64,000 bases of DNA, taken from positions 2,955 to 66,954 of the forward strand of contig JBEKUZ010000014.1 in assembly GCA_049514515.1 (NCBI GenBank), given 5' to 3'. Positions 1 to 64,000 of the stretch are shown here, piece after piece (position 1 is the stretch's first letter; every line of letters begins with the position of its first letter). Under the pieces are notes generated by a model. That model saw only the letters and a program-made list of their open reading frames with translations, made no database searches and was not told the origin of the DNA. This DNA comes from Thermodesulfobacteriota bacterium. Lineage in GTDB: Bacteria > Desulfobacterota > BSN033 > UBA1163. The position numbers and the translations under genes are program-made.

Positions 1-257
1 TTGAAGCCGACCCAGCATTGAAGGATTTTAATACCATGATGGTCAAGACCCATTTGAGCCTGACTCATGATCCAGCTATCAAAGGAGTACCCAAGGGTTG
101 GATACTCCCGGTTCGTGATGTTTTAATCTTTGCCGGTGCAAAGTTCCTCTGTCCGATGACCGGAGCCATCAGCCTAATGCCAGGAACCAGCTCTGATCCC
201 GCGTTTAGAAGGGTGGATGTTGATGTGAATACCGGCAAAGTAACGGGGCTCTTCTAA
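1..257 (+). CDS. fhs: formate--tetrahydrofolate ligase, C-terminal fragment (gene starts upstream of window)
   Basis: The translation ...[41 protein letters not shown] matches the conserved FTHFS C-terminus (...ALTGAIMTMPGLPKVPAA..IDVDENGKI.GLF). The reading frame is open from the window edge. Confidence 0.75.
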
Positions 258-282
258 GAAGAGACTCCACTCATGATCAATC

Positions 283-332
283 CCTACCTCCCCCGCTTCT
301 ATAAGCGGGGGAGGTAGGGGATCTAAATTTTT
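283..332 (+). terminator. 17-bp perfect G/C-rich hairpin (CCCTACCTCCCCCGCTT-ctat-AAGCGGGGGAGGTAGGG) followed by a T-rich tract; putative intrinsic terminator of fhs
   Basis: Perfect inverted repeat at 283-299 and 304-320, then gatctaaattttt. Confidence 0.6.
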
Positions 333-352
333 CAATCCTTCCTCTATCGAAA

Positions 353-2401
353 TTGAGGCAGGATTGGGTTACAATTACTTTGTTAATGCCAAAGCATAAT
401 GTAGTCTTCCTACCCAGCGAAAGAAAAATTTCAGTAGATGAGGAGGAGAACCTGCTTCAAGCCGCTATGGAGGCAGGAATTCATATCAATGCCTCTTGCG
501 GCGGAAGTGCAACGTGTGGAAAGTGTAAAGTCAAAATTGTGAAAGGAGCCGTTGATTCCCCCAAACATCCAAAACTCACCCAGTGGGAATATGACCAAGG
601 ATTTCGTCTTGCCTGCCTGACACCGATTCGTGACGATATCGACGTCGAGATCCCCATCGAATCACAGGTTGACAGATCTGTCCTTGCCCTCAAAGGCGAT
701 CGAGAGGCTCATAAATACCTCCTCTCTCCGCAGGATATTTACCAACTGGTTAAAGGGTGGGATGTCGATCCAGCGGTATTCAAAAGATATGTCGAGCTTG
801 AACCTCCTTCACTTAAGAATAACGCAAGTGACCTGACCCGTCTGATCAATGCACTGGATCGACAGCATGGCATTGAAGGGATATCCGCTGACTTCCGTGT
901 GATCATGAAGTTGAGTCGCATCCTTCGGGAATCGGATTGGAAGGTCACGGCTACGCTGGTTCTAACAAAAAAGGGCTATAAATTAGTCAATGTGGAACCT
1001 GGAGACAACACCCATCAGAACTATTCGATCGTTTTGGACATCGGAACCACGACGATCTTTGGTCAACTCCTCGACCTCAACGGATGCGTGGTCTATGCCT
1101 GTCCGGGCGGCCTGTGTGATGGATCCACTCTCTTCGCCCTGGCTGAAGCATCGGATTACAATGCCCAGATCAGTTATGGAGAAGATGTGATCACGCGGAT
1201 CGTCTACTCCCAGAGGCCTGGAGGACTCAAGAAATTACAGGAGGTCGTTGTCTCCACCATCAACAAAATCATCCAGGAATTGCTCCAAATGAGCAAAATC
1301 GATCGATCTCTGATCTCCCATCTGGTGATTGCCGGCAATACCACGATGACCCAGCTCCTTTTGAGACTGGACCCGAAATATATTCGAGAAGCCCCCTATG
1401 TTCCGACAGCCAACTTCATCCCACCGGTGAGAGCCGTCCACCTTGGAATCAATATCGGGGATCATGTCCATGTCTATATTTTCCCGATGGTGGCGAGTTA
1501 CGTCGGCGGAGATATTGTGGCCGGGATTTTAGGCTCCGGGGTTTTTCAAAGGGAGACCCTCACCCTATATATGGATATCGGTACGAATGGAGAGATCGTT
1601 CTCGGGAATAAAGACTGGCTGGCCAGTGTCTCCTGCTCTGCCGGTCCTGCCTTCGAAGGCGCAGGGGTTAAGTTCGGGATGAGGGCCACTCGCGGAGCCA
1701 TTGAAGAGGTCAGCATCAACCCTCGGACTTACGAGCCGATGATCCTCACCATTGGAAGGACGAAACCCATCGGCATCTGCGGGTCGGGCCTGATCGACTC
1801 GGTGGCGGAGTTTCTGGAAGCAGGGATGATTGACCAGAATGGGAAGTTTAGAAGGGACCTGTCCACGGACCGTGTTCGAATGGGACCCGACGGCTATGAA
1901 TATGTCCTGGCGCGGAAAGAGGAGACGCTCATCCACGAGGACATCGTCCTGACCGAGATCGATATCGAAAACTTAATCCGTACCAAAGCCGCCATCTATG
2001 CCGGCTGTAAGGTCTTGTTGAGCAGTGTCGGACTGGATTTTAAGGACCTTGAGCAGGTCATCATTGCTGGCGGATTCGGACGCCATCTCGATTTGGAAAA
2101 GGCAATCTTCATTGGCCTCTTGCCGGAGATCGATATCGAGAAATTTATCTTTGTCGGCAACGGCTCCTTGCTCGGGGCAAGGCTCCTCTCCTTCTCTAAG
2201 AACCTCCTGAAGGAGACGGAGCGAATCGCGTTGATGATGACGAACCTCGAATTGAGCAACCACCCCACGTTTATGGGCGAATTCATTGGGGCGATGTTTC
2301 TCCCCCACACGGATGTCTCTGCCTTCCCGAAAGTGATGGAAAGGCTTTACCGGATGAAAAGGGAGGTTCAATCGGAGAGGACGGTTGAAGGACAACTTTG
2401 A
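353..2401 (+). CDS. acsV: corrinoid activation/regeneration protein (RACo-type): N-terminal [2Fe-2S] plant-type ferredoxin domain plus an ASKHA ATPase domain
   Basis: N-terminus ...INASCGGSATCGKCKVKIV ([2Fe-2S] ferredoxin) followed by a large ASKHA-fold region. Length is about 650-680 aa and the gene sits at the head of the acs operon. The ORF-track start at 353 is TTG; the ATG at 386 (MPKHNVV...) is the more likely start. Confidence 0.8.
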   Translation: MRQDWVTITLLMPKHNVVFLPSERKISVDEEENLLQAAMEAGIHINASCGGSATCGKCKVKIVKGAVDSPKHPKLTQWEYDQGFRLACLTPIRDDIDVEIPIESQVDRSVLALKGDREAHKYLLSPQDIYQLVKGWDVDPAVFKRYVELEPPSLKNNASDLTRLINALDRQHGIEGISADFRVIMKLSRILRESDWKVTATLVLTKKGYKLVNVEPGDNTHQNYSIVLDIGTTTIFGQLLDLNGCVVYACPGGLCDGSTLFALAEASDYNAQISYGEDVITRIVYSQRPGGLKKLQEVVVSTINKIIQELLQMSKIDRSLISHLVIAGNTTMTQLLLRLDPKYIREAPYVPTANFIPPVRAVHLGINIGDHVHVYIFPMVASYVGGDIVAGILGSGVFQRETLTLYMDIGTNGEIVLGNKDWLASVSCSAGPAFEGAGVKFGMRATRGAIEEVSINPRTYEPMILTIGRTKPIGICGSGLIDSVAEFLEAGMIDQNGKFRRDLSTDRVRMGPDGYEYVLARKEETLIHEDIVLTEIDIENLIRTKAAIYAGCKVLLSSVGLDFKDLEQVIIAGGFGRHLDLEKAIFIGLLPEIDIEKFIFVGNGSLLGARLLSFSKNLLKETERIALMMTNLELSNHPTFMGEFIGAMFLPHTDVSAFPKVMERLYRMKREVQSERTVEGQL

Positions 2402-3144
2402 GCTTTACGATTGCGGTCTCAGGAAAAGGAGGAACGGGCAAAACCACTCTGGCTGGAATGATCATTCGGTTTCTCTTGGACAAAGGGAAAGGCCCTATTC
2501 TGGCCGTGGATGCGGATTCGAATTCGAACCTCAACGAGGTTTTGGGCGTACAGATCAGGTCCACCATCGGCGAAACCCGTGAGACGATGAAGAAGGATGT
2601 CCCTGTTGGAATGACGAAAGACATCTGGTTTGAATACAAGGTCCAGGAAGCCCTGACCGAGGCCAGAGGATTCGACCTCATCGCGATGGGACGCCCGGAG
2701 GGTCCGGGCTGTTATTGTGCGGCGAATACCTTGGCCAGAAAATGTTTGGATCTATTGACTGGAAATTACCAATACATCGTGATCGATAACGAAGCGGGGA
2801 TGGAGCATTTCAGCCGACTGACGACCCGGGATGTCGATCTTCTTTTTATCCTCTCGGATTCCAGCCAGCGGGGTATCTTAACCGCCTCGCGGATTCGCGA
2901 CCTCATCCATGCGTTGGACCTCCGCATCGTCCGTGAGGTACTGGTCGTCAACCGGGTTCAGGGTGAACCTGGTTCTGAATTCTATGAGGAAGTCAAGAAA
3001 CAAAATCTCGAATTGGGAGGGGTCCTCCCTGTCGACGAAGAGGTGTACCGTTACGATTCGGAAGGCAAACCGACTTTTCAACTGCCCTTGGAGTCAAAGG
3101 CGGTTCAATCCGCCCGACGTATCTTTGAGAAATACATTCAGTAA
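2398..3144 (+). CDS. cooC: CO dehydrogenase/ACS nickel-insertion accessory ATPase (CooC/AcsF, MinD-type P-loop)
   Basis: Walker A motif SGKGGTGKTT and the DADSNSNL motif. The TTG start overlaps the acsV stop (TTGA), which suggests translational coupling. Confidence 0.85.
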   Translation: MSFTIAVSGKGGTGKTTLAGMIIRFLLDKGKGPILAVDADSNSNLNEVLGVQIRSTIGETRETMKKDVPVGMTKDIWFEYKVQEALTEARGFDLIAMGRPEGPGCYCAANTLARKCLDLLTGNYQYIVIDNEAGMEHFSRLTTRDVDLLFILSDSSQRGILTASRIRDLIHALDLRIVREVLVVNRVQGEPGSEFYEEVKKQNLELGGVLPVDEEVYRYDSEGKPTFQLPLESKAVQSARRIFEKYIQ

Positions 3145-3219
3145 GGCATGCGGAAGATTTTACGATTCACGAGGCACGTGATACGGATAACGATATCATC
3201 TTAAGGGGAGGTAAAAAAG

Positions 3220-4110
3220 ATGACGGCAAAATTGATCAATGGAAATGAAGTCGCTCAACAGATTCGGGAGGAACTCAAGCAGGAAACAGCTCGGCTCAAG
3301 GAAAAATACAATGTCATCCCAGGGTTGGTAACCATCCTCGTAGGCGAGAACCCTGCTTCGGTGAGTTACGTGACGGCAAAGCAGAAGACATCCAAGGAGT
3401 TGGGGTTCTACTCGATTCAGGATAACCAACCTGCCACCATTAAGGAAGAAGATTTGCTCAAATTGATCGACAAATATAATAAGGATCCTAAGATCCACGG
3501 CATCCTGGTCCAGCTTCCTCTGCCCAAGCACATCAATGAGACAAAAATCCTTTACGCCATCGATCCGAAAAAAGACGTGGATGGGTTCCATCCGGTCAAT
3601 GTCGGGAAATTGATGATTGGCGAAGCGGATTATCTCCCCTGCACGCCGGCAGGAATCCAACAGCTTCTGATTCGAGCCGGTACAAAGATCGACGGCGCAG
3701 AGGTCGTCGTCGTGGGAAGATCGAACATCGTGGGGAAACCTATTGCCAATATCCTCTTGCAAAAACAGAAAGGGGCCAACGCAACGGTGACGATATGCCA
3801 TACGGGTACAAAGGATATGGCATTTCATACGAAGAGAGCGGACATCCTCATCGTTGCCGCCGGAAAGCCCAAGGCGGTCACGGCGGATATGGTGAAGCAA
3901 GGGGCAGTGGTCATCGATGTGGGCGTCAACCGGATCGGAATGACCCCCGAAGGAAAGGCAAAACTCTGCGGTGATGTTGATTTTGAGGGAGTCAAGGAGA
4001 AGGCGAGTGCGATCACCCCGGTTCCCGGAGGAGTGGGGCCGATGACGATCACGATGCTGATGATGAATACCGTAAAGGCTGCCAAAGTGCATGCAGGAAT
4101 AACAAGTTAA
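3220..4110 (+). CDS. folD: bifunctional methylene-THF dehydrogenase/methenyl-THF cyclohydrolase
   Basis: Full-length FolD-like protein (296 aa) with conserved YVTAKQK, ILVQLPLP and DVDGFHP motifs. A strong SD (aaggggaggt) precedes the ATG. Confidence 0.9.
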   Translation: MTAKLINGNEVAQQIREELKQETARLKEKYNVIPGLVTILVGENPASVSYVTAKQKTSKELGFYSIQDNQPATIKEEDLLKLIDKYNKDPKIHGILVQLPLPKHINETKILYAIDPKKDVDGFHPVNVGKLMIGEADYLPCTPAGIQQLLIRAGTKIDGAEVVVVGRSNIVGKPIANILLQKQKGANATVTICHTGTKDMAFHTKRADILIVAAGKPKAVTADMVKQGAVVIDVGVNRIGMTPEGKAKLCGDVDFEGVKEKASAITPVPGGVGPMTITMLMMNTVKAAKVHAGITS

Positions 4111-4173
4111 GACTTATAAGTCAAGAGTTAGGAGTTAGGATTAAAATATTTTTTCTAGAAAGGAGGGTTCCGC

Positions 4174-4386
4174 GTGGCTGACCAATTCGAAGAAAAGGTG
4201 ACTTTCGACGGCAAGAAGGTAAAAGTATTGGGCCCCACTTTTGAGGATGGAAAACCCGAAACGCCCATCAACTGGAGGCAGAAGATGAGAAATCGGGATG
4301 AGATGCTCGCCTATCTCAAAACCGGGGAACGTTACTGGTTCAGCGAGGAATGGTTCGGTAGCGAAAAACGAAAGACGAAGGCCTAA
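4174..4386 (+). CDS. small hypothetical protein (70 aa) inside the acs operon
   Basis: GTG start preceded by aaaggaggg at ideal spacing. Placed between folD and acsD on the same strand. No recognisable motif. Confidence 0.5.
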   Translation: MADQFEEKVTFDGKKVKVLGPTFEDGKPETPINWRQKMRNRDEMLAYLKTGERYWFSEEWFGSEKRKTKA

Positions 4387-4404
4387 AAAAATAGTCAGAG
4401 GGAG

Positions 4405-5361
4405 GTGAGTGTCGTGGCATTTGAGATACCTAAAGTTACTTATACGGGAAAGATAAGAGAAGTCACGCTGGGAAAAGGACCAAAGGCTGTCACCGTGGGT
4501 GGAGAGACCTCCTACCCTTTTCACCTCTTTGAGGGAGCGATGCCCCATCCGCCCCGGATTGCCATGGAGGTTTATGACACGCCCCCGGAAGAATGGCCTG
4601 AAGCAGCCCTGGAACCCTTCAAGGATGTGGCCAAAGATCCTGTGGCCTGGGCCAAGAAATGTGTCCAGAGCTATGGGGCTGAGTTGATTGCTCTGCAACT
4701 CGTCAGCACCGATCCGAACGGCCTCAATCGTTCAAGCGACGAGGCCGCTCAAACAGCCAAGAAGGTGGCCAGCGCTGTGGATGTCCCGGTGATCGTATGG
4801 GGAAGCGGGAATGCCGATAAGGATGCAGACGTCCTCCGAAAAGTCGCTGAGACATGTGATGGGATGAATCTCGTCATCGGGCCCGTGGTGGAAGGAAACT
4901 ATAAACAGGTGGGCGCAGGAGCGATCGCATACAAACACACAGCAATCGCTTCCACTCCAATCGATATCAACCTGGCCAAACAGCTCAATATCCTCCTGGG
5001 AAATCTGGGCGTCCCGGATGGACAAATTATCGTCGACCCGACGACCGGCGGACTCGGATACGGGATCGAATATACCTATTCGGTCATGGAACGAGATCGG
5101 ATGGCTGCCCTCACACAACAAGACGAGAGGCTTCAATTCCCCATCCTCTGTAATATGGCCAAGGAGATTTGGAAGACGAAAGAAGCCAAGACAAAGACGG
5201 AAGATGCTCCCACTCTTGGCGACGCCAAGAAAAGAGGGATTCTCCTGGAGGCTGTTACCGCAGTCGTTCTTCTTTTGGCAGGGGCAGATGTTTTAGTGAT
5301 GAGACATCCTGAGGCCATCAAACTGGTCCGGGAGATGATCGCCGATTTTACGGCCAAATGA
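4405..5361 (+). CDS. acsD: corrinoid iron-sulfur protein small subunit (CdhD/AcsD, delta)
   Basis: 318-aa TIM-barrel-type CoFeSP small-subunit homolog in canonical position before cooS and acsB. The start may be the internal GTG at 4414, which has better SD spacing. Confidence 0.85.
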   Translation: MSVVAFEIPKVTYTGKIREVTLGKGPKAVTVGGETSYPFHLFEGAMPHPPRIAMEVYDTPPEEWPEAALEPFKDVAKDPVAWAKKCVQSYGAELIALQLVSTDPNGLNRSSDEAAQTAKKVASAVDVPVIVWGSGNADKDADVLRKVAETCDGMNLVIGPVVEGNYKQVGAGAIAYKHTAIASTPIDINLAKQLNILLGNLGVPDGQIIVDPTTGGLGYGIEYTYSVMERDRMAALTQQDERLQFPILCNMAKEIWKTKEAKTKTEDAPTLGDAKKRGILLEAVTAVVLLLAGADVLVMRHPEAIKLVREMIADFTAK

Positions 5362-5400
5362 TAATGATAAAGAGGGAGGGAAAAATAAGGAGGATAAAAA

Positions 5401-7368
5401 ATGTCAGACTTAGAGAAGAAAAGTATTGATCCAGCAACGATTAAAATGTTGAAGAAGGCTCAGGCGGACGGATGCGAGACGATCTTCGACCGGGCCGAAA
5501 CCATGAAGCCCTGTCCCATCGGTGCAGAGGGAAGTTGTTGTAAGAACTGCGCCATGGGACCCTGCCGAGTCCCCGCTCCTAAGAAAAAAGGAGAAACGGC
5601 TGCAGAAAAAACAAAACGGACGGGCCTCTGCGGTGCCACAGCAGAGACGATTTCAGCACGCAACTTCGCGCGAATGGTGGCAGCCGGGACAGCTGCCCAT
5701 TCAGACCATGCCCGCGGTATATCCGAAGTCTTTCTGGCGACCGCAAAGGGAGAGGTTCCCGGATTTCAGCTTAAAGACGAACAGAAACTCTACCAGGTTG
5801 CCATGGATTTCGGTGTGGAGATCGGTGACCGATCGATAAAAGACATCGCCGTCGACGTAGGTCATAAGGCCGTTGCCGAGTTTGGGCGGCAAGAGGGGGA
5901 GCCCCTCTTCATCAAAAGGGCCCCTCTAAAAAGGCAGGAGATCTGGAGAAAATTGGGAATCACCCCCCGGGGAATCGACCGAGAGGTCGTCGAACTCATG
6001 CACCGGACGCACATGGGGGTGGATCAAGATTATAGAAGTCTCTTGATGGCTGCCGCTCGCTGTGCCTTGGCCGATGGGTGGGGAGGTTCGATGATCTCAA
6101 CCGAGCTTCAGGACATCCTCTTTGGAAACCCGGTTCCCGTCTTTGGTCAGATCAATCTTGGAGTCTTGAAAAAGGACGAGGTGAACGTCGTCATTCACGG
6201 CCACGAGCCGCTACTTCCGGAAATTATGGCAGATGTGGTCCATGACCCTGACATTCAGCAGGCAGCCAAGGCTGTCGGGGCAAAGGGAGTTAATCTGGCC
6301 GGCATGTGCTGCTCTGCCAATGAGATCTTGATGCGCCACGGCATCCCTGTGGCGGGAAACTTTTTACAGCAAGAGTTAGCCATTGTCACGGGCGCTGTCG
6401 ATGCCATGGTGGTTGATGTCCAGTGTGAAATGCAGTCTTTGGCTCAGGTGGCCAAGTGCTACCACACCAAGTTGATCACCACCTCCGCCAAAGCCAAGAT
6501 CGACGGGGCCACCCACATTGAATTTGAAGAACACAATGCTCCCAATGTGGCGAAGAAGATTTTGATGGAGGGCATCCAGAACTTTAAGAACAGAAAACCA
6601 AACGTCGAGATCCCTTCCGACACTGCAGATCAGGTCGTGGGGTTTAGCCATGAAACGATCAACTACCTGCTGGGAGGGGTCTTCCGGGCCTCCTACCGGC
6701 CTCTTAACGACAATATTATTAACGGTCGTATCCGGGGAATCGCTGGCGTGGTGGGCTGCAACAATGCACGAGTGACCCACGACGATCCCAACCTCACCTT
6801 GATCAAGGAATTGATCAAGAATGACGTGATCGTTCTGGTCACCGGGTGCAGCGCCATGGCCTGCGGCAAAGCAGGGCTCCTCACCCCGGAAGCTGCCCGG
6901 CAATATGCAGGCGCCGGTCTCGCCTCGGTCTGTGAGGCCGTCGGCATTCCACCCGTTCTTCACATGGGTTCCTGCGTGGACAATAGCAGGATCCTCATGG
7001 CAGCCACCGCAGTCGTTAAAGATGGAGGGCTGGGAGACGATATTAGCGACCTTCCGGCAGCCGGTGCAGCCCTGGAGTGGATGAGCGAAAAAGCCGTGGC
7101 CATCGGCCATTACTTCGTCGCGTCAGGGGTCTTCACGGTATTTGGCACAACGTGGCCCACCACAGGTAGCGAAGAGGTGACCAAGCTTCTCTTCGAGGAG
7201 TTCGAGAATACCGTAAAAGGGAAATGGGGTTTCGAACCAGATCCAATCAAGGCTGCTAAATTGATGATCGAGCATATCGACAAGAAAAGGAAGGCTCTGG
7301 GCATCGACAAAGCCCGAGAACGTGTGCTCTTCGACATGGCCAAACGCCGCGAACTGGATGCGGCCTAA
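5401..7368 (+). CDS. cooS: Ni-Fe carbon monoxide dehydrogenase catalytic subunit (CooS/AcsA)
   Basis: 655 aa with the N-terminal Cys cluster (CPIGAEGSCCKNCAMGPC) and a TGLCGATAET-type motif. SD aaggagg precedes the ATG. Confidence 0.92.
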   Translation: MSDLEKKSIDPATIKMLKKAQADGCETIFDRAETMKPCPIGAEGSCCKNCAMGPCRVPAPKKKGETAAEKTKRTGLCGATAETISARNFARMVAAGTAAHSDHARGISEVFLATAKGEVPGFQLKDEQKLYQVAMDFGVEIGDRSIKDIAVDVGHKAVAEFGRQEGEPLFIKRAPLKRQEIWRKLGITPRGIDREVVELMHRTHMGVDQDYRSLLMAAARCALADGWGGSMISTELQDILFGNPVPVFGQINLGVLKKDEVNVVIHGHEPLLPEIMADVVHDPDIQQAAKAVGAKGVNLAGMCCSANEILMRHGIPVAGNFLQQELAIVTGAVDAMVVDVQCEMQSLAQVAKCYHTKLITTSAKAKIDGATHIEFEEHNAPNVAKKILMEGIQNFKNRKPNVEIPSDTADQVVGFSHETINYLLGGVFRASYRPLNDNIINGRIRGIAGVVGCNNARVTHDDPNLTLIKELIKNDVIVLVTGCSAMACGKAGLLTPEAARQYAGAGLASVCEAVGIPPVLHMGSCVDNSRILMAATAVVKDGGLGDDISDLPAAGAALEWMSEKAVAIGHYFVASGVFTVFGTTWPTTGSEEVTKLLFEEFENTVKGKWGFEPDPIKAAKLMIEHIDKKRKALGIDKARERVLFDMAKRRELDAA

Positions 7369-7380
7369 GATTCAAAAATA

Positions 7381-7451
7381 ACGTGTCCGTGCCCCGTGTC
7401 GCGTGTCCGTGATAAAAAAAACGGACACGGATAACGGACACGGTCACGAAT
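7381..7451. repeat. intercistronic hairpin built from 2x CGTGTCCGTG, an A8 loop, and 2x CGGACACGG(TCACG)
   Basis: cgtgtccgtg appears twice, then aaaaaaaa, then cggacacgg appears twice. Core copies occur again at 11143-11205, 25660-25692 and 27893-27955. Confidence 0.8.
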
Positions 7452-7471
7452 CATGGAAGGAGGAATAGAAC

Positions 7472-9679
7472 GTGTCAAAGATCATTGCATCTGCTGCCAT
7501 CAGAGGCGCTCATAAGATTGTGGAAAGGGCCGAAACGAAATATCAGGAGGCCCTTAAGAAATGGGGACCGGACCAGGAGGTGGGTTTTCCAAACACGGCT
7601 TACTATCTCCCCGTGATCTATGCGATCCTCGGAATCCCCGTCCAGAAGATAGCGGATATGAAGCCGGTGTTAGATCGTTGCCGGACCTTGCTACCCCCCC
7701 TCGTGAAAGAAAAGGTCGCCCTTCCCTACCTGGCACCTGCCCTCGACGCGGGAATGGCCACTTTCTTTGCGGAGGAGATCATCGAGTCCATCCGGTACCT
7801 GGAAACCCCCAACTTTTACACGAAACAGGAAGACCCCCTGCCCGAGAATATCTGGCTGGGAGCGGCCGACGATGTGATCTTCCGCAAACGTGGCGTTGAA
7901 TTCGTGGACGGAACAGCGCCCGGATTTGCTGCGATCGCAGGCGCCGCGCCCTCGCCGGAAGTAGCTAAAAAAATTGCCATCGAACTTCAGGAGAAGAACC
8001 TCTATATCTTCATGTGCGCGGAGAACGAAGGCAAGCGTTTCTCCCAACAGTTGGTCGAGGCAGGTGTTCAGATCGGATGGCCTACCCGTCTCGTCTCCTT
8101 TGGACCGGATATCAGCGCCGCGGTGTTTGCCATGGGGTTTGCCTGCCGGGTCGCCATGGCCTTTGGCGGTATCAAACCCGGAGATTTTCGAAAGAATTTG
8201 ATTTACAACAAGGACCGAACCTTCGCCTTTGTCATGCCCTTGGGATATGTCAACGATGAGTGGTATGCCAATGCCGCGGGCGCCATCAATTGGGGGTTCC
8301 CGACGATCGCAGATACCCCCATTCCGGAGGTTCTACCTTCCGGCATCTGTACATACGAACACGTGGTCTCCAACATCCCCCACGATCAGATCGTCCAGAG
8401 GGCCGTCGAGGTGAGAGGATTGAAGGTGACCGTCGCTTCTGTTCCCATCCCGGTCTCTTACGGTCCCGCCTTCGAAGGCGAGCGGGTCAGGGGAGAGGAT
8501 ATCTACCTGGAGTGTGGCGGGGGACGAACCCATGCCGTGGAATGGGTGACTTCCAAGAACATGGATGAGGTTGAGGACGGAAAGGTCGATGTGATCGGTC
8601 CTGATTTGGATAAGATAAAACCACCCGGTCAACTCCCCCTCGCGATTGTCGCGGAAGTCGCAGGCCGACAGATGCAGGAGGATTTCGAGCCAATTCTGGA
8701 GAGACAAATCCACCATCTCATCAACTATGCCCAGGGGATCATGCATATTGGTCAAAGGGACATCGCCTGGTTAAGAGTCGGTAAGGGATCGGTGGAAAAA
8801 GGATTTCGTCTCTCCCATCTCGGTAAGATTCTCCATGCAAAGTTCCATCAGGACTTTGGAGCCATCTTCGACAAAGTCCAGGTCAAAGTCTATACGGATA
8901 AAGAAAAAGTGGACGAAATGCTTGCCAAAGCAAGAGACGTCTACAGAAAACGAGATGCCCGCATCGAAGGAATGACCGACGAGACCACGGACATTTTCTA
9001 CTCCTGCACGCTTTGTCAATCCTTTGCACCCAACCATGTCTGTGTCATCAGTCCGGAAAGGACCGGGCTCTGCGGTGCTTACAACTGGATGGACTGCAAA
9101 GCTGCGTTTGAAATCAATCCCACCGGGCCGAATCAACCCGTCCAGAAGGGAGAGATGATCGATACAAAGCTTGGCCGGTGGAAGGGAGTCGACGAATTCG
9201 TGTTCAAGGCCTCCCGTCAGAAAATCGATCACTACAATTTCTATAGCCTAGTTTACGATCCGATGACCACCTGCGGTTGTTGCGAATGCATTGCCGCTGT
9301 GCTTCCGATGTGCAATGGGGTGATGACCGTTAATCGGGATTTTACAGGAATGACCCCATGCGGAATGAAGTTCACCACTCTGGCAGGTTCTGTCGGTGGC
9401 GGCGCGGTGACACCGGGGTTTGTGGGCCACAGTAAATACAATATTACTCAGAGAAAGTGGTTAGTCGGAGATGGCGGTCTCAAAAGACTGGTCTGGATAC
9501 CCAAAATCCTCAAAGAAGAGATTGGAGAACGGTTGAAGAAACGAGCTCAAGAGATCGGCATTCCAAACCTACTGGATATGATTGCAGATGAAACCATTGG
9601 GGTGACGGAAGAGGAAATTCTTCCCTTCCTGACCGAGAAGAATCATCCGGCCCTCTCAATGGATCCGATTCTCGGATAA
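7472..9679 (+). CDS. acsB: acetyl-CoA synthase (CODH/ACS beta subunit, A-cluster)
   Basis: 735 aa, the typical bacterial AcsB length. Follows cooS, with SD ggaaggagg before the GTG/ATG start region. Confidence 0.9.
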   Translation: MSKIIASAAIRGAHKIVERAETKYQEALKKWGPDQEVGFPNTAYYLPVIYAILGIPVQKIADMKPVLDRCRTLLPPLVKEKVALPYLAPALDAGMATFFAEEIIESIRYLETPNFYTKQEDPLPENIWLGAADDVIFRKRGVEFVDGTAPGFAAIAGAAPSPEVAKKIAIELQEKNLYIFMCAENEGKRFSQQLVEAGVQIGWPTRLVSFGPDISAAVFAMGFACRVAMAFGGIKPGDFRKNLIYNKDRTFAFVMPLGYVNDEWYANAAGAINWGFPTIADTPIPEVLPSGICTYEHVVSNIPHDQIVQRAVEVRGLKVTVASVPIPVSYGPAFEGERVRGEDIYLECGGGRTHAVEWVTSKNMDEVEDGKVDVIGPDLDKIKPPGQLPLAIVAEVAGRQMQEDFEPILERQIHHLINYAQGIMHIGQRDIAWLRVGKGSVEKGFRLSHLGKILHAKFHQDFGAIFDKVQVKVYTDKEKVDEMLAKARDVYRKRDARIEGMTDETTDIFYSCTLCQSFAPNHVCVISPERTGLCGAYNWMDCKAAFEINPTGPNQPVQKGEMIDTKLGRWKGVDEFVFKASRQKIDHYNFYSLVYDPMTTCGCCECIAAVLPMCNGVMTVNRDFTGMTPCGMKFTTLAGSVGGGAVTPGFVGHSKYNITQRKWLVGDGGLKRLVWIPKILKEEIGERLKKRAQEIGIPNLLDMIADETIGVTEEEILPFLTEKNHPALSMDPILG

Positions 9680-9687
9680 TTGAAGCA

Positions 9688-9768
9688 AAGCGCTAAGCGC
9701 AGAGCGCATAGCGTTAAATCCTTATTACGAGAAGTTCGCTATGCGCCATGCTCTATGCGCTATGCGAA
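9688..9768. repeat. intercistronic hairpin of GCGCTAAGCGCAGAGCGCATAGCG / CGCTATGCGC...CGCTATGCG repeats between acsB and acsC
   Basis: Inverted copies of the GCGCATAGCG unit flank a loop of about 25 nt. Confidence 0.7.
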
Positions 9769-9788
9769 ATTGGAAAGGAGCGACTATC

Positions 9789-11132
9789 ATGGGAATGACA
9801 GGGATCCAAATCTTTAAGCTATTACCTAAAACCAACTGTAAGGAGTGCGGCGTTCCAACCTGTCTCGCTTTTGCCATGAACCTGGCTGCCGGAAAAGCAG
9901 AATTGGCCTCCTGTCCCTATGTGTCTGAGGAGGCAAAAGCCATGCTCTCTGAAGCCGCGGCGCCGCCGATTCGACCCCTTGCCATTGGCGCGGGTGAAAA
10001 TGTGGTCAAGGTCGGTGGAGAAACGGTTTTGTTCCGTCATGAAAAGACCTTTGTCAACAAACCTGGTATTGCTATTCTGATCAGTGATACCATGCCGGAG
10101 GCAGAGGTCACTGCCCGCTTGAAGCGATTCAAGGAATTGAAATACGAAAGGGTCGGTCTGACCTTGCGGCCGGAGTTGATCGCGGTCAAGAACGAATCAG
10201 GCGACCCCGGAAAATTCGAAGCCTTGATCAAAAAGGTAAAAGGTGAAACCGATGCAGCCCTCATCCTGATGAGCGCCAAGGTGGATGCCTTGACGGCAGG
10301 CGTGAAGGCCTGCGCGGATCGTGTCCCGTTGATTTACGCGGCAACCGACGGCAATAGCGATGCCTTGGCCAATCTTGCCAAAGAAAACAAATGTCCGCTG
10401 GCGGTCAAAGCCGACAATCTTGATGCATTGCTCGCACTTTCTGACAAACTAACCGCCGCAGGCTTAAAAGACCTGGTCCTTGATTCCGGATCAAGGACCC
10501 TTCGCAAAGCCTTTGAGGACCAAATCTATATCCGCCGGGCAGCCCTCATCCAAAAAAGCCGCTCCCTCGGATTCCCAACCATTACCTTCCCTTGTGAAAT
10601 GACGAAAGATCCGATGAAAGAGGCCTTGATTGCAGCAACCTTTGTATCGAAATATGCAGGTATCATCGTTCTCTCGGACTTCCAGGGCGAAAGCGTCTTT
10701 CCCCTTCTCGTGGAACGGCTGAATATTTATACCGACCCTCAGCGGCCCATGATGATGCAACAAGGAATCTACCCCATTGGCACCCCGACAGACGCTTCTC
10801 CAGTGCTCATCACGACCAACTTCTCTCTCACCTATTTTATCGTCTCCGGTGAGGTTGAATCGAGTCGGGTGCCGAGCTGGCTTTTGGTGATGGATACCGA
10901 AGGGCTGTCGGTTCTGACCGCCTGGGCCGCAGGAAAGTTCGTGGGCGATGCAATCGGCGCATTCATCAAAAAGAGTGGCATCACCGAGAAAGTCAAGCAT
11001 CGTCGGGTGGTCATCCCCGGAGCGGTTGCAGCCGTAAGCGGCGACCTCGAAGAAGAGCTGGGTAAGGACTGGGAAGTCAAGATCGGACCCAGGGAAGCAG
11101 CTCACATACCCGCCTTTTTGAAGATGGGATAA
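9789..11132 (+). CDS. acsC: corrinoid iron-sulfur protein large subunit (AcsC/CdhE, gamma)
   Basis: N-terminal [4Fe-4S] motif CKECGVPTC...C followed by TIM-barrel and B12-binding regions. The ATG at 9789 has SD ggaaaggag; the ORF-track start at 9741 lacks an SD. Confidence 0.88.
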   Translation: MGMTGIQIFKLLPKTNCKECGVPTCLAFAMNLAAGKAELASCPYVSEEAKAMLSEAAAPPIRPLAIGAGENVVKVGGETVLFRHEKTFVNKPGIAILISDTMPEAEVTARLKRFKELKYERVGLTLRPELIAVKNESGDPGKFEALIKKVKGETDAALILMSAKVDALTAGVKACADRVPLIYAATDGNSDALANLAKENKCPLAVKADNLDALLALSDKLTAAGLKDLVLDSGSRTLRKAFEDQIYIRRAALIQKSRSLGFPTITFPCEMTKDPMKEALIAATFVSKYAGIIVLSDFQGESVFPLLVERLNIYTDPQRPMMMQQGIYPIGTPTDASPVLITTNFSLTYFIVSGEVESSRVPSWLLVMDTEGLSVLTAWAAGKFVGDAIGAFIKKSGITEKVKHRRVVIPGAVAAVSGDLEEELGKDWEVKIGPREAAHIPAFLKMG

Positions 11133-11142
11133 ACCGTTCGTG

Positions 11143-11205
11143 TCCGTGTCGGTTTTTCGTGTCCGTGGATGTTCCTTGATTGCCGACACAAGACACGGTC
11201 ACATT
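11143..11205. repeat. GTGTCCGTG/CCGACAC.GACACGGTCAC hairpin followed by a T6 run (terminator- or attenuator-like) between acsC and acsE
   Basis: cgtgtccgtgtcgg ... cgtgtccgtgg ... ccgacacaagacacggtcacattttttc. Confidence 0.65.
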
Positions 11206-11228
11206 TTTTCTGAAGAAGGAGGAAAATC

Positions 11229-12131
11229 ATGTTACGTGTTGGCGAAAACCTGAATGTGATGGTCAAGAAGATTGGAACTGCCATGAAGGACAGAGATCCC
11301 AAGCCTATCCAGGAGTTGGCCCTGGCGGAGGCTAAGGTGGGGGTCGATTTCATCGATATCAACCTCGGACCTGCCCGAAAGGGCGGAGGAGAGTTGATGG
11401 AGTGGATCGTCAAGGTCGTCCAGGAGGTGGTGGATACGCCTCTTTACCTCGATACGATCAATACGGAAGCCATCGAAGCCGGGCTCAAGGTTTACAAGAA
11501 CAAGAAAGGAAAGGCTGTGATCAATTCGATCATGGCCCGCCCCGAAAGCATGGACGCCAAGTTCCCCATCGCACAAAAACACAATGCGGGAATTGTTGCT
11601 CTTCTCTGGGGTCCCTCGGGCCTTCCCCGGGATGCAGACGAGAGAGGAGTCCTGGCAGCGGAGTTAATGCAAAAATGCTTAGAATTCGGGATCCCAGGCG
11701 AAGATGTCTGGATGGATCCCATTGTCACTCCGGTGACCAGCCCGCAGAGCCAGGTTCAGGTTCCGAGTTGTATCGAGTTTATGAAGATGTTCAAGGATCT
11801 CCAAGAAGTGCTCCCCGGGATGAGATCCACCTGCGGTCTTTCGAATGTTTCGAATGGAGCTCCGGAACACCTGAGGCCCATCCTCAATCAAACTTATATG
11901 ATGATGCTCGAACGATATGGGATGGCCTCGGCCATCGTCGATGCCTTTGACGAAGATCTGAAGAAATTTGCTTCGGGGGGAAGAGAGGATCTCAGAAAAC
12001 TCGTCTTCCGGGTCATGGACGGAGAAGAAGTTGATCTCAAGAAGCTGAGTAAAGAACAGGCCGATTATGCGAAGACCACCAGGGTCTTGATTGCCAAGAC
12101 GCTTTACTCCGATTCATGGCTGGAACTGTAA
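11229..12131 (+). CDS. acsE: methyl-THF:corrinoid iron-sulfur protein methyltransferase (pterin-binding, MeTr)
   Basis: 300-aa pterin-binding domain protein placed after acsC. SD gaaggagg precedes the ATG. Confidence 0.85.
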   Translation: MLRVGENLNVMVKKIGTAMKDRDPKPIQELALAEAKVGVDFIDINLGPARKGGGELMEWIVKVVQEVVDTPLYLDTINTEAIEAGLKVYKNKKGKAVINSIMARPESMDAKFPIAQKHNAGIVALLWGPSGLPRDADERGVLAAELMQKCLEFGIPGEDVWMDPIVTPVTSPQSQVQVPSCIEFMKMFKDLQEVLPGMRSTCGLSNVSNGAPEHLRPILNQTYMMMLERYGMASAIVDAFDEDLKKFASGGREDLRKLVFRVMDGEEVDLKKLSKEQADYAKTTRVLIAKTLYSDSWLEL

Positions 12132-12257
12132 TCACTGAGTTTTAGCATCCGCCATATAGGAATTGAGGGATTGCGAAAATGGATGGTCTTCATGAATCCT
12201 TAAATTCCAAAATCCCTGAATTCAAAAATTCTATTTCGTTTCAATGAGGAAGTGCCT

Positions 12258-13175
12258 ATGAAATCAGGAAGCCGTCTCGAGAGGGTCCTTGCAGCTGGAC
12301 ATTTTGCCTTCACCGGTGAACTCGGCCCACCCCAAGGAGCCAATGTGGAGGCGATCAAGAAAAAAGCAAATTATCTAAAGGGGATCACGGATGCGGTGAA
12401 CATCACAGACAACCAGACGGCTGTCGTACGAATGGCAAGTTGGGCGGCTGGCTTGATTGCCATCCAGGAAGGTTTGGAACCCAACTACCAGATGGTCTGC
12501 CGCGATCGTAACCGCATCGCCATGCAGAGCGATATCCTGGGAGCTTACGCTCATGGCATTCGAAATATGCTCTGCCTTTCGGGTGACCACCAACAATTTG
12601 GCAATCACCCTTTGACAAAAGGCGTGTTCGACATCGACTCCATCCAGCTGATCAACATGGTCAAAGGGATGAGGGACAACAAGAAATTTCTGAACGGGGA
12701 TGACATTGATGGGGCCCCGCAGTTATTCATCGGCGCTGCAGCCAACCCCTTTGCCGAACCTTTCGAATTCAGGGTGCACCGTTTGGCGAAAAAGGTCGCG
12801 GCGGGTGCCGATTTCATCCAGACCCAGTGTATCTACGACATGAAAAGGTTCCGAGAGTGGATGAAACAGGCCGACGATATGGGACTGACCGAGAAGGTCA
12901 ATATTCTGGCGGGAGTCACTCCTCTGAAATCAGGAGGTATGGCCCGGTATATGGCCAAGAACGTCTCCGGCATCATCATCCCCGATGAGATCATTGATCG
13001 AATTGTAAATGCCAAAAAAGCCTCAGAAGAAGGAATCAAACTCTGCGTTGAACAAATCGAAGAATTGAAAGAGATGAAGGGGGTTCGTGGCGTTCATCTG
13101 ATGGCCATTGAATGGGAACACAGGGTTCCAGAAATTGCGGAACGGGCTAAGTTGATACCCAGGCCTCAAGTTTAG
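12258..13175 (+). CDS. metF: 5,10-methylenetetrahydrofolate reductase, acetogen-type (copy 1)
   Basis: MetF-like TIM barrel; about 65% identity to the copy at 26965. SD gaggaag precedes the ATG at 12258; the ORF track uses the GTG at 12252. Confidence 0.88.
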   Translation: MKSGSRLERVLAAGHFAFTGELGPPQGANVEAIKKKANYLKGITDAVNITDNQTAVVRMASWAAGLIAIQEGLEPNYQMVCRDRNRIAMQSDILGAYAHGIRNMLCLSGDHQQFGNHPLTKGVFDIDSIQLINMVKGMRDNKKFLNGDDIDGAPQLFIGAAANPFAEPFEFRVHRLAKKVAAGADFIQTQCIYDMKRFREWMKQADDMGLTEKVNILAGVTPLKSGGMARYMAKNVSGIIIPDEIIDRIVNAKKASEEGIKLCVEQIEELKEMKGVRGVHLMAIEWEHRVPEIAERAKLIPRPQV

Positions 13176-13254
13176 GCAGTTAAATTAGCCTCCCGAAACT
13201 CGGAAGGCACACGAAGGGTGACGGCGGAGAAAGACTGAGAATGAGGAGAGATCC

Positions 13255-13914
13255 ATGTTGGCTTTTATTCGGGGACAGCTGATATCGATTGCTTTTGTTG
13301 TGTTTGTTCTAGGGCTGATATTCCATTTTATCCAATTTTTCAGATTGACCAGGAAAAAAGAATGGGCTTACCCTCCCCTGGAAATAAAGTCGCAAAAGAA
13401 AACACCGGGACAGTGGGTCACTTCCTGCCTGGCATCCCTTAACGGAACCCTCTGGAAAACCTATCCCGTTGTGACAGTCATGACTTCCGTTTTCCACGTC
13501 TTTTTGATCGGGGTGCCTCTTTTTCTGCTCGGCCATAATATGCTCCTGAGCCAATCCTGGGGTCTTAGCTTTTGGAGCTTGCGCGAATCTGTCACCGACG
13601 TCTTAACCGTCGTCGTTATCGTCTGTGCGGCCTTTTTCCTCGGCCGGCGATTATTCCTCGCCCGCGTTCGGGCCATCACGACGGCCTATGACTATCTCGT
13701 CCTGCTTATCGCGGTGGCCCCCTTTCTGACGGGGTACTTCGCATACCACCAGTGGTTTGATTATCGCACGGTGATGACCATCCACATTCTGTCGGGAGTG
13801 GTCATGCTTATCACGATCCCGTTTACGAAACTCGGCCACATGCTCTTTTTCTTTCTCTATCGATTCCTGATCGGAACCGAATACAGTTTCGCAAGGGGAG
13901 CCCGGGCCTGGTAA
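13255..13914 (+). CDS. NarI/HdrE/DsrM-type di-heme cytochrome b membrane subunit
   Basis: 219 aa with about 5 predicted TM helices and conserved His in helices 2 and 5 (FHVF..., HILSG...GHM). SD gaggag precedes the start. Confidence 0.7.
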   Translation: MLAFIRGQLISIAFVVFVLGLIFHFIQFFRLTRKKEWAYPPLEIKSQKKTPGQWVTSCLASLNGTLWKTYPVVTVMTSVFHVFLIGVPLFLLGHNMLLSQSWGLSFWSLRESVTDVLTVVVIVCAAFFLGRRLFLARVRAITTAYDYLVLLIAVAPFLTGYFAYHQWFDYRTVMTIHILSGVVMLITIPFTKLGHMLFFFLYRFLIGTEYSFARGARAW

Positions 13915-13944
13915 CGGAAAGAATCTTGCGGCATGGAGAACACT

Positions 13945-14346
13945 ATGTCTCATCAGGAATTGAAACCAGTCGACACAAAACAGATCCAAGGGATGCTCAG
14001 CCGGAAAAAGGGCAAAATGAAACGATTTTTGTCCTACTGTGCCCATTGCAGCCTTTGTGCCGAAAGCTGTTTTTTATACATGGAGCACCATAAGGATCCG
14101 CAATACATGCCCTCATATAAGGCGATCAATTCCTTGGGCAAATTATACAGAAAAAACGGTAAGGTAGACCGGAAGCTTTTGACGGAGATGAAGGGCATTG
14201 TCTGGAGAAACTGTGTGCTTTGCGGCCGTTGTTATTGCCCCATTGGGATTCATATCCCGAGCATGATTGCCTTTGCCAGAAGCATCCTCAGGTCCCAGGA
14301 TGTCTATCCTCAGCTGGATGAGGTTTCGTCGGAGAGCTGGTTGTAA
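13945..14346 (+). CDS. 2x[4Fe-4S] ferredoxin-like subunit (HdrC/HdrD-N/DsrK-N-like; no CCG domain)
   Basis: Motifs CAHCSLCAESC and CVLCGRCYCP. The start may be the ATG at 13933 or at 13945; the latter has a GGAG SD. Confidence 0.65.
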   Translation: MSHQELKPVDTKQIQGMLSRKKGKMKRFLSYCAHCSLCAESCFLYMEHHKDPQYMPSYKAINSLGKLYRKNGKVDRKLLTEMKGIVWRNCVLCGRCYCPIGIHIPSMIAFARSILRSQDVYPQLDEVSSESWL

Positions 14347-14377
14347 TACGGAGGGAAATTTGCGAAGGAGAAAGGGT

Positions 14378-14785
14378 ATGAAATGGACCGGCTGTAGCCT
14401 CTGGATGATCGCGTTTGCTGCTCTCCTGATGTTAAGCCACTCTCCCGTCAACGCACAGCCGGATAAGATGATATTGGATCTTTCGGCCATCTCCGGGAAG
14501 ACAACGAGACCCCCGGTGAGCTTTCCTCACAACCGCCACGTGGAAGCAGGCTTGTCCTGTAAGGACTGCCATCACATCTACGAAAACGGGAAAAACGTTC
14601 TGGACGAAAGTAAACTCGAGGAAGGAAATAAGGGCATCCGTTGCTCTGCCTGTCATGGTCCGAAATCCCAAGCCAATCTCGAACAGGCCTTTCACAATCA
14701 ATGCGTCGGCTGTCACACAAAATACGAGAAAGAAAAGAAGAAGACAGGTCCCCGGTACTGTGGGGAATGTCATATACGAAAATAG
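14378..14785 (+). CDS. periplasmic tetraheme cytochrome c3 (type I c3-like)
   Basis: Signal peptide MKWTGCSLWMIAFAALLMLSHSPVNAQP and four CxxCH motifs (CKDCHH, CSACHG, CVGCHT, CGECHI) within about 135 aa. Confidence 0.85.
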   Translation: MKWTGCSLWMIAFAALLMLSHSPVNAQPDKMILDLSAISGKTTRPPVSFPHNRHVEAGLSCKDCHHIYENGKNVLDESKLEEGNKGIRCSACHGPKSQANLEQAFHNQCVGCHTKYEKEKKKTGPRYCGECHIRK

Positions 14786-14804
14786 CGTAGCCGGAGGAAG
14801 AAAA

Positions 14805-15479
14805 ATGATTGTTGGGGAAAGAAAACCTTTTGACGAGATCAAGGAAATGATCAAGAGCTTCAAGAAGGTTCTGAATGTGGGTTGCGGGGGTTGTACATCC
14901 ATCTGCATGGCCGGCGGTCAAAGAGAAGTCGGACTCTTAAATGAGGAACTCCAGAACGCCTTCAAGCAGGAGGGAGCCTCGTCTCGGGTGGATGGGTTCA
15001 CCATTGAGCGACAGTGCAATGCCGATTTCTTCTCGGAGCTGGACGAGATCGTAAAAGAATATGATGGCTTGTTGTCCATGGCTTGTGGAGCCGGGGTCCA
15101 ATTCCTTGCCGACCGATACCCTCAAAAACCGGTGTTTCCCGCTTTGAACACCGTTTTCGTCGGCGTCGACCGGGATATCGGGTGGTTCGAGGAGAATTGC
15201 AGGACGTGCCGTGAGTGCGTCTTGGGAGAAACAGGAGGAATATGCCCTGTTACAAGGTGCGCCAAAAGTCTCTTCAACGGCCCCTGCGGAGGAACTTCTC
15301 GGGAGGGTAAATGCGAAGTGAGCAAGGATACTCCTTGCGCCTGGTTTGAGATCCATAAACGCCTGAAGGAACAAAACAGGCTGGAGAACATTCTGAGGCT
15401 GAAACCCGCAAGGGAATGGCGAAATCAAACTCAGGGAACCCTCGTTCAGGAAGCCTATAAGAAGAGATATGCGAAATGA
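14805..15479 (+). CDS. metV: MetV-type zinc/FeS small subunit of methylene-THF reductase (copy 1)
   Basis: Cys motifs GCGGCTSIC and CRTCRECV...CP.TRCAKSLFNGPCGG. Paralog of 26195-26863, with SD ggaggaag. Confidence 0.8.
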   Translation: MIVGERKPFDEIKEMIKSFKKVLNVGCGGCTSICMAGGQREVGLLNEELQNAFKQEGASSRVDGFTIERQCNADFFSELDEIVKEYDGLLSMACGAGVQFLADRYPQKPVFPALNTVFVGVDRDIGWFEENCRTCRECVLGETGGICPVTRCAKSLFNGPCGGTSREGKCEVSKDTPCAWFEIHKRLKEQNRLENILRLKPAREWRNQTQGTLVQEAYKKRYAK

Positions 15480-15562
15480 GACAGGCTGCTGAAAAGGGAA
15501 GCCCTTTCCCGGTTGAAAGCGTTCCCGTGCTTCAGGAGCCCATGTCAATTCTTCACAAGCCT

Positions 15563-15593
15563 TGACAGATTTTTCCCTGGGGTTTTATAATTT
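15563..15593 (+). promoter_or_regulatory. near-consensus sigma70 promoter (TTGACA, 17-18 nt spacer, TATAAT)
   Basis: cTTGACAgatttttccctggggttTTATAATtt, located about 330 nt upstream of the metF2 ATG. Confidence 0.55.
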
Positions 15594-15922
15594 AGTATTC
15601 TTATTCCTCACGCCCTTAAAAATACCCGTTCTTTTGGGCAATCGATTCATAAAATTAGAGCATTGGCGGTAGAGGGGACGATGTCTTGCACCGAGAAAGT
15701 CCTCGGTTCCGCATTATCCGCTTTTTCGCTCGGGGCGTCGGTCAGAATGTGATGTCCCCTGCCCCTCGAGAGGATTGGATAATGAAGCTTCCCGGCCACA
15801 GGCCGCGGCTTCCCGGGGAAGAAATATCGTTTTGATTGTGCCCCCTTGACCCCGCCTACAAGGCGGGGCTTACGGGGCACTTACCGGTCGCCTCCCTCAA
15901 ATTGGGAGAGAGGAGAAAGCCC

Positions 15923-16798
15923 ATGACATTTAAGGAACGATTGGATTCGGGAAAATTCGCAGTCGTCGTCGAGCTCCAGCCTCCTAAGGGAAGCGACGTC
16001 TCCGAGTTGTACGACTATGCCGAACTCTTCAAAGGGCGCGTGGATGCGATCAACGTGCCAGACCTCCAGAATGCCATCATGAGGCTGGGATCCCTTTCAG
16101 TATGCACCCTGCTAAAGGCAAAAAAGGGGATGGAGGTGATCTACAATCTCTCCTGTAGCGACCGGAACCGATTGGCACTGCAATCCGAACTCTTAAACGC
16201 CTCCACTCTGGGCCTCAAGAACCTCTTCCTCGTCCACGGCGATCAACCCTCTACCGGGGATCACTTCGAAGCCAAAGCGGTCTTTGATCTCGACGTCATG
16301 GGTTTGCTCGGCGCGGCCAAGCGTCTCCAAGAAGGCTACGACCTCGCAGGGAATGATCTTCAAGGAAAACCAAAATTCTGCGTAGGCACCCACATCAACG
16401 CCGCCGCGAAAGGTCATGTCCTCGACCTAGAGGTCATGGACATGGAGAAGAAGATACGGATGGGAGTTGATTTCTTCTTCACCCATTCGATCTACGATGC
16501 AAGCCTTTTTGAGGCCTTCGCCAAAAAAGTGGCACACTTCAAGGTCCCCATCATCGCTGGCATCACCCTGCTCAAATCAGTGGGCATGGCCCGCTATGTA
16601 AACAAGCATGTGGAGGGAGCTTCCATCCCGGATTCAGTCATCGACCGAATGATGAAGGCGTCGGATAAACAGCAGGCAAGCGTTGAGATCGCCGGGGGTC
16701 TGATCAAGGCGTTGAAACCACTCTGCCAAGGAGTCCAGATCATTCCCATCGGATGGGAAAAACAGGTCCCCGCGCTCCTGGATTATGCAGGACTGTAG
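15923..16798 (+). CDS. divergent MetF-family methylene-THF reductase-like protein (copy 2, orphan)
   Basis: 291 aa with a MetF fold but much lower identity to copies 1 and 3. SD gagaggag precedes the ATG at 15923. The upstream in-frame extension from 15836 has no SD and overlaps a structured leader. Confidence 0.75.
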   Translation: MTFKERLDSGKFAVVVELQPPKGSDVSELYDYAELFKGRVDAINVPDLQNAIMRLGSLSVCTLLKAKKGMEVIYNLSCSDRNRLALQSELLNASTLGLKNLFLVHGDQPSTGDHFEAKAVFDLDVMGLLGAAKRLQEGYDLAGNDLQGKPKFCVGTHINAAAKGHVLDLEVMDMEKKIRMGVDFFFTHSIYDASLFEAFAKKVAHFKVPIIAGITLLKSVGMARYVNKHVEGASIPDSVIDRMMKASDKQQASVEIAGGLIKALKPLCQGVQIIPIGWEKQVPALLDYAGL

Positions 16799-16847
16799 AA
16801 TACACACTCAGCGTCTCACTCTCCTCTCCCCGTAAGGGGGAAGGGCT

Positions 16848-19313
16848 ATGGAAGGGGTGAGGACCGAAGGGTTACCTTGTTTTCCTGTCAACCCGAAGGA
16901 AATAGGCTACCCCGGGACGGTTATGACTGTCAAAAAACCAACTGCGCCGACAAAAAGAAAGAAACCGCCCGAGCCACTTATCCTTGTCAAGAAGAAGGAG
17001 GTGGGCTCAGAGATGTTTCAATCCATCGCCGAATTGGGAAACGACGGGATCTTAGTATTTGATGATCGCTATCAGATCCAATTTGCAAATCGGATGGCTT
17101 CCGAAATCACCGGATATTCGAGCCGAGAGTTGCTGAAAATGTCGGTCCTCTCCCTTTTAGGCAAGCCCCATCCATCCTTTGTCGAAGACCTCTTCAGCCA
17201 TCCTGAACGTTATGGCGAGAAAACGTGCGCCGAGGTTCAGCTTTGCACCTCTCGTGAAGAGATCAAAGAGGTCGAGATTTGTATTGCCTTGGCGGAGGCA
17301 CCCCAAGGAGCCCGGAAGGGCTATGCCTACCTCCAAGATATTACGGAGTCGAAAAGAATGGAGCGGCGGATCCGGGAGGCCACCCAACAATTCGAGAAAA
17401 TCGCTGAGATGGGGGACGATGGAATCCTGGTCTTCGATCAGACGTTTAAGATCATTTTTGCCAATCAGATGGCCTCCGAAATCACCGGGATTCCCAAGAA
17501 AGAATTGATCGGAAGAAATTTCTTCTCGGTCATTGGAAAAGAGAACAAACAATTTCTTGAGGGAACGGTCACCCGCGGTGTGGGAATAGGCGAGAAGCTC
17601 TGCACCGAAATGAATATCCTGACCTCCCAGGGGCAGGTCAAGGATGCAGAGGTTTGTATTGCTTTGGCCGAGTCGGATACGGGAGAGGTTAAGACCTATG
17701 CGTACATCCGGGACATCACAGACCGGAAAAAATTCGAGAGGGACCTCAGGGATTCTGGGGAAAAACTCAGAGACCTCTTCGAAAGGGTGAGGCATGGTCT
17801 CTTCATCAGCTCGAAGGAGGGCAAGTTTTTGGACTGTAACCAGGCCCTGCTCGATATGCTGGGATATCCTACGAAAGAAGAATTTCTCAAAATAGATATC
17901 ACCCAGGATCTCTACGTCAACCCGGAGGATCGGAGAGCTTTTCAGGAGAGGATCGAAAGAGAGGGGCATGTCAAAGACTTGGAGGTGGAATTCAGAAAGG
18001 GGAACGGGGACAGGATCACCGTCTTGCTGACCTCTCACCCGATCAAGAATGAGAAGGGAGAGGTCGTCGGCTACCAGGGGATCAACCTGGATATCTCCGA
18101 GAGAAAGCGGATCGAGAATCAACTTCGCGAAGCCAATGAATTCTTCATGAACCTGATCGAGAGTTCCGTGGATGGGATCATCGCGGCGGACATGAAAGGC
18201 AATATCTTCATCTTTAACAAAGGAGCGGAGGCGCTGACCGGATACAAGGCAGAGGAGGTGATCGGCAAGCTCCATATTACCAAGATCTACAAAGAGGGCG
18301 TGGCGAAAGAAATCATGAAGAAACTCCGAAGCCAGGAATACGGGGGGGTAGGAAAATTTATTCCCACCCAGATGAACGCGGTCAATAAGTTTGGGAAAGA
18401 AATCCCCATTCAGCTCTCCGCCGCCCTCATCTATAACGGGAGCGGCCAGGAAATCGCCAGTGTGGGTATCTTTACGGATTTGAGACCCCGCCTGAACATG
18501 GAAAAGAAGCTCCAAGAGACCCACCTGCAACTAGTCAGTTCCGAGAAGATGGCGTCTCTCGGAAAACTGGCAGCGGGAATCGCCCATGAGATCAACAACC
18601 CTTTGGGTGGAATTCTTATTTACTCCAGTCTGATGATGGAGGACCTTCCCGAGACGGATTCGCGGCGGGCAGATTTGGTTCGAATCGTTCAGGAGGCAGG
18701 CCGCTGTAAGGAGATCGTCAAGAGCCTCCTTGAATTCGCTCGCCAAACCGAACCGAAGATGGAACCCACTGACATCAATCGAGCCATTACGGACGGACTC
18801 TTCTTCCTGGTGAATCAGGCTTTATTCCACAACATCCATATCGTGAAGAAACTCGACGCCTTCCTGCCCTTCGTCCGCGGAAATGCAAGCCAATTGAAAC
18901 AAGTCTTCATGAATATTATCGTGAATGCGGCAGAAGCGATGCGCGGCGGCGGAACGCTGACCATCACGACCTTCTGTGCCCCGGATCAGAAGACGGTCTT
19001 TGTGGAGTGTACCGATACCGGGGAGGGCATTCCCCCGGAGAACCTCACCCGAATCTTCGATCCCTTCTTCACCACCAAGGAGGTGGGAAAGGGGACGGGG
19101 CTGGGACTCGCCACTTCTTATGGAATCGTTGAGGACCACGGGGGAAAGATCAGCGTAAAAAGCCAGGCGGGTGAAGGCACCACGTTTACCATCGAGCTTC
19201 CCGTTCATCACGAAACGCAGGCGATCCTGGAAAACCCTTCCATTCAAGATCGAGGAGCATATGACGGAACTGAACGCACGGGAAAACCAGAAGGCAAATC
19301 CCTTCCTGTCTGA
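16848..19313 (+). CDS. cytoplasmic multi-PAS sensor histidine kinase (about 4 PAS, HisKA, HATPase_c)
   Basis: Repeated PAS blocks (GILVFD...FAN.MASEITG seen twice), an H-box AHEINNPLGGI, and G-boxes DTGEGI / GTGLGLA. No TM segment. The start is uncertain: 16848, 16923 or 17010. Confidence 0.8.
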   Translation: MEGVRTEGLPCFPVNPKEIGYPGTVMTVKKPTAPTKRKKPPEPLILVKKKEVGSEMFQSIAELGNDGILVFDDRYQIQFANRMASEITGYSSRELLKMSVLSLLGKPHPSFVEDLFSHPERYGEKTCAEVQLCTSREEIKEVEICIALAEAPQGARKGYAYLQDITESKRMERRIREATQQFEKIAEMGDDGILVFDQTFKIIFANQMASEITGIPKKELIGRNFFSVIGKENKQFLEGTVTRGVGIGEKLCTEMNILTSQGQVKDAEVCIALAESDTGEVKTYAYIRDITDRKKFERDLRDSGEKLRDLFERVRHGLFISSKEGKFLDCNQALLDMLGYPTKEEFLKIDITQDLYVNPEDRRAFQERIEREGHVKDLEVEFRKGNGDRITVLLTSHPIKNEKGEVVGYQGINLDISERKRIENQLREANEFFMNLIESSVDGIIAADMKGNIFIFNKGAEALTGYKAEEVIGKLHITKIYKEGVAKEIMKKLRSQEYGGVGKFIPTQMNAVNKFGKEIPIQLSAALIYNGSGQEIASVGIFTDLRPRLNMEKKLQETHLQLVSSEKMASLGKLAAGIAHEINNPLGGILIYSSLMMEDLPETDSRRADLVRIVQEAGRCKEIVKSLLEFARQTEPKMEPTDINRAITDGLFFLVNQALFHNIHIVKKLDAFLPFVRGNASQLKQVFMNIIVNAAEAMRGGGTLTITTFCAPDQKTVFVECTDTGEGIPPENLTRIFDPFFTTKEVGKGTGLGLATSYGIVEDHGGKISVKSQAGEGTTFTIELPVHHETQAILENPSIQDRGAYDGTERTGKPEGKSLPV

Positions 19314-19830
19314 AGTGGCTCAGGCCAGCGGCGAAAAAATTAGCGCCTGTTTTCAATGCCAGAAATGTTCGGCAGGATGTCCCATCGCTTATGCGATGGA
19401 TGTCCTCCCCAATCAAATGCTCCGTCACATCCAGTACGGCCATCGGGAAAAGGTCCTCACCTCAAACACGATTTGGATCTGCGCCTCCTGCTACACGTGC
19501 AGCGTTCGATGCCCGAATAACATCGATATTGCCAAAATCATGGATACATTAAGAGCGCTGGCCGTGCATTCTGAATTCAAACCCGGAGAAAAGGATATCC
19601 CCATTTTCCACTCCGCTTTTTTAGACACAATCAAATCAAGAGGCCGGATTCACGAGCTCAGCCTCATCCTCCAATTTAAATCCAAGACGAAAGATTTTTT
19701 TAAGGATGCTGCCTTGGGATGGAAGATGTACCGCAAGGGGAAGATTAAACTGCTGCCGTCGAAATTTTGCGGTGGAAAAAAAGAGGTTAAGGAGATTTTC
19801 AACGCTTTTGAGAAAGGAGCGAGACAATAA
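19261..19830 (+). CDS. hdrC: heterodisulfide reductase subunit C
   Basis: CFQCQKCSAGCP and CASCYTCSVRCP motifs in about 189 aa. SD gaggag precedes the ATG at 19261. The gene overlaps the 3' end of the histidine kinase gene by about 53 nt. Confidence 0.85.
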   Translation: MTELNARENQKANPFLSEVAQASGEKISACFQCQKCSAGCPIAYAMDVLPNQMLRHIQYGHREKVLTSNTIWICASCYTCSVRCPNNIDIAKIMDTLRALAVHSEFKPGEKDIPIFHSAFLDTIKSRGRIHELSLILQFKSKTKDFFKDAALGWKMYRKGKIKLLPSKFCGGKKEVKEIFNAFEKGARQ

Positions 19831-19975
19831 AGCACCAAATCCCAAGCACCAAACCCCAAACAATGACCAAAGCTCCAATGACCGAAATGTGTGGGTTGGG
19901 TCATTTGGGCATTGCTTATTGTAATTTATTTGGGATTTGGAATTTGGAGATTGGGATTTGAATTGCTGAGGAAGA
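19831..19975. repeat. long imperfect hairpin of CCAAATCCCAA / TTGGGATTTGG degenerate repeats (hdrC-hdrB spacer)
   Basis: The left arm is ccaaatcccaagcaccaaaccccaaa...aatgacc. The right arm is ggtcatt...atttgggatttggaatttggagattgggatttg. Confidence 0.75.
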
Positions 19976-19980
19976 TAAAA

Positions 19981-20832
19981 ATGAAAGAGGTCTCTTACTA
20001 TCCTGGATGCTCCCTTCACGGAACCGCCCGAGAGTACGATGATTCAATCCGAGGCGTATCCAAACTCCTCGATATTCAGCTCTACGAATTAGAGGATTGG
20101 ACCTGTTGCGGGGCGAGCTCAGCCCACTGCACGGATGAAAAGCTGGCCATCGATCTCGCCGCCCGGAATCTTGGTCTCGCCGAAAAGAACGATCGCGACT
20201 TGCTGGTCCCGTGTGTGGCATGCTACAGCCGATTTAAGGCAGCGGAGAAAGAGGTCAAGGAACACCCGGAAAAAGTCCATCTTTCCTACCACGGCAATGT
20301 CCCCATTCGATATGCACTGGACTTTTTCTGCGACGATGGCATCTTAGAAGAGGTGAAAAAAAAGCGCGCAAAGTCCCTCTCAGGGCTTAAGGTGGCTTGC
20401 TACTACGGTTGCCTTACCGTTCGACCTCCAAAAATGACAGGCGTGCGGGAATATGAGAACCCTCAACATATGGACCGATTGATGAAAACCCTGGGCGCTG
20501 ATCCTGTTCCATGGTGCTACAAAACCGATTGTTGTGGAGCCAGTCTCGTGATGACGCGGACAGACATCGTTAAGAAATTGAACGACCGCCTCCTCTCCAT
20601 GGCAATGGAGGCCGAGGCGGACTGTTTGGTCACGGGCTGTCCGATGTGTCAGGCCAATCTCGATACCCGCCAGGGAGAATTGGAGAAGGAGACGGGCAAG
20701 AGATACAATCTCCCCATCCTTTACTTTACGGAATTGATGGGGTTGGCCCTGGGTCATAAAGATGTCAGGAAATGGCTTCACCGGCACATCACAGACCCCA
20801 TGAAGATATTGAGTGCGAAGGGATTAATGTAA
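19981..20832 (+). CDS. hdrB: heterodisulfide reductase subunit B (two CCG domains)
   Basis: CCGAS motif present twice, in Cys-rich CCG-domain context. SD gaggaag precedes the ATG at 19981. Confidence 0.85.
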   Translation: MKEVSYYPGCSLHGTAREYDDSIRGVSKLLDIQLYELEDWTCCGASSAHCTDEKLAIDLAARNLGLAEKNDRDLLVPCVACYSRFKAAEKEVKEHPEKVHLSYHGNVPIRYALDFFCDDGILEEVKKKRAKSLSGLKVACYYGCLTVRPPKMTGVREYENPQHMDRLMKTLGADPVPWCYKTDCCGASLVMTRTDIVKKLNDRLLSMAMEAEADCLVTGCPMCQANLDTRQGELEKETGKRYNLPILYFTELMGLALGHKDVRKWLHRHITDPMKILSAKGLM

Positions 20833-20839
20833 TCAAATG

Positions 20840-20990
20840 CGTAAAATTCCAAGTACCAAGCACCAAATTCCAAATAAGCACCAATGTTCGAAATACGAAT
20901 TTACTAAACGAGAAAGTTTTGAATTTTGATATTGGAATTTGGGATTTGTTTGGGATTTGGAATTTGTGATTTGGAATTTAAAACGACCCA
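20840..20990. repeat. second CCAAAT(T/C)CCAA / TTGG(A/G)ATTTGG hairpin repeat block (hdrB-hdrA spacer)
   Basis: ccaagtaccaagcaccaaattccaaat ... attggaatttgggatttgtttgggatttggaatttgtgatttggaattt. Confidence 0.75.
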
Positions 20991-21013
20991 AAGAAAAGCC
21001 GCCGGAGTCAGGA

Positions 21014-24000
21014 ATGATGGGAGACCAAATGCAAGAAAAAGCTGGAGATAAAGTAGGAGCAGTGATGGTCGTCGGAGGTGGGATCGCCGGGATCCAAGCA
21101 TCCCTCGACCTCGCCGAATCTGGCTACTATGTCTATCTGGTGGAGTCGTCGCCTGCGATTGGCGGGGTGATGGCCCAATTGGATAAGACCTTCCCCACGA
21201 ACGACTGCTCCATGTGCATCATCTCTCCCAAGCTGGTCGAGGCAGGCCGTCATCTTAACATTCGTATCCTGACGGCCACCGATGTCGAAGGGATCTCAGG
21301 CGAGCCAGGAAATTTTACCGTCCGCCTTCATCAACATGCCCGCTTTGTGGACACGGCCAAATGCACGGGATGCGGTGATTGTGCAGCCGCCTGTCCCATC
21401 ATCCGTCCCGATGAGTTCAACGCCCTGCTCTCCACGCGCAAGGCGATCTACAAAAAATATCCCCAAGCCATCCCGAATGCCTTCGCCATCGAAAAACGTG
21501 GCGAAGCGCCATGCCGTAACGCCTGTCCGATTGAACAGCGCGCCATGGGCTATGTCGCACTCATCCGTGAGAAACGCTTTGCCGATGCGTACCGAACCAT
21601 CAAAGAAGATAACCCTTTCCCTTCCGTGTGCGGACGCGTATGCAACCACCGGTGTGAGGAGGCTTGCACGCGAACCGAGGTGGGAAGTGAACCCGTCAAC
21701 ATCATGCATTTCAAACGTTTTGTGAGCGACTGGGCATTCGCACATCCTGAAGAGATCCAGAAGGTGTACGCGTCGGGGGTCCAGAAAGCTCCGGATACCA
21801 GTGGAGCGGGGAAAAAAGTCGCCATTGTCGGCGCTGGTCCAGCGGGGTTGACCGCGGCCAACGACTTGATCCGTAAAGGTTACTCCGTGACCGTCTTCGA
21901 AGCGCTGCCTGCACCGGGTGGAATGATGCGCGTAGGCATCCCGGAATATCGCATGCCCTATGACTTGCTCCAATGTGAGATAGATGAAATCATCTCAAGA
22001 GGGGTGGAACTGAAGCTGAACCACCGCGTGCAAGATGTGACAGGGTTGCTCGAAGATTTTGACGCGGTCTTTGTTGCAGCAGGCGCTCATATTGGCATTA
22101 AGCTCCCTATCCCTGGAAATGACCTGCCCGATGTTCACATCACCACAGACTTCTTGCGCGAGGTCAGCCTTTCAGGAGCATCAAACATCAAATCAAAAAT
22201 TGCGAATAAACGCATCTTGGTCCTCGGTGGCGGGAATGTAGCCATTGATGCGGCTATGTCTTCAGTGCGAATGGGCGCAAGCTGGGTGGGCATGTCTTGC
22301 CTTGAGAGTCGAGAAAAAATGCCTGCCCACGATTGGGAAGTCCGTGACGCTCAGGATGAAGGCATTGATGTCTATCCCGGCCGAACGTTCAAGGAGGTAA
22401 CAAACAAAGACGGGTATATCACAGGCGTACGAACCGTCGACGTGGATTTCCGAGGCTTTATTGAAGGCCGGCCTGATTTTGACGAGATCCCCGGGACAGA
22501 GACAGTCATTCCTTGTGATGTGGTTATCTTTGCCATCGGCCAGAGGCCTGACCTTACTTTGTTGAGCAACAAGGTAGAGACGGTGCGCGGCCGGACAGTA
22601 GCGGCTGATAAAGACACACTTGCGACCAATGTGCCGGGGATTTTTGCTGGCGGCGATGTGGTCACGGGAACAACTTTTGTCGTGGATGCCATCTCTGCAG
22701 GACACAAGGCAGCGCGCTCGATTGAAGCCTACCTGAAACAGGAAGAGAAAGAAGCAAGGATATGGCCGCCGGTTTTAGAATCCATCGAAAAGCTCCCCGA
22801 GGCTAAACTCGAACCATCTCAGGCAAAACAGCTCATGGAGGTCAAGTCACAAGCTGCTCGTGCAGTCCCTAAAAAGCGTGAAGCGGGCGAGCGCAAGGGC
22901 GATTTTTCAGAAGTGGAATCAGGGCTGACCGAAGAAGAAGTGATCGAGGCAGCCAGGCGATGCCTGGAATGCGGCATCTGCTCCGAGTGTCTGCAGTGCG
23001 TCTTCGCCTGCCGTGCGGGGGCCGTCAATCATGATGACCGCGAGAAAATCGTTGACCTCCAGGTCGGAGCGGTCATTCTGACACCCGGGTTTAAAACCGT
23101 GGACGGAAATATTCGGCCCGAATTCGGCTACGGTGTCTACCCAAATGTCGTCACAAGCATCGAGTTCGAACGGATGCTCAGTGCCAGCGGCCCTTATGCC
23201 GGTGTGGTCCAGCGTCCTTCGGATGCAGGACACCCGCGAAAGATCGCTTTTATCCAGTGTGTCGGAAGCCGCGATATCTCTTGTGGACAGGATTACTGTT
23301 CATCCGTGTGCTGCATGTACGCGACGAAAGAGGCCATCATTGCCAAAGAACATGCCAATTTTGTCGAGCCCACCATCTTTTATATGGATGTCCGGGCTTA
23401 TGGGAAAGGGTTCGATGCGTATTATGAGAGAGCAAAATCCGAATACGGCGTCCGGTTCATCAAGTGTATGGTCTCCAGAATTAGGGAGCATTTTAAAACA
23501 AAAAATCTCCTGGTGACTTACCTGGATGAAGAAGCCAAGTTCGTGGAAGAGGAATTTGATTTGGTCGTTCTTTCTGTAGGCATGGTCCCATCCAAGGAAA
23601 CGGTTGAGATGGCGAAACGGATGGGCGTTGAGGTGGAGTCTCATGGATTCTGCAAGACAAAACCTTTCGAGCCCACCTCGACATCCAAACCAGGCGTCTA
23701 CGTCTGCGGGGTGTTTCAAGGGCCGAAAGACATCCCGGAAACGGTCTCTCAGGCAAGCGGTGCCGTGGCCGATGCCACAGGACTGATCGCTTCGGCACGG
23801 GGAACCATGGTCACCAAAAAAGAATATCCTCCCGAGGCGGATGTGACAGCGGAAGAACCCCGCATCGGCGTCTTCGTCTGCAATTGCGGCATCAACATCG
23901 GAGGCGTGGTCAATGTGCCTGAAGTCAGGGAGTACGCGAGGACACTGAAAAACGTCGTCCACGTTGAGGACAATCTCTACACCTGTTCCCAGGACACCCA

Positions 24001-25531
24001 GGGAAAAATCAAGAAAGCGATCGAAGAGAATCACCTGAATCGTGTCATTGTGGCCTCCTGTTCTCCAAGGACGCATGAACCGATGTTTAGAGAAACCTGC
24101 CGGGAGGCGGGATTAAATAAATACCTCTTTGAGATGGCAAACATCCGCGATCAATGTTCCTGGGTCCATATGCGGCAGAAGGATGAAGCGACGCTTAAGG
24201 CGAAGGACCTTGTCCGCATGGCCGTGGCCAACGCCCGCCTGATCCGAGCTCTCAGTGAAGTCGGATTGCCGGTGATCCAAAAAGGATTGGTCATCGGAGG
24301 AGGAGTGGCCGGGATGACCGCTGCGCTCAAGCTCGCAGAGCAAGGATACGAGATCTTCCTCCTCGAGAAAGAAGCCCAGTTAGGAGGAAATCTGAGAAAC
24401 CTTCACTATACCCTCGAAGGTCAAAATGTCCAGACCTTCTTAAAAGATTTGATTAACCGGGTCACGAACCATCCTCTGATCCATGTCATCACCAATGCCT
24501 TGGTGGTCGATTTCAGCGGCTCCAAAGGAAACTTCTCCACCGGAGTGATGGTGGCGCCTACCATGTATTACCGGAAGATTGAACATGGCATAACAATCTT
24601 GGCCACCGGCGCTCAAGAATGGAAACCAAACGAATACCTCTATGGCGAAGACCCGCGCGTTGTCACGCAGCTTGAATTAGAGAGTCGGATTGTCAATCAA
24701 CCCGAAGAGGTGGCCCGGGCCAATCACATTGTAATGATCCAATGTGTAGGGTCCCGGAACAAGGAGCGACCCAACTGCAGCCGAACTTGCTGCGCAACCG
24801 CCGTGAAGAATGCTCTTAAGATCAAAGAGCTGAACCCTAACGCCAATATCTCTATCCTCTACCGGGATGTGCGGACCTATGGCCTTGCAGAATCCTACTA
24901 CGCGAAAGCCCGGGAGCAAGGCATCCTGTTCATCCGATACGAACCGGAAGAGAAACCCGAAGTCAAGAAGGATGGGGAAGGTCTCCTTGTCTCCTATCTG
25001 GATAGAATCTTGAAAGAACGGATGGAGATAAGGCCTGACTTCGTGGTTCTTTCCGCAGCCACCATTCCGAGAGAGAATGAAGAATTGGCAACGATGCTGA
25101 AGGTCCCTCGTACGATGGAAGGTTTCTTTTTGGAAGCCCATATGAAGTTGAGGCCTGTTGACTTTGCAACCGATGGCATGTATCTTGCTGGTGGGGCCCA
25201 CGGACCGAAATTGATCAGCGAAACGATCACTCAGGCAAGTGCAGCAGCGTCTCGAGCCTGTACCATCTTATCCAAAGAGAAGATGCTGGTGGGCGGTGTG
25301 GTCGCCATGGTGGAGGGCGAGCGGTGTGCGGCCTGTTTGACGTGTGTAAGGGTTTGCCCTTATGAAGTCCCTGTGATCAATGTGAAGGGCGAGGCGGAGA
25401 TTGATCTGGCCAAGTGCAAAGGCTGCGGCAGTTGCGCGGCCGAGTGCCCGGCCAGAGCGATAGAGTTGATGCACTTCAGAGATCCCCAACTGTGGGCCAA
25501 GTGCGAAGCCCTTGTGGAAGCAAGTGTATGA
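21014..25531 (+). CDS. hdrA: giant HdrA-family flavoprotein: HdrA module, inserted GltD-like NAD(P)H:FeS oxidoreductase module, second HdrA module, C-terminal 2x[4Fe-4S]
   Basis: About 1505 aa. N-terminal VVGGGIAGIQASLDLA (FAD). GltD-like block PCRNACP...CGRVCNHRCEEAC / KVAIVGAGPAGL / ILVLGGGNVAIDAA. The HdrA Cys motif IQCVGSRD and a second copy (VIGGGVAGMTAALKLA ... IQCVGSRN). Terminal ferredoxin CxxCxxCxxxCP appears twice. Confidence 0.85.
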   Translation: MMGDQMQEKAGDKVGAVMVVGGGIAGIQASLDLAESGYYVYLVESSPAIGGVMAQLDKTFPTNDCSMCIISPKLVEAGRHLNIRILTATDVEGISGEPGNFTVRLHQHARFVDTAKCTGCGDCAAACPIIRPDEFNALLSTRKAIYKKYPQAIPNAFAIEKRGEAPCRNACPIEQRAMGYVALIREKRFADAYRTIKEDNPFPSVCGRVCNHRCEEACTRTEVGSEPVNIMHFKRFVSDWAFAHPEEIQKVYASGVQKAPDTSGAGKKVAIVGAGPAGLTAANDLIRKGYSVTVFEALPAPGGMMRVGIPEYRMPYDLLQCEIDEIISRGVELKLNHRVQDVTGLLEDFDAVFVAAGAHIGIKLPIPGNDLPDVHITTDFLREVSLSGASNIKSKIANKRILVLGGGNVAIDAAMSSVRMGASWVGMSCLESREKMPAHDWEVRDAQDEGIDVYPGRTFKEVTNKDGYITGVRTVDVDFRGFIEGRPDFDEIPGTETVIPCDVVIFAIGQRPDLTLLSNKVETVRGRTVAADKDTLATNVPGIFAGGDVVTGTTFVVDAISAGHKAARSIEAYLKQEEKEARIWPPVLESIEKLPEAKLEPSQAKQLMEVKSQAARAVPKKREAGERKGDFSEVESGLTEEEVIEAARRCLECGICSECLQCVFACRAGAVNHDDREKIVDLQVGAVILTPGFKTVDGNIRPEFGYGVYPNVVTSIEFERMLSASGPYAGVVQRPSDAGHPRKIAFIQCVGSRDISCGQDYCSSVCCMYATKEAIIAKEHANFVEPTIFYMDVRAYGKGFDAYYERAKSEYGVRFIKCMVSRIREHFKTKNLLVTYLDEEAKFVEEEFDLVVLSVGMVPSKETVEMAKRMGVEVESHGFCKTKPFEPTSTSKPGVYVCGVFQGPKDIPETVSQASGAVADATGLIASARGTMVTKKEYPPEADVTAEEPRIGVFVCNCGINIGGVVNVPEVREYARTLKNVVHVEDNLYTCSQDTQGKIKKAIEENHLNRVIVASCSPRTHEPMFRETCREAGLNKYLFEMANIRDQCSWVHMRQKDEATLKAKDLVRMAVANARLIRALSEVGLPVIQKGLVIGGGVAGMTAALKLAEQGYEIFLLEKEAQLGGNLRNLHYTLEGQNVQTFLKDLINRVTNHPLIHVITNALVVDFSGSKGNFSTGVMVAPTMYYRKIEHGITILATGAQEWKPNEYLYGEDPRVVTQLELESRIVNQPEEVARANHIVMIQCVGSRNKERPNCSRTCCATAVKNALKIKELNPNANISILYRDVRTYGLAESYYAKAREQGILFIRYEPEEKPEVKKDGEGLLVSYLDRILKERMEIRPDFVVLSAATIPRENEELATMLKVPRTMEGFFLEAHMKLRPVDFATDGMYLAGGAHGPKLISETITQASAAASRACTILSKEKMLVGGVVAMVEGERCAACLTCVRVCPYEVPVINVKGEAEIDLAKCKGCGSCAAECPARAIELMHFRDPQLWAKCEALVEASV

Positions 25532-25612
25532 GTTCGGAGTTCAGAGTTCGGAGTATCTGGTTTTGTCTCCGAACTCCGAGCTAAATTACTCCCAACTATA
25601 AATAGAGGGTTG
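25532..25612. repeat. about 80-nt hairpin element (GAGTTCGGAGTTCAGAGTTCGGAGT...TCTCCGAACTCCGAGC + CTAAATTACTCCCAACTAT); copy 1
   Basis: Near-identical copy at 26866-26960. The arms are inverted repeats. Confidence 0.8.
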
Positions 25613-25614
25613 AG

Positions 25615-26133
25615 ATGGAGGCAGTTCAGCGGAAAATGGAATCAGGGCACGGGCCGCAAAGGACGGACACGGATCACGGACACGGACACGTTTTTGAGCC
25701 CGAGGTCCTGGCCTTTTGCTGTGAGCATTGAGCCTACAGTGCGGCGGACCTGGCAGGTTCGATGAGGCTCAACTACCCTACGAACGTGAAGATTGTGAAG
25801 GTTCCCTGCACAGGGAGAGTGGATATCCTCCTCATTCTCCATGCCTTTGAATCAGGGGTGGATGGAGTTTACCTGGCAGGGTGCTTGGAGGGAGAGTGTC
25901 ATTTCTTGAGAGGTAATTTAAGGGCCAAGAAGAGAGTTCAGTATGCGAAGAAATTATTAGATGAGGTAGGATTAGGAGGGGCTCGACTAGAGATGTACAA
26001 CATGAGCTCGGCTCAAGGTCAGCGTTTTGCCGAGGTCGCCCGTGAGATGACAGAGAAAATAAAAGCCTTGGGGCCGTCACCCGTTAAGAACAGGGTCCGA
26101 GGGGTCCAGGATTCTAGGGGTCAAGTGAAGTAA
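25615..26133 (+). CDS. mvhD: MvhD/FlpD-family [2Fe-2S] protein with in-frame UGA (predicted selenocysteine) at 25729-25731
   Basis: The ORF track calls only 25762-26133, which begins inside the conserved MvhD core (NVKIVKVPCTGRVD...GCLEGECHF). Reading upstream in frame gives ...FEPEVLAFCCEH-TGA-AYSAADLAGS, which aligns with the MvhD N-terminal motif EPKIVGFLCNWCSYAGADLAG. The TGA falls on the conserved Cys. The ATG at 25615 has a GAGGG SD. Confidence 0.65.
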
Positions 26134-26172
26134 TTAAAAAAAAACTTGAACCCTCGAACCCTTGAATTCTTG
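26126..26172. repeat. tandem degenerate CTTGAA(C/T)CC repeats in the mvhD-metV2 spacer
   Basis: cttgaaccctcgaacccttgaattcttgaatcc. Confidence 0.6.
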
Positions 26173-26194
26173 AATCCTTTCATTGGAGGTTAGA

Positions 26195-26863
26195 ATGATC
26201 GTAGCGAATCGCAAATCACTGGAAGAAATCCTTAACATGCTCAAGCCCTACAAGAAGGTCCTTCTATTGGGTTGTAATGAGTGTGTGACAGTATGTGCCG
26301 CTGGGGGTGAAAGAGAGGTGGGGGTTCTGGCCTCAGAACTAAAGCTCTCCCGTGCCAAGGATGGCCAGGAGATCGAGATCAAAGAGCAGACCCTGGAGCG
26401 TCAATGTGACCATGAATACATTGACCAAGTCCGTCCTTTTGTGGGAGACTATGAGGTGATCTTATCGATAGCCTGTGGGGCTGGGATACAATATGTGGGA
26501 GAGAAATATCGGACGAAAATCGTCCTTCCTGGGGTCAACACGACCTTTCTTGGAGTCACCCTGGAGCAGGGGGTCTGGAGTGAGCGGTGTCAGGGGTGCG
26601 GGGAGTGTGTACTGCATATGACCGGAGGGGTCTGTCCGATCGCTCGGTGTGCGAAGAGTCTGCTCAACGGGCCTTGCGGGGGGTCTTCGAATGGGAAGTG
26701 CGAAGTGGACAAGGATCTGGACTGTGGTTGGCAGTTGATCATCGACAGGCTTAAGGAACTCAATCAATTGGATCGCTATGAGGAGATCATCCCGGTGAAG
26801 GATTGGACGACCTCTCGGGATGGGGGACCGCGCAAGAGGCTGAGAGAAGACTTGAGGTTATAA
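26195..26863 (+). CDS. metV: MetV-type small subunit of methylene-THF reductase (copy 2)
   Basis: Same Cys motifs as copy 1 (GCNECVTVC, CQGCGECV, CPIARCAKSLLNGPCGG). SD ggaggt precedes the ATG at 26195. Confidence 0.8.
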   Translation: MIVANRKSLEEILNMLKPYKKVLLLGCNECVTVCAAGGEREVGVLASELKLSRAKDGQEIEIKEQTLERQCDHEYIDQVRPFVGDYEVILSIACGAGIQYVGEKYRTKIVLPGVNTTFLGVTLEQGVWSERCQGCGECVLHMTGGVCPIARCAKSLLNGPCGGSSNGKCEVDKDLDCGWQLIIDRLKELNQLDRYEEIIPVKDWTTSRDGGPRKRLREDLRL

Positions 26864-26865
26864 GT

Positions 26866-26960
26866 TATGAGTTCGGAGTTCAGAGTTCGGAGTGAAGAAC
26901 TCAAAAAAATCAAAAACTCCGAACACCGAACTAAATTACCCCGAACTATCTTTAAGGGTA
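26866..26960. repeat. about 80-nt hairpin element, copy 2 (GAGTTCGGAGTTCAGAGTTCGGAGT ... AACTCCGAACACCGAACTAAATTACCCCGAACTAT)
   Basis: Duplicate of 25532-25612. Confidence 0.8.
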
Positions 26961-26964
26961 AAAG

Positions 26965-27888
26965 ATGAAGACGAAGTCGAACATTGAGCGAATATTAGAA
27001 AGTGGTGGGTTTGTGGTGACATCGGAGTGCGGGCCGCCGAGGGGAGCGGATCCGGAGGTAATCCGAAAAAAAGGGAATCTGCTCAAGGGGGTGGTGGATG
27101 CCGTCAATGTCACGGACAATCAGACCTCAGTGGTGAGAATGAGCTCCTTTTCATCCTGTATCATCCTCAAAGAGATGGGGTTTGATCCGATCCTGCAGAT
27201 GGTCTGTCGGGACCGGAACCGGATAGCGATCCAGAGTGACATCTTGGGGGCAGGGGCCTTGGGGATCAACAACATTCTCTGCCTCTCGGGGGACCATCAG
27301 AAATTTGGGGATCATCCGAAGGCAAAAAATGTCTTTGATATAGACTCCATCCAGTTAATCAATACGGTCAAGATCCTAAGAGATGATGGGAAATTTCTGG
27401 GGGGTGAGGAAGTCAAAGGAAAACCCGTACTCTTCATTGGGGCTGCGGAGAATCCCTTTGCGGACCCGTTTGAGATCCGGGCAGCGAGATTAGGGAAGAA
27501 AGTGAAGGCGGGGTGTGAATTTATCCAGACCCAGTGTATCTACAACATGGAAAAGTTTACCAAGTGGATGGAGATGGTGAGGGATCGGGGGCTACACGAG
27601 AGGTGTGCGATCCTGGCAGGGGTGACGCCGTTTAAGTCGGTCGGGATGGCGAAATACATGAAGAATTCGGTGCCCGGGATGGACGTGCCGGATGGGATGA
27701 TCGAGAGGATGAAGGGGGTGGCCAAGGAGAAGCAGTCGGAGGAAGGGATCAAGATCTGTGTGGAGACGATTCAGAAGCTGAGGGAGATCCCTGGGGTGCG
27801 GGGGATCCATATCATGGCGATCGAGTGGGAGGAGAAGGTGGCAGAGATCGCTCAGAGTGCAGGACTGCTGCCAAGACCGCAAGTATAA
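26965..27888 (+). CDS. metF: 5,10-methylenetetrahydrofolate reductase, acetogen-type (copy 3)
   Basis: 307 aa, about 65% identical to copy 1 over its full length. Follows metV2 as in the hdrCBA-mvhD-metVF arrangement. Confidence 0.88.
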   Translation: MKTKSNIERILESGGFVVTSECGPPRGADPEVIRKKGNLLKGVVDAVNVTDNQTSVVRMSSFSSCIILKEMGFDPILQMVCRDRNRIAIQSDILGAGALGINNILCLSGDHQKFGDHPKAKNVFDIDSIQLINTVKILRDDGKFLGGEEVKGKPVLFIGAAENPFADPFEIRAARLGKKVKAGCEFIQTQCIYNMEKFTKWMEMVRDRGLHERCAILAGVTPFKSVGMAKYMKNSVPGMDVPDGMIERMKGVAKEKQSEEGIKICVETIQKLREIPGVRGIHIMAIEWEEKVAEIAQSAGLLPRPQV

Positions 27889-27892
27889 ACAG

Positions 27893-27955
27893 ACGTGACC
27901 GTGGTACGTGTCACGTGTCCGCAAAAGATCAAACCCCACGGACACGGTCACGATG
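27893..27955. repeat. hairpin GACGTGACCGTG..CGTGTCACGTGTCCG / CGGACACGGTCACG (same family as 7381)
   Basis: gacgtgaccgtggtacgtgtcacgtgtccg...acggacacggtcacg. Confidence 0.7.
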
Positions 27956-27975
27956 AAAAAAGGAGGGGCAAAAAG

Positions 27976-28359
27976 ATGGCAAAGAAGATTTTGATCGTTG
28001 ATGATGATCCGGATTTGGTGGAAGCAGTAACCATGATCTTAGAATCTAAGAAATATGACGTGGCCGCTGCCTATGGCGGGATCGAGGGTCTTCAAAAAGC
28101 TAAGACCGAAAAACCGGACCTTATCGTTCTCGATGTCATGATGCCGGACAAAGATGGATACATCGTGTGCAAGGAATTGAAGGCCGATTCCAAGCTGAGC
28201 AAGATCCCGGTGCTTCTGCTGACGGCAGTGGTCTCCAAGATTTCTACGACCCGCTACACACAACAAATGGGAATGGAAACCGAAGCAGACGATTATATCG
28301 ACAAGCCCGTAGAGCCGGAAGTATTGGTGAAACGGATCGAAGCCCTTTTGTCGAAATGA
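27976..28359 (+). CDS. single-domain CheY-like response regulator (receiver only)
   Basis: MAKKILIVDDD...DVMMPDKDG...K with conserved Asp and Lys positions. SD aaaggagggg. Confidence 0.8.
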   Translation: MAKKILIVDDDPDLVEAVTMILESKKYDVAAAYGGIEGLQKAKTEKPDLIVLDVMMPDKDGYIVCKELKADSKLSKIPVLLLTAVVSKISTTRYTQQMGMETEADDYIDKPVEPEVLVKRIEALLSK

Positions 28360-28371
28360 AATGTCGAATGC

Positions 28372-28458
28372 CAAATTCCCTGCCTTCGCCGGAGCGCCTG
28401 CCCTCCGCAAGGCTTCTGGAGGCGGGGCTTCGCGCAGGCAGGCAAATGCCAAAGGAAT
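28372..28458. repeat. large imperfect palindrome flanked by AATGCCAAA (CCCTGCCTTCGC...GCGCAGGCAGG)
   Basis: Directly follows the response-regulator gene stop; may act as a terminator or operator. Confidence 0.5.
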
Positions 28459-28489
28459 GACAAATGTTTAAGTCTCAAGATACTTTTAA

Positions 28490-28552
28490 TTTGAACTTTG
28501 GAATTTGAACTCGGTTTGAACTTTGAGTTTTGACATTTGACATTTTGTATTG
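28490..28552. repeat. tandem TTTGAACT/TTTGACA degenerate repeats
   Basis: tttgaactttggaatttgaactcggtttgaactttgagttttgacatttgacatttt. Confidence 0.6.
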
Positions 28553-28561
28553 AGGCCGAAG

Positions 28562-30064
28562 ATGCCAGACCAGGCAAACATCCTCGTCATTGACGATGAG
28601 CAAATCATGAGGGATGGCTGCTCACGCATCCTCTCAAGAGACGGATGCTCTGTCCTCTGCGCTGATAACGGAAGCCAGGGATTGGAGGAGATCAAGAGCC
28701 ATCCCGAGAAGATGGATGTCATTCTCCTCGATCTCATGATGCCTGGCATGAGCGGAATGGAAGTGCTGGATCACATTCGGACTTTCGATCCCAACCTTCT
28801 CGTGATCGTCATCACCGGTTATGCCACCGTAGAATCGGCCGTGGAGGCGATGAAGAAGGGGGCTTACGATTTCATCCCCAAACCTTTCACGCCGGACCAG
28901 CTCCGCATCGTGGTCAGAAGGGCGTTGGAGAGGAGAACCCTCCAGAAAGAAACAGAGTTCCTGCGGAGAGAACGGGAGAAATCCCTTCGGGATATCGCCA
29001 CGGAAAAGTCGAAGATCAAAACCATCATCAATTGCATGGGCGACGGGGTCTTGGTGTGCGATCGGGACAGCTGCATTGTCCTCTCGAATCCAGCGGCCAG
29101 TCGGATGCTGAAGACCTCTGAGACTCTTCTGCTCGGAAATTACCTCAATCAGTGTAACCTCCCCTCTGAGTTGTCCAAGATCATGGAAGAAAGTCTTCAG
29201 GCAAAAGACATGAGCTATGCTTCTGTTTCGCAGGAATTGAGCGCCGGCGAGTCTGGAGATATCTTTCTCCGTGCCCATACAGCCCTTGTACGAAACGATA
29301 TCGGTGAGATTATGGGTTCTGTCACCGTGCTCCAAGACATCAGCCATCTCAAAGAACTCGATAGGATGAAATCAGAGTTTATTGCCATGGTCACCCACGA
29401 GCTTCGGGCCCCAATCGCCGCGGTCGAACAGCAGTTGACCGTCATCCTGAATAAAATGGCCGGCGACGTGACGGAGAAGCAGGAACAGCTTCTTTCCCGT
29501 GCCAAACAGAGAACAAGAGGTCTTCTCGACCTGATCAAAGATCTCCTGGATCTTTCCAAAATCGAAGCAGGAAAGATGGTCCAATACAAAGAGCCCCTCC
29601 TCCTTCAAGAGGTGATCCAAAGAGTGGTGGATTTGATGAGGGCCGAGGCGGAAAACAAAAAGATCGATCTTCAATTCTCCACGCCTCCCAAGTTATCCTT
29701 AATCAATGCAGATCGCAACAGTATGGAGGGAATCTTTACCAACCTCATCTCCAATGCCATCAAATATACCCCCGAGGGAGGAAAGGTTTGGGTCGCTCTC
29801 GGTGAAGAGGGCGGATTTGTGAAGGCGACCGTCTCTGACACAGGCATTGGCATTAAGAAAGGAGATCTTGGCAGAATCTTTGATAAATTTTACCGAGTGA
29901 AGTCCACAGAGACCCGTCAGATCGTCGGGACTGGTCTCGGACTTTCTATTGTCAAGAGCATCGTGGATGCCCATCTTGGATCTATCTCCGTTGAAAGCGA
30001 GGAGGGAAACGGAACCACCTTCATCCTCCTCCTGCCCAAAGAATTGAATCCGGCCCCTTGCTAA
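28562..30064 (+). CDS. hybrid sensor: N-terminal receiver (REC), PAS, HisKA and HATPase_c histidine kinase
   Basis: NILVIDDE...DLMMPGMSG (REC); H-box THELRAPI; ATP-lid GTGLGLSIV. Confidence 0.85.
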   Translation: MPDQANILVIDDEQIMRDGCSRILSRDGCSVLCADNGSQGLEEIKSHPEKMDVILLDLMMPGMSGMEVLDHIRTFDPNLLVIVITGYATVESAVEAMKKGAYDFIPKPFTPDQLRIVVRRALERRTLQKETEFLRREREKSLRDIATEKSKIKTIINCMGDGVLVCDRDSCIVLSNPAASRMLKTSETLLLGNYLNQCNLPSELSKIMEESLQAKDMSYASVSQELSAGESGDIFLRAHTALVRNDIGEIMGSVTVLQDISHLKELDRMKSEFIAMVTHELRAPIAAVEQQLTVILNKMAGDVTEKQEQLLSRAKQRTRGLLDLIKDLLDLSKIEAGKMVQYKEPLLLQEVIQRVVDLMRAEAENKKIDLQFSTPPKLSLINADRNSMEGIFTNLISNAIKYTPEGGKVWVALGEEGGFVKATVSDTGIGIKKGDLGRIFDKFYRVKSTETRQIVGTGLGLSIVKSIVDAHLGSISVESEEGNGTTFILLLPKELNPAPC

Positions 30065-30338
30065 CCCCGTTAGAAATTCGAGTGGGTACTAAACCCCGCC
30101 GCAATCATATTTACAATGTAATCCCGCTAGAGGAGGGCTCCGTAGGAGCTGCGCATTATTTCTAACGAGGTAAATACAAACAATCATAAAATCTGGATCC
30201 CTCAGAAGATACTTAGCGGTCAACTCTCGCAAGGTTCGGCGATCTGTTGGCCGGAGGTGGAGGATTCGAGAAAAAAAGATTAAGAGAACTCTTGTTTTTG
30301 GAGGCTGAATTCGTTATTTCAAATGAATCGAGGCAAAG

Positions 30339-30842
30339 GTGAACAACGAAGAAACAGAGATTAAAGAAAAAACCAGAGCCATCTTAGAGGGCTTAGAGAG
30401 CAATAGAGAAAATCTCATACCCATTCTGCAGAAGATCCAGGAAGAGTTGGGATATCTTCCTCCCTATGCCATGATCGAGGTGGCCCGGTTTCTTAACATA
30501 CCGGAGATCGATGTCTACAGTGTAGCTACCTTCTACAACCAGTTTCGTCTCACGCCTCCTGGTAAACATTCCATAAGAGTTTGCATGGGAACTGCCTGCC
30601 ATGTGAAGGGCGGCCACATCGCTTTAGCAGCCTGGCAAAGGAGATTGAAAATAGGTCCAGGCGAAACTTCCCCTGACCGCGAGTTTGACCTCGACACAGT
30701 GGCCTGTGTGGGCTGCTGCGCCATGGCACCCGTGACCGTTGTGGATAAGAAAGTGGAAGCCAAAGCCGATCCGACGAAGGTAGACGGAATCCTTCTCTCC
30801 TATCAGCTCCAAAAAGAAAAAGAAGAAAAGGAAAACAATTGA
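30339..30842 (+). CDS. NuoE/HoxE/HndA-like thioredoxin-fold [2Fe-2S] subunit
   Basis: Cys pattern C..GTACHVKG ... CVGCCAMAP. The GTG start is preceded by aggcaaagg. Confidence 0.8.
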   Translation: MNNEETEIKEKTRAILEGLESNRENLIPILQKIQEELGYLPPYAMIEVARFLNIPEIDVYSVATFYNQFRLTPPGKHSIRVCMGTACHVKGGHIALAAWQRRLKIGPGETSPDREFDLDTVACVGCCAMAPVTVVDKKVEAKADPTKVDGILLSYQLQKEKEEKENN

Positions 30843-32731
30843 AGTTCGAAGAAATAAAAATGCAGGCCCAATCTCGCTGGCAGGAGATCTGGAGTGGCCA
30901 AATGCCAGTGGTTCTGGTCGGGACGGCCACTTGCGGCAGAGCGGCTGGCGCACTCGAAGTCCTTCAGGCAATAAAAGACACAGTAAAAAAACAAAATCTC
31001 AACTGCCTCATCTATGAAGTGGGCTGCATGGGGCACTGTTATGCAGAACCTTTGATCATCCTCCGGAAACCGGGATTTCCTTCCATCTGCTACGGCCACG
31101 TCAGTCCCGTATTAGCTGAGAATTTGGTTACCAACCTTATCTTAAATGATGACCCATCCCTTGAATTTGTTCTCGGATCCCTGGAGGAGAACGATCTTAT
31201 CCCCAGTTTTTCTGATTTTCCGAGGTCAAAATATGAAAAACGAATCCTCCTAAAAAATTGCGGACACATCAACCCGGAAGAGATAGAGCATTATATTGCG
31301 AATGGTGGATATGAAAGTCTGTCAAAAGCTCTCCAGATGAAACCAGTGGAGATTGTATCGGAGGTCAAGCGGTCTAAGCTGCGCGGTCTGGGAGGTGCAG
31401 GGTTTCCGACCGGAGAGAAGTGGGATGTCTGCCGTCACTCAGAAGGAGAACCAAAATATCTGATCTGTAACGGCGATGAAGGCGATCCCGGGGCTTTCAT
31501 GGACCGGGCGATCCTGGAAAGCGACCCCCACTCCGTAATCGAGGGAATGGTCATTGCAGGCTATGCCATCGGGGCCCGTCATGGTTATATCTATGTTCGA
31601 GCTGAATATCCTCTGGCCGTGCAAAGGGTTCGGAATGCCCTGCTCCAGGCAGAAAAATACAAATTTCTTGGAGAAAATATTCTTGGGAGTGGCCTCAGCT
31701 TTGACATCAAACTCTTTCAAGGTTCAGGTGCTTTTGTCTGCGGGGAGGCAACGGCACTGATTGCCTCCATAGAGGGAAAACCTGGAATGCCCCGCCACCG
31801 CCCGCCACGCGTGGCCGTCCAAGGTCTTTTCGGAAAACCAACGATCCTCAATAATGTGAAAACCCTTGCCTATGTTCCTCACATCATCAAAAACGGGGCA
31901 GATTGGTTTTTACAAACGGGCACTGAGAGAAGTAAGGGCACAGCCGTCTTCGCCCTTGCAGGCAAAGTGGTCAATACAGGTTTAGTAGAAGTGCCTATGG
32001 GCACCACACTTCGCCAGCTCGTCTTCCAGGTGGGCGGCGGCATCACCAAAGGCAAACGTTTCAAGGCTGTTCAAATCGGCGGCCCCTCCGGCGGATGCCT
32101 TCCGGAGTCGGCTCTCGGTCTCCCGATTGATTTCGATTCATTGCAGGAAAGCGGAGCGATGATGGGTTCAGGAGGAATGGTCGTCCTTGATGAAGACGAC
32201 TGCATGGTTGAAGTCGCTCGCTATTTTCTCGACTTTACCCAAAAAGAGTCCTGCGGAAAGTGTACCTTATGTCGTCTTGGAACCAAGCAGATGCTCGACA
32301 TTCTCGAGGACATCACCAAGGGCCATGGGATGATGGAAGATCTCGAGACGCTCGAGCAATTGGCAGAGGACATCAAACAAGGATCACTCTGTGGCCTGGG
32401 CAGAACCGCACCCAACCCGGTGCTCACAACCCTGCGATATTTCCGGGAGGAATACGAGGCTCACATCAAAGAAGGACGCTGCCCGGCATTGATGTGCCAG
32501 ACCCTGATCGCATACTACATCCTCCCTGAAAAATGCGCACGCGGGTGCGATGCCTGCGTTGGGACTTGTACCGTTGAAGCGATCACTACCGACAAGAAGA
32601 GGAGAATCAAGGTCATCGACCAGGAAAAATGTGTCAAGTGCAATACATGCCTTGCTGCATGTCCTCCTCAATACGATGCGGTCGTCAGATTATCACCACC
32701 CGACAAGGTACCTAAGTCAGAGGGAAAGTAA
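30839..32731 (+). CDS. NuoF/HoxF/HndC-like NADH-binding FMN subunit with N-terminal [2Fe-2S] and C-terminal 2x[4Fe-4S] extensions
   Basis: GLGGAGFPTG (FMN/NADH site), CGKCTLCR, and terminal CxxCxxCxxxCP. The TTG start overlaps the upstream stop (TTGA); an alternative ATG is at 30860. Confidence 0.8.
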   Translation: MKFEEIKMQAQSRWQEIWSGQMPVVLVGTATCGRAAGALEVLQAIKDTVKKQNLNCLIYEVGCMGHCYAEPLIILRKPGFPSICYGHVSPVLAENLVTNLILNDDPSLEFVLGSLEENDLIPSFSDFPRSKYEKRILLKNCGHINPEEIEHYIANGGYESLSKALQMKPVEIVSEVKRSKLRGLGGAGFPTGEKWDVCRHSEGEPKYLICNGDEGDPGAFMDRAILESDPHSVIEGMVIAGYAIGARHGYIYVRAEYPLAVQRVRNALLQAEKYKFLGENILGSGLSFDIKLFQGSGAFVCGEATALIASIEGKPGMPRHRPPRVAVQGLFGKPTILNNVKTLAYVPHIIKNGADWFLQTGTERSKGTAVFALAGKVVNTGLVEVPMGTTLRQLVFQVGGGITKGKRFKAVQIGGPSGGCLPESALGLPIDFDSLQESGAMMGSGGMVVLDEDDCMVEVARYFLDFTQKESCGKCTLCRLGTKQMLDILEDITKGHGMMEDLETLEQLAEDIKQGSLCGLGRTAPNPVLTTLRYFREEYEAHIKEGRCPALMCQTLIAYYILPEKCARGCDACVGTCTVEAITTDKKRRIKVIDQEKCVKCNTCLAACPPQYDAVVRLSPPDKVPKSEGK

Positions 32732-32885
32732 TAATTTTGGTATTTTGAAAAGAGAAAGGAAGACATCATTCAGAGGTGCCATTCCTGCGGAAGCAGGAAT
32801 CCATTTCTTTAAAAACCTTTCTGGATTTCCACTGGAGTTTACCCCGTACTTGATACGGGGTGGGAAGGACACGATACAGCGACAA

Positions 32886-33557
32886 ATGAACAATATTTCC
32901 TTGACCATTGACGGTAAGAAAATTAAAGCTAAGGAAGGAGATAAAATCCTTTGGGTTGCGTTAAAGAACGGTATCTATATACCCAACCTCTGTGCCATTC
33001 AAGAAAAAGTGCAACCCTCCGCCTCGTGTCGCCTCTGTTTCGTAGAGGTCGAAGGTGAGAATGAACCTGTCGTTGCTTGCACCGAACCAGTACGAGAAGG
33101 CATGGTGATCAACATACGGGGGAAGAATGCTTTGAGACTTGCACGGACTTCTGCAGAGCTTCTTATAGCAAGCCATCCATTGGACTGCGGTCATTGTTTA
33201 AAGAATCGATCCTGTGAACTTCAGAAAATTGCCAAACATCTTGGCATAAAACTTAAGACAAAGCGATTCAGACGACTTGAAAGAAACCTTCCCGCAGACA
33301 AAAGCAGTGCTCTTTTTATCTACGACCCCAACAAATGTGTCCTCTGCGGCAAATGTGTGTGGGTATGCCAGGAGAAGTTAGGCATTGGAGCCATTGGTTT
33401 TACCCGAAGGGGCTTCAAACGAATGGTCTCCACCTTCCAAGACAAACCCATCGGTGAATCAACCTGTGGTCAATGCATTGAGTGCGTTAAAGTCTGCCCC
33501 GTCGGCTCCCTGGCATTCAAAGATAAAAACTTCCCTTCTCAGAAAGTAGCAAAATAA
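32886..33557 (+). CDS. HoxU/NuoG-N-terminal-like subunit ([2Fe-2S], His-ligated [4Fe-4S] and 2x[4Fe-4S]); no hydrogenase or Mo domain
   Basis: C..C..C 2Fe-2S motif, HPLDCGHCLKNRSC, CVLCGKCVWVC and CGQCIECVKVCP. The 336-nt in-frame extension in the ORF track overlaps the previous gene and is unlikely to be translated. Confidence 0.78.
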   Translation: MNNISLTIDGKKIKAKEGDKILWVALKNGIYIPNLCAIQEKVQPSASCRLCFVEVEGENEPVVACTEPVREGMVINIRGKNALRLARTSAELLIASHPLDCGHCLKNRSCELQKIAKHLGIKLKTKRFRRLERNLPADKSSALFIYDPNKCVLCGKCVWVCQEKLGIGAIGFTRRGFKRMVSTFQDKPIGESTCGQCIECVKVCPVGSLAFKDKNFPSQKVAK

Positions 33558-33670
33558 CCCAAACCCAACTTCTTTTTTCCCGTACTCGTGATTTCTAAAA
33601 TTTCCCTTCCATACAACCCTTCAGGTAGAAATGCGCAAGCTAAAATAATGTAGGATCTTGTTGCGATCTC

Positions 33671-35650
33671 TCACTTCAAACCCGCCTTGCGTAGTGCAGT
33701 CAGGCGCTTCTCAAGATGTTTCGGATCCCTGAAAGGCAGCGTTTTCCCCCAATTCTCTAATGAAAAGCTCGGGGCTATCTGGAGAATTTCTTTGGCTTGA
33801 GTGTGTGCCTCCTGAACTCGACCCATTTCCGAGTAAACTTCTGCAAGCCCGATGTGAGCGCTGAAAGGGTTGTAGGCTTCCTTCTGAGCACGTGTGAGAA
33901 CTTGTTTATATAACGCAAGTGCCTCTTCGTAACGCCCCCCCATGCGGTACGACCCTGCCAAGACATCCAGATACCAAAGGGGACAAAATGGATGGAGACG
34001 TACAGCCTGTTCACCCAGTGCAATCGCCTCATCGAAGTTACCTGCATAATCTAAGGTAATCGCTAGAACTGCATAATTGATGGCTATGCTTGGGCCTAGT
34101 TCAATTGATCTTCGGCCCATTTCGATTGCTCGCTCATATTGTCTCTGGTACAAATAGATACTCCCTAGCATGGCGGTTGCACAAAAGAGGCCGTTGTCGA
34201 GCTTCAGTGCCTTTTGATTAAGTTCAATCGCCTTCTGTAAATACTCCTTGGGGGATGCACACCATCCAAATACTACTGCATCGAAGTAGCTCCAAGCTAC
34301 AAGGGACCATGCGAATCCATACTGGGGATCCAATTTGACTGCTTGTTCTGCTAGTTCTTTCGCCCTCGCAACATCCTCCTTCGTGGCCCTTTGGATCACA
34401 TCCCAGGCTTGCGAAGCAAGGGCCCAAGCCTCCAGGTTCTTTGTCTCTCCGTGAAAAACCCTAGCTTGTTCCCCGTCGGTTAGTTTAATCTGGAGAGCGA
34501 CTGCAATATTACGAGTGACATCATCAAGAAGTGCAAAAAGATCTCTCTTGTCACGATCGTACTTTTCTGACCAAATATGGTGTCCAGAGGTTGCATCAAT
34601 CAACTGGGCGTTTATCCTAATACGCTCGCCCGACTTTTGGACACTACCTTCCAAGACGTACCTCACGCCAAGGTTCTCCGCAACTTTCTTTATGTCTACA
34701 GGCTTTCCCTTATATACGAGCACCGAATTGCGGGCGATAACAAAAAGCTCCGGAATCTTGGAGAGCGTGGTGGTAATATTTTCAGTCAACCCGTCGCAAA
34801 GGAATTCTTGCTTTGGGTCTCCGCTCAATTCTACAAACGGCAGCACGGCGATAGAGGGCTTATCCGGTAGTGGGAATGCCATCTTCTCCATAGAAGCAAC
34901 ATCGCCTGGACCAGGTTTTAAATAAGTTTTCCAGATTACCAATGTGATCGTTCCCAGAACGACCACGATCGCGGCCATCAGAGCCACCCAGCGATACCTG
35001 CTTGGCAATAATGTCGTCCTTTTTTCCAGCGGAGGGACTGCAACCTCAGGCTCTTCCGGAATAGGTTTATCAGGTTCTGCCTTCTTCTCTTTGAGACTTG
35101 ATAGGAACTTTTCCCAGGCCTCCGCGTTCAAGAAGTCCTCATAGACGATCACAACATCATCCAAGGTTGCTCCTATCCTATCGATTGCAAACTTCAGCCT
35201 GACATTCTCATGGCTCCCTTTGTACTCAAAAAGATTTGCCCAGCCATCTTTTTCAGCCTCGGTAAAGTGGTAGGTTTTACCCATCCCTTCCTCATAGCCC
35301 TTTTTCTTTCCGAGAACCATGAAAAGCGGGGCTTCTTCCAGGTTGGGCAGGGCGTGTTGCCATTTCATGTAAATCCTTGTCATCAAGTTCTCTGTCTCCG
35401 ATGATCCGGCAGAACCCCCAACGGTTTCGTTCAGCAAAGCGAGGAGGTCATGGTGTCCTTCCAGGGGGATGGATGTCATTTTCCCTTGTCTTTTCATCTC
35501 GTTAACAATAAGGGCTATCACGGAGAGGTAAAAGCGCCGGGAGGGCGAGTTGAAGTGAAGGGTCACTTCAATTCTTTTCTTGAGCTCAATATGGAGCTTG
35601 AATTGATTGAGGTCGATTGTGATGGGGTGAGGTTTCGTACTTTCCACCAT
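33671..35650 (-). CDS. membrane-anchored TPR-repeat protein with a TolB-N/CyaA-periplasmic-like domain and a cytoplasmic N-terminal domain of unknown function (about 220 aa)
   Basis: Single TM helix (WVALMAAIVVVLGTITLVIW). A IAVLPF..LSGDP...GVRYVLEGSV...IRINAQLIDA block. TPR-like helical repeats at the C-terminus. Confidence 0.7.
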   Translation of the reverse strand: MVESTKPHPITIDLNQFKLHIELKKRIEVTLHFNSPSRRFYLSVIALIVNEMKRQGKMTSIPLEGHHDLLALLNETVGGSAGSSETENLMTRIYMKWQHALPNLEEAPLFMVLGKKKGYEEGMGKTYHFTEAEKDGWANLFEYKGSHENVRLKFAIDRIGATLDDVVIVYEDFLNAEAWEKFLSSLKEKKAEPDKPIPEEPEVAVPPLEKRTTLLPSRYRWVALMAAIVVVLGTITLVIWKTYLKPGPGDVASMEKMAFPLPDKPSIAVLPFVELSGDPKQEFLCDGLTENITTTLSKIPELFVIARNSVLVYKGKPVDIKKVAENLGVRYVLEGSVQKSGERIRINAQLIDATSGHHIWSEKYDRDKRDLFALLDDVTRNIAVALQIKLTDGEQARVFHGETKNLEAWALASQAWDVIQRATKEDVARAKELAEQAVKLDPQYGFAWSLVAWSYFDAVVFGWCASPKEYLQKAIELNQKALKLDNGLFCATAMLGSIYLYQRQYERAIEMGRRSIELGPSIAINYAVLAITLDYAGNFDEAIALGEQAVRLHPFCPLWYLDVLAGSYRMGGRYEEALALYKQVLTRAQKEAYNPFSAHIGLAEVYSEMGRVQEAHTQAKEILQIAPSFSLENWGKTLPFRDPKHLEKRLTALRKAGLK

Positions 35651-35928
35651 TTTTTAAACCCCCAAAATCCCATTGAAAAGACAGGAGATTTTATTACAAC
35701 CGGAAGTAATTAAAAAAATGTAACGGTACGTACCGTTGCAAACCGTATCATATGCTTAAAATGGAGTCAATCTCAAAATGGAACTCTAAAAAAGCAGACC
35801 GTTACGCCACCCTGAAAGAAGGTGAGGTCTTATGGGCTAATCGAATTGGGAAGAAGGAGGATTATTATTCAGAAAAGCGGAACAACATCTATAAAAACGC
35901 CTTAAAGAGGAGCTGAAAGGAGGTTCAA

Positions 35929-36435
35929 ATGAAAGGAAATATTAAGAAGCTGGCTGTACTGGTGATTATCTTGGTTGCTTTTGGAACGGAGGCCAAGGCA
36001 CAAATTCCAAAGGAGGGTGCCATTTCAGAAACCTGCGCCTACAGCGGCACGTTTAAAGCCCTCCTCATGGGACAAGAACGTTTACAAATGACTTGGGAAT
36101 CAATGGGCATATCCCTCAGTGACACCGGTAAGGGTCTCCTTCACAACGCATCATTCCGCTGTCTCGGAGCGTTCCATGCCGTGAAAGGCGAGTACAATGA
36201 TGGTAGCGCTTCCTGCATCATGATCCGCCCGGACGGAGATCAAATATTCTTGACCATGAAAACCAGTGGCAAACTGGGAGGCGGGTCCAAAGGGACTCTT
36301 ACCATCGTCGGCGGCACAGGGAAATTGGTCGGCATACAAGGCAGCGCTGAATTTACCACATTCGATCTGCAGCCCGCTGCCGAAGGAACCTTCCAGGGCT
36401 ACAACAGATGGAAGGGCCAGTATAAGCTGCCATGA
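35929..36435 (+). CDS. secreted hypothetical protein (paralog of 37357)
   Basis: Signal peptide MKGNIKKLAVLVIILVAFGTEAKA and a shared GGTGK..GI.G motif. Confidence 0.6.
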   Translation: MKGNIKKLAVLVIILVAFGTEAKAQIPKEGAISETCAYSGTFKALLMGQERLQMTWESMGISLSDTGKGLLHNASFRCLGAFHAVKGEYNDGSASCIMIRPDGDQIFLTMKTSGKLGGGSKGTLTIVGGTGKLVGIQGSAEFTTFDLQPAAEGTFQGYNRWKGQYKLP

Positions 36436-36645
36436 GTGAACGAATGGAGGGACACTTCCCATCCTCTACGGTTAATCCTAAGCAACCCCTGACTTTTTTA
36501 ATATGGGGAATGTCCCTTCTACTCACATTTTTATTGAGAACCTATGTGGAGCTGGTTATGAAATGCAGTTTTTAAAAGATGCCTACCTGGTCAAATCATA
36601 TCAAAAGGTCTAACGAAAGGCTAAATAAGAGAGAGGAGGTAACGT

Positions 36646-37068
36646 ATGAAAACATCCGTTGTATTGGCAGTCAGCATTGTATTGGTGAGTATTTTCTTTT
36701 GTCATATGGTGATGGCTGTCCCTACTTTGCCGGCTGATCTTCAAATCGTCCAACCCGATCCTTCGTTACCAAAAGAACTATCAGCCTTTTTCGGTAAATG
36801 GGAGTGGATTTCCGACCCAGCGGAGTTCTTAATAATTGTAGAGAAAATTGACGCGGAAAAAGCAAGCCTTTATGTTTGGCGAAGTGGTTCCTGGCCACAA
36901 GGAACTCCAATGGGCTGGGAAAGAATTGAAGCCAAAGTAATCAAAAATCGTGGAAAATACAAACTTTCGTATCTTGCTCCTTATGGTAACGCTGAGTACA
37001 CCTTAATGGGAGAAGACTTAATTGGGTACTCTGGTTCAGACGGTTGGCAACTTAGAAAGGTCCCTTAA
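36646..37068 (+). CDS. secreted hypothetical protein
   Basis: Signal peptide and SD gagaggagg. The region is AT-rich. Confidence 0.55.
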   Translation: MKTSVVLAVSIVLVSIFFCHMVMAVPTLPADLQIVQPDPSLPKELSAFFGKWEWISDPAEFLIIVEKIDAEKASLYVWRSGSWPQGTPMGWERIEAKVIKNRGKYKLSYLAPYGNAEYTLMGEDLIGYSGSDGWQLRKVP

Positions 37069-37356
37069 GTTGAAGGAAAGACCCCTTGGGCAGGCTACTG
37101 AAAGAGGGTCCAAAGTGGCTCTGTGACGACCTCTGTGGTATTGAAAGCCAAAATCAAAAAACTGATATTGTTCCTCTATATTTTTATCCACAAGGTGTCC
37201 GTTTGGAGGGAGTTATGAAATGGAGTTTCCAGAAGATGCCCCTATTTAGGCTCCAAACGGATTCTTATGCCCCTTGGAGCCTTTCTGCCTTTCTTAAATT
37301 GCTCTTTCTTTATAAAAATTAGCTAAGTCTTCAAAACTAAAAAGGAGGAAACGATT

Positions 37357-37866
37357 ATGGCTGCAAAAAGGACGACATGGATTGTCTTGGGGATTTTCAT
37401 TATGGCTACTTGGCTTTTGGGTTCCGTTCCTCAAATAATGGCGGAAACCTTGAATGGGAAATATATCAACCGTGTTACGAAGATAGAATCTCTTCCAATT
37501 CCCGACGCTGAGGGACACTCGACCGGTATGACGGTGATAGAGGGAGCGTCCATATCTGAAAACGGAGAGTTGTCGTGGCAGAAGGTGGTTATCATTTTTG
37601 ACATGACTAAAGGAGTAGGACCTTTCTCCCAATATTGGACAAACACCTTCCAGGATGGATCAACAATGACAGGCTATAATAAAGGTATGGGTGACGGCGG
37701 CCCAACGGCCAAATGGACCAGTGAAATCATTAATGGAACGGGTCGATTCCAAGGGATCAAAGGAACAGTAACGAGCACCGCCAAGTTCTTTCCTCCTGAG
37801 AAAGGAGGGATAGGTTGGAAGACAGTTGGCGAATACACTATGACCTACACCCTCCCTTCCAAGTGA
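37357..37866 (+). CDS. secreted hypothetical protein (paralog of 35929)
   Basis: Signal peptide; SD aaaaggagg; C-terminal GTGRFQGIKGTVT motif. Confidence 0.6.
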   Translation: MAAKRTTWIVLGIFIMATWLLGSVPQIMAETLNGKYINRVTKIESLPIPDAEGHSTGMTVIEGASISENGELSWQKVVIIFDMTKGVGPFSQYWTNTFQDGSTMTGYNKGMGDGGPTAKWTSEIINGTGRFQGIKGTVTSTAKFFPPEKGGIGWKTVGEYTMTYTLPSK

Positions 37867-37895
37867 TTTTTGAGGATGAGGGGTAAGGGTAAGAG

Positions 37896-37934
37896 AAAAA
37901 GCCCAGGTTTAACGGCCTGGGCTTTCTATTTTGA
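37896..37934 (+). terminator. intrinsic terminator (GCCCAGG-tttaacgg-CCTGGGC followed by TTTCTATTTT)
   Basis: aagcccaggtttaacggcctgggctttctatttt. Confidence 0.65.
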
Positions 37935-38245
37935 GGATAATGATGAACGTTTCGTTTTCTGGTATATATGCTTTGTCTTCAGAAAGGCGAAAATGTCTCT
38001 ATATGATTTTCATCTATTGCATTGGGGATGAACAATTTCCATGGAAATCAGTAAGATAACACTTCGGTATTGCTTCCTTTTAAAAAACACCTGGTAAACA
38101 ATAAAGACTGTTTTCACAAGACACCGGTTGGTCAATTGCCCGATTAAGTTCAGAAATCGGAAAAAAGTATTGACATGGAAAATTGAAACAAATAATATTG
38201 CTTTTGATCAGGCAGGAAAGTTCATTACCCTAAAGGAGGTTTACC

Positions 38246-39505
38246 ATGAAGAGAAACCTTTTTCTAATTGGTATTTCATTCATTTGTCTGGCCATGATCG
38301 GAGAAGTGGGGATTGCCCAAGCACAGTCAACCGAACCCATCAAAATCGGATTTATGGGTAACCTCTCAGCCCCGTCCTCTATCAGCGCTAAAGCGGCGGC
38401 GATGATGGCAGTCGATGAGATGAATCAGGCCGGAGGTATTTTAGGCAGACAGATTAAGTTGATCGTTGAGGATACGAAGGGGGAAATTCCGAAATGTGTG
38501 GAAATATACAAGAAGCTGGTGATGGTGGACCGGGTCCTGGCTGTGTTCATCGGGGAAAAAGTTGAAATGGGGGTTGCTGGAATGGAAATCGGCGCTGAAT
38601 TATATCCGGAGTACCCCCACATTTTTTTCAGCACCATCGGGTCTGGGGACGACATCTGGCATCACGTAAGGGACAATTATAAAAAATATAAATTCGGATT
38701 TCAGACGTACTACTTCATTTCGACAAATTACTTGAAGATCTTGAGCGAGCTTAATAGCGAAGTGTTCAAGAAACTGATCAAGGCCAAGAAGGTGGCCATC
38801 GTGTACGAAGATATGGAATGGACCAAGCCCTTGCGCAAGGGGTTAAAAGATGTCTCCCCGCGTTTAGCCGAGGTTTACAAAAAGAACGGCCTGGAAGTGG
38901 TTTATGAAACGACCGTATCCTTGGACCAAAAAATGTTTTCTTCCGTGTTTGAAGAGATCGCGGCTTCCGGTGCAGGGGTAGTTGACTGTACCGTAGGGTA
39001 CATCGACGAAGCTGCCTTTATAAAGCAGTGGTCCCAATCGAGCGCCAGGAATATCCCGGTATCCCTCTGGGGAGGTCTTGCCGGCATGCCCCCGGCCTGG
39101 AAGATGACCGAAGGCAAAGTGGTCGGAGTCATGATTGGTTCCTCGATGGTGAAAGTTCCGATTACGAAAAAAACGATCCCCTTTATGGATAACCTTATGG
39201 CAAAATATAAAGTTGGACCCATTTTCGGGTCGCATACGACCTATGACAGCCTGTACGGATTTAAGAAGGCGATAGAAAAGGCAGGGGGCATCGGCAACAT
39301 CGAGGCCCTCATCAAGCAGTTAGAACAGGTGGAAGAGGTTGCTGTGCTGGGAACCATCGGATGGGAACCTCGCTACCATTACAATCTGCCCTACCCTAAG
39401 TACATCACCCCTATCGTGCAATGGCAAAAAGGGGAGATGAAAGTCATCTTTCCCTTACAGTTTAAGCAGGCAGATTATATCCCTCCAGATGATTTGAGGC
39501 GTTAA
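38246..39505 (+). CDS. ABC transporter periplasmic substrate-binding protein, branched-chain amino acid (LivK/LivJ) family
   Basis: Signal peptide, a PBP type-1 fold, and SD aaggagg. Confidence 0.8.
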   Translation: MKRNLFLIGISFICLAMIGEVGIAQAQSTEPIKIGFMGNLSAPSSISAKAAAMMAVDEMNQAGGILGRQIKLIVEDTKGEIPKCVEIYKKLVMVDRVLAVFIGEKVEMGVAGMEIGAELYPEYPHIFFSTIGSGDDIWHHVRDNYKKYKFGFQTYYFISTNYLKILSELNSEVFKKLIKAKKVAIVYEDMEWTKPLRKGLKDVSPRLAEVYKKNGLEVVYETTVSLDQKMFSSVFEEIAASGAGVVDCTVGYIDEAAFIKQWSQSSARNIPVSLWGGLAGMPPAWKMTEGKVVGVMIGSSMVKVPITKKTIPFMDNLMAKYKVGPIFGSHTTYDSLYGFKKAIEKAGGIGNIEALIKQLEQVEEVAVLGTIGWEPRYHYNLPYPKYITPIVQWQKGEMKVIFPLQFKQADYIPPDDLRR

Positions 39506-39633
39506 AGAAATCCGTCGCAGAAATCTCCCTCCTCCCTCCGGGGTTTAAGTTTCTTCTACTGGGAAACAGACCTTGGAAGCTTCGGCTTGACCATAGAAGG
39601 AGGAAAGATGCTCAACCATGTTGAGGGACTGAC

Positions 39634-40509
39634 ATGAGTTCCACCCTGCAATCGATCCTCGTCTATACTTTTATCTGGGGTTCCATCTACCTTTTAATCT
39701 CCCTGGGGTTTTCCCTGATTTGCGGAGTTTTGCGGATTTTCCACTTAGGATACGGAGTCATCTTTGTTATTGCCGCCTACGGGACATGGATGTTTATGGA
39801 GGACGTGGGGTTGGGATTCATCCCCAGTGTCCTCTTGATGCTTCTCGTGCAAATCGGAATCGCCGTGGTGGTATTCTATCGAGGGGTCTTTCAGCGATAC
39901 CTCGAAGAAGAGGAAATTCTTCTGACGTTATCTGTGCTCATCTCCATCGCCCTGATGCATCTGGCTAATTATCTGTATCCGGTCACGGCGGGCGTTAGCA
40001 TTCCTTCCACCATCATCGACGCTATGCTGAAGATCGGTGCCGTAAGGATCTCCTATCAAATGCTCCTGGCCGCCTTTGTGGGGATTGTCGTTACGTTCGT
40101 CTTTGTGCTGATGTTCTTGAAAACCAGAATCGGCCTGATCGTCCGGGCGATTAGCCAGAATCTGGAGGCGGCGACGTTGATGGGTGCGAATGTGACCAAA
40201 ATGTATTACCTGGCCATCATCTTATCCGTGATCCCTCCGACGATCTGCATGCTCATGATCGCCCCTTTCTGGGGGGTAGACCCTTTCATGGGATCTCCTT
40301 TACTCATGACCGCCATGCTCATCGCCATCCTGGGTGGATTGGGCAATTTAAAGGGAAGTATTGTTGCTTCCTACATGATTGGCTTTATCCATGCCACAGT
40401 TAGTTTCCTCTATGTTTCCCGGTTTATGGGGCTGGCGGCCTTAATCATCACCCTCATCGTGCTGATGATTAAGCGGGGGGGATTATTTGCCGGAGAGACA
40501 TTATGGTGA
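39634..40509 (+). CDS. livH: branched-chain amino acid ABC transporter permease (LivH-like)
   Basis: Multi-TM permease in operon context. Confidence 0.75.
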   Translation: MSSTLQSILVYTFIWGSIYLLISLGFSLICGVLRIFHLGYGVIFVIAAYGTWMFMEDVGLGFIPSVLLMLLVQIGIAVVVFYRGVFQRYLEEEEILLTLSVLISIALMHLANYLYPVTAGVSIPSTIIDAMLKIGAVRISYQMLLAAFVGIVVTFVFVLMFLKTRIGLIVRAISQNLEAATLMGANVTKMYYLAIILSVIPPTICMLMIAPFWGVDPFMGSPLLMTAMLIAILGGLGNLKGSIVASYMIGFIHATVSFLYVSRFMGLAALIITLIVLMIKRGGLFAGETLW

Positions 40510-41543
40510 GACTGGAATTCAGACGGGATCGGATCTTACTGCGCTGGGGAGAGCAGAAATATGAATGGGTGATCGAACCCCGGTATTGGAGGAACCCGGC
40601 TATTGGGGTTTTTCTTCTGGCGATTATCCCCTTATTCATCCTTCCCTACCCAAACATCTTAACCATGCTCACGAGTGCCAACCTATATGCCGCCATTGCC
40701 ATCCCTCTGGGCCTACAAATGATCGGTACGGCACGAGTGAATTTCGGGCCACAGCTCTATTTGGGATTAGGGGGATATACCTCTGCCTTGCTGAACTTGC
40801 ATCTCGGTTGGAGTCCGATCCCAACCCTCGGGGCCACGATTCTGGTTTGCGCCGCCGTAGCTCTCCTGCTCAGTCCCACCACGTTTATCGCCAAGGGGCT
40901 GTACTTTTCCCTCATCACACTGATCCTCCCCTTGACTTTCTTAGACGTCACCTTCCTCTATGGGGATATTTTCCGGGGCGAGGTTGGCTTGGTGGGAATG
41001 AGCCCGCTCTTCAACTTTGGCAAAGTCAAATGGAACTACCTCGGTTATTTCTATTTCTCTCTGCTGCTCATGCTCCTTTATCTATTTGTATCCGATAAAA
41101 TTAGTCGGTCGAGATTCGGAGTCACCTTAGCAGCCATTAATGAAAATGAGGATGTCGCCCGCATGATGGGCGTCGATGTCACCAAGTATAAAGTTTTTTA
41201 TTACGTTTTTCCTTCCATCCTGACGGGAATCGTCGCCTGGTTTATTGTCCATACCTTTCGAACTTTTGCAGGCATCACCTACCTTCCCCTCGATTTCATG
41301 ATCAAGATTCTGATCATCGTCATTATCGGAGGACGGGCTTTTGTATACGGAGCAGTGCCAGGTGCCTATCTCATCGCCGTGGTGGAGGACTCTTTGCGGG
41401 GGCTCGGTCCCATTAATTACTTTGTCTTTCCCCTTGTCTTAATTGGAGCCATTCTGATCCTCCCTCGCGGCGAAGGACTATGGGGTCTATACCACAAACG
41501 GCATCATCGAGATTATTTCCCTACCCTCCATGTGCGGAGATAG
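40503..41543 (+). CDS. livM: branched-chain amino acid ABC transporter permease (LivM-like)
   Basis: Multi-TM permease overlapping the upstream gene. Confidence 0.72.
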   Translation: MVRLEFRRDRILLRWGEQKYEWVIEPRYWRNPAIGVFLLAIIPLFILPYPNILTMLTSANLYAAIAIPLGLQMIGTARVNFGPQLYLGLGGYTSALLNLHLGWSPIPTLGATILVCAAVALLLSPTTFIAKGLYFSLITLILPLTFLDVTFLYGDIFRGEVGLVGMSPLFNFGKVKWNYLGYFYFSLLLMLLYLFVSDKISRSRFGVTLAAINENEDVARMMGVDVTKYKVFYYVFPSILTGIVAWFIVHTFRTFAGITYLPLDFMIKILIIVIIGGRAFVYGAVPGAYLIAVVEDSLRGLGPINYFVFPLVLIGAILILPRGEGLWGLYHKRHHRDYFPTLHVRR

Positions 41544-41547
41544 ATAC

Positions 41548-42291
41548 ATGTTAGAAGTAAGGGATGTCACCAAGCATTTTGGCGGGTTATGCGCGGTCAA
41601 TGAAGTGAGCTTCTCTGTGAAAGAAGGGGCGGTCGTGGGGCTCATCGGACCAAACGGAGCGGGCAAAACGACCCTTCTGAACCTTATCTGTGGAATTTAC
41701 AAACCGGACGCAGGAACCATTCGTTTTGCGGAAAAGGATATTACTGGCATGCCTTCCAATAGGATATGTCGCTTGGGCGTATCCAGAACCTATCAAATCC
41801 CGCAGCCCTTCTATGCGATGACCACCTTAACCGGGGTTGCGGTCAGTGTCATTCATGGGAAAAAACGACCGCACATGAGTCTGTCAGATGCGATCCTCGA
41901 AGCTTCTTACTACCTCGAGTTTGTCGGGTTGTTTTCTAAACGGGATACGCTCGCCCGGGAGTTAACCATATACGAATTGAGAATGCTCGAACTGGCAAGA
42001 GCGCTCGCGACAACTCCCAAGCTGTTGTTGCTTGACGAAGTCATGGCGGGTTTGAACCCGGCCGAATCCTCGAAGGCCTTAGAAATGATCTGGAATGCCC
42101 AAGAGCAATTCGACATCACCATCCTTTGGATAGAGCACATCATGAAAATCATCATGAATGCGGCCCAGCAAATCGTCGTTCTCCATTATGGCCAGAAAAT
42201 TGCTGAAGGAACTCCGCAAGAAATTGCCAACGATGCAAAAGTTATTGAGGCTTATTTGGGAGGTCAGTATGCTCAAAGTGGGCGACCTTAA
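41548..42291 (+). CDS. livG: ABC transporter ATP-binding protein (LivG-like)
   Basis: Walker A GPNGAGKTT, plus signature and Walker B (LLLDEVMAG). Confidence 0.8.
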   Translation: MLEVRDVTKHFGGLCAVNEVSFSVKEGAVVGLIGPNGAGKTTLLNLICGIYKPDAGTIRFAEKDITGMPSNRICRLGVSRTYQIPQPFYAMTTLTGVAVSVIHGKKRPHMSLSDAILEASYYLEFVGLFSKRDTLARELTIYELRMLELARALATTPKLLLLDEVMAGLNPAESSKALEMIWNAQEQFDITILWIEHIMKIIMNAAQQIVVLHYGQKIAEGTPQEIANDAKVIEAYLGGQYAQSGRP

Positions 42292-42973
42292 CGTCGCTTA
42301 TGGGGTAGTTCCTGTCCTTCATCAAGTAAGCCTCAAGGTAGAAGAGGATGAGATTGTGGCTCTCCTCGGTTCCAATGGAGCGGGCAAGACCACCCTGCTG
42401 AACACGATCTCCGGGCTGCTCAAATGTGCCTCCGGGGAAATCTCATTCATGGGCAAGTCCATAGAAAATTTACGTCCCCACCAGATCGTCGCTTCAGGAA
42501 TTGTCCAGGTCCCGGAGGGTAGAAAAATCTTCCCCTATCTCACCGTGAGGGAAAATCTTCTTATGGGATCTTGCCTGCCTCAAACCTGGAGGAGGAGAAA
42601 CAGCTTGTTGGAGAAGGTCTGTAGCATTTTCCCCATTTTGAAAGAACGGAGCCACCAGCGAGCCAGCCTCATGAGTGGAGGAGAGCAGCAGATGCTCGTC
42701 GTCGCCAGGGGTTTAATGGCCCAGCCCAGGTTGCTCATGATCGATGAGCCATCCTTGGGGTTGAGTCCATTGATGATGTCCCAGATCTATGGAGTGATGA
42801 GAACGTTTCCTCAGGAGCGAATCACCGTTTTGCTTTCCGAACAGAATGCACAACAGGCCCTGGAGATGGCCAATAGAGGCTATGTTCTGCAGGACGGCCA
42901 TGTGGTTTTGGAAGGGCCCAGCGAAAAACTTCTCAGCAGCGAGTTTGTAAAAAAGGCTTACGTGGGGATATAG
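42269..42973 (+). CDS. livF: ABC transporter ATP-binding protein (LivF-like)
   Basis: Walker A GSNGAGKTT, LSGGEQQML and LLMIDEPS. SD ggaggt. Confidence 0.8.
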   Translation: MLKVGDLNVAYGVVPVLHQVSLKVEEDEIVALLGSNGAGKTTLLNTISGLLKCASGEISFMGKSIENLRPHQIVASGIVQVPEGRKIFPYLTVRENLLMGSCLPQTWRRRNSLLEKVCSIFPILKERSHQRASLMSGGEQQMLVVARGLMAQPRLLMIDEPSLGLSPLMMSQIYGVMRTFPQERITVLLSEQNAQQALEMANRGYVLQDGHVVLEGPSEKLLSSEFVKKAYVGI

Positions 42974-42975
42974 AA

Positions 42976-44334
42976 ATGCCCGAGGATTATTTTTCTTTCA
43001 CCCAAAGAATGTTTGACGCTCGCAAGGCGCAGGAAAAGCCAGAAGCCCTGAAGGGGATTCGAGTTCTCGATCTCTCCCATATGATTTTTGGTCCGATTGC
43101 CGCCAAATTCCTCGCCCAATTTGGAGCGGAAGTGATTAAGGTTGAGGTTCCGTATCAGGGCGATCATTGGAGAGGGGCCACCTATTGGGGGAAGTACTGG
43201 AAACATTCCAACCCATTGTGGAATTTTATCAACCACAGCAAGTATTTCGTGGCGATCGATGTGAAGAAACCCAAAGGAAAAGAGTTAATCTTAAAATTGG
43301 CTGAAAAATCGGACGTGGTGATTGAGAATTTTACTTCCGGGACCGTGGAGGCATGGGGAATCGGGTATACCCAGGTGAGGAAGAAGAACCCAGGAGTCAT
43401 CTATGCCGGCCTGAGCACTTTCGGGCAATATGGGCCGTTCCGCTTCTTCCCGGGATGGGATCTTCTGGCTCAGGGGGCGAGCGGAATGTTAAGTTTGACG
43501 GGACATCCAGAGACAGACCGATTTTTTAAAATACCTGATTTCTACGGTGATTTTTTGCCGGGGTTTTTCGCCGGCATGATGATTATGATGGCCCTGCACC
43601 ATCGCCTGAAGACAGGAGAAGGGCAATATCTCGACGCCTGCCAGGCAGAGATTTTGATGCGCGGATTATTTCATTTCACCTACCAGTCTGTGACGAAGGA
43701 TGAGCTTGGGCGAACCGGCAATATGGATCCTGCGGCAGCCCCCTCTGGAATTTTCAAGACCCGCGACCAGAAGTTTATCGCCTTGGCCATTGCTACGGAT
43801 AAGCAGTTTGAGCACCTGTGCGAAGCGATGGATCGAACCGACCTGTTGGATGACGAAAGGTTCAAGAAGGCCTTCACCCGGCTCAAGAAAGAGAATGCCA
43901 CACATTTGCAAAAGATAGTCAACGTATGGGTAAGGTCTAAGGATGAAAAGGAACTTGTGGAGACTGCCAAACAATATGGTTTCCCGCTATCACCGGTTAT
44001 GGACGACCTGCAAATCTGCCAGGATGAGTGGCGAAGGGATCGGGGAAGTGTGCTCCTTCACGATGATGAGATGTACAAGAAACTGGCTCTGGCAGGACCT
44101 TTGGCCATGTTGAGTAAAACGCCCGCCAGGATTAAATGGCTCACCCGCCCCCTCGGTTACCATAATCGCTATATTTTTAAGAAACTACTGAAATTATCAG
44201 AAAAGGAGATAAAGGCTCTGGAGAAAGAAGGCGTGGTGGGCTATTGGGATTACCGGGTTGGCCAAAGGCCTCCTGTGTATTATGACATGGGTAAAGATCG
44301 GATTTTCAATTATGAAGGGAGTGAAGAACATTAA
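42976..44334 (+). CDS. family III CoA-transferase (CaiB/BaiF/Frc-like), subunit 1
   Basis: Characteristic N-terminus GIRVLDLSHMIFGPIAAKFLAQFGAEVIKVE. Confidence 0.8.
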   Translation: MPEDYFSFTQRMFDARKAQEKPEALKGIRVLDLSHMIFGPIAAKFLAQFGAEVIKVEVPYQGDHWRGATYWGKYWKHSNPLWNFINHSKYFVAIDVKKPKGKELILKLAEKSDVVIENFTSGTVEAWGIGYTQVRKKNPGVIYAGLSTFGQYGPFRFFPGWDLLAQGASGMLSLTGHPETDRFFKIPDFYGDFLPGFFAGMMIMMALHHRLKTGEGQYLDACQAEILMRGLFHFTYQSVTKDELGRTGNMDPAAAPSGIFKTRDQKFIALAIATDKQFEHLCEAMDRTDLLDDERFKKAFTRLKKENATHLQKIVNVWVRSKDEKELVETAKQYGFPLSPVMDDLQICQDEWRRDRGSVLLHDDEMYKKLALAGPLAMLSKTPARIKWLTRPLGYHNRYIFKKLLKLSEKEIKALEKEGVVGYWDYRVGQRPPVYYDMGKDRIFNYEGSEEH

Positions 44335-44413
44335 AGAGAGGACTTATTCGCGATATCTCCAAAAGAAAGGAGCAGGGAAGAGGATTTCCGAATGGAGCCA
44401 GTTTTTGACGGAA

Positions 44414-45667
44414 ATGACCTCTGCGGAGGGGAAACCAGAAGCTCTTGAAAACGCGGTGGTCCTCGATCTCAGCTATGCGAATTTCGCGGGCATCATGGCG
44501 GCAAGTTTTCTGGCTGAAGCAGGAGCGGAGGTGATCAAGGTTGAACCCCCTGAAGGCGATCCTTCAAGAGTGATGAGCCCGTTCGGTGTCAACCTGAAAG
44601 GAGTGGGGATTCCCTATCTGACGGAGAGTCGAAATAAGCGCCACATCACCCTGCAGTTGAATGAAGAGCGGGATCGAGAAAATCTCAAGAAAATGGCTGT
44701 CAAAGCGGATGTGCTCATCGAAACTTTTGCACCGGGAGAAATGGATTCCCTCGGAATTGGGTATCGGCAATTGAGTGAGCTAAACCCAAGCTTGGTTTAC
44801 GTGGCCATAACACCTTATGGTCATTTTACCTCGAAGGCCAAGAAATTTTCAAAAATACCCTGGGCTGATCTTACCAGCCAAGCCGAGTCCGGGCTTGCTG
44901 CCCTGATCGGGGACCTTCCCGATACCCCGGAGCCGTTTAACTGGCCCACGCGGGCCGGTTTTTACGCCGCCGGATATGCGACTGCTGTAGGAGCTGCCGG
45001 CGGAGCCCTGGTCGCTCTATTTCACCAGCGAATAACGGGGGAGGGGCAGATGGTAGATATAGCCTCCGCAGATGCCTATGCGTCCTGTGTGGGGTTTCCC
45101 TCGACCATTGGCTATGTATGGAAAAAACCGCGCCCGCGATATGGTACCCTCGATTACGGGTTATGCCCGTATGGTTTTTTCAAATGCCAGGATGGTTTTA
45201 TCGCGATCGCTTGTTTTCGAGATCAAGATTTCCGGGCTGCCTTGAAAATTTTGAGGCTTTGGAAATTGGAAGAAGATTGGAGGTCGCTGCTCGACAGGAT
45301 CACGGATGATATCGACAAAGTGAAGGAGCTAAACCGCAAAATAGAAGAAGCCGTAGCCCAGTACACCTATAAGGAAATATTTGAAAAGTTTTCCGCTTAC
45401 AGTGTAAAAGCAGCGCGCTCCAAATGGAGAGGCGGGGGACTGCCTGTGACCACAAAAATGCTGACCCCGAAGGAGGTCTTAGAGTCAGAACATTGGCGGG
45501 TGCGGCATACTTTCCATACCATAAACCATCCCACCTTCGGAATATTTACCGTTCCCGTCACGGGGAAAATGTCCAAAACCCCGATGCGGATTAAATGGGT
45601 TTCAGCAAATGTGGGGGAGGACAACGAATACATCTTCAAAAAATACGGCCTGAAGACGGGAGCTTAA
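44414..45667 (+). CDS. family III CoA-transferase, subunit 2 (paralog)
   Basis: VVLDLSYANFAGIMAASFLAEAGAEVIKVE. The start is chosen downstream of the upstream gene's stop; the ORF-track start at 44258 overlaps. Confidence 0.72.
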   Translation: MTSAEGKPEALENAVVLDLSYANFAGIMAASFLAEAGAEVIKVEPPEGDPSRVMSPFGVNLKGVGIPYLTESRNKRHITLQLNEERDRENLKKMAVKADVLIETFAPGEMDSLGIGYRQLSELNPSLVYVAITPYGHFTSKAKKFSKIPWADLTSQAESGLAALIGDLPDTPEPFNWPTRAGFYAAGYATAVGAAGGALVALFHQRITGEGQMVDIASADAYASCVGFPSTIGYVWKKPRPRYGTLDYGLCPYGFFKCQDGFIAIACFRDQDFRAALKILRLWKLEEDWRSLLDRITDDIDKVKELNRKIEEAVAQYTYKEIFEKFSAYSVKAARSKWRGGGLPVTTKMLTPKEVLESEHWRVRHTFHTINHPTFGIFTVPVTGKMSKTPMRIKWVSANVGEDNEYIFKKYGLKTGA

Positions 45668-45769
45668 ACCTGGGAAACCCAAGCATGTGTGGAAGCGTTG
45701 AATTCGAAAAAAGCCAGAAATTTTCCAGTAAAAAACGAGGATTCCTTCCTGCAGAAGGAGGAGGAAATT

Positions 45770-46849
45770 ATGCTCAAAATAATATCCATAATATTTTTGT
45801 TTATCCTAACATTTTCCGGTACCGGCTTATCGTTTGACAAAATGGAAATACCGATTTCTAGTGTATTTGGCGAGAATCTATTCACTGATAACCAATCGAA
45901 AATACTATTTGTTGACGGCTTTAAGGGTTTGTATTCAATTGATCTGGCAAGTAAGAAAGTTAACCGGATTGGAAACTATAAGATGGTTACAGGAATTTAT
46001 TCAACACCTAAGGGAATATTCTTGATCTATGATAAATATAATAAATCTGAGCGTAAGGGTGTATCACGTCTATCTGTTTTGGGGGACGGATACCATGAAG
46101 TATTCCAGAGAGAATACACGAGGTGGTATGGTCATGCCTATCCGATGGCTGCGCCGGACGGGAGACATATTGCTTTAACCGAGTATATTGCCACTTCTGG
46201 TAGCCTGGATCTAATAATTATGGATACGGATGGCAAAGAGGAAAAACACGTGTCAGGTTTGGAAAGCAAACATACTTTACCAACATTTTTGTGGAGTGGT
46301 GATAGTAATTTATTATACTTGCTGAGATCGAATGGGAATAATACGGAATTCTGCATGTATGATATTCGCGATGGCACAATAAAAACCATTCATGACGAAG
46401 CGAACATGGAAGTATCTTACACTTTCCCAAAATTATTGAAAAACGGACATATATTGTTCCTGGGAAAAGATTCGAACGGGGGACTTATAATTGGCAAATA
46501 TGACCTGATGCTTTCTTTGACTACGGTAAAAAAAATTGATATGAGCGATGATTATGATGATTTCATGATGTCCATATCAGAATTGCCTGACAATTTATAT
46601 TTATGTGAAGTAGTAAGAGCTTCGAACAAACATAAATTGTCGGTAGATAAACATACGTTGATATTATTTGATGACTCATTGGAAATAAAAAAAGTTATTG
46701 AGATAACCGCGAAAAACTTAACACCAATAGCCTACAACCAAATGCTCAAGGAAATGTTATTTTTTAGAAATGAAAGGGAGCTTATCGGAATGGACTTTGG
46801 AAGGGAAGAGAACGGCCAACCCTTGATAGAGGTCATCGTAAAAAAATAG
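45770..46849 (+). CDS. secreted TolB-like beta-propeller (PD40-repeat) protein, low-GC gene
   Basis: Signal peptide MLKIISIIFLFILTFSGTGLS and SD gaaggaggagg. The gene is AT-rich compared with its neighbours. Confidence 0.6.
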   Translation: MLKIISIIFLFILTFSGTGLSFDKMEIPISSVFGENLFTDNQSKILFVDGFKGLYSIDLASKKVNRIGNYKMVTGIYSTPKGIFLIYDKYNKSERKGVSRLSVLGDGYHEVFQREYTRWYGHAYPMAAPDGRHIALTEYIATSGSLDLIIMDTDGKEEKHVSGLESKHTLPTFLWSGDSNLLYLLRSNGNNTEFCMYDIRDGTIKTIHDEANMEVSYTFPKLLKNGHILFLGKDSNGGLIIGKYDLMLSLTTVKKIDMSDDYDDFMMSISELPDNLYLCEVVRASNKHKLSVDKHTLILFDDSLEIKKVIEITAKNLTPIAYNQMLKEMLFFRNERELIGMDFGREENGQPLIEVIVKK

Positions 46850-47110
46850 TTGGCCCCTTGGTTTCAAGCGTTGAATGCCGATGCTTGATTTCCATCGTAA
46901 TCGTTGAACCTACGAATCGTTTCAGAGCAAGACTTGCAGGTGTACTCCTCAATTTATGACAAGTCACGCCCACCCATGACCCCTAAAGGTATATTTCAAG
47001 TCGACAATTTTTCTCGCCGCAGCTTGGTTATTCGGTTATATTTATTTCAACCTTGTCGCACAAGATTGCAAGAAAAATCCGCAGCAGCATCCGGTTTAAG
47101 GAGAGCGTGA

Positions 47111-49216
47111 ATGACAAAGGGGATCAGCCGTCGAGGGTTTTTGAAGGGTAGCATTGCCGGGGTCTGCCTGTCCTTTTTTAATCCCTTTCAAAGAGTAGCA
47201 AAGGGCCAAGCAACTCCGTCCAGTCCTCTCTTCTGGATTCAGGATATTCCTGTTCAATCCTTTCCTTCGGAAGACAGCAATCATCATGCCGGACTCGACG
47301 CTCTTCTTCAATTGATGGGAGGGAATGGCTTAAAATTCTACCGCTCTGCTCAAGAAACACCTCTCAGCGGCCCTTCGGGCATGATCGAGCCTGACGATGT
47401 CGTTTTAATTAAAGTGAATGCCCAATGGAAATATCGGGGCTGCACAAACAGTGATCTCATCCGGGGACTGATCCAGGCGATCCTGGACCACCCTGATGGG
47501 TTCTCGGGTGAAATTGTCATTTTCGATAACGGCCAGGGCCGGGGAAGCCTCAATTGCGATACGAGTTCGGGCTATCCGAATGGCGCTGTCCATGCCAACG
47601 CCAATAACGAGAACCAGAGTTTCCTTTACCTCGTCAATACTGTTTTCAATGATCCCCGGCTTTCCGCGTATCTGCTCGACCGCATCGGAGGCACCTTCAT
47701 TGGAGCCAACGATCACGTGAAGGATGGTTATCGGATATATGAAAAAGTCTCCTATCCCTGTTTTACCACAGACGGGGGACACCGGGTCGAATTGAGGGAA
47801 GGTCTTTGGCAGGGAAACGCGTACAGCCAAAAACTCAAATTGATTAATGTCCCGGTCCTTAAAACTCACGGCGGCTCGAACATGACTGCCTCTCTTAAAC
47901 ATTTTTACGGAGTGGTTTCAATGAATGATGGCAATAGCGACTTCCGTCATTACGATGGCCTTGGACAGACCACCGGAAAGATGATGGTCTCGGTCCGGAC
48001 GCCGGTGTTGAATATCATTGATGCGATCTGGGTCTCTTTTTCATCTCTATCGGGATATCCAGCCAATGCGACCTTTCAGGCCAGTCAAATCCTGGCAAGC
48101 CAGGACCCTGTCGCCCTCGACTACTGGGCGGCCAAATATATCCTCTATCCCATCAGCCAGAACTCCGGTCACTTCCCAGCCCCGGGAGGCATTATCGACA
48201 AATGGCTGACCGATGCCCGAGATCTCATCAATGGGCGTGGAGGCCTATCTAATCCTGATGCCGGAATCTTGATCGAGGCTGTCACAAAAGATGAGCAGCA
48301 GATGTTGACCCATGTATTCGCTTTAGCCGATTCCGTCTCAATCCCTAATACTCCGCAAGGATCTGCCAACGGACTGACAGGCACGATTTACACCTATACC
48401 ACAGGTGGATCAATATCCAGCACAGGTAACCCGGTTCAGTATCTATTTGACTGGGGGGATGGGACGAACTCGGGTTGGCTTCCGGCTGGCCAATCTATGG
48501 CGTCCAAATCCTGGGCCTCGGCTGGCATGTATCAGGTAAAGGTCCAAGCCCGATGCGCCTATCAGACAACGGGTCTGTCCCCTTGGTCCGAGACTCTTTC
48601 GGTCACAATAACTCCAATCAGCGTCTCTGTTGTCTCACCCAACGGAGCGGAGACCTGGCCAGCAGGTTCGACCCAGACGATTCGCTGGAGTTGCAACGGG
48701 AATATAGGATCTTATGTAAAAATAGAGTTGCTGAAACCGGGAACTGCAAATCACACCATCGTCTCCTCGGTCTCTGCACGAAGCGGCTCATATAAATGGA
48801 AAATTCCTTCCGACCAGGCTTTGGGAGGCGATTATAGTATTAAAGTAACCAGCAAGAGCAACAGCTCTTATACCGATACCAGCAATAACACCTTCGCCAT
48901 TATCGGGCCTCCGCCCCCAGCGATCACGGTTGTCTCTCCGAATGGAGGAGATACCTGGTCCGCAGGTACAACGCAAAAGATTCAATGGAGTTATACGGGG
49001 AATATTGGAGGTTTTGTAAAGATTGAGCTTCTCAAGCCAGGGGTAAAAAATCAAACGATCGCTTCTTTTGCTTCGATCGGAAGTGGAGGGAATGGCTCGT
49101 ATAATTGGAGGATTCCTCCAAAGCAGGCGTCGGGGTCAAACTATACGATTCGGGTGACGAGCAAAAGCAATACGGGTTGTACAGATACCAGCGGTGGCGA
49201 TTTCAGCATTAATTAA
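47111..49216 (+). CDS. Tat-exported DUF362-domain protein with a PKD domain and two Ser/Thr-rich Kre9/KNH-like surface repeats
   Basis: SRRGFLKG twin-arginine motif; PKD-like YLFDWGDGT; two repeats of about 93 aa (VVSPNG.ETW.AG.TQ.I.WS..GNIG..VKIELLKPG...). Confidence 0.7.
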   Translation: MTKGISRRGFLKGSIAGVCLSFFNPFQRVAKGQATPSSPLFWIQDIPVQSFPSEDSNHHAGLDALLQLMGGNGLKFYRSAQETPLSGPSGMIEPDDVVLIKVNAQWKYRGCTNSDLIRGLIQAILDHPDGFSGEIVIFDNGQGRGSLNCDTSSGYPNGAVHANANNENQSFLYLVNTVFNDPRLSAYLLDRIGGTFIGANDHVKDGYRIYEKVSYPCFTTDGGHRVELREGLWQGNAYSQKLKLINVPVLKTHGGSNMTASLKHFYGVVSMNDGNSDFRHYDGLGQTTGKMMVSVRTPVLNIIDAIWVSFSSLSGYPANATFQASQILASQDPVALDYWAAKYILYPISQNSGHFPAPGGIIDKWLTDARDLINGRGGLSNPDAGILIEAVTKDEQQMLTHVFALADSVSIPNTPQGSANGLTGTIYTYTTGGSISSTGNPVQYLFDWGDGTNSGWLPAGQSMASKSWASAGMYQVKVQARCAYQTTGLSPWSETLSVTITPISVSVVSPNGAETWPAGSTQTIRWSCNGNIGSYVKIELLKPGTANHTIVSSVSARSGSYKWKIPSDQALGGDYSIKVTSKSNSSYTDTSNNTFAIIGPPPPAITVVSPNGGDTWSAGTTQKIQWSYTGNIGGFVKIELLKPGVKNQTIASFASIGSGGNGSYNWRIPPKQASGSNYTIRVTSKSNTGCTDTSGGDFSIN

Positions 49217-49623
49217 CTCCCCATGTCAAAGCATTGGTTGCAGCTTGTGTAGTTCATTCAACACTTCTTTGCATTATTTCTAAAGCCGTCATTCCCGATC
49301 GGTATCAGATACGGGGTATCCGGTCCCGCCTTCGGTGGGATTGAAAAGACTGGATTCTGGATCAAGTCCGGAATGACAACCAAAGCGAATGGACTTTTGG
49401 CACATAACACTGATTGGTGGAACCTCTTTAGGGTCGTTGGCTAATCGACTCCCATCATGATATAGAGGTTCATTCGGCAGTCGTATTTCCACAATTTCAG
49501 CATGAAACATCGTTCACATGTTTTGTTCTTTTTGCCTGACATAAGACTTTGTTCTGCATATATTCAGTCGTAACTTTAAAGGTATCATTCTCGCCCGTTA
49601 TGAGCCGAAAGGAGGTGCGATTT

Positions 49624-49758
49624 TATGAATCGAAGCATAGTATTCTTGGTTTCACTGTTTTTGGTTGTAGGCATGTCGTTTGTTGGTGCGGCTGCAGAAG
49701 TGAACATCAAAATCAACGTCCCCCCCTCCCCCGCCCCTGGAATTTCCAGCCCCCCCTG
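49624..49758 (+). CDS. signal-peptide-only ORF ending in a poly-C tract; probably the frameshifted 5' part of 49764-50222
   Basis: MNRSIVFLVSLFLVVGMSFVGAAAEV... followed by C7/C5/C4/C7 runs and then a stop. Confidence 0.4.
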
Positions 49759-49763
49759 ATGTA

Positions 49764-50222
49764 GTGGTAGTTCCCAGTGAGCAAAACGATGTCTATTGGG
49801 TGCCGGGCACGGTAGGTCTTTATTTTTTCGGAGGCTTCTGGTATCGCTTCCACGAAGGCTACTGGTATAGGGCTGCCCATTATCGAGGACCCTGGGTAAC
49901 TATTTATGAAAACCTTGTTCCCAGACCTATCGTGGTTATACCCCCTGATTATATCCTCAGTTTGCCCCCAGGATACCACCGGATACACTATGGTGAATTC
50001 CATAGCCATTGGAGGGATTGGGGTCGTGATCACTACTGGGGCAGAAAGCCTTGGTATAGAGAACACGCCGAGCATCATTGGGGAGGCAGAGAATTCCATA
50101 GGCCGCCGGCTGGTGCAGGACCGAAAGTGGAAGGAGAGAAAGGGTCAAAAACCGCAGGCCCTGAGGCTGGGAAACCAGCTGGTGAACATCCGAAAACTGG
50201 TCATCCAGCGAAGCCCGAGTGA
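49764..50222 (+). CDS. His/Trp/Tyr/Arg-rich secreted hypothetical protein (mature part)
   Basis: GTG-initiated ORF with no signal peptide of its own. It lies immediately after the signal-peptide ORF, in another frame. Confidence 0.45.
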   Translation: MVVPSEQNDVYWVPGTVGLYFFGGFWYRFHEGYWYRAAHYRGPWVTIYENLVPRPIVVIPPDYILSLPPGYHRIHYGEFHSHWRDWGRDHYWGRKPWYREHAEHHWGGREFHRPPAGAGPKVEGEKGSKTAGPEAGKPAGEHPKTGHPAKPE

Positions 50223-50421
50223 CTTGTTTCAACATAGATGTACCCGTAGACTATTAAGTCCTTGTCCCTGTTTGGGGCAAGGACTTTTTTATTGCCAACA
50301 AACCTCGGGGCGGGCTTGCGAATCTCAAAAGATACAACCCTATGGCCTTAAGATTCAGTCTGTCTTTGACTCGTTGCTAAAATGAGGTATAATTCATACC
50401 AAAAGGAAAGGAGGAGAAAAT

Positions 50422-50844
50422 ATGAGAAAAATATGTTTTATCGTCATGTTGGTTTTAATCTCCACTTCTGTTTTTGCAGCCGAGCCCGAATCGCCGAGAT
50501 CCAAGGCGGAGAACTTCCTTGCCTTGTTGCAGCAGGGGAGCATAGGCACAGCCTACGATCAACTATTCAAGGGGTCGAGCATCGCGACGGACAGACCCCA
50601 AGTGGTGACACTGCTTATGCAGCAGACACAGTCGGGTTTGGCGTCGTACGGAAAGGTGCTTGGTTACGAAATAGTGCATGAGGAACAATTGGGCAGTTCG
50701 GTAGTACGATTGGTTTATTTCTTGAAATCCGAAAAGGCTCCGACGACCTGGGAGTTCTATTTTTATAAACCAAAATCCACCTGGTTTCTTGCGAATGTGA
50801 CGTTTAATGATCAGTTTCAGTTTTTGGACAAAAAGAGTAGATAG
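50422..50844 (+). CDS. secreted hypothetical protein (140 aa)
   Basis: Signal peptide and SD aaaggaggag. Confidence 0.6.
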   Translation: MRKICFIVMLVLISTSVFAAEPESPRSKAENFLALLQQGSIGTAYDQLFKGSSIATDRPQVVTLLMQQTQSGLASYGKVLGYEIVHEEQLGSSVVRLVYFLKSEKAPTTWEFYFYKPKSTWFLANVTFNDQFQFLDKKSR

Positions 50845-51129
50845 CGTGGATTTTAAGTCTTAGTAAGATAGAGGGGATAAAGGCTGTCCCGGATTATTTT
50901 CGAAATTTCCAGGCGGCAACCCACTATTGGGAGACAGTTTCGCACTCCCATTTTTTCTCTGACTGGAGGGTAACTTGCTTAAGGCCAGCGACTCCCCTCC
51001 TCCTTGACTTCAGGCTAAAGCTAATCATATTCTAAATGAAGGTCTCCCATCACGTCTATTCTGTTGGAGTAGATAGCCAAAAAGAGCAGATTTCCCACAA
51101 ATCAAATCTCTGAAAAGGGAGGTCGCGCC

Positions 51130-51711
51130 ATGAAGAAAGGAGTGACGGGTACGAGAAAAAGAGGTTTCGGGACGTTGGTTCTCGCCGCATGTCTCACACT
51201 TGCCACCGGAATTTTTTCCGTCACGATTTCCTCTGCCAAAACGGCCAAGGAGATCAATTCAGAGGTCGATGCGGCCCTGGAACTTTTTCTTCAGCACGTA
51301 AAAGGTGGGAAGGAGTTCCTCAACGCGGCCAAAGGTGTGCTTGTTATTCCGAACATTGTAAAGGCAGGGGTGGGAGTAGGCGGCGAGTATGGCGAGGGTG
51401 CCATGAGGATTGGAGGAAAGACGGTTGAATATTATAGCATCGCAGCCGGCTCTGTCGGCTTTCAAATCGGAGCCCAGAAGACAAACTTGATCCTTGTATT
51501 TAAGCAGGACGGGGCCCTTAATAATTTTCGGAAGAGTTCCGGCTGGAAGGCGGGTGTGGACGGGTCAGTAACCTTTATCGACGTCGGGGCGGGAAAATCC
51601 CTCGACACGATCAACATTAAGGACCCTATTGTCGCCTTCATGTACGGTCAGAGGGGTTTGATGGCAAGCGCAACCATCGAAGGCGCGAAGTTTACCAAAT
51701 TGGTGAGATAA
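51130..51711 (+). CDS. secreted SYLF (DUF500) domain lipid-binding-like protein
   Basis: GGEYGEGAM...GAQKTNLILVF...GWKAGVDGSV pattern typical of SYLF domains; SD aagggaggt. Confidence 0.6.
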   Translation: MKKGVTGTRKRGFGTLVLAACLTLATGIFSVTISSAKTAKEINSEVDAALELFLQHVKGGKEFLNAAKGVLVIPNIVKAGVGVGGEYGEGAMRIGGKTVEYYSIAAGSVGFQIGAQKTNLILVFKQDGALNNFRKSSGWKAGVDGSVTFIDVGAGKSLDTINIKDPIVAFMYGQRGLMASATIEGAKFTKLVR

Positions 51712-51731
51712 TATTCTGGAAGCCGTATGCT

Positions 51732-52322
51732 TTAATCGATCCATACCGCTGCCGGTTTCCTCGGCCTTTTGGGTCCCTCCTCGAGAACGAGCAGTCCAAA
51801 GAGAGTAATCCTAACACTGGCAAGACCGAGGGGCGCGCGCCGCGTAGGGAAATGGAGAGATTCTACCCGCCCACTCAAACCGGGGGCGGGAAAATGTACA
51901 ATGGGTTCGCGCGGAATCAAGAGAGCTGCCACTCTTATAGAGCCATAGATCATCCAGACTGAGGCAAATTCCACCAATCCCAAAAGACCTGTTTCCAACC
52001 ACCCGACATCGTAACGAAACCCAAAGCTGTACTGAACCCCATCCTTCAATATCTCGTCTTTTTTGCTAACAATCATTTTTCTCAACTGGCTTCTGATTCT
52101 TAACTGTTTGATCCGAGATAGCAGAAAGAAGGCTTCGTTCTTTGATAAAAGCCCGTCAAGACTGTCCAACTTTTCCTGGGTGGACATTCGTTTCCAGTTA
52201 TCGGGAAGAGTGACATCGACTTCGTTCTTGTCAAAAAACCACTCGTGATAGAGGATGGGAATCGCTCCGGCAAGAATAGATGATACTAATGCGAATCCAA
52301 GAACAACTTTTCGCATATTCAT
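51732..52322 (-). CDS. hypothetical exported protein
   Basis: N-terminal hydrophobic segment; no recognised motif. Confidence 0.45.
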   Translation of the reverse strand: MNMRKVVLGFALVSSILAGAIPILYHEWFFDKNEVDVTLPDNWKRMSTQEKLDSLDGLLSKNEAFFLLSRIKQLRIRSQLRKMIVSKKDEILKDGVQYSFGFRYDVGWLETGLLGLVEFASVWMIYGSIRVAALLIPREPIVHFPAPGLSGRVESLHFPTRRAPLGLASVRITLFGLLVLEEGPKRPRKPAAVWID

Positions 52323-52407
52323 TCTTCAAAACTCCCGCCGCTACCCCGGTTACCTTCAAAATGTCTTTCGCCGGTCACTTCAACCTATGGATTCTTCTTT
52401 CACCCTT

Positions 52408-53214
52408 TCAAACCTTCATCCCAGGCAGGTTCAGGGAGGCCGTGTTGCCGCCGTCAACAGGAAGAGCCTGGCCCGTAATATAACTGGCTTCATCGCTGGC
52501 CAGGAAGAGAATTGCATAAGCCACCTCCTCCGGCAAGCCATAGCGCCGCAGCTCGCAGCGGCTGCCCAATTTTTCCTCCTTCCCCGCCTTACGGGCATAG
52601 TCAAAGACGGGTTTGGTCATGCCGGTCTCGATCAGACCGGGGCAGACCGCGTTCACCCGGACATTGAACCCTCCAAGGTCGCAAGCTGCGGTCTGGGTGA
52701 AGTTGATAATGGCTGCCTTACTGGCGCTATAGGAATTGGCCCCGGCCCCTGACCGGATTCCAGCCACCGAAGCCATATTCACAATCGCCCCCGACCTGCG
52801 TTCCTGCATATGTTTGGCCACATGTTTCGTCCCATAGACGGCGCCCAAGACGTTGATCTCGTAAATTCTCTTCCACTCCTCTGGGGATTGCTCTTCCAAC
52901 GTAGAGACCTGCGCCGTTACGCCTGCGATGTTGCAAAGAATATCGATTTTGGAATACGTCTTGAGAGCTAAGTCAATCAGTTCCTTGACTTCCTCTTCAA
53001 CAGCCACACTCGTCTTTTTTATGAACGCCTCTCCCCCTTCCTGCTCGACCAGCTTCAGCGTTTCCTTTAGCCCATCGATATTCTTATCCGTCGCCAGAGC
53101 GAGTTTGGCTCCTTCTCTTGCAAAAACGACTGCCGTAGCCCGGCCAATCCCGCTGGCAGCCCCTGTGATCACAGCAACTTTTCCTTCCAAGCGACCCTTT
53201 CTATCGACCTTCAT
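52408..53214 (-). CDS. SDR-family short-chain dehydrogenase/reductase
   Basis: TGAASGIGRA (NAD(P) binding) and YSASKAA catalytic motif. Confidence 0.85.
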   Translation of the reverse strand: MKVDRKGRLEGKVAVITGAASGIGRATAVVFAREGAKLALATDKNIDGLKETLKLVEQEGGEAFIKKTSVAVEEEVKELIDLALKTYSKIDILCNIAGVTAQVSTLEEQSPEEWKRIYEINVLGAVYGTKHVAKHMQERRSGAIVNMASVAGIRSGAGANSYSASKAAIINFTQTAACDLGGFNVRVNAVCPGLIETGMTKPVFDYARKAGKEEKLGSRCELRRYGLPEEVAYAILFLASDEASYITGQALPVDGGNTASLNLPGMKV

Positions 53215-53382
53215 GATGTCACCTCCAGAATGGTTTTGTTTTTGTTAGTCTGCTCGTTTCAGAGATCATCCGTAGCATTTTTTTTTAAAATATTTAAGAA
53301 AAGTTTTCAATCTGGTATTACAGGGGAACGGCCAATGGACTTACTGAAGAGGCTGTCCAAGGTAACAGGTTACCCCAATAGC

Positions 53383-56241
53383 TTACTCATAGAGTTCTTG
53401 AAGAAGCTCCAGGATCTTCTGCTGGCTCGGAGTAGTGGGATCCGTGGCCATGTTCACCGCATCCCTCGAGGTATAGAAGGCAATTTTCTTCAGGTCTTCT
53501 TTTGGAACACCCAGGGCCTTTAAACTGACGGAAATATCGAGCTTCCGATAGAACTCCAGAAGGCTCGCCTCCAGATCATTGGAGCGGTTCAGCAGTTGCG
53601 CCATGTCCATAAACTGCTCTTTGCAAGTCTCTTTATTCGCCCTCACAAAACAGAGAAGTCCGTACGTGGCTGCGCGGCCGTGGGGCATATGGTAATGAGC
53701 ACCGAGAACGTGTGTAATCGCATGTCCCATGCCTAACCCTTTCAAGAAGGCGAGGCCGCCGCAGACTGCCGACATGCACATATCGGTCCGTGCGGCGATA
53801 TCATTCCCGTTCTGATATGCCCGAGGGAGACTTCGTCCAATCAACTTTATTCCGTAAACGGCGTAGGACTCAAAATAAGGATGATAGGGGGTTGCCAATG
53901 AGACGTACCCCTCAATGCAATGAGCCAGCGCGTCGATTCCCGATTCGACGGTGAGGCCGGCTGGCATCGTCTTACAGTAGACGGGATCAATCACCGCTAG
54001 TTTGGGAATCAAATAATTATTCATTAATACAATTTTTAGGTCCCTCTCCTTATCCGTTACCACGGCGCAAGGATTCACCTCGCTTCCTGTTCCCGAAGTC
54101 GTTGGGATGCAGATGATCGGCGGGAGAATTGGTTTAATCTTGCCCCCTCCGCCCACAATACCTTCAAACTCTCTCATTTCACCGGGGTGGGATACCCTAA
54201 GCCCAACTGTTTTTGCGGTATCCATCGAACTCCCGCCCCCGAGGCCCACGATTCCGTCGCAACCATTTTCCTGATAAATCTTCCCAGCCCGCTCGATGAG
54301 CTCGATGGAAGGATCAGGCTCCACCTCCGAAAAAATAACCGTGGATATGCCACTCGACTCCAAAATCTTGCGAACGTCGTCAGCCCTTCCCAATGAGAAC
54401 ATGACAGGATCGGTTGTCAGGAATACTTTTTTGACCTTCATCTGACGGATCCGCTGGCCCATATTCTCCGCAACCCCTGCGCCAAACATAATGTCAGGCA
54501 GCGGCGGGATGCGGACTTCCCAAGCTTTCTCCTTCTCCTGGTACGAATCCAGTCCCCTCCAGATGTTTTTTATCTCCGCATCATCCACATCAAAAACCTG
54601 ATCCGTCGGAGTAATGGCCTCCTCCCGGACAAAAACAACGGCTTTTGCATCCATTTTGCCGAATTCGGTCTTTTCATTGAAAGCAATCTGATCTCGCAGC
54701 GTCTGCTTGCCAATTTCCATGATATCCGCGGGGGTCAACTGGAGCCCATACCTCGCATTCATGAGATCTGCAAAAAATTGATAAACGGATGCACGGCCGC
54801 CAGGAACGGAATTCAGACAGTAGCCAAATGCGTCGCAGGTGGCAGCCTGAATCTGAGATCGAAGCGAATTTTCAGCCTGCTTGTCTTTGTTCTTGGGAAT
54901 CCGGTAAGTCAGTCCTGCCGTGTGATCCGCCCCCATGGGGCTCGTGAAATAGGTAACGCCCGTCCCCTTTACCGACCTGGGATCGTGGCCGGGTATGGCT
55001 TGCCCCCTATAAGCCGGTACACGGCTTACGTTCAAATATTTCGCAGTGGCTACCACACCGTTGGCCAAGGCCACGCCAAGCGGCGTTTCCTCTTCGATCT
55101 CACCCAAGAGTCGGGCAGCGGATTCCCAATCTCCAAACGACATTTTCCCGGCATCCGCAGCGACACCAAGGCTGCTTCCTGTTTCTATGGCATCGACGCC
55201 AAGATCGTCACACATGAACTTGAGCCGCGCAATCGCATCATTATCGATAATGCCCAGATTGGTTCCAAGCAATGCTATCGTTTCGTATTCGTAGGCAGAG
55301 CAGAGCCGTTTCCCATTCTTGTCCGGATAGATGATGGAGCACTGAACAACACAGCCGGGCATGCAGCCGTGCATCTTGCCGCCGCGTTCAAAGAGAATCT
55401 CTTGTATTCTATTGCCGCTCACGGCAATGAAGTTGTTCGGTGTGCCCGAACGGTAGTTATTCGACACCAGGGTTCCTTGGTTGGCGGAATTGTTGATAGC
55501 AAACGGGGTGCCGAAACGGGAATACAAGCTGCAGCTCACATCATGTTTCAGGGTATCGATCCACGACTTCACGACCTTTCGAAATTCCTCCGGATGGACC
55601 ATATCAACCTGCCCAGCCTGGGAAGGATCAATGATTATCGCCTTGAGTCCTTTCGAACCCATCACCGCACCGAGTCCACCTCTCGCCGCATTCCGCGATG
55701 GATCTCCAAAAATATCCGTAAAGGAGACCGACGCTCCTTTGTATCCCCGTTCTCCGGCTATTCCAGTGGAGATAACCGCTATTTTTTCACCGTATCGTCT
55801 CCGTAGCCTGTCCACCAATTCATAATTCTTCATTTGGCGGTATTCATCCGCTGGAATCAATACGGTCTTTTCCTTGGAGATCAATAGGCAGTATAAGCGA
55901 TGAGCCTGAGGCGCACCCTCAACGATAATCGCGCGGATCCCCAGCCGGTCGAGGATTTGCGCAGCCGGGCCTCCTGAGTTTGCCTCTTTGATTCCCAGTG
56001 TCAAGGGACTTTTTGCGCCAACGGAAATCCGTCCAAGTTGTGGAGCGCCAGTGCCCGCCAGAGGGCCTACAGCAATAATAAAACGATTGTCAGGGCCGAG
56101 TGGGTTCGCAGCCGGGGGAACCTCTTTGTTCACGATCTTAGCAATGAAGGCGCTGCCGCCGATGGTCTTCCACGCTTCCTCCATATTTTCGAACTTGATC
56201 TTTTCACTTTGCACGTCCACCCTTAGAATCTTCACATCCAT
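53383..56241 (-). CDS. fusion protein: tungsten-type aldehyde:ferredoxin oxidoreductase (AOR, N-terminal about 580 aa) + iron-containing (class III) alcohol dehydrogenase (C-terminal about 370 aa)
   Basis: AOR N-domain (FIIAVGPLAGTGAPQLGRISVGAKSP), AOR [4Fe-4S] motif GCMPGCVVQC, then Fe-ADH motifs GGGSSMDTAKT, TTSGTGSE, ALAHCIEGY and GMGHAITH. A continuous 952-codon frame. Confidence 0.8.
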   Translation of the reverse strand: MDVKILRVDVQSEKIKFENMEEAWKTIGGSAFIAKIVNKEVPPAANPLGPDNRFIIAVGPLAGTGAPQLGRISVGAKSPLTLGIKEANSGGPAAQILDRLGIRAIIVEGAPQAHRLYCLLISKEKTVLIPADEYRQMKNYELVDRLRRRYGEKIAVISTGIAGERGYKGASVSFTDIFGDPSRNAARGGLGAVMGSKGLKAIIIDPSQAGQVDMVHPEEFRKVVKSWIDTLKHDVSCSLYSRFGTPFAINNSANQGTLVSNNYRSGTPNNFIAVSGNRIQEILFERGGKMHGCMPGCVVQCSIIYPDKNGKRLCSAYEYETIALLGTNLGIIDNDAIARLKFMCDDLGVDAIETGSSLGVAADAGKMSFGDWESAARLLGEIEEETPLGVALANGVVATAKYLNVSRVPAYRGQAIPGHDPRSVKGTGVTYFTSPMGADHTAGLTYRIPKNKDKQAENSLRSQIQAATCDAFGYCLNSVPGGRASVYQFFADLMNARYGLQLTPADIMEIGKQTLRDQIAFNEKTEFGKMDAKAVVFVREEAITPTDQVFDVDDAEIKNIWRGLDSYQEKEKAWEVRIPPLPDIMFGAGVAENMGQRIRQMKVKKVFLTTDPVMFSLGRADDVRKILESSGISTVIFSEVEPDPSIELIERAGKIYQENGCDGIVGLGGGSSMDTAKTVGLRVSHPGEMREFEGIVGGGGKIKPILPPIICIPTTSGTGSEVNPCAVVTDKERDLKIVLMNNYLIPKLAVIDPVYCKTMPAGLTVESGIDALAHCIEGYVSLATPYHPYFESYAVYGIKLIGRSLPRAYQNGNDIAARTDMCMSAVCGGLAFLKGLGMGHAITHVLGAHYHMPHGRAATYGLLCFVRANKETCKEQFMDMAQLLNRSNDLEASLLEFYRKLDISVSLKALGVPKEDLKKIAFYTSRDAVNMATDPTTPSQQKILELLQELYE

Positions 56242-56334
56242 CTCTCCTCTTTGCCCGGCTCAAAACGATATCTTTATTGGCTTAAGTGTAACATAGAAGA
56301 AGGTGTGCATCTACCCTTATGAAAAGGCTCCAAA

Positions 56335-57147
56335 TTAACGGCTGGGGCATACGAACCATGGATAGCGGGTAAATTCCTTGTATCCCATTCTCTTATAGAC
56401 GGGCTCACCATATAGGCTCGCTTGCAAAATAACACAGCGAGCACCGAGCTTGAAGGCAGCATTTCCAACCGTTCGTGTGCAGTGTTCCGCTAAGCCCATT
56501 CCACGTGCCGCCTCAACCGTTCCTACATAATAAATGCCCGCGATGCCGTGACTCATCAGGGCCAAAGCGCAGGAAGCGGGCTTGTTATCTCGATATGCCA
56601 CAACAGCATAAAGATGGGGCACGAGAAAAGCATTCGGGGCGCTGAAGACGCTTCTACCCACAGTCTCAGGCAACCCAAGCGCGGTGTAGCTAAGCGCTAC
56701 CACCTCAGCAAAGTCATTGACCATCGCCTCATCCGTAACATGCCGTAATGTGGCGCCGTCAGGCAACGGCCTGTCTTCAAGCATCCCTTCGATGAACATA
56801 CCGGGCAAGTTTGATATCTGATAGAGTTTAAGCTCTTCGCATTGATCGAGCAGATCCTTGTCAATATGGGTTCGAACAATGATGGTGAAAGATCGCTTCC
56901 GTTTTCCAAAAAACTCCTTCGCCTGAGCAATAAGCTTGTCAGGGGATGATTTCAATTGCCTGCCAACCCTGATGACGAAGTTAACTGCTGGAAAGGTGTT
57001 CGCCCCGCAAACAAAAAGAATATCCCCTTGTTCAGCCATATCCGTATTTGGATTCCACCTGGAAATCTCACGGTGGGATTCCGCCAGGTTTAGATCAGCT
57101 AATTGAAGTAATTCATCTTGGTTCATCTCGTTTTTCCTCGATAACAA
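56335..57147 (-). CDS. GNAT-family acetyltransferase-like protein
   Basis: Weak acyl-CoA N-acyltransferase-like pattern. Same strand, 93 nt upstream of the AOR-ADH gene. Confidence 0.45.
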   Translation of the reverse strand: MLSRKNEMNQDELLQLADLNLAESHREISRWNPNTDMAEQGDILFVCGANTFPAVNFVIRVGRQLKSSPDKLIAQAKEFFGKRKRSFTIIVRTHIDKDLLDQCEELKLYQISNLPGMFIEGMLEDRPLPDGATLRHVTDEAMVNDFAEVVALSYTALGLPETVGRSVFSAPNAFLVPHLYAVVAYRDNKPASCALALMSHGIAGIYYVGTVEAARGMGLAEHCTRTVGNAAFKLGARCVILQASLYGEPVYKRMGYKEFTRYPWFVCPSR

Positions 57148-57335
57148 TGAACACCATCATACTTTAATAACAGAAGAAAGCCGGTAACTTTCTCCAAAAT
57201 TAAACAACTTATTGCACGCACAGAGCGTTCTGTCAAGAAGGCTTTAGGCGGCAGAAATTGACACTAACTGGTATGGATGTGAACCCCGTCAGAAAGCGAG
57301 CAGGGGGTAAAATCCTGTCGGAATTATTCTGAAGA

Positions 57336-57788
57336 CTACTCCTCTTTCGCAGAGCAGGAGGCATCCTTTCTAACGGGGCGAAGAGGGAACCTCTTGCCAT
57401 CAATTTCAACGGTTGTTTTTGAATAGGTCAGTTTTCTGACGATCTTTCCGTCTTGAAAGTGAAGGATATCGACGCCCCTTCGTTTTTCACGCTTTCCTTC
57501 ACAGCCTTTTTCGGACGACGGCCATTCAAGTCGCCACCGGTAAAGGACTTTTTGCTCCTTATCGTCAATAAAAGTCTCTTCCTCGGTGAAATGAAACCCT
57601 CCGTGGTTCGTAAACCACGGTGCCCATGCTTTCCTCAGAGCTTCCTTACCCTCGGCTTTTCCACCTGTCCAGTTGTCAAATACGATTTCGTCGTGAAAGA
57701 GTTTCATGACCCCTTCCAGATCATGGTTCTCCCACGCAAGGTGCCATTGCTTCAGAGCATCCTTCATCTGTTCTCTTGAAAGTGACAT
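57336..57788 (-). CDS. SnoaL/NTF2-like (ketosteroid isomerase-fold) protein
   Basis: About 150 aa with a DUF4440/NTF2-like pattern (WHLAWENHDLEGVMKLFHDEIVF). Confidence 0.55.
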   Translation of the reverse strand: MSLSREQMKDALKQWHLAWENHDLEGVMKLFHDEIVFDNWTGGKAEGKEALRKAWAPWFTNHGGFHFTEEETFIDDKEQKVLYRWRLEWPSSEKGCEGKREKRRGVDILHFQDGKIVRKLTYSKTTVEIDGKRFPLRPVRKDASCSAKEE

Positions 57789-58060
57789 AAGTTACTCCTC
57801 GTCTGGATCTAGACCGCGAATCATGACCGATTTTTTTTGGGCTCCCGTCCTCCGACCATTTCATTCTCCGGGACAGGAAGTTTTCTGTTTTAGAACGGAA
57901 TTTACATCTTTTGTGAAAGCCTGTCAAGACAGATAGACAGATAGGAAATCCGCAGTCAAAATTGCACATTTTAGGCTCCGGGTACTCACAGCCTAAAAGC
58001 TGCGCCCACCCTCCCTGGACCCACGACCCTCAAATTTGCTGAGATTCGATTTCTCGTCTC

Positions 58061-58867
58061 TTATTTGCTAAAAATGTTCTTCAAAAACTCTTTCAGCTCA
58101 CCCCAGGACTTTCTGTCGGCCTCAGCATTGTAAGCGATTGGCATATTAAACTTCTTTCCCAATTCAGTGGCTTCTGGGTTGGTGAAGCTGTGCGTAGCAT
58201 CAGGATAGGAGACAAATTTAAAATCGGCGCCTGCGGATTTCATTTCTTGCTTGAACGCCTCGATCTGCTCCGGAGTGATAAACTTATCGGCCCCGCCGTG
58301 GAGCACAAGGATTTTTGCTTTGACGCTGCCGGGCTGGGCTGGTTTAACCGCAGTCAAGCTTCCATGAAAGCTTGCAACCCCTCTGAGATCCACACCCTGC
58401 CTCGCCATATTTAAAACCACGCCACCCCCGAAACAATAGCCGATGGCCGCAATACGATTCGGGTCGACACTGGGCTGTTCTTTCAAAAAGTCCGTCGCTG
58501 CCATAAAACGCGCCTTGGCAACTTCAGAATTCTTCATCACTTCTGACGAGAGCTTCCCTGCATCATCAGGAGTCGTTACCGCCTTGCCGTCGCCATACAT
58601 GTCCACGGCGAGAGCAGTGTATCCCAACTCCGCCAGCATCCGCGCCCTCTTGCGCGCGTAATCATTCAGCCCCCACCATTCAGGAACCACCAACACACCT
58701 GGCCGCTTCCCGGCGATGTTCTCGTCGTACGTTAGGTAACCCTTCATTACTACTCCCTGCGCACTGTAGTCTACCGTCTTCCCCACGATTCTCGGTTCTG
58801 CTGTTGCAACGCTTACTATCCCTAGCACCAACGTAAATACAGCAAGTTTTATTAATAAGTTTCTCAT
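58061..58867 (-). CDS. secreted dienelactone hydrolase-family protein
   Basis: Signal peptide MRNLLIKLAVFTLVLGIVSVATA and GYCFGG nucleophile elbow. SD aaggaggg precedes the ATG (MRN...). Confidence 0.75.
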   Translation of the reverse strand: MRNLLIKLAVFTLVLGIVSVATAEPRIVGKTVDYSAQGVVMKGYLTYDENIAGKRPGVLVVPEWWGLNDYARKRARMLAELGYTALAVDMYGDGKAVTTPDDAGKLSSEVMKNSEVAKARFMAATDFLKEQPSVDPNRIAAIGYCFGGGVVLNMARQGVDLRGVASFHGSLTAVKPAQPGSVKAKILVLHGGADKFITPEQIEAFKQEMKSAGADFKFVSYPDATHSFTNPEATELGKKFNMPIAYNAEADRKSWGELKEFLKNIFSK

Positions 58868-59043
58868 GGTACCCTCCTTTAGACTTAATTTCATCAACTT
58901 TTCTCTTTTAATCAAGAATAATTATCGCTCCGGCAATCTTCAATGTAATTACGCAAGGCCTGGGCTTCCCCCGGACGATGAAACGTTCTGACTCATTAAT
59001 TAATACAAACGCGTTAAATATTATTACATTTCATCGAATTGCC

Positions 59044-59092
59044 CCTCACCCCATCCCTCTCCCCAGCGGGGAGAGGGGAGGGTGAGGGGGCC
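59044..59092. repeat. near-perfect 22-bp G/C-rich palindrome CCCTCACCCCATCCCTCTCCCC-agc-GGGGAGAGGGGAGGGTGAGGG in a divergent promoter region
   Basis: Seen directly in sequence. Its composition resembles the palindrome at 283-320. Confidence 0.8.
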
Positions 59093-59249
59093 TCCGTGTC
59101 AAAGTATTAAATGCGTTTGTTTTAGAGTTTCCTGACGCTTTGCGCTATGCCTTCGCGGTTTTACAAACGGAGAAGGAATGATTATATTTAAGTCTAAAGG
59201 TAGGGAGGAAGAAGAAGAAATTGAAAAGTGAGCCGTTTTAAGGAGGCCT

Positions 59250-59522
59250 ATGATGGATAAAGAACTTTATTGTAAAGACATGGGTTTGCAATGTGATTTT
59301 TTAGCCTGCGGGGAGACCGAGGAGGAAGCGCTTAGCAAGCTGGGGCAACATGTGTTGGCCATGCACGGCATCGAGGGATTTTCAAAGGAGTTCTACGATA
59401 AAGCACGATCAGCCATTCGCGAGGGATACTGCGACTTTTACGACGCCGAGGAAATGGTCTCCGAAGATTGCAGTGCGTGTTACGAATCGTGCTTTGACTG
59501 CGCCGACGAGTGCTGTTGTTAG
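59250..59522 (+). CDS. DUF1059-family small protein with a C-terminal Cys-rich tail
   Basis: DUF1059-like N-terminus (CKDMGLQCDF.ACGETEEE) plus ...CSACYESCFDCADECCC. SD aaggagg. Confidence 0.6.
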   Translation: MMDKELYCKDMGLQCDFLACGETEEEALSKLGQHVLAMHGIEGFSKEFYDKARSAIREGYCDFYDAEEMVSEDCSACYESCFDCADECCC

Positions 59523-59536
59523 CGTCTACCCGGCTC

Positions 59537-60502
59537 CTACCCTTTTTCTTTCATTCGCTTTATGGCCAGACGGATGCTTTCCTGCATTCGTTTGATCGCG
59601 AGGGCAAGCTCCCCGATTTCATCCTGTGATCCGATTTCCATTATCTTGGCATCTAAATCGCCAACACTGATCCGGTCGGCAACATCGGTCAAGGACTTAA
59701 TTCTTCCTGTCAACCTGTAACCATACAGAGCGACCGTAAGGCCAATAAGGATCAGTGTGCCAGCCAGGATGCCAATCACAATATTCCTCGTTTTCAAAGC
59801 AAACTGGGCGGCACTTTTTTGCATAAATTTTGCTGCTTCGGTAAATTCCTCAAGGGGGGCCGTGGCAGCAAGGACATAGGTCGTTCCCTCAACGGGAATG
59901 CACACCATGAACTTGTCTCGCAGAATGCCGTCTGTATCCCGCCATTTGTAGTAACCCTGGGACTCCTTTCCCCCTTTTACACCGGTATAAATCTTCCAGA
60001 ATCCGGGGAAACCCTCCCCGAGGGACTCTTTGAGCGTGCTCGTATCGATGCCGACCACATCAGGGTTGACGTGGGTCCATAGACGCCAGATTCCGTCCGG
60101 TCCCGGCGTCTCATAGATGGCGGTATAACCCGTTACGCCTATCCTCTGCACCGCTATCCTTTTGAACTTCAGATCATAGTTAAAAAACGCCCTTTTCAAC
60201 TCCGGGTGGGTGATAAGATAGACCTTGCACTGTGAAGCAACCTCTCTTCCCCTCTGAGCCACCACTTCTTCGGTCACCCTGGCCACCGTATCTGTACTTT
60301 TTTGGGCAAGGTGAGAGGAAAGCGCATTTAATTGCTTCATATAGAGCAAGCTCGCAGCGAGGATAAGACTAATCGGAATAAAAAAGAAAAGGACGAACAT
60401 CTTACCCCTCAGGCCGAACCCTTTCCTTTGAGGGGCGCTCGATGGGCCTGCCGACTTTTCGGGTTTACCGGTCGTTCTCATGGTTTCATCTCCTGTGCTC
60501 AT
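59537..60502 (-). CDS. membrane sensor with a periplasmic (Cache-like) domain and a cytoplasmic HAMP domain, no output domain
   Basis: Two TM segments flanking a periplasmic region of about 190 aa; the HAMP sequence ends the protein. Confidence 0.6.
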   Translation of the reverse strand: MSTGDETMRTTGKPEKSAGPSSAPQRKGFGLRGKMFVLFFFIPISLILAASLLYMKQLNALSSHLAQKSTDTVARVTEEVVAQRGREVASQCKVYLITHPELKRAFFNYDLKFKRIAVQRIGVTGYTAIYETPGPDGIWRLWTHVNPDVVGIDTSTLKESLGEGFPGFWKIYTGVKGGKESQGYYKWRDTDGILRDKFMVCIPVEGTTYVLAATAPLEEFTEAAKFMQKSAAQFALKTRNIVIGILAGTLILIGLTVALYGYRLTGRIKSLTDVADRISVGDLDAKIMEIGSQDEIGELALAIKRMQESIRLAIKRMKEKG

Positions 60503-61518
60503 TGCATGTTATTCAGAGTGTTGATCGTAAAATTGACGATCTCCTCACCCTTCAGTCCTTTTTCATCCAGAGATTTTCCATAACCATCGATGATGGGAGC
60601 AATTGCAGCCTTCCAGCGCGCGGCCTCGCTGCTCTCAAGACCAATCAGCTGACCCCCGTGGGCCAGGAAAAATTGCATGCCCTCCATGTCGCTGGTATCC
60701 CAAGCCTCGCCGTGCTGCAGCAGCCATTCGTTGTTAATCTCTTCAAAGATCACCTTGATATCCTGTGGTAACGCTTCCCATTTCTCTTTATTCATGACCA
60801 CAAAAAAGGTCGTTGTATAGGCAATGGAATAGGCCGCCGTAAGATAGTTCTCCACCTCTGCCAGCTTCCATCCCTTAAGGGACTCCACGGGATGTGTGGA
60901 ACCATCCGCCTTGCCGCTTCTGATCAGTTGATGGCATTCCGGCATGGGTGCGGAGACCGCCATTCCGCCCAGGGCCGTTATAACCTGCGCAGCGGCTCCG
61001 GTCGTCCTCAACCTGAGCCCTCTCATATCCTCCAATCTCTTCACTGCTTTTCCCCTCGTGTTTATTAGGGCCGGACCGTGGGCATGCAGATACATCACCC
61101 TGGTATCGCTGAGTTCCTTCGGCCTAAATTTCCGATAAACCTCATTGGCGACGGCCGTGGCCACCTTTCCGCTGGTATAACCGAGGGGGAGATCCACCGT
61201 CCCCATCACCGGAAATCTGTCCGAGGTGTACGACAGGGCTGAAAGCCCGAGGTCAGAGCGTCCTTTCACGACACCTTCGTAACATTCGGCAGCCTTCGTC
61301 AAGGTCTGGCCAGGGTAGTGTTTTATGCTGACCCTACCTTTCGTTCGGGTTTCAACCTCCTTGCACCAGGAATCAACCAGCTGGCTCTGAATGTGCGCCG
61401 GGGGGAAAAAATTGCTATAGGTGAGTTTTATGGATGCGGTCTTCGCTTCAGGGGGACCTAACGCAAACAATACCAACCCTATACATGCTGCCGTCAACAC
61501 GAAGCAAACTTTCCTCAT
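60499..61518 (-). CDS. TRAP-type (DctP family) periplasmic solute-binding protein
   Basis: Signal peptide and a DctP-like fold. Its 3' end overlaps the HAMP sensor gene start by 4 nt. Confidence 0.7.
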   Translation of the reverse strand: MRKVCFVLTAACIGLVLFALGPPEAKTASIKLTYSNFFPPAHIQSQLVDSWCKEVETRTKGRVSIKHYPGQTLTKAAECYEGVVKGRSDLGLSALSYTSDRFPVMGTVDLPLGYTSGKVATAVANEVYRKFRPKELSDTRVMYLHAHGPALINTRGKAVKRLEDMRGLRLRTTGAAAQVITALGGMAVSAPMPECHQLIRSGKADGSTHPVESLKGWKLAEVENYLTAAYSIAYTTTFFVVMNKEKWEALPQDIKVIFEEINNEWLLQHGEAWDTSDMEGMQFFLAHGGQLIGLESSEAARWKAAIAPIIDGYGKSLDEKGLKGEEIVNFTINTLNNMQ

Positions 61519-61831
61519 CGCTGAGACCTCCTCTTTTCTGTATCTCTCTTTGCTCAGAGAGTTTTCAATATCTTTTTATGAACCCTTAGTTCTCTAAGTT
61601 CTATACCGGCGATTTATACCAAAAACTTATTTCAGCAACTTCTATGCCCCCACAGGGCAATCCTTTCCAATCTGTGTTTTTCCCCTTAGAATTTACGGAT
61701 ATTTGCATCTGTTCGTATGTGACACAAAGTCACAATAACGCCGTTTTTCGGTAAGACAGAACCCTTTCACCCCTCCTCTCTGCACACCAAGACTGCGTCA
61801 CATCAAAATTTCAAATGTATCCGGTTGAGCT

Positions 61832-62629
61832 TCAGTTCGCCTTCCTGTCCGTTAAGAGATAATCCGTCATCGCCCTGAGGAACTCCTTTTTCATATAGTC
61901 ATCAGAAATTTCTTCACTCAGTGCCTGGACGAAAGGAGAGATCTGGTCTTGGGCAAAAGAATCTTTTGTCGCACCCATATCAGAGAGTTTATCGCTGATG
62001 ACAAACGGAGCCATGGGGCCGATCACCTTTTTCAATTCGGTTTCGACCGTATGAAAAAAACCATTTGAAATGAGCTTTTTCTTGATGGGCTTCCGGTCCT
62101 CTCCCCTCTCCAACAAGCCCAGCTGGACGAGTTGGAAGATGGTCTTGGATGTTTTGAATTCATCCCACTTAAGGGCTTCACAGATTTCTGAGACGGTCTT
62201 CATCCCGTTACATAGAGCTGATACGTTCCATTGTTCACCGGTCAGACTGATACTTTCCGGATTCTCCTGGGGGAGGGCCCGAAAAATCGCGTTGGCCGAA
62301 GGAACGACTTCTTTGATCTTGTTCCATTGTTTCTGGGATGACCAATTCAAAATGAGTTGTTCAGTCAAGATAGAGATCGTTCTCTCTGACGGGACTTCAT
62401 CCGGCTCGAACGAAGCCTTTCCAGCCTTTACTCCCATCAGCGTGGAGAAGGCGAATTCTCCCACAGAATTATCGGTTTTGGCGTGAGTAATATTTCCGAG
62501 CTCTAAATACAACTCTCCACGCTCTTCCCCCCTGATAAGGATCTTTCCGGTTCTTTTATCGATGAAAAGGGGCTTGAGAATATCGAAGAGTTTAACTTCT
62601 GCCAGATCGCCGAGAAATGTTTCAGGCAT
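61832..62629 (-). CDS. DUF4388 domain-containing protein
   Basis: N-terminal L..VKLFDILKPLF...TGKILI...GELYLELGNITHA matches the DUF4388 pattern. Confidence 0.55.
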   Translation of the reverse strand: MPETFLGDLAEVKLFDILKPLFIDKRTGKILIRGEERGELYLELGNITHAKTDNSVGEFAFSTLMGVKAGKASFEPDEVPSERTISILTEQLILNWSSQKQWNKIKEVVPSANAIFRALPQENPESISLTGEQWNVSALCNGMKTVSEICEALKWDEFKTSKTIFQLVQLGLLERGEDRKPIKKKLISNGFFHTVETELKKVIGPMAPFVISDKLSDMGATKDSFAQDQISPFVQALSEEISDDYMKKEFLRAMTDYLLTDRKAN

Positions 62630-62818
62630 AAAACACCTTGAACCTTCTTCTCCAAGATTGAAGAAAGCAAGTTTGATGCCAAATTTTGGAAGGTATCTCG
62701 GTTCAGCGGATCCAATTCTGGCTTGTGAATAACCGAACAGGAAAATCCGAGCGGGCTGTAATTACCTTAATTATTACCAGGAGCATAAAATAGTCCGCAT
62801 TAGGAACCACAAAAAGTT

Positions 62819-62889
62819 GTCATTGCGAGCCCGAAGGGCGTGGCAATCTCGCTTTGAGATTGCTTCGTCGTTGCACTCCTCGCAATGAC
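62819..62889. repeat. 71-nt element bounded by 11-bp perfect inverted repeats (GTCATTGCGAG...CTCGCAATGAC) with internal sub-hairpins; sRNA- or MITE-like
   Basis: Internal GCCC-gaa-GGGC and GCAATCTC-gcttt-GAGATTGC stems. Flanked by imperfect direct repeats (TAGTCCGCATTAGG / TGCTCCGCCTAATA). Confidence 0.6.
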
Positions 62890-63068
62890 CCACTGGGGTT
62901 AATGCAAGCTATAATATGCTCCGCCTAATATTTGCTTCACCAAATCCTACTTTGGTTTCACAGAACAGTTTTTCAATTCGGTTCGACCCTCCATCTCGAC
63001 GGAGGCGTTTGTCCTTTAATCCAAAGCGTCGTGCTTCCGTCGATATATTTTTCGAGTTGCATGACTTT

Positions 63069-63695
63069 TCACGATCCCGATTTGGCCAGTTCGGCAGCCT
63101 TTTCAAAAGCCTTATCCATGTTAGGCAGATGGGTCATTTCCGGAACCACCTGAATATATGGAACGATTCCCGTACGGTCCACAACGATTACAGAACGTGC
63201 GAAAAGCATCATCCCATCTGTTAAAAGGCCAGCGGCACGCGCAAAGTCTCCCTGTTTCTAGTCCGACAGATATTGAAGGTTCGTCAGCTTAGCCTCCTTA
63301 GCAAACCGTTTCTGAGCAAAGGGAGTATCGCGGCTGATAACAATCCTGCTAACACTCAGAGGTAAATTATTCCCCTTTTCTCCTAAATAATGAGTCTGTG
63401 CCTCACAAACCGGAGTGTCGAGGGATGGAACAATGCTGAGGAGAAGGACAGAGCCTCTTTCTTTGTACAGATCCACATTACTCATCGTCATTGCATCGAC
63501 CAAGTCAACGGACGGAAGTGGTTTTCCGATTGAGATCGGAGGACCGAGGAGCTTCACAGGTTTGCCCTGGAACATGACCTGATCCCCTGGCTGAGCAGAG
63601 GCCATATCCACCGGAATCTTCGGCTGACTCGTAGCACACCCGAATACCAAGAGCACAAAAGAAAATACAACATACAGAAGTCTTTTCGAGATCAT
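63069..63695 (-). pseudogene. tpx: thiol peroxidase (Tpx, atypical 2-Cys peroxiredoxin) lipoprotein gene interrupted by an in-frame TAG at 63258-63260
   Basis: The N-terminal part (ORF 63258-63746) carries the Tpx active site SIVPSLDTPVCEAQT. The same frame continues past the TAG as KQGDFARAAGLL...RSVIVVDRTGIVPYIQVVPEMTHLPNMDKAFEKAA, the conserved Tpx C-terminus. Confidence 0.7.
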
Positions 63696-63755
63696 TTGAA
63701 TACCTCCTATGGAACATATAATCACTCCACAAGTCGATTTCAACAAAAGATCTCG

Positions 63756-64000
63756 CTACGGTTCGATCTTCGTCCCCAGCACTTTCAGGAATTTCGCTAA
63801 CCACTCAGGATGGGCCGGCCAAGCAGGTGCGCTAACCAGGTTGCCGTCTACATGGGCCTTATCCGCCGGTATGTCAACGAACTTACCACCTGCAATTTTC
63901 ACATCGGGTCCTACCGCCGGATACGCCGAACACGATTTGCCTGAAACCACTCCCGCTGCTGCGAGTACTTGCGCGCCATGGCAAATGGAGGCAATAGGCT
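63756..64000 (-). CDS. DJ-1/PfpI-family protein, C-terminal part (gene continues beyond the window)
   Basis: ...AIASICHGAQVLAAAGVVSGKSCSAYPAVGPDV... carries the ICHG nucleophile-elbow motif of the DJ-1/PfpI class. Confidence 0.65.
   Translation of the reverse strand, partial: PIASICHGAQVLAAAGVVSGKSCSAYPAVGPDVKIAGGKFVDIPADKAHVDGNLVSAPAWPAHPEWLAKFLKVLGTKIEP

Follow-up and report, generated by a model that had tools for sequence, protein, structure and literature searches.

The question raised by this locus, on the minus strand of a 64,000-nucleotide stretch of DNA (the window), is whether aldehyde:ferredoxin oxidoreductase (AOR) plus an iron-type alcohol dehydrogenase (Fe-ADH) are made here as one protein, and what such a protein would do. 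To our knowledge, biology has no known way other than AOR together with ADH to turn non-activated carboxylic acids into alcohols using neither ATP nor CoA; run in reverse, this route allows anaerobes to regain low-potential electrons from alcohols. It holds a central place in syngas and electro-fermentation engineering, in which AOR and ADH have always been provided as separate enzymes (PMC12096430). Its weak point is the toxic aldehyde, as each direction contains one strongly uphill step that needs the aldehyde at trace levels (PMC6436200).

The original prediction described one continuous 952-codon frame joining a complete AOR to a complete Fe-ADH, and the open-reading-frame listing of the window bears this out, with a single uninterrupted frame (952 codons, 952 aa) at exactly the predicted coordinates (Table 1). 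The frame contains four Pfam domains, each far above its gathering score, laid out as a complete AOR-family enzyme (aa 1-568) followed by a complete group III Fe-ADH (aa ~572-952). Relatives of the fusion are 950 aa long and start at the position equivalent to the GTG at 56235; because a Shine-Dalgarno-like element also lies 8 nt 5′ of this GTG, the product is probably a 950-aa protein initiated at codon 3. Scans for promoters and terminators at the fusion locus gave no signal over shuffled expectation. The host is a soil anaerobe belonging to the uncultured Thermodesulfobacteriota.

Table 1 Features of the fusion gene and its immediate neighbors (window coordinates)
Feature	Coordinates	Strand	Details and basis
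GNAT-like protein (weak Pfam match)	56335..57147	-	93 bp upstream of fusion; lineage-specific
Shine-Dalgarno-like GAGGAG	56244..56249	-	2 nt 5′ of ATG (56241), 8 nt 5′ of GTG (56235)
AOR-Fe-ADH fusion CDS	53383..56241	-	952 codons from ATG at 56241; TAA stop 53383-53385
AFOR_N domain	55627..56232	-	aa 4-205; Pfam 1.4e-55, 188.6 bits vs cut-off 29.8
AOR domains 2 + 3 (AFOR_C)	54538..55572	-	aa 224-568; to end point of unfused sister AORs
CMPGCVVQC, three [4Fe-4S] Cys ligands	55339..55365	-	C293, C297, C301; alignment; invariant in family
EYE	55282..55290	-	Y319/E320 = catalytic Tyr312/Glu313 of P. furiosus AOR; alignment
DDLGVD, first pterin-phosphate-binding DxxGxD motif	55192..55209	-	D345-D350; alignment
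GADH	54922..54933	-	H440 = catalytic His448 of P. furiosus AOR; clade motif GADHTAG; alignment
DAFGYC, second pterin-binding motif + fourth cluster ligand	54817..54834	-	D470-C475; C475 = Cys494; alignment
Junction	54496..54537	-	aa 569-582, EKEKAWEVRIPPLP; alignment
Fe-ADH nucleotide-binding domain	53983..54495	-	aa 583-753; Pfam 1.4e-48, 165.2 bits vs cut-off 31.3
FLTTD, NAD-specifying Asp position	54409..54423	-	D611 at end of beta-2; alignment to 8zrl; invariant
GGGSSMD dinucleotide-binding motif	54220..54240	-	aa 668-674; motif search, alignment
ADH_Fe_C C-terminal helical domain	53392..53952	-	aa 764-950; Pfam 1.7e-38, 132.7 bits vs cut-off 27
Metal ligands in DALAH	53920-53934	-	D770, H774; alignment
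Metal ligands in HAITHVLGAHYHMPH	53680-53724	-	H840, H854; alignment
SDR-family oxidoreductase	52408..53214	-	168 bp downstream of fusion; lineage-specific, possibly co-transcribed

In the N-terminal half, AFOR_N and AFOR_C (IPR013983 and IPR001203) both exceed their curated thresholds, the AFOR_C Pfam match covering aa 224-531 (1.5e-43, 149.8 bits vs cut-off 27), and the Pyrococcus furiosus AOR structure 1aor aligns with aa 5-525 (E = 4e-50). The 1aor residues R76, N93, Y312/E313, D338xxGxD343, H448 and D489xxGxC494 are kept. Both pterin-phosphate motifs (D345DLGVD350 and D470AFGYC475) are present together with the pterin-contacting R71, N88 and R187 within AFOR_N, equivalents of P. furiosus R76, N93 and R182, and the active-site residues E320 and H440 are invariant in the relatives, as are all four [4Fe-4S] cysteines (C293, C297, C301 and C475). 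The complete AOR with its cysteine motif was thus predicted correctly and its ligands are intact, but their spacing is C-x3-C-x3-C, one residue longer than the usual C-x2-C-x3-C. Such spacing typifies a large clade of AORs that are short (557-594 aa), and the ligand positions are Cys in 87-90 of 91 aligned AOR domains from that clade. The predicted cofactor of this half is a tungsto- or molybdo-bis-pyranopterin, putatively the tungsten form. The search for nearby tungstate-transport or Moe/Mog genes, put forward with the original prediction, came back empty: practically the full set of window ORFs with 130 or more aa included no tungstate-transport (tup, wtp), Moco-biosynthesis or dedicated ferredoxin gene, and no Moco/Wco riboswitch was matched in Rfam across the whole window at gathering thresholds or in 56100-58200 at E <= 1.

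The C-terminal half carries Fe-ADH and ADH_Fe_C domains above the curated thresholds for a group III Fe-ADH, and it aligns end to end (aa 585-948, 1.6e-62) with the NAD-dependent methanol dehydrogenase 8zrl. The GGGSSMD motif, TTSGTGSE (54079-54102, minus strand) and the metal ligands all lie where they had been predicted. GGGSxxD (G668-D674), D770, H774, H840, H854 and D611, the last of which we take to correspond to FucO Asp39, are invariant in the relatives, so the inactive, ligand-free ADH-like fold that had been raised as an alternative was not found. This half falls under every NCBIfam equivalog cut-off, including those for ErcA, 4-hydroxybutyrate DH, choline DH, FucO, EutG, PsrA and Mdh. 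It might still be a structural, oligomerization or regulatory domain, like the ErcA-like 'alcohol dehydrogenase-like regulatory protein', given that ErcA is its top NCBIfam match at 273.5 bits. That score is far under the ErcA cut-off of 550 and is approached by many catalytic equivalogs, the metal ligands, GGGSxxD and the NAD-type Asp never vary, and dN/dS is lower here than in the other regions of the protein, which together make a non-catalytic role very improbable.

The two halves meet with practically no free linker, at a boundary in agreement with the approximately 54500-54600 originally estimated (Table 1), and W574, E575, R577 and P579-P582 of the junction are invariant. A merger of two adjacent genes through mis-assembly or an indel would account for the architecture trivially, and the broken frames in two relatives (L010 and L011) could be taken to hint at it. 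Those breaks fall at about aa 300 and aa 640 in long-read MAGs, away from the junction; for the same reason, we rejected them as natural split forms, since neither is at the domain boundary. The identical protein (NCBI entry MGA2516137.1) occurs on 18 contigs, and the database search proposed for AOR homologs of about 900-1000 aa yielded more than 120 sequence clusters (~950 aa, at least 82% identity) from NCBI, ENA, JGI and Logan with the same architecture. Among 11 related GTDB species representatives, all uncultured Thermodesulfobacteriota, that carry the gene, it is intact in nine, and in none does a stop codon or frameshift fall at the junction. Compared with seven orthologues, dN/dS was 0.07-0.13 for the AOR half, 0.09-0.135 for the junction (aa 532-582) and 0.04-0.095 for the ADH half; all three are under purifying selection. 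An artefact is therefore a negligible prospect, and the evidence supports a true fusion, within one polypeptide, of an entire AOR to an entire Fe-ADH with its ligands, a protein not previously characterized. It is not unique, belonging to a widespread family already in the databases under the names of its halves. Deposition of AOR/Fe-ADH fusions under the name of one half only is a systematic annotation problem. An AlphaFold2 model of the full protein from a 55-sequence family alignment was unusable (mean pLDDT 43.8, pTM 0.32); the alignment was too shallow because all admissible sequences were at least 82% identical.

The genomic context of the fusion is variable. The gene had been placed in an apparent operon with NTF2-like, GNAT and SDR genes, and the neighbors are indeed co-oriented with gaps of 93-188 bp, but the SDR and GNAT genes are kept only where identity is 90% or more; relatives at 74-85% identity have unrelated genes in their place. 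The NTF2/GNAT/SDR neighbors are thus lineage-specific and form no conserved component of the system. No conserved operon partner was found among the relatives, the upstream 143-aa genes of L008 and of L016/L017 being mutually unrelated; neighbors encode GNAT, SnoaL and dienelactone hydrolase proteins in the window, whereas L016 and L017 have an EamA exporter and DJ-1/PfpI nearby. Because no WorS (4x[4Fe-4S]), WorN or WorABC gene adjoins the fusion in the window or in L001-L011, L016 and L017, it fits the definition of a Class I WOR, a lone WorL, in the scheme of PMC13328260. The window also encodes NuoEFG-like and Hdr-MetFV proteins, which are NADH- and ferredoxin-linked modules, and in addition a full Wood-Ljungdahl cluster. 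Most contexts are uninformative, the one exception being L006, where the fusion gene lies among co-oriented beta-oxidation genes, one of them for a FadD-like acyl-CoA ligase. L006 and the NCBIfam 4-hydroxybutyrate DH match suggest a C4 hydroxy-acid or diol as substrate, an idea kept as a lead only, because the HpaB-family neighbor and the ADH half both score far under the equivalog cut-offs.

From these features, the protein is probably a CoA- and ATP-independent bifunctional alcohol/acid oxidoreductase that uses NAD(H) at the ADH site and ferredoxin at the AOR site, with local handover of the aldehyde. The C-terminal half would interconvert alcohol and aldehyde with NAD(H), and the N-terminal half, with its pterin and one [4Fe-4S] cluster, would interconvert aldehyde and acid in single-electron exchange with ferredoxin. 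Because no redox cofactor could connect the two sites, they would be coupled through the aldehyde and not by electronic wiring, and because they are tethered without a flexible linker, the aldehyde would be made beside the site that consumes it. Such local use would hold free aldehyde very low, which would limit its toxicity and pull the uphill step, whether alcohol with NAD+ in the oxidative direction or acid with reduced ferredoxin in the reductive one. Each alcohol oxidized would give one NADH plus two equivalents of reduced ferredoxin. Metal identity, electron partners, aldehyde handover, substrate and direction are all proposals in this scheme, and proximity by itself is no proof of channelling. 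The beta-oxidation context in L006 favors alcohol oxidation over acetogen-style acid reduction, and oxidation is somewhat more likely to be the physiological direction in this Wood-Ljungdahl-bearing bacterium.

The chemistry is reversible, and the protein could instead serve mainly as a one-protein version of the acetogen route, reducing acid with reduced ferredoxin to the aldehyde and then with NAD(P)H to the alcohol as an electron sink. The separate-enzyme pathway is established (PMC10816221, PMC12096430), low-potential ferredoxin should be plentiful because of the Wood-Ljungdahl cluster, Hdr-MetFV and NuoEFG-like module of the host, and immediate removal of aldehyde to pull the very unfavorable acid reduction is an equally good rationale for a fusion. 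Against this stand the NAD-type Asp of the ADH half and the sole informative context, which ties the gene to an acyl-CoA ligase and beta-oxidation, and thus to acid consumption. In Thermodesulfobacteriota, external electron acceptors or syntrophic partners usually take the place of an alcohol sink. We therefore consider a mainly reductive role unlikely, while giving it real weight. Both halves might alternatively scavenge the same free aldehyde, oxidizing it at the AOR or reducing it at the ADH according to redox state, in which case flux from alcohol to acid would not be what the protein is for. For most simple Class I WORs the proposed function is aldehyde detoxification (PMC13328260), and it would suit the varied detoxification-type or miscellaneous neighbors described above and a gene without conserved pathway partners. 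Two alternative sinks, however, have no obvious need of a covalent fusion that lacks a linker and has been re-invented repeatedly, its recurrence in either domain order fits consecutive reactions better, and in L006 the gene sits in a catabolic operon; this reading appears improbable.

This recurrence is independent: AOR/Fe-ADH fusions arose at least four or five times, in both domain orders and including Heimdallarchaeota. Each of three groups with the same domain order branches within unfused AORs, with bootstrap values of 100 and 95 for two groups, and a single origin of the three was recovered in 0 of 100 bootstrap replicates. Two further groups have the reverse, ADH-AOR order, Heimdallarchaeota among them. 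Across groups, the ADH halves lie no nearer to one another than to free ADHs, and the junction sequences are unrelated. A pre-fusion aor-adh gene pair was sought beside the unfused sister AOR (P0124 cluster), where no ADH was found and the neighbors encode an amidohydrolase and an M20 peptidase. The Lachnospiraceae locus L013, which resembled a distant fusion in the tblastn table, was rejected, as its 645-aa AOR is a protein on its own with other genes after it.

That no AOR-ADH fusion had been characterized, as the original prediction supposed, agrees with a full-text literature search, which found no description of a natural one; 'AOR-ADH' there always denotes the two-enzyme pathway. The same held for the 2026 classification of the whole family as far as it was accessible. 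The five-class scheme of tungsten oxidoreductases, in which 5 of 92 clades have a member with a defined physiological role, does not foresee a fused ADH domain, and the fusion adds an architecture missing from it (PMC13328260). A natural fusion that has been re-invented repeatedly suggests that tethered sites are an evolutionary answer to the aldehyde problem; it makes the channelling question addressable in a single protein and offers a one-gene part for metabolic engineering. That the fusions form a convergent class of self-contained alcohol-acid oxidoreductases in Bacteria and Asgard archaea, truly channelling aldehyde between tungstopterin and Fe-ADH sites, is a tentative idea to which we give slightly less than even weight. 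If true, the class would be a counterpart of AdhE that is linked to ferredoxin and needs neither CoA nor ATP, would deliver NADH and reduced ferredoxin at the 1:1 (two-electron) ratio used by electron-confurcating/bifurcating enzymes, and would provide a ready-made single-gene catalyst for direct reduction of acids to alcohols.

Among known systems, one of the closest is the two-enzyme pathway, which reduces acids in P. furiosus, Clostridium autoethanogenum and Thermoanaerobacter X514 (PMC10816221, PMC12096430) and oxidizes ethanol in Thermacetogenium phaeum, where a separate AOR is argued to draw the ADH step forward by holding acetaldehyde at a low level (PMC6436200). Its reactions, cofactor logic, aldehyde intermediate and independence of CoA and ATP are those proposed for the fusion (PMC10816221, PMC6436200, PMC12096430), but its enzymes are separate proteins, whereas the fusion is one linker-less polypeptide with an AOR from a different, short (~570 aa) C-x3-C-x3-C clade. 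Other uncharacterized fusions, both same-order (for example Ca. Tharpellaceae MCD6150588.1, 977 aa; P0127/P0330) and reverse-order (P0204/P0230; Heimdallarchaeota MCG3216033.1, 1004 aa), likewise unite these enzyme families in a single polypeptide, yet they share only 26-39% identity with the window fusion, have different junctions and are of independent origin, and some differ from it in having the opposite domain order and the canonical C-x2-C-x3-C motif.

Compared with the Class I WOR of P. furiosus (AOR, 1AOR), a lone WorL subunit linked to ferredoxin, the fusion has the same domain organization and keeps all tested cofactor-binding and catalytic residues, at ~30% identity, with a shorter AOR and one extra residue in the Cys motif. 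The Fe-bridging Glu332 specific to the P. furiosus enzyme is absent, with R339 in its place, and the predicted 380-aa C-terminal catalytic domain lies outside the five-class scheme (PMC13328260). The ADH half aligns over its full length with group III Fe-ADHs (Bacillus-type NAD-dependent methanol dehydrogenase, DhaT and FucO) and shares their metal ligands, GGGSxxD and NAD-type Asp, but it has no free N-terminus, continuing straight from the AOR, and reaches no curated equivalog cut-off. AorABC of Aromatoleum aromaticum, a Class III WOR, also links an AOR to the pyridine-nucleotide pool (PMC13328260); there, WorS and an FAD subunit relay the aldehyde electrons to NAD+, whereas in the fusion NAD(H) would act at a separate alcohol/aldehyde site with no electron wire.

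In AdhE, as in the fusion, a domain that forms or consumes aldehyde is joined to an Fe-ADH and the aldehyde is handled within one protein, and the ADH half matches AdhE ADH domains at 1e-40 to 1e-51. The AdhE profile NF010378 is matched at positions 459-785 only (216.7 bits vs 951), and the N-terminal half is an AOR. The AdhE partner domain is a CoA-acylating NAD-dependent ALDH, whereas the partner here is a pterin/[4Fe-4S] AOR, so the product would be a free acid and not an acyl-CoA; as proposed from its sequence, the fusion would also differ in having one ferredoxin-linked step and no CoA. The fusion may thus work like AdhE without belonging to the AdhE family.

The open-reading frame at 53383..56241 on the minus strand of the window runs for 952 codons with no internal stop in the ORF listing, and a Pfam scan of its product found four domains, every one well over its curated cut-off, two from aldehyde:ferredoxin oxidoreductase (AOR) followed by two from iron-type alcohol dehydrogenase (Fe-ADH). 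Comparison with solved structures matched residues 5–525 to P. furiosus AOR 1aor (4e-50) and residues 585–948 to the NAD-dependent methanol dehydrogenase 8zrl (1.6e-62). The original prediction of both enzymes in a single frame was upheld by the continuous frame, the domains and these alignments, and the motifs it named were found at the expected coordinates. A ribosome-binding site, GAGGAG, lies 2 nt 5′ of the ATG and 8 nt 5′ of a GTG at codon 3; given the latter spacing, and since 950 aa is also the near-universal length of relatives, the product is probably 950 aa long and translated from the GTG.

Further AOR homologues of 900–1000 aa, if the fusion is genuine, were expected in the databases, and a search of 5.8 billion proteins clustered at 90% identity returned more than 120 clusters from NCBI, ENA, JGI and Logan that are at least 82% identical to the query, give the same set of five Pfam hits and measure about 950 aa. 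The identical protein is present on 18 contigs (NCBI MGA2516137.1). Among GTDB species representatives, eleven have the gene, at 74–96% identity; all are uncultured MAGs labelled Thermodesulfobacteriota, 'delta proteobacterium' or Desulfomonilaceae, and the frame is intact in nine. One 96% identical orthologue sits on a 2.97-Mb contig of the MAG CAVXWK01, and soil samples, Danish ones among them, contain the gene. The two broken copies, both from long-read MAGs, are interrupted at about aa 300 (locus L010) and aa 640 (locus L011), away from the domain boundary, where neither stop nor frameshift was found; these breaks are probably long-read indel errors, with pseudogenisation as the alternative. 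Nei-Gojobori dN/dS for the window gene against seven orthologues, with dS up to 1.9, was 0.07–0.13 for the AOR part, 0.09–0.135 for aa 532–582 (AOR tail and junction) and 0.04–0.095 for the ADH part. Cluster numbers, intact frames and low dN/dS in all parts, including the junction, rule out an assembly artefact or a decaying domain.

When the AOR half was mapped onto P. furiosus AOR (PfAOR) by HMMER alignment, the pterin- and Mg-contacting R76, N93 and R182 corresponded to R71, N88 and R187, Tyr312/Glu313 to Y319/E320 and His448 to H440, all conserved, while the first pterin motif, D338xxGxD343, was D345DLGVD350 and the second motif with the fourth cluster ligand, D489xxGxC494, was D470AFGYC475. 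The cluster motif, C293-x3-C297-x3-C301, aligns with the canonical C-x2-C-x3-C by a one-residue insertion, a spacing that is the rule across the whole short-AOR clade, in which Cys occupies the three positions in 87, 90 and 87 of 91 aligned AOR domains. The position of the Fe-bridging Glu332 is Arg in the fusion, which fits the finding that only PfAOR has that site (PMC13328260). The Pfam AFOR_C match ends at profile position 332 of 385; since the nearest unfused relatives (557–594 aa) have their C-terminus opposite about residue 568, the AOR half is full-length for its clade despite this partial match.

In the ADH half, GGGSSMD (668–674) and TTSGTGSE (714–721) align with their counterparts in 8zrl, as do the metal ligands D770, H774, H840 and H854 and the NAD-specifying Asp that closes beta-2, D611, which we take to be the equivalent of FucO Asp39. 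All are invariant in family alignments of 10 and 55 sequences, indicating a complete, ligand-bearing ADH and not the inactive fold considered as an alternative. The ADH half fell short of the NCBIfam equivalog cut-off of every specific ADH subfamily (top ErcA, 273.5 vs 550). Every feature of the AOR/tungsten oxidoreductase (WOR) family and of group III Fe-ADHs that can be checked in sequence was found. The unfused sister AOR P0124 terminates opposite about residue 568 and free Fe-ADHs start opposite residues ~572–575, so the two enzymes are joined head to tail with practically no linker. Together with the invariance of W574, E575, R577 and P579–P582 in the 55-sequence alignment, this speaks for a fixed arrangement over a floppy one; a structure prediction of the fusion was of low confidence (pLDDT 43.8, pTM 0.32).

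HMMER was run exhaustively against 1.84 billion representatives at 50% identity, and the Pfam scans that followed gave AOR/Fe-ADH fusions in both orders. The AOR-ADH order occurs in the window's own group G1 (P0018, P0121–P0123), in G2 (P0125, 977 aa, 38% identity; Ca. Tharpellaceae, Pseudomonadota and Deltaproteobacteria MAGs) and in G3 (P0127, P0330; 949–961 aa, ~35%), and the reverse order in G4 (P0204, P0230; ~1026 aa) and G5 (P0231, 1004 aa, Heimdallarchaeota MCG3216033.1), where the AOR motif is the canonical C-x2-C-x3-C. In a neighbor-joining tree of AOR domains, a modest method with simple distance correction and 100 bootstrap replicates, G1 grouped with the unfused P0124 in 100, G2 was nested in a clade with three unfused AORs in 95, G3 paired with the unfused P0205 in 51, and no replicate united all same-order fusions. 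The ADH halves agree with this tree, as those of the other groups scored no better against the window ADH (139–205 bits) than free-standing ADHs (212–227 bits), and G1, G2 and G3 have junctions that are unrelated in sequence. With the canonical motif of the reverse-order groups, the parsimonious reading is that at least four or five independent fusion events occurred, and such recurrence is the best evidence available that the two activities function together.

The operon with NTF2-like, GNAT and SDR genes originally proposed stood in part: SDR, GNAT-like, SnoaL-like and exported dienelactone hydrolase genes do neighbor the fusion gene on the minus strand, but this arrangement is kept only in relatives of at least 90% identity. 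Relatives at 83–85% (loci L007, L008, L016 and L017) have different flanks, with a MaoC-like gene in L008, unrelated genes in L007 and, in L016 and L017, a Cys/His-rich protein without Pfam or NCBIfam match, 81% identical between the two. An EamA-family transporter gene lies directly downstream of the fusion in both, with a DJ-1/PfpI gene close by in L016 and toxin-antitoxin genes and a reverse transcriptase downstream in L017. Because the flanking genes change, the fusion gene behaves as a self-contained unit. Inside the 64-kb window it is not accompanied by a tungstate transporter, a Moco or ferredoxin gene or a riboswitch, so the suggested check for nearby tungstate-transport and Moco genes was negative. 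A 196-aa ORF between the SDR and Ysc84-like genes has no family match and is probably a real gene, since it is kept at 69–93% identity in loci L001, L005 and L009.

Genes for amidohydrolases and M20 peptidases, together with an AAA_5/GXGXG gene pair, border the closest unfused AORs, those of the P0124 cluster (loci L018–L023; 52% identity, 568–579 aa), which suggests that these AORs have a role in amino-acid-derived aldehyde metabolism and not in alcohol metabolism.

The sole informative neighborhood is locus L006, where the fusion gene is co-oriented with a FadD-like acyl-CoA ligase, two thiolases and several acyl-CoA dehydrogenases, in a cluster that also holds a 3-hydroxyacyl-CoA dehydrogenase, a TetR regulator and an HpaB-family protein. 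This context fits a route from alcohol to acid, acyl-CoA and beta-oxidation. Several acyl-CoA dehydrogenase genes there are apparently split into two or three ORFs, probably by sequencing frameshifts, and the HpaB-family protein, which scored far under the HpaB equivalog cut-off, could be a 4-hydroxybutyryl-CoA dehydratase-type enzyme.

In the window itself, the Wood-Ljungdahl carbonyl/methyl cluster is present in full within the first 15 kb. After it come MetF/MetV pairs and HdrB/C-like proteins with an HdrA-like flavoprotein, and then a NuoE/F/G-like module. The MetFV/Hdr genes resemble a methylene-THF reductase system of the Hdr-MetFV type in which parts are duplicated. The Nuo-like trio is typical of the NADH-/ferredoxin-linked module found in hydrogenases and formate dehydrogenases that bifurcate or confurcate electrons, and no hydrogenase or Fdh catalytic subunit was identified adjoining it. 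These genes mark the host as a strict anaerobe whose metabolism centres on both NADH and low-potential ferredoxin. Further along, a Liv-type ABC transporter region contains two ORF pairs that overlap substantially as listed, making their start codons questionable, and ORFs without Pfam match flank a 701-aa multidomain protein.

Coordinates of features in the fusion protein, the window and related loci
Sequence	Feature	Position	Strand	Remarks
Fusion protein	AFOR_N	aa 4-205		Pfam, 1.4e-55
Fusion protein	AFOR_C	aa 224-531		Pfam, 1.5e-43
Fusion protein	Fe-ADH	aa 583-753		Pfam, 1.4e-48
Fusion protein	ADH_Fe_C	aa 764-950		Pfam, 1.7e-38
Window	Wood-Ljungdahl cluster	353-13175	+	
Window	RACo corrinoid activase	353-2401	+	
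Window	CooC-like	2398-3144	+	
Window	FolD	3220-4110	+	
Window	AcsD-like	4405-5361	+	
Window	CODH	5401-7368	+	
Window	ACS	7472-9679	+	
Window	AcsC-like	9741-11132	+	
Window	AcsE-like pterin-binding methyltransferase	11229-12131	+	
Window	MTHFR-type ORFs (n = 3)	12252-13175, 15836-16798, 26965-27888	+	first is MetF
Window	MetFV/Hdr region	13933-27888	+	
Window	HdrC/B-like Fe-S and CCG proteins	13933-14346, 19171-19830, 19891-20832	+	
Window	ORF with class III (c3/c7-type) multihaem cytochrome match	14267-14785	+	overlaps adjacent ORFs in MetFV/Hdr region
Window	MetV-like ORFs (n = 2)	14655-15479, 26183-26863	+	
Window	PAS histidine kinase	16848-19313	+	mid-MetFV/Hdr region
Window	HdrA-like flavoprotein	20939-25531	+	1530 aa, unusually large; three Pyr_redox_2 stretches, several Fer4 domains
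Window	Response-regulator/histidine-kinase pair	27895-30064		ahead of Nuo-like trio
Window	NuoE-like, NuoF-like, NuoG-N-terminal-like trio	30339-33557	+	
Window	Liv-type ABC transporter, then CoA-transferases	38246-45667	+	binding protein, two permeases, two ATPases
Window	Family III CoA-transferases (two)	42976-44334, 44258-45667	+	
Window	ORFs without Pfam match	45689-46849, 49764-50844		
Window	701-aa protein	47111-49216	+	DUF362, PKD, Kre9/KNH-like, bacterial Ig domains
Window	196-aa ORF	51732-52322	-	
L006	Beta-oxidation-type cluster around fusion gene	4388-18570		
L006	Split acyl-CoA dehydrogenase genes	6037-6807; 14629-16415		
L006	HpaB-family protein	11923-13401		
L010	Fusion orthologue	8007-10855		two ORFs, frame break
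L011	Fusion orthologue	8007-10857		two ORFs, frame break
L016	143-aa Cys/His-rich protein	3832-4263		directly upstream of fusion gene; relative at 83-84% identity
L017	143-aa Cys/His-rich protein	7515-7946		directly upstream of fusion gene; relative at 83-84% identity

Given that the Fe-ADH fold lacks a cofactor for electron transfer and that the pterin metal and a single [4Fe-4S] cluster are all that the AOR carries, the halves cannot be wired electronically and the aldehyde is their sole shared species. With acetaldehyde/ethanol at ~−190 to −200 mV and acid/aldehyde at ~−520 to −580 mV (PMC6436200, PMC10816221), each direction includes one uphill step, alcohol with NAD+ when oxidising and acid with reduced ferredoxin when reducing, which proceeds only at a very low aldehyde level, as has been argued for T. 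phaeum, where ADH and AOR are separate (PMC6436200). Tethered sites could keep the aldehyde low through proximity or channelling and limit its toxicity. As the aldehyde is the only link between the halves and tethering would lower it, we propose that the fusion is a CoA- and ATP-independent alcohol/acid oxidoreductase with an NAD(H)-linked ADH site and a ferredoxin-linked AOR site.

On the evidence of the L006 context and the NAD-type Asp, we put the chance that this enzyme runs mainly in the oxidative direction at about even. The mainly reductive direction emphasised in the original prediction would suit a host that carries a Wood-Ljungdahl cluster, and seems to us rather unlikely; that the protein serves as a dual sink for aldehyde detoxification seems more doubtful still. 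Oxidation of alcohol to acid is the direction that we somewhat favor.

Full-text literature searching found no description of a natural AOR-ADH fusion, in line with the original view that it is uncharacterised, and databases name such proteins after a single half: NCBI uses 'iron-containing alcohol dehydrogenase' and JGI 'aldehyde:ferredoxin oxidoreductase'. A 2025 review of tungsten enzymes handled AOR and ADH as separate components (PMC12096430). The five-class WOR scheme of June 2026 covers 4,064 sequences of the AOR-like subunit WorL in 92 clades (PMC13328260); the fusion would count as Class I, and the text of that paper makes no mention of an ADH-fused WorL. The original finding is thus real and its interpretation correct in essentials. 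AOR/Fe-ADH fusion is no one-off curiosity; it combines two well-known enzymes in an architecture that is widespread, has evolved repeatedly and is unstudied. It is not categorically new and is largely predictable in function, yet noteworthy for specialists, missing from the current family classification and of clear biotechnological relevance. The fusion is functionally analogous to AdhE but is no member of that family, because it lacks the acylating ALDH domain, and it scored 216.7 against the NCBIfam AdhE model NF010378 (cut-off 951). In functional terms it amounts to the AOR-ADH pathway of separate enzymes in fused form.
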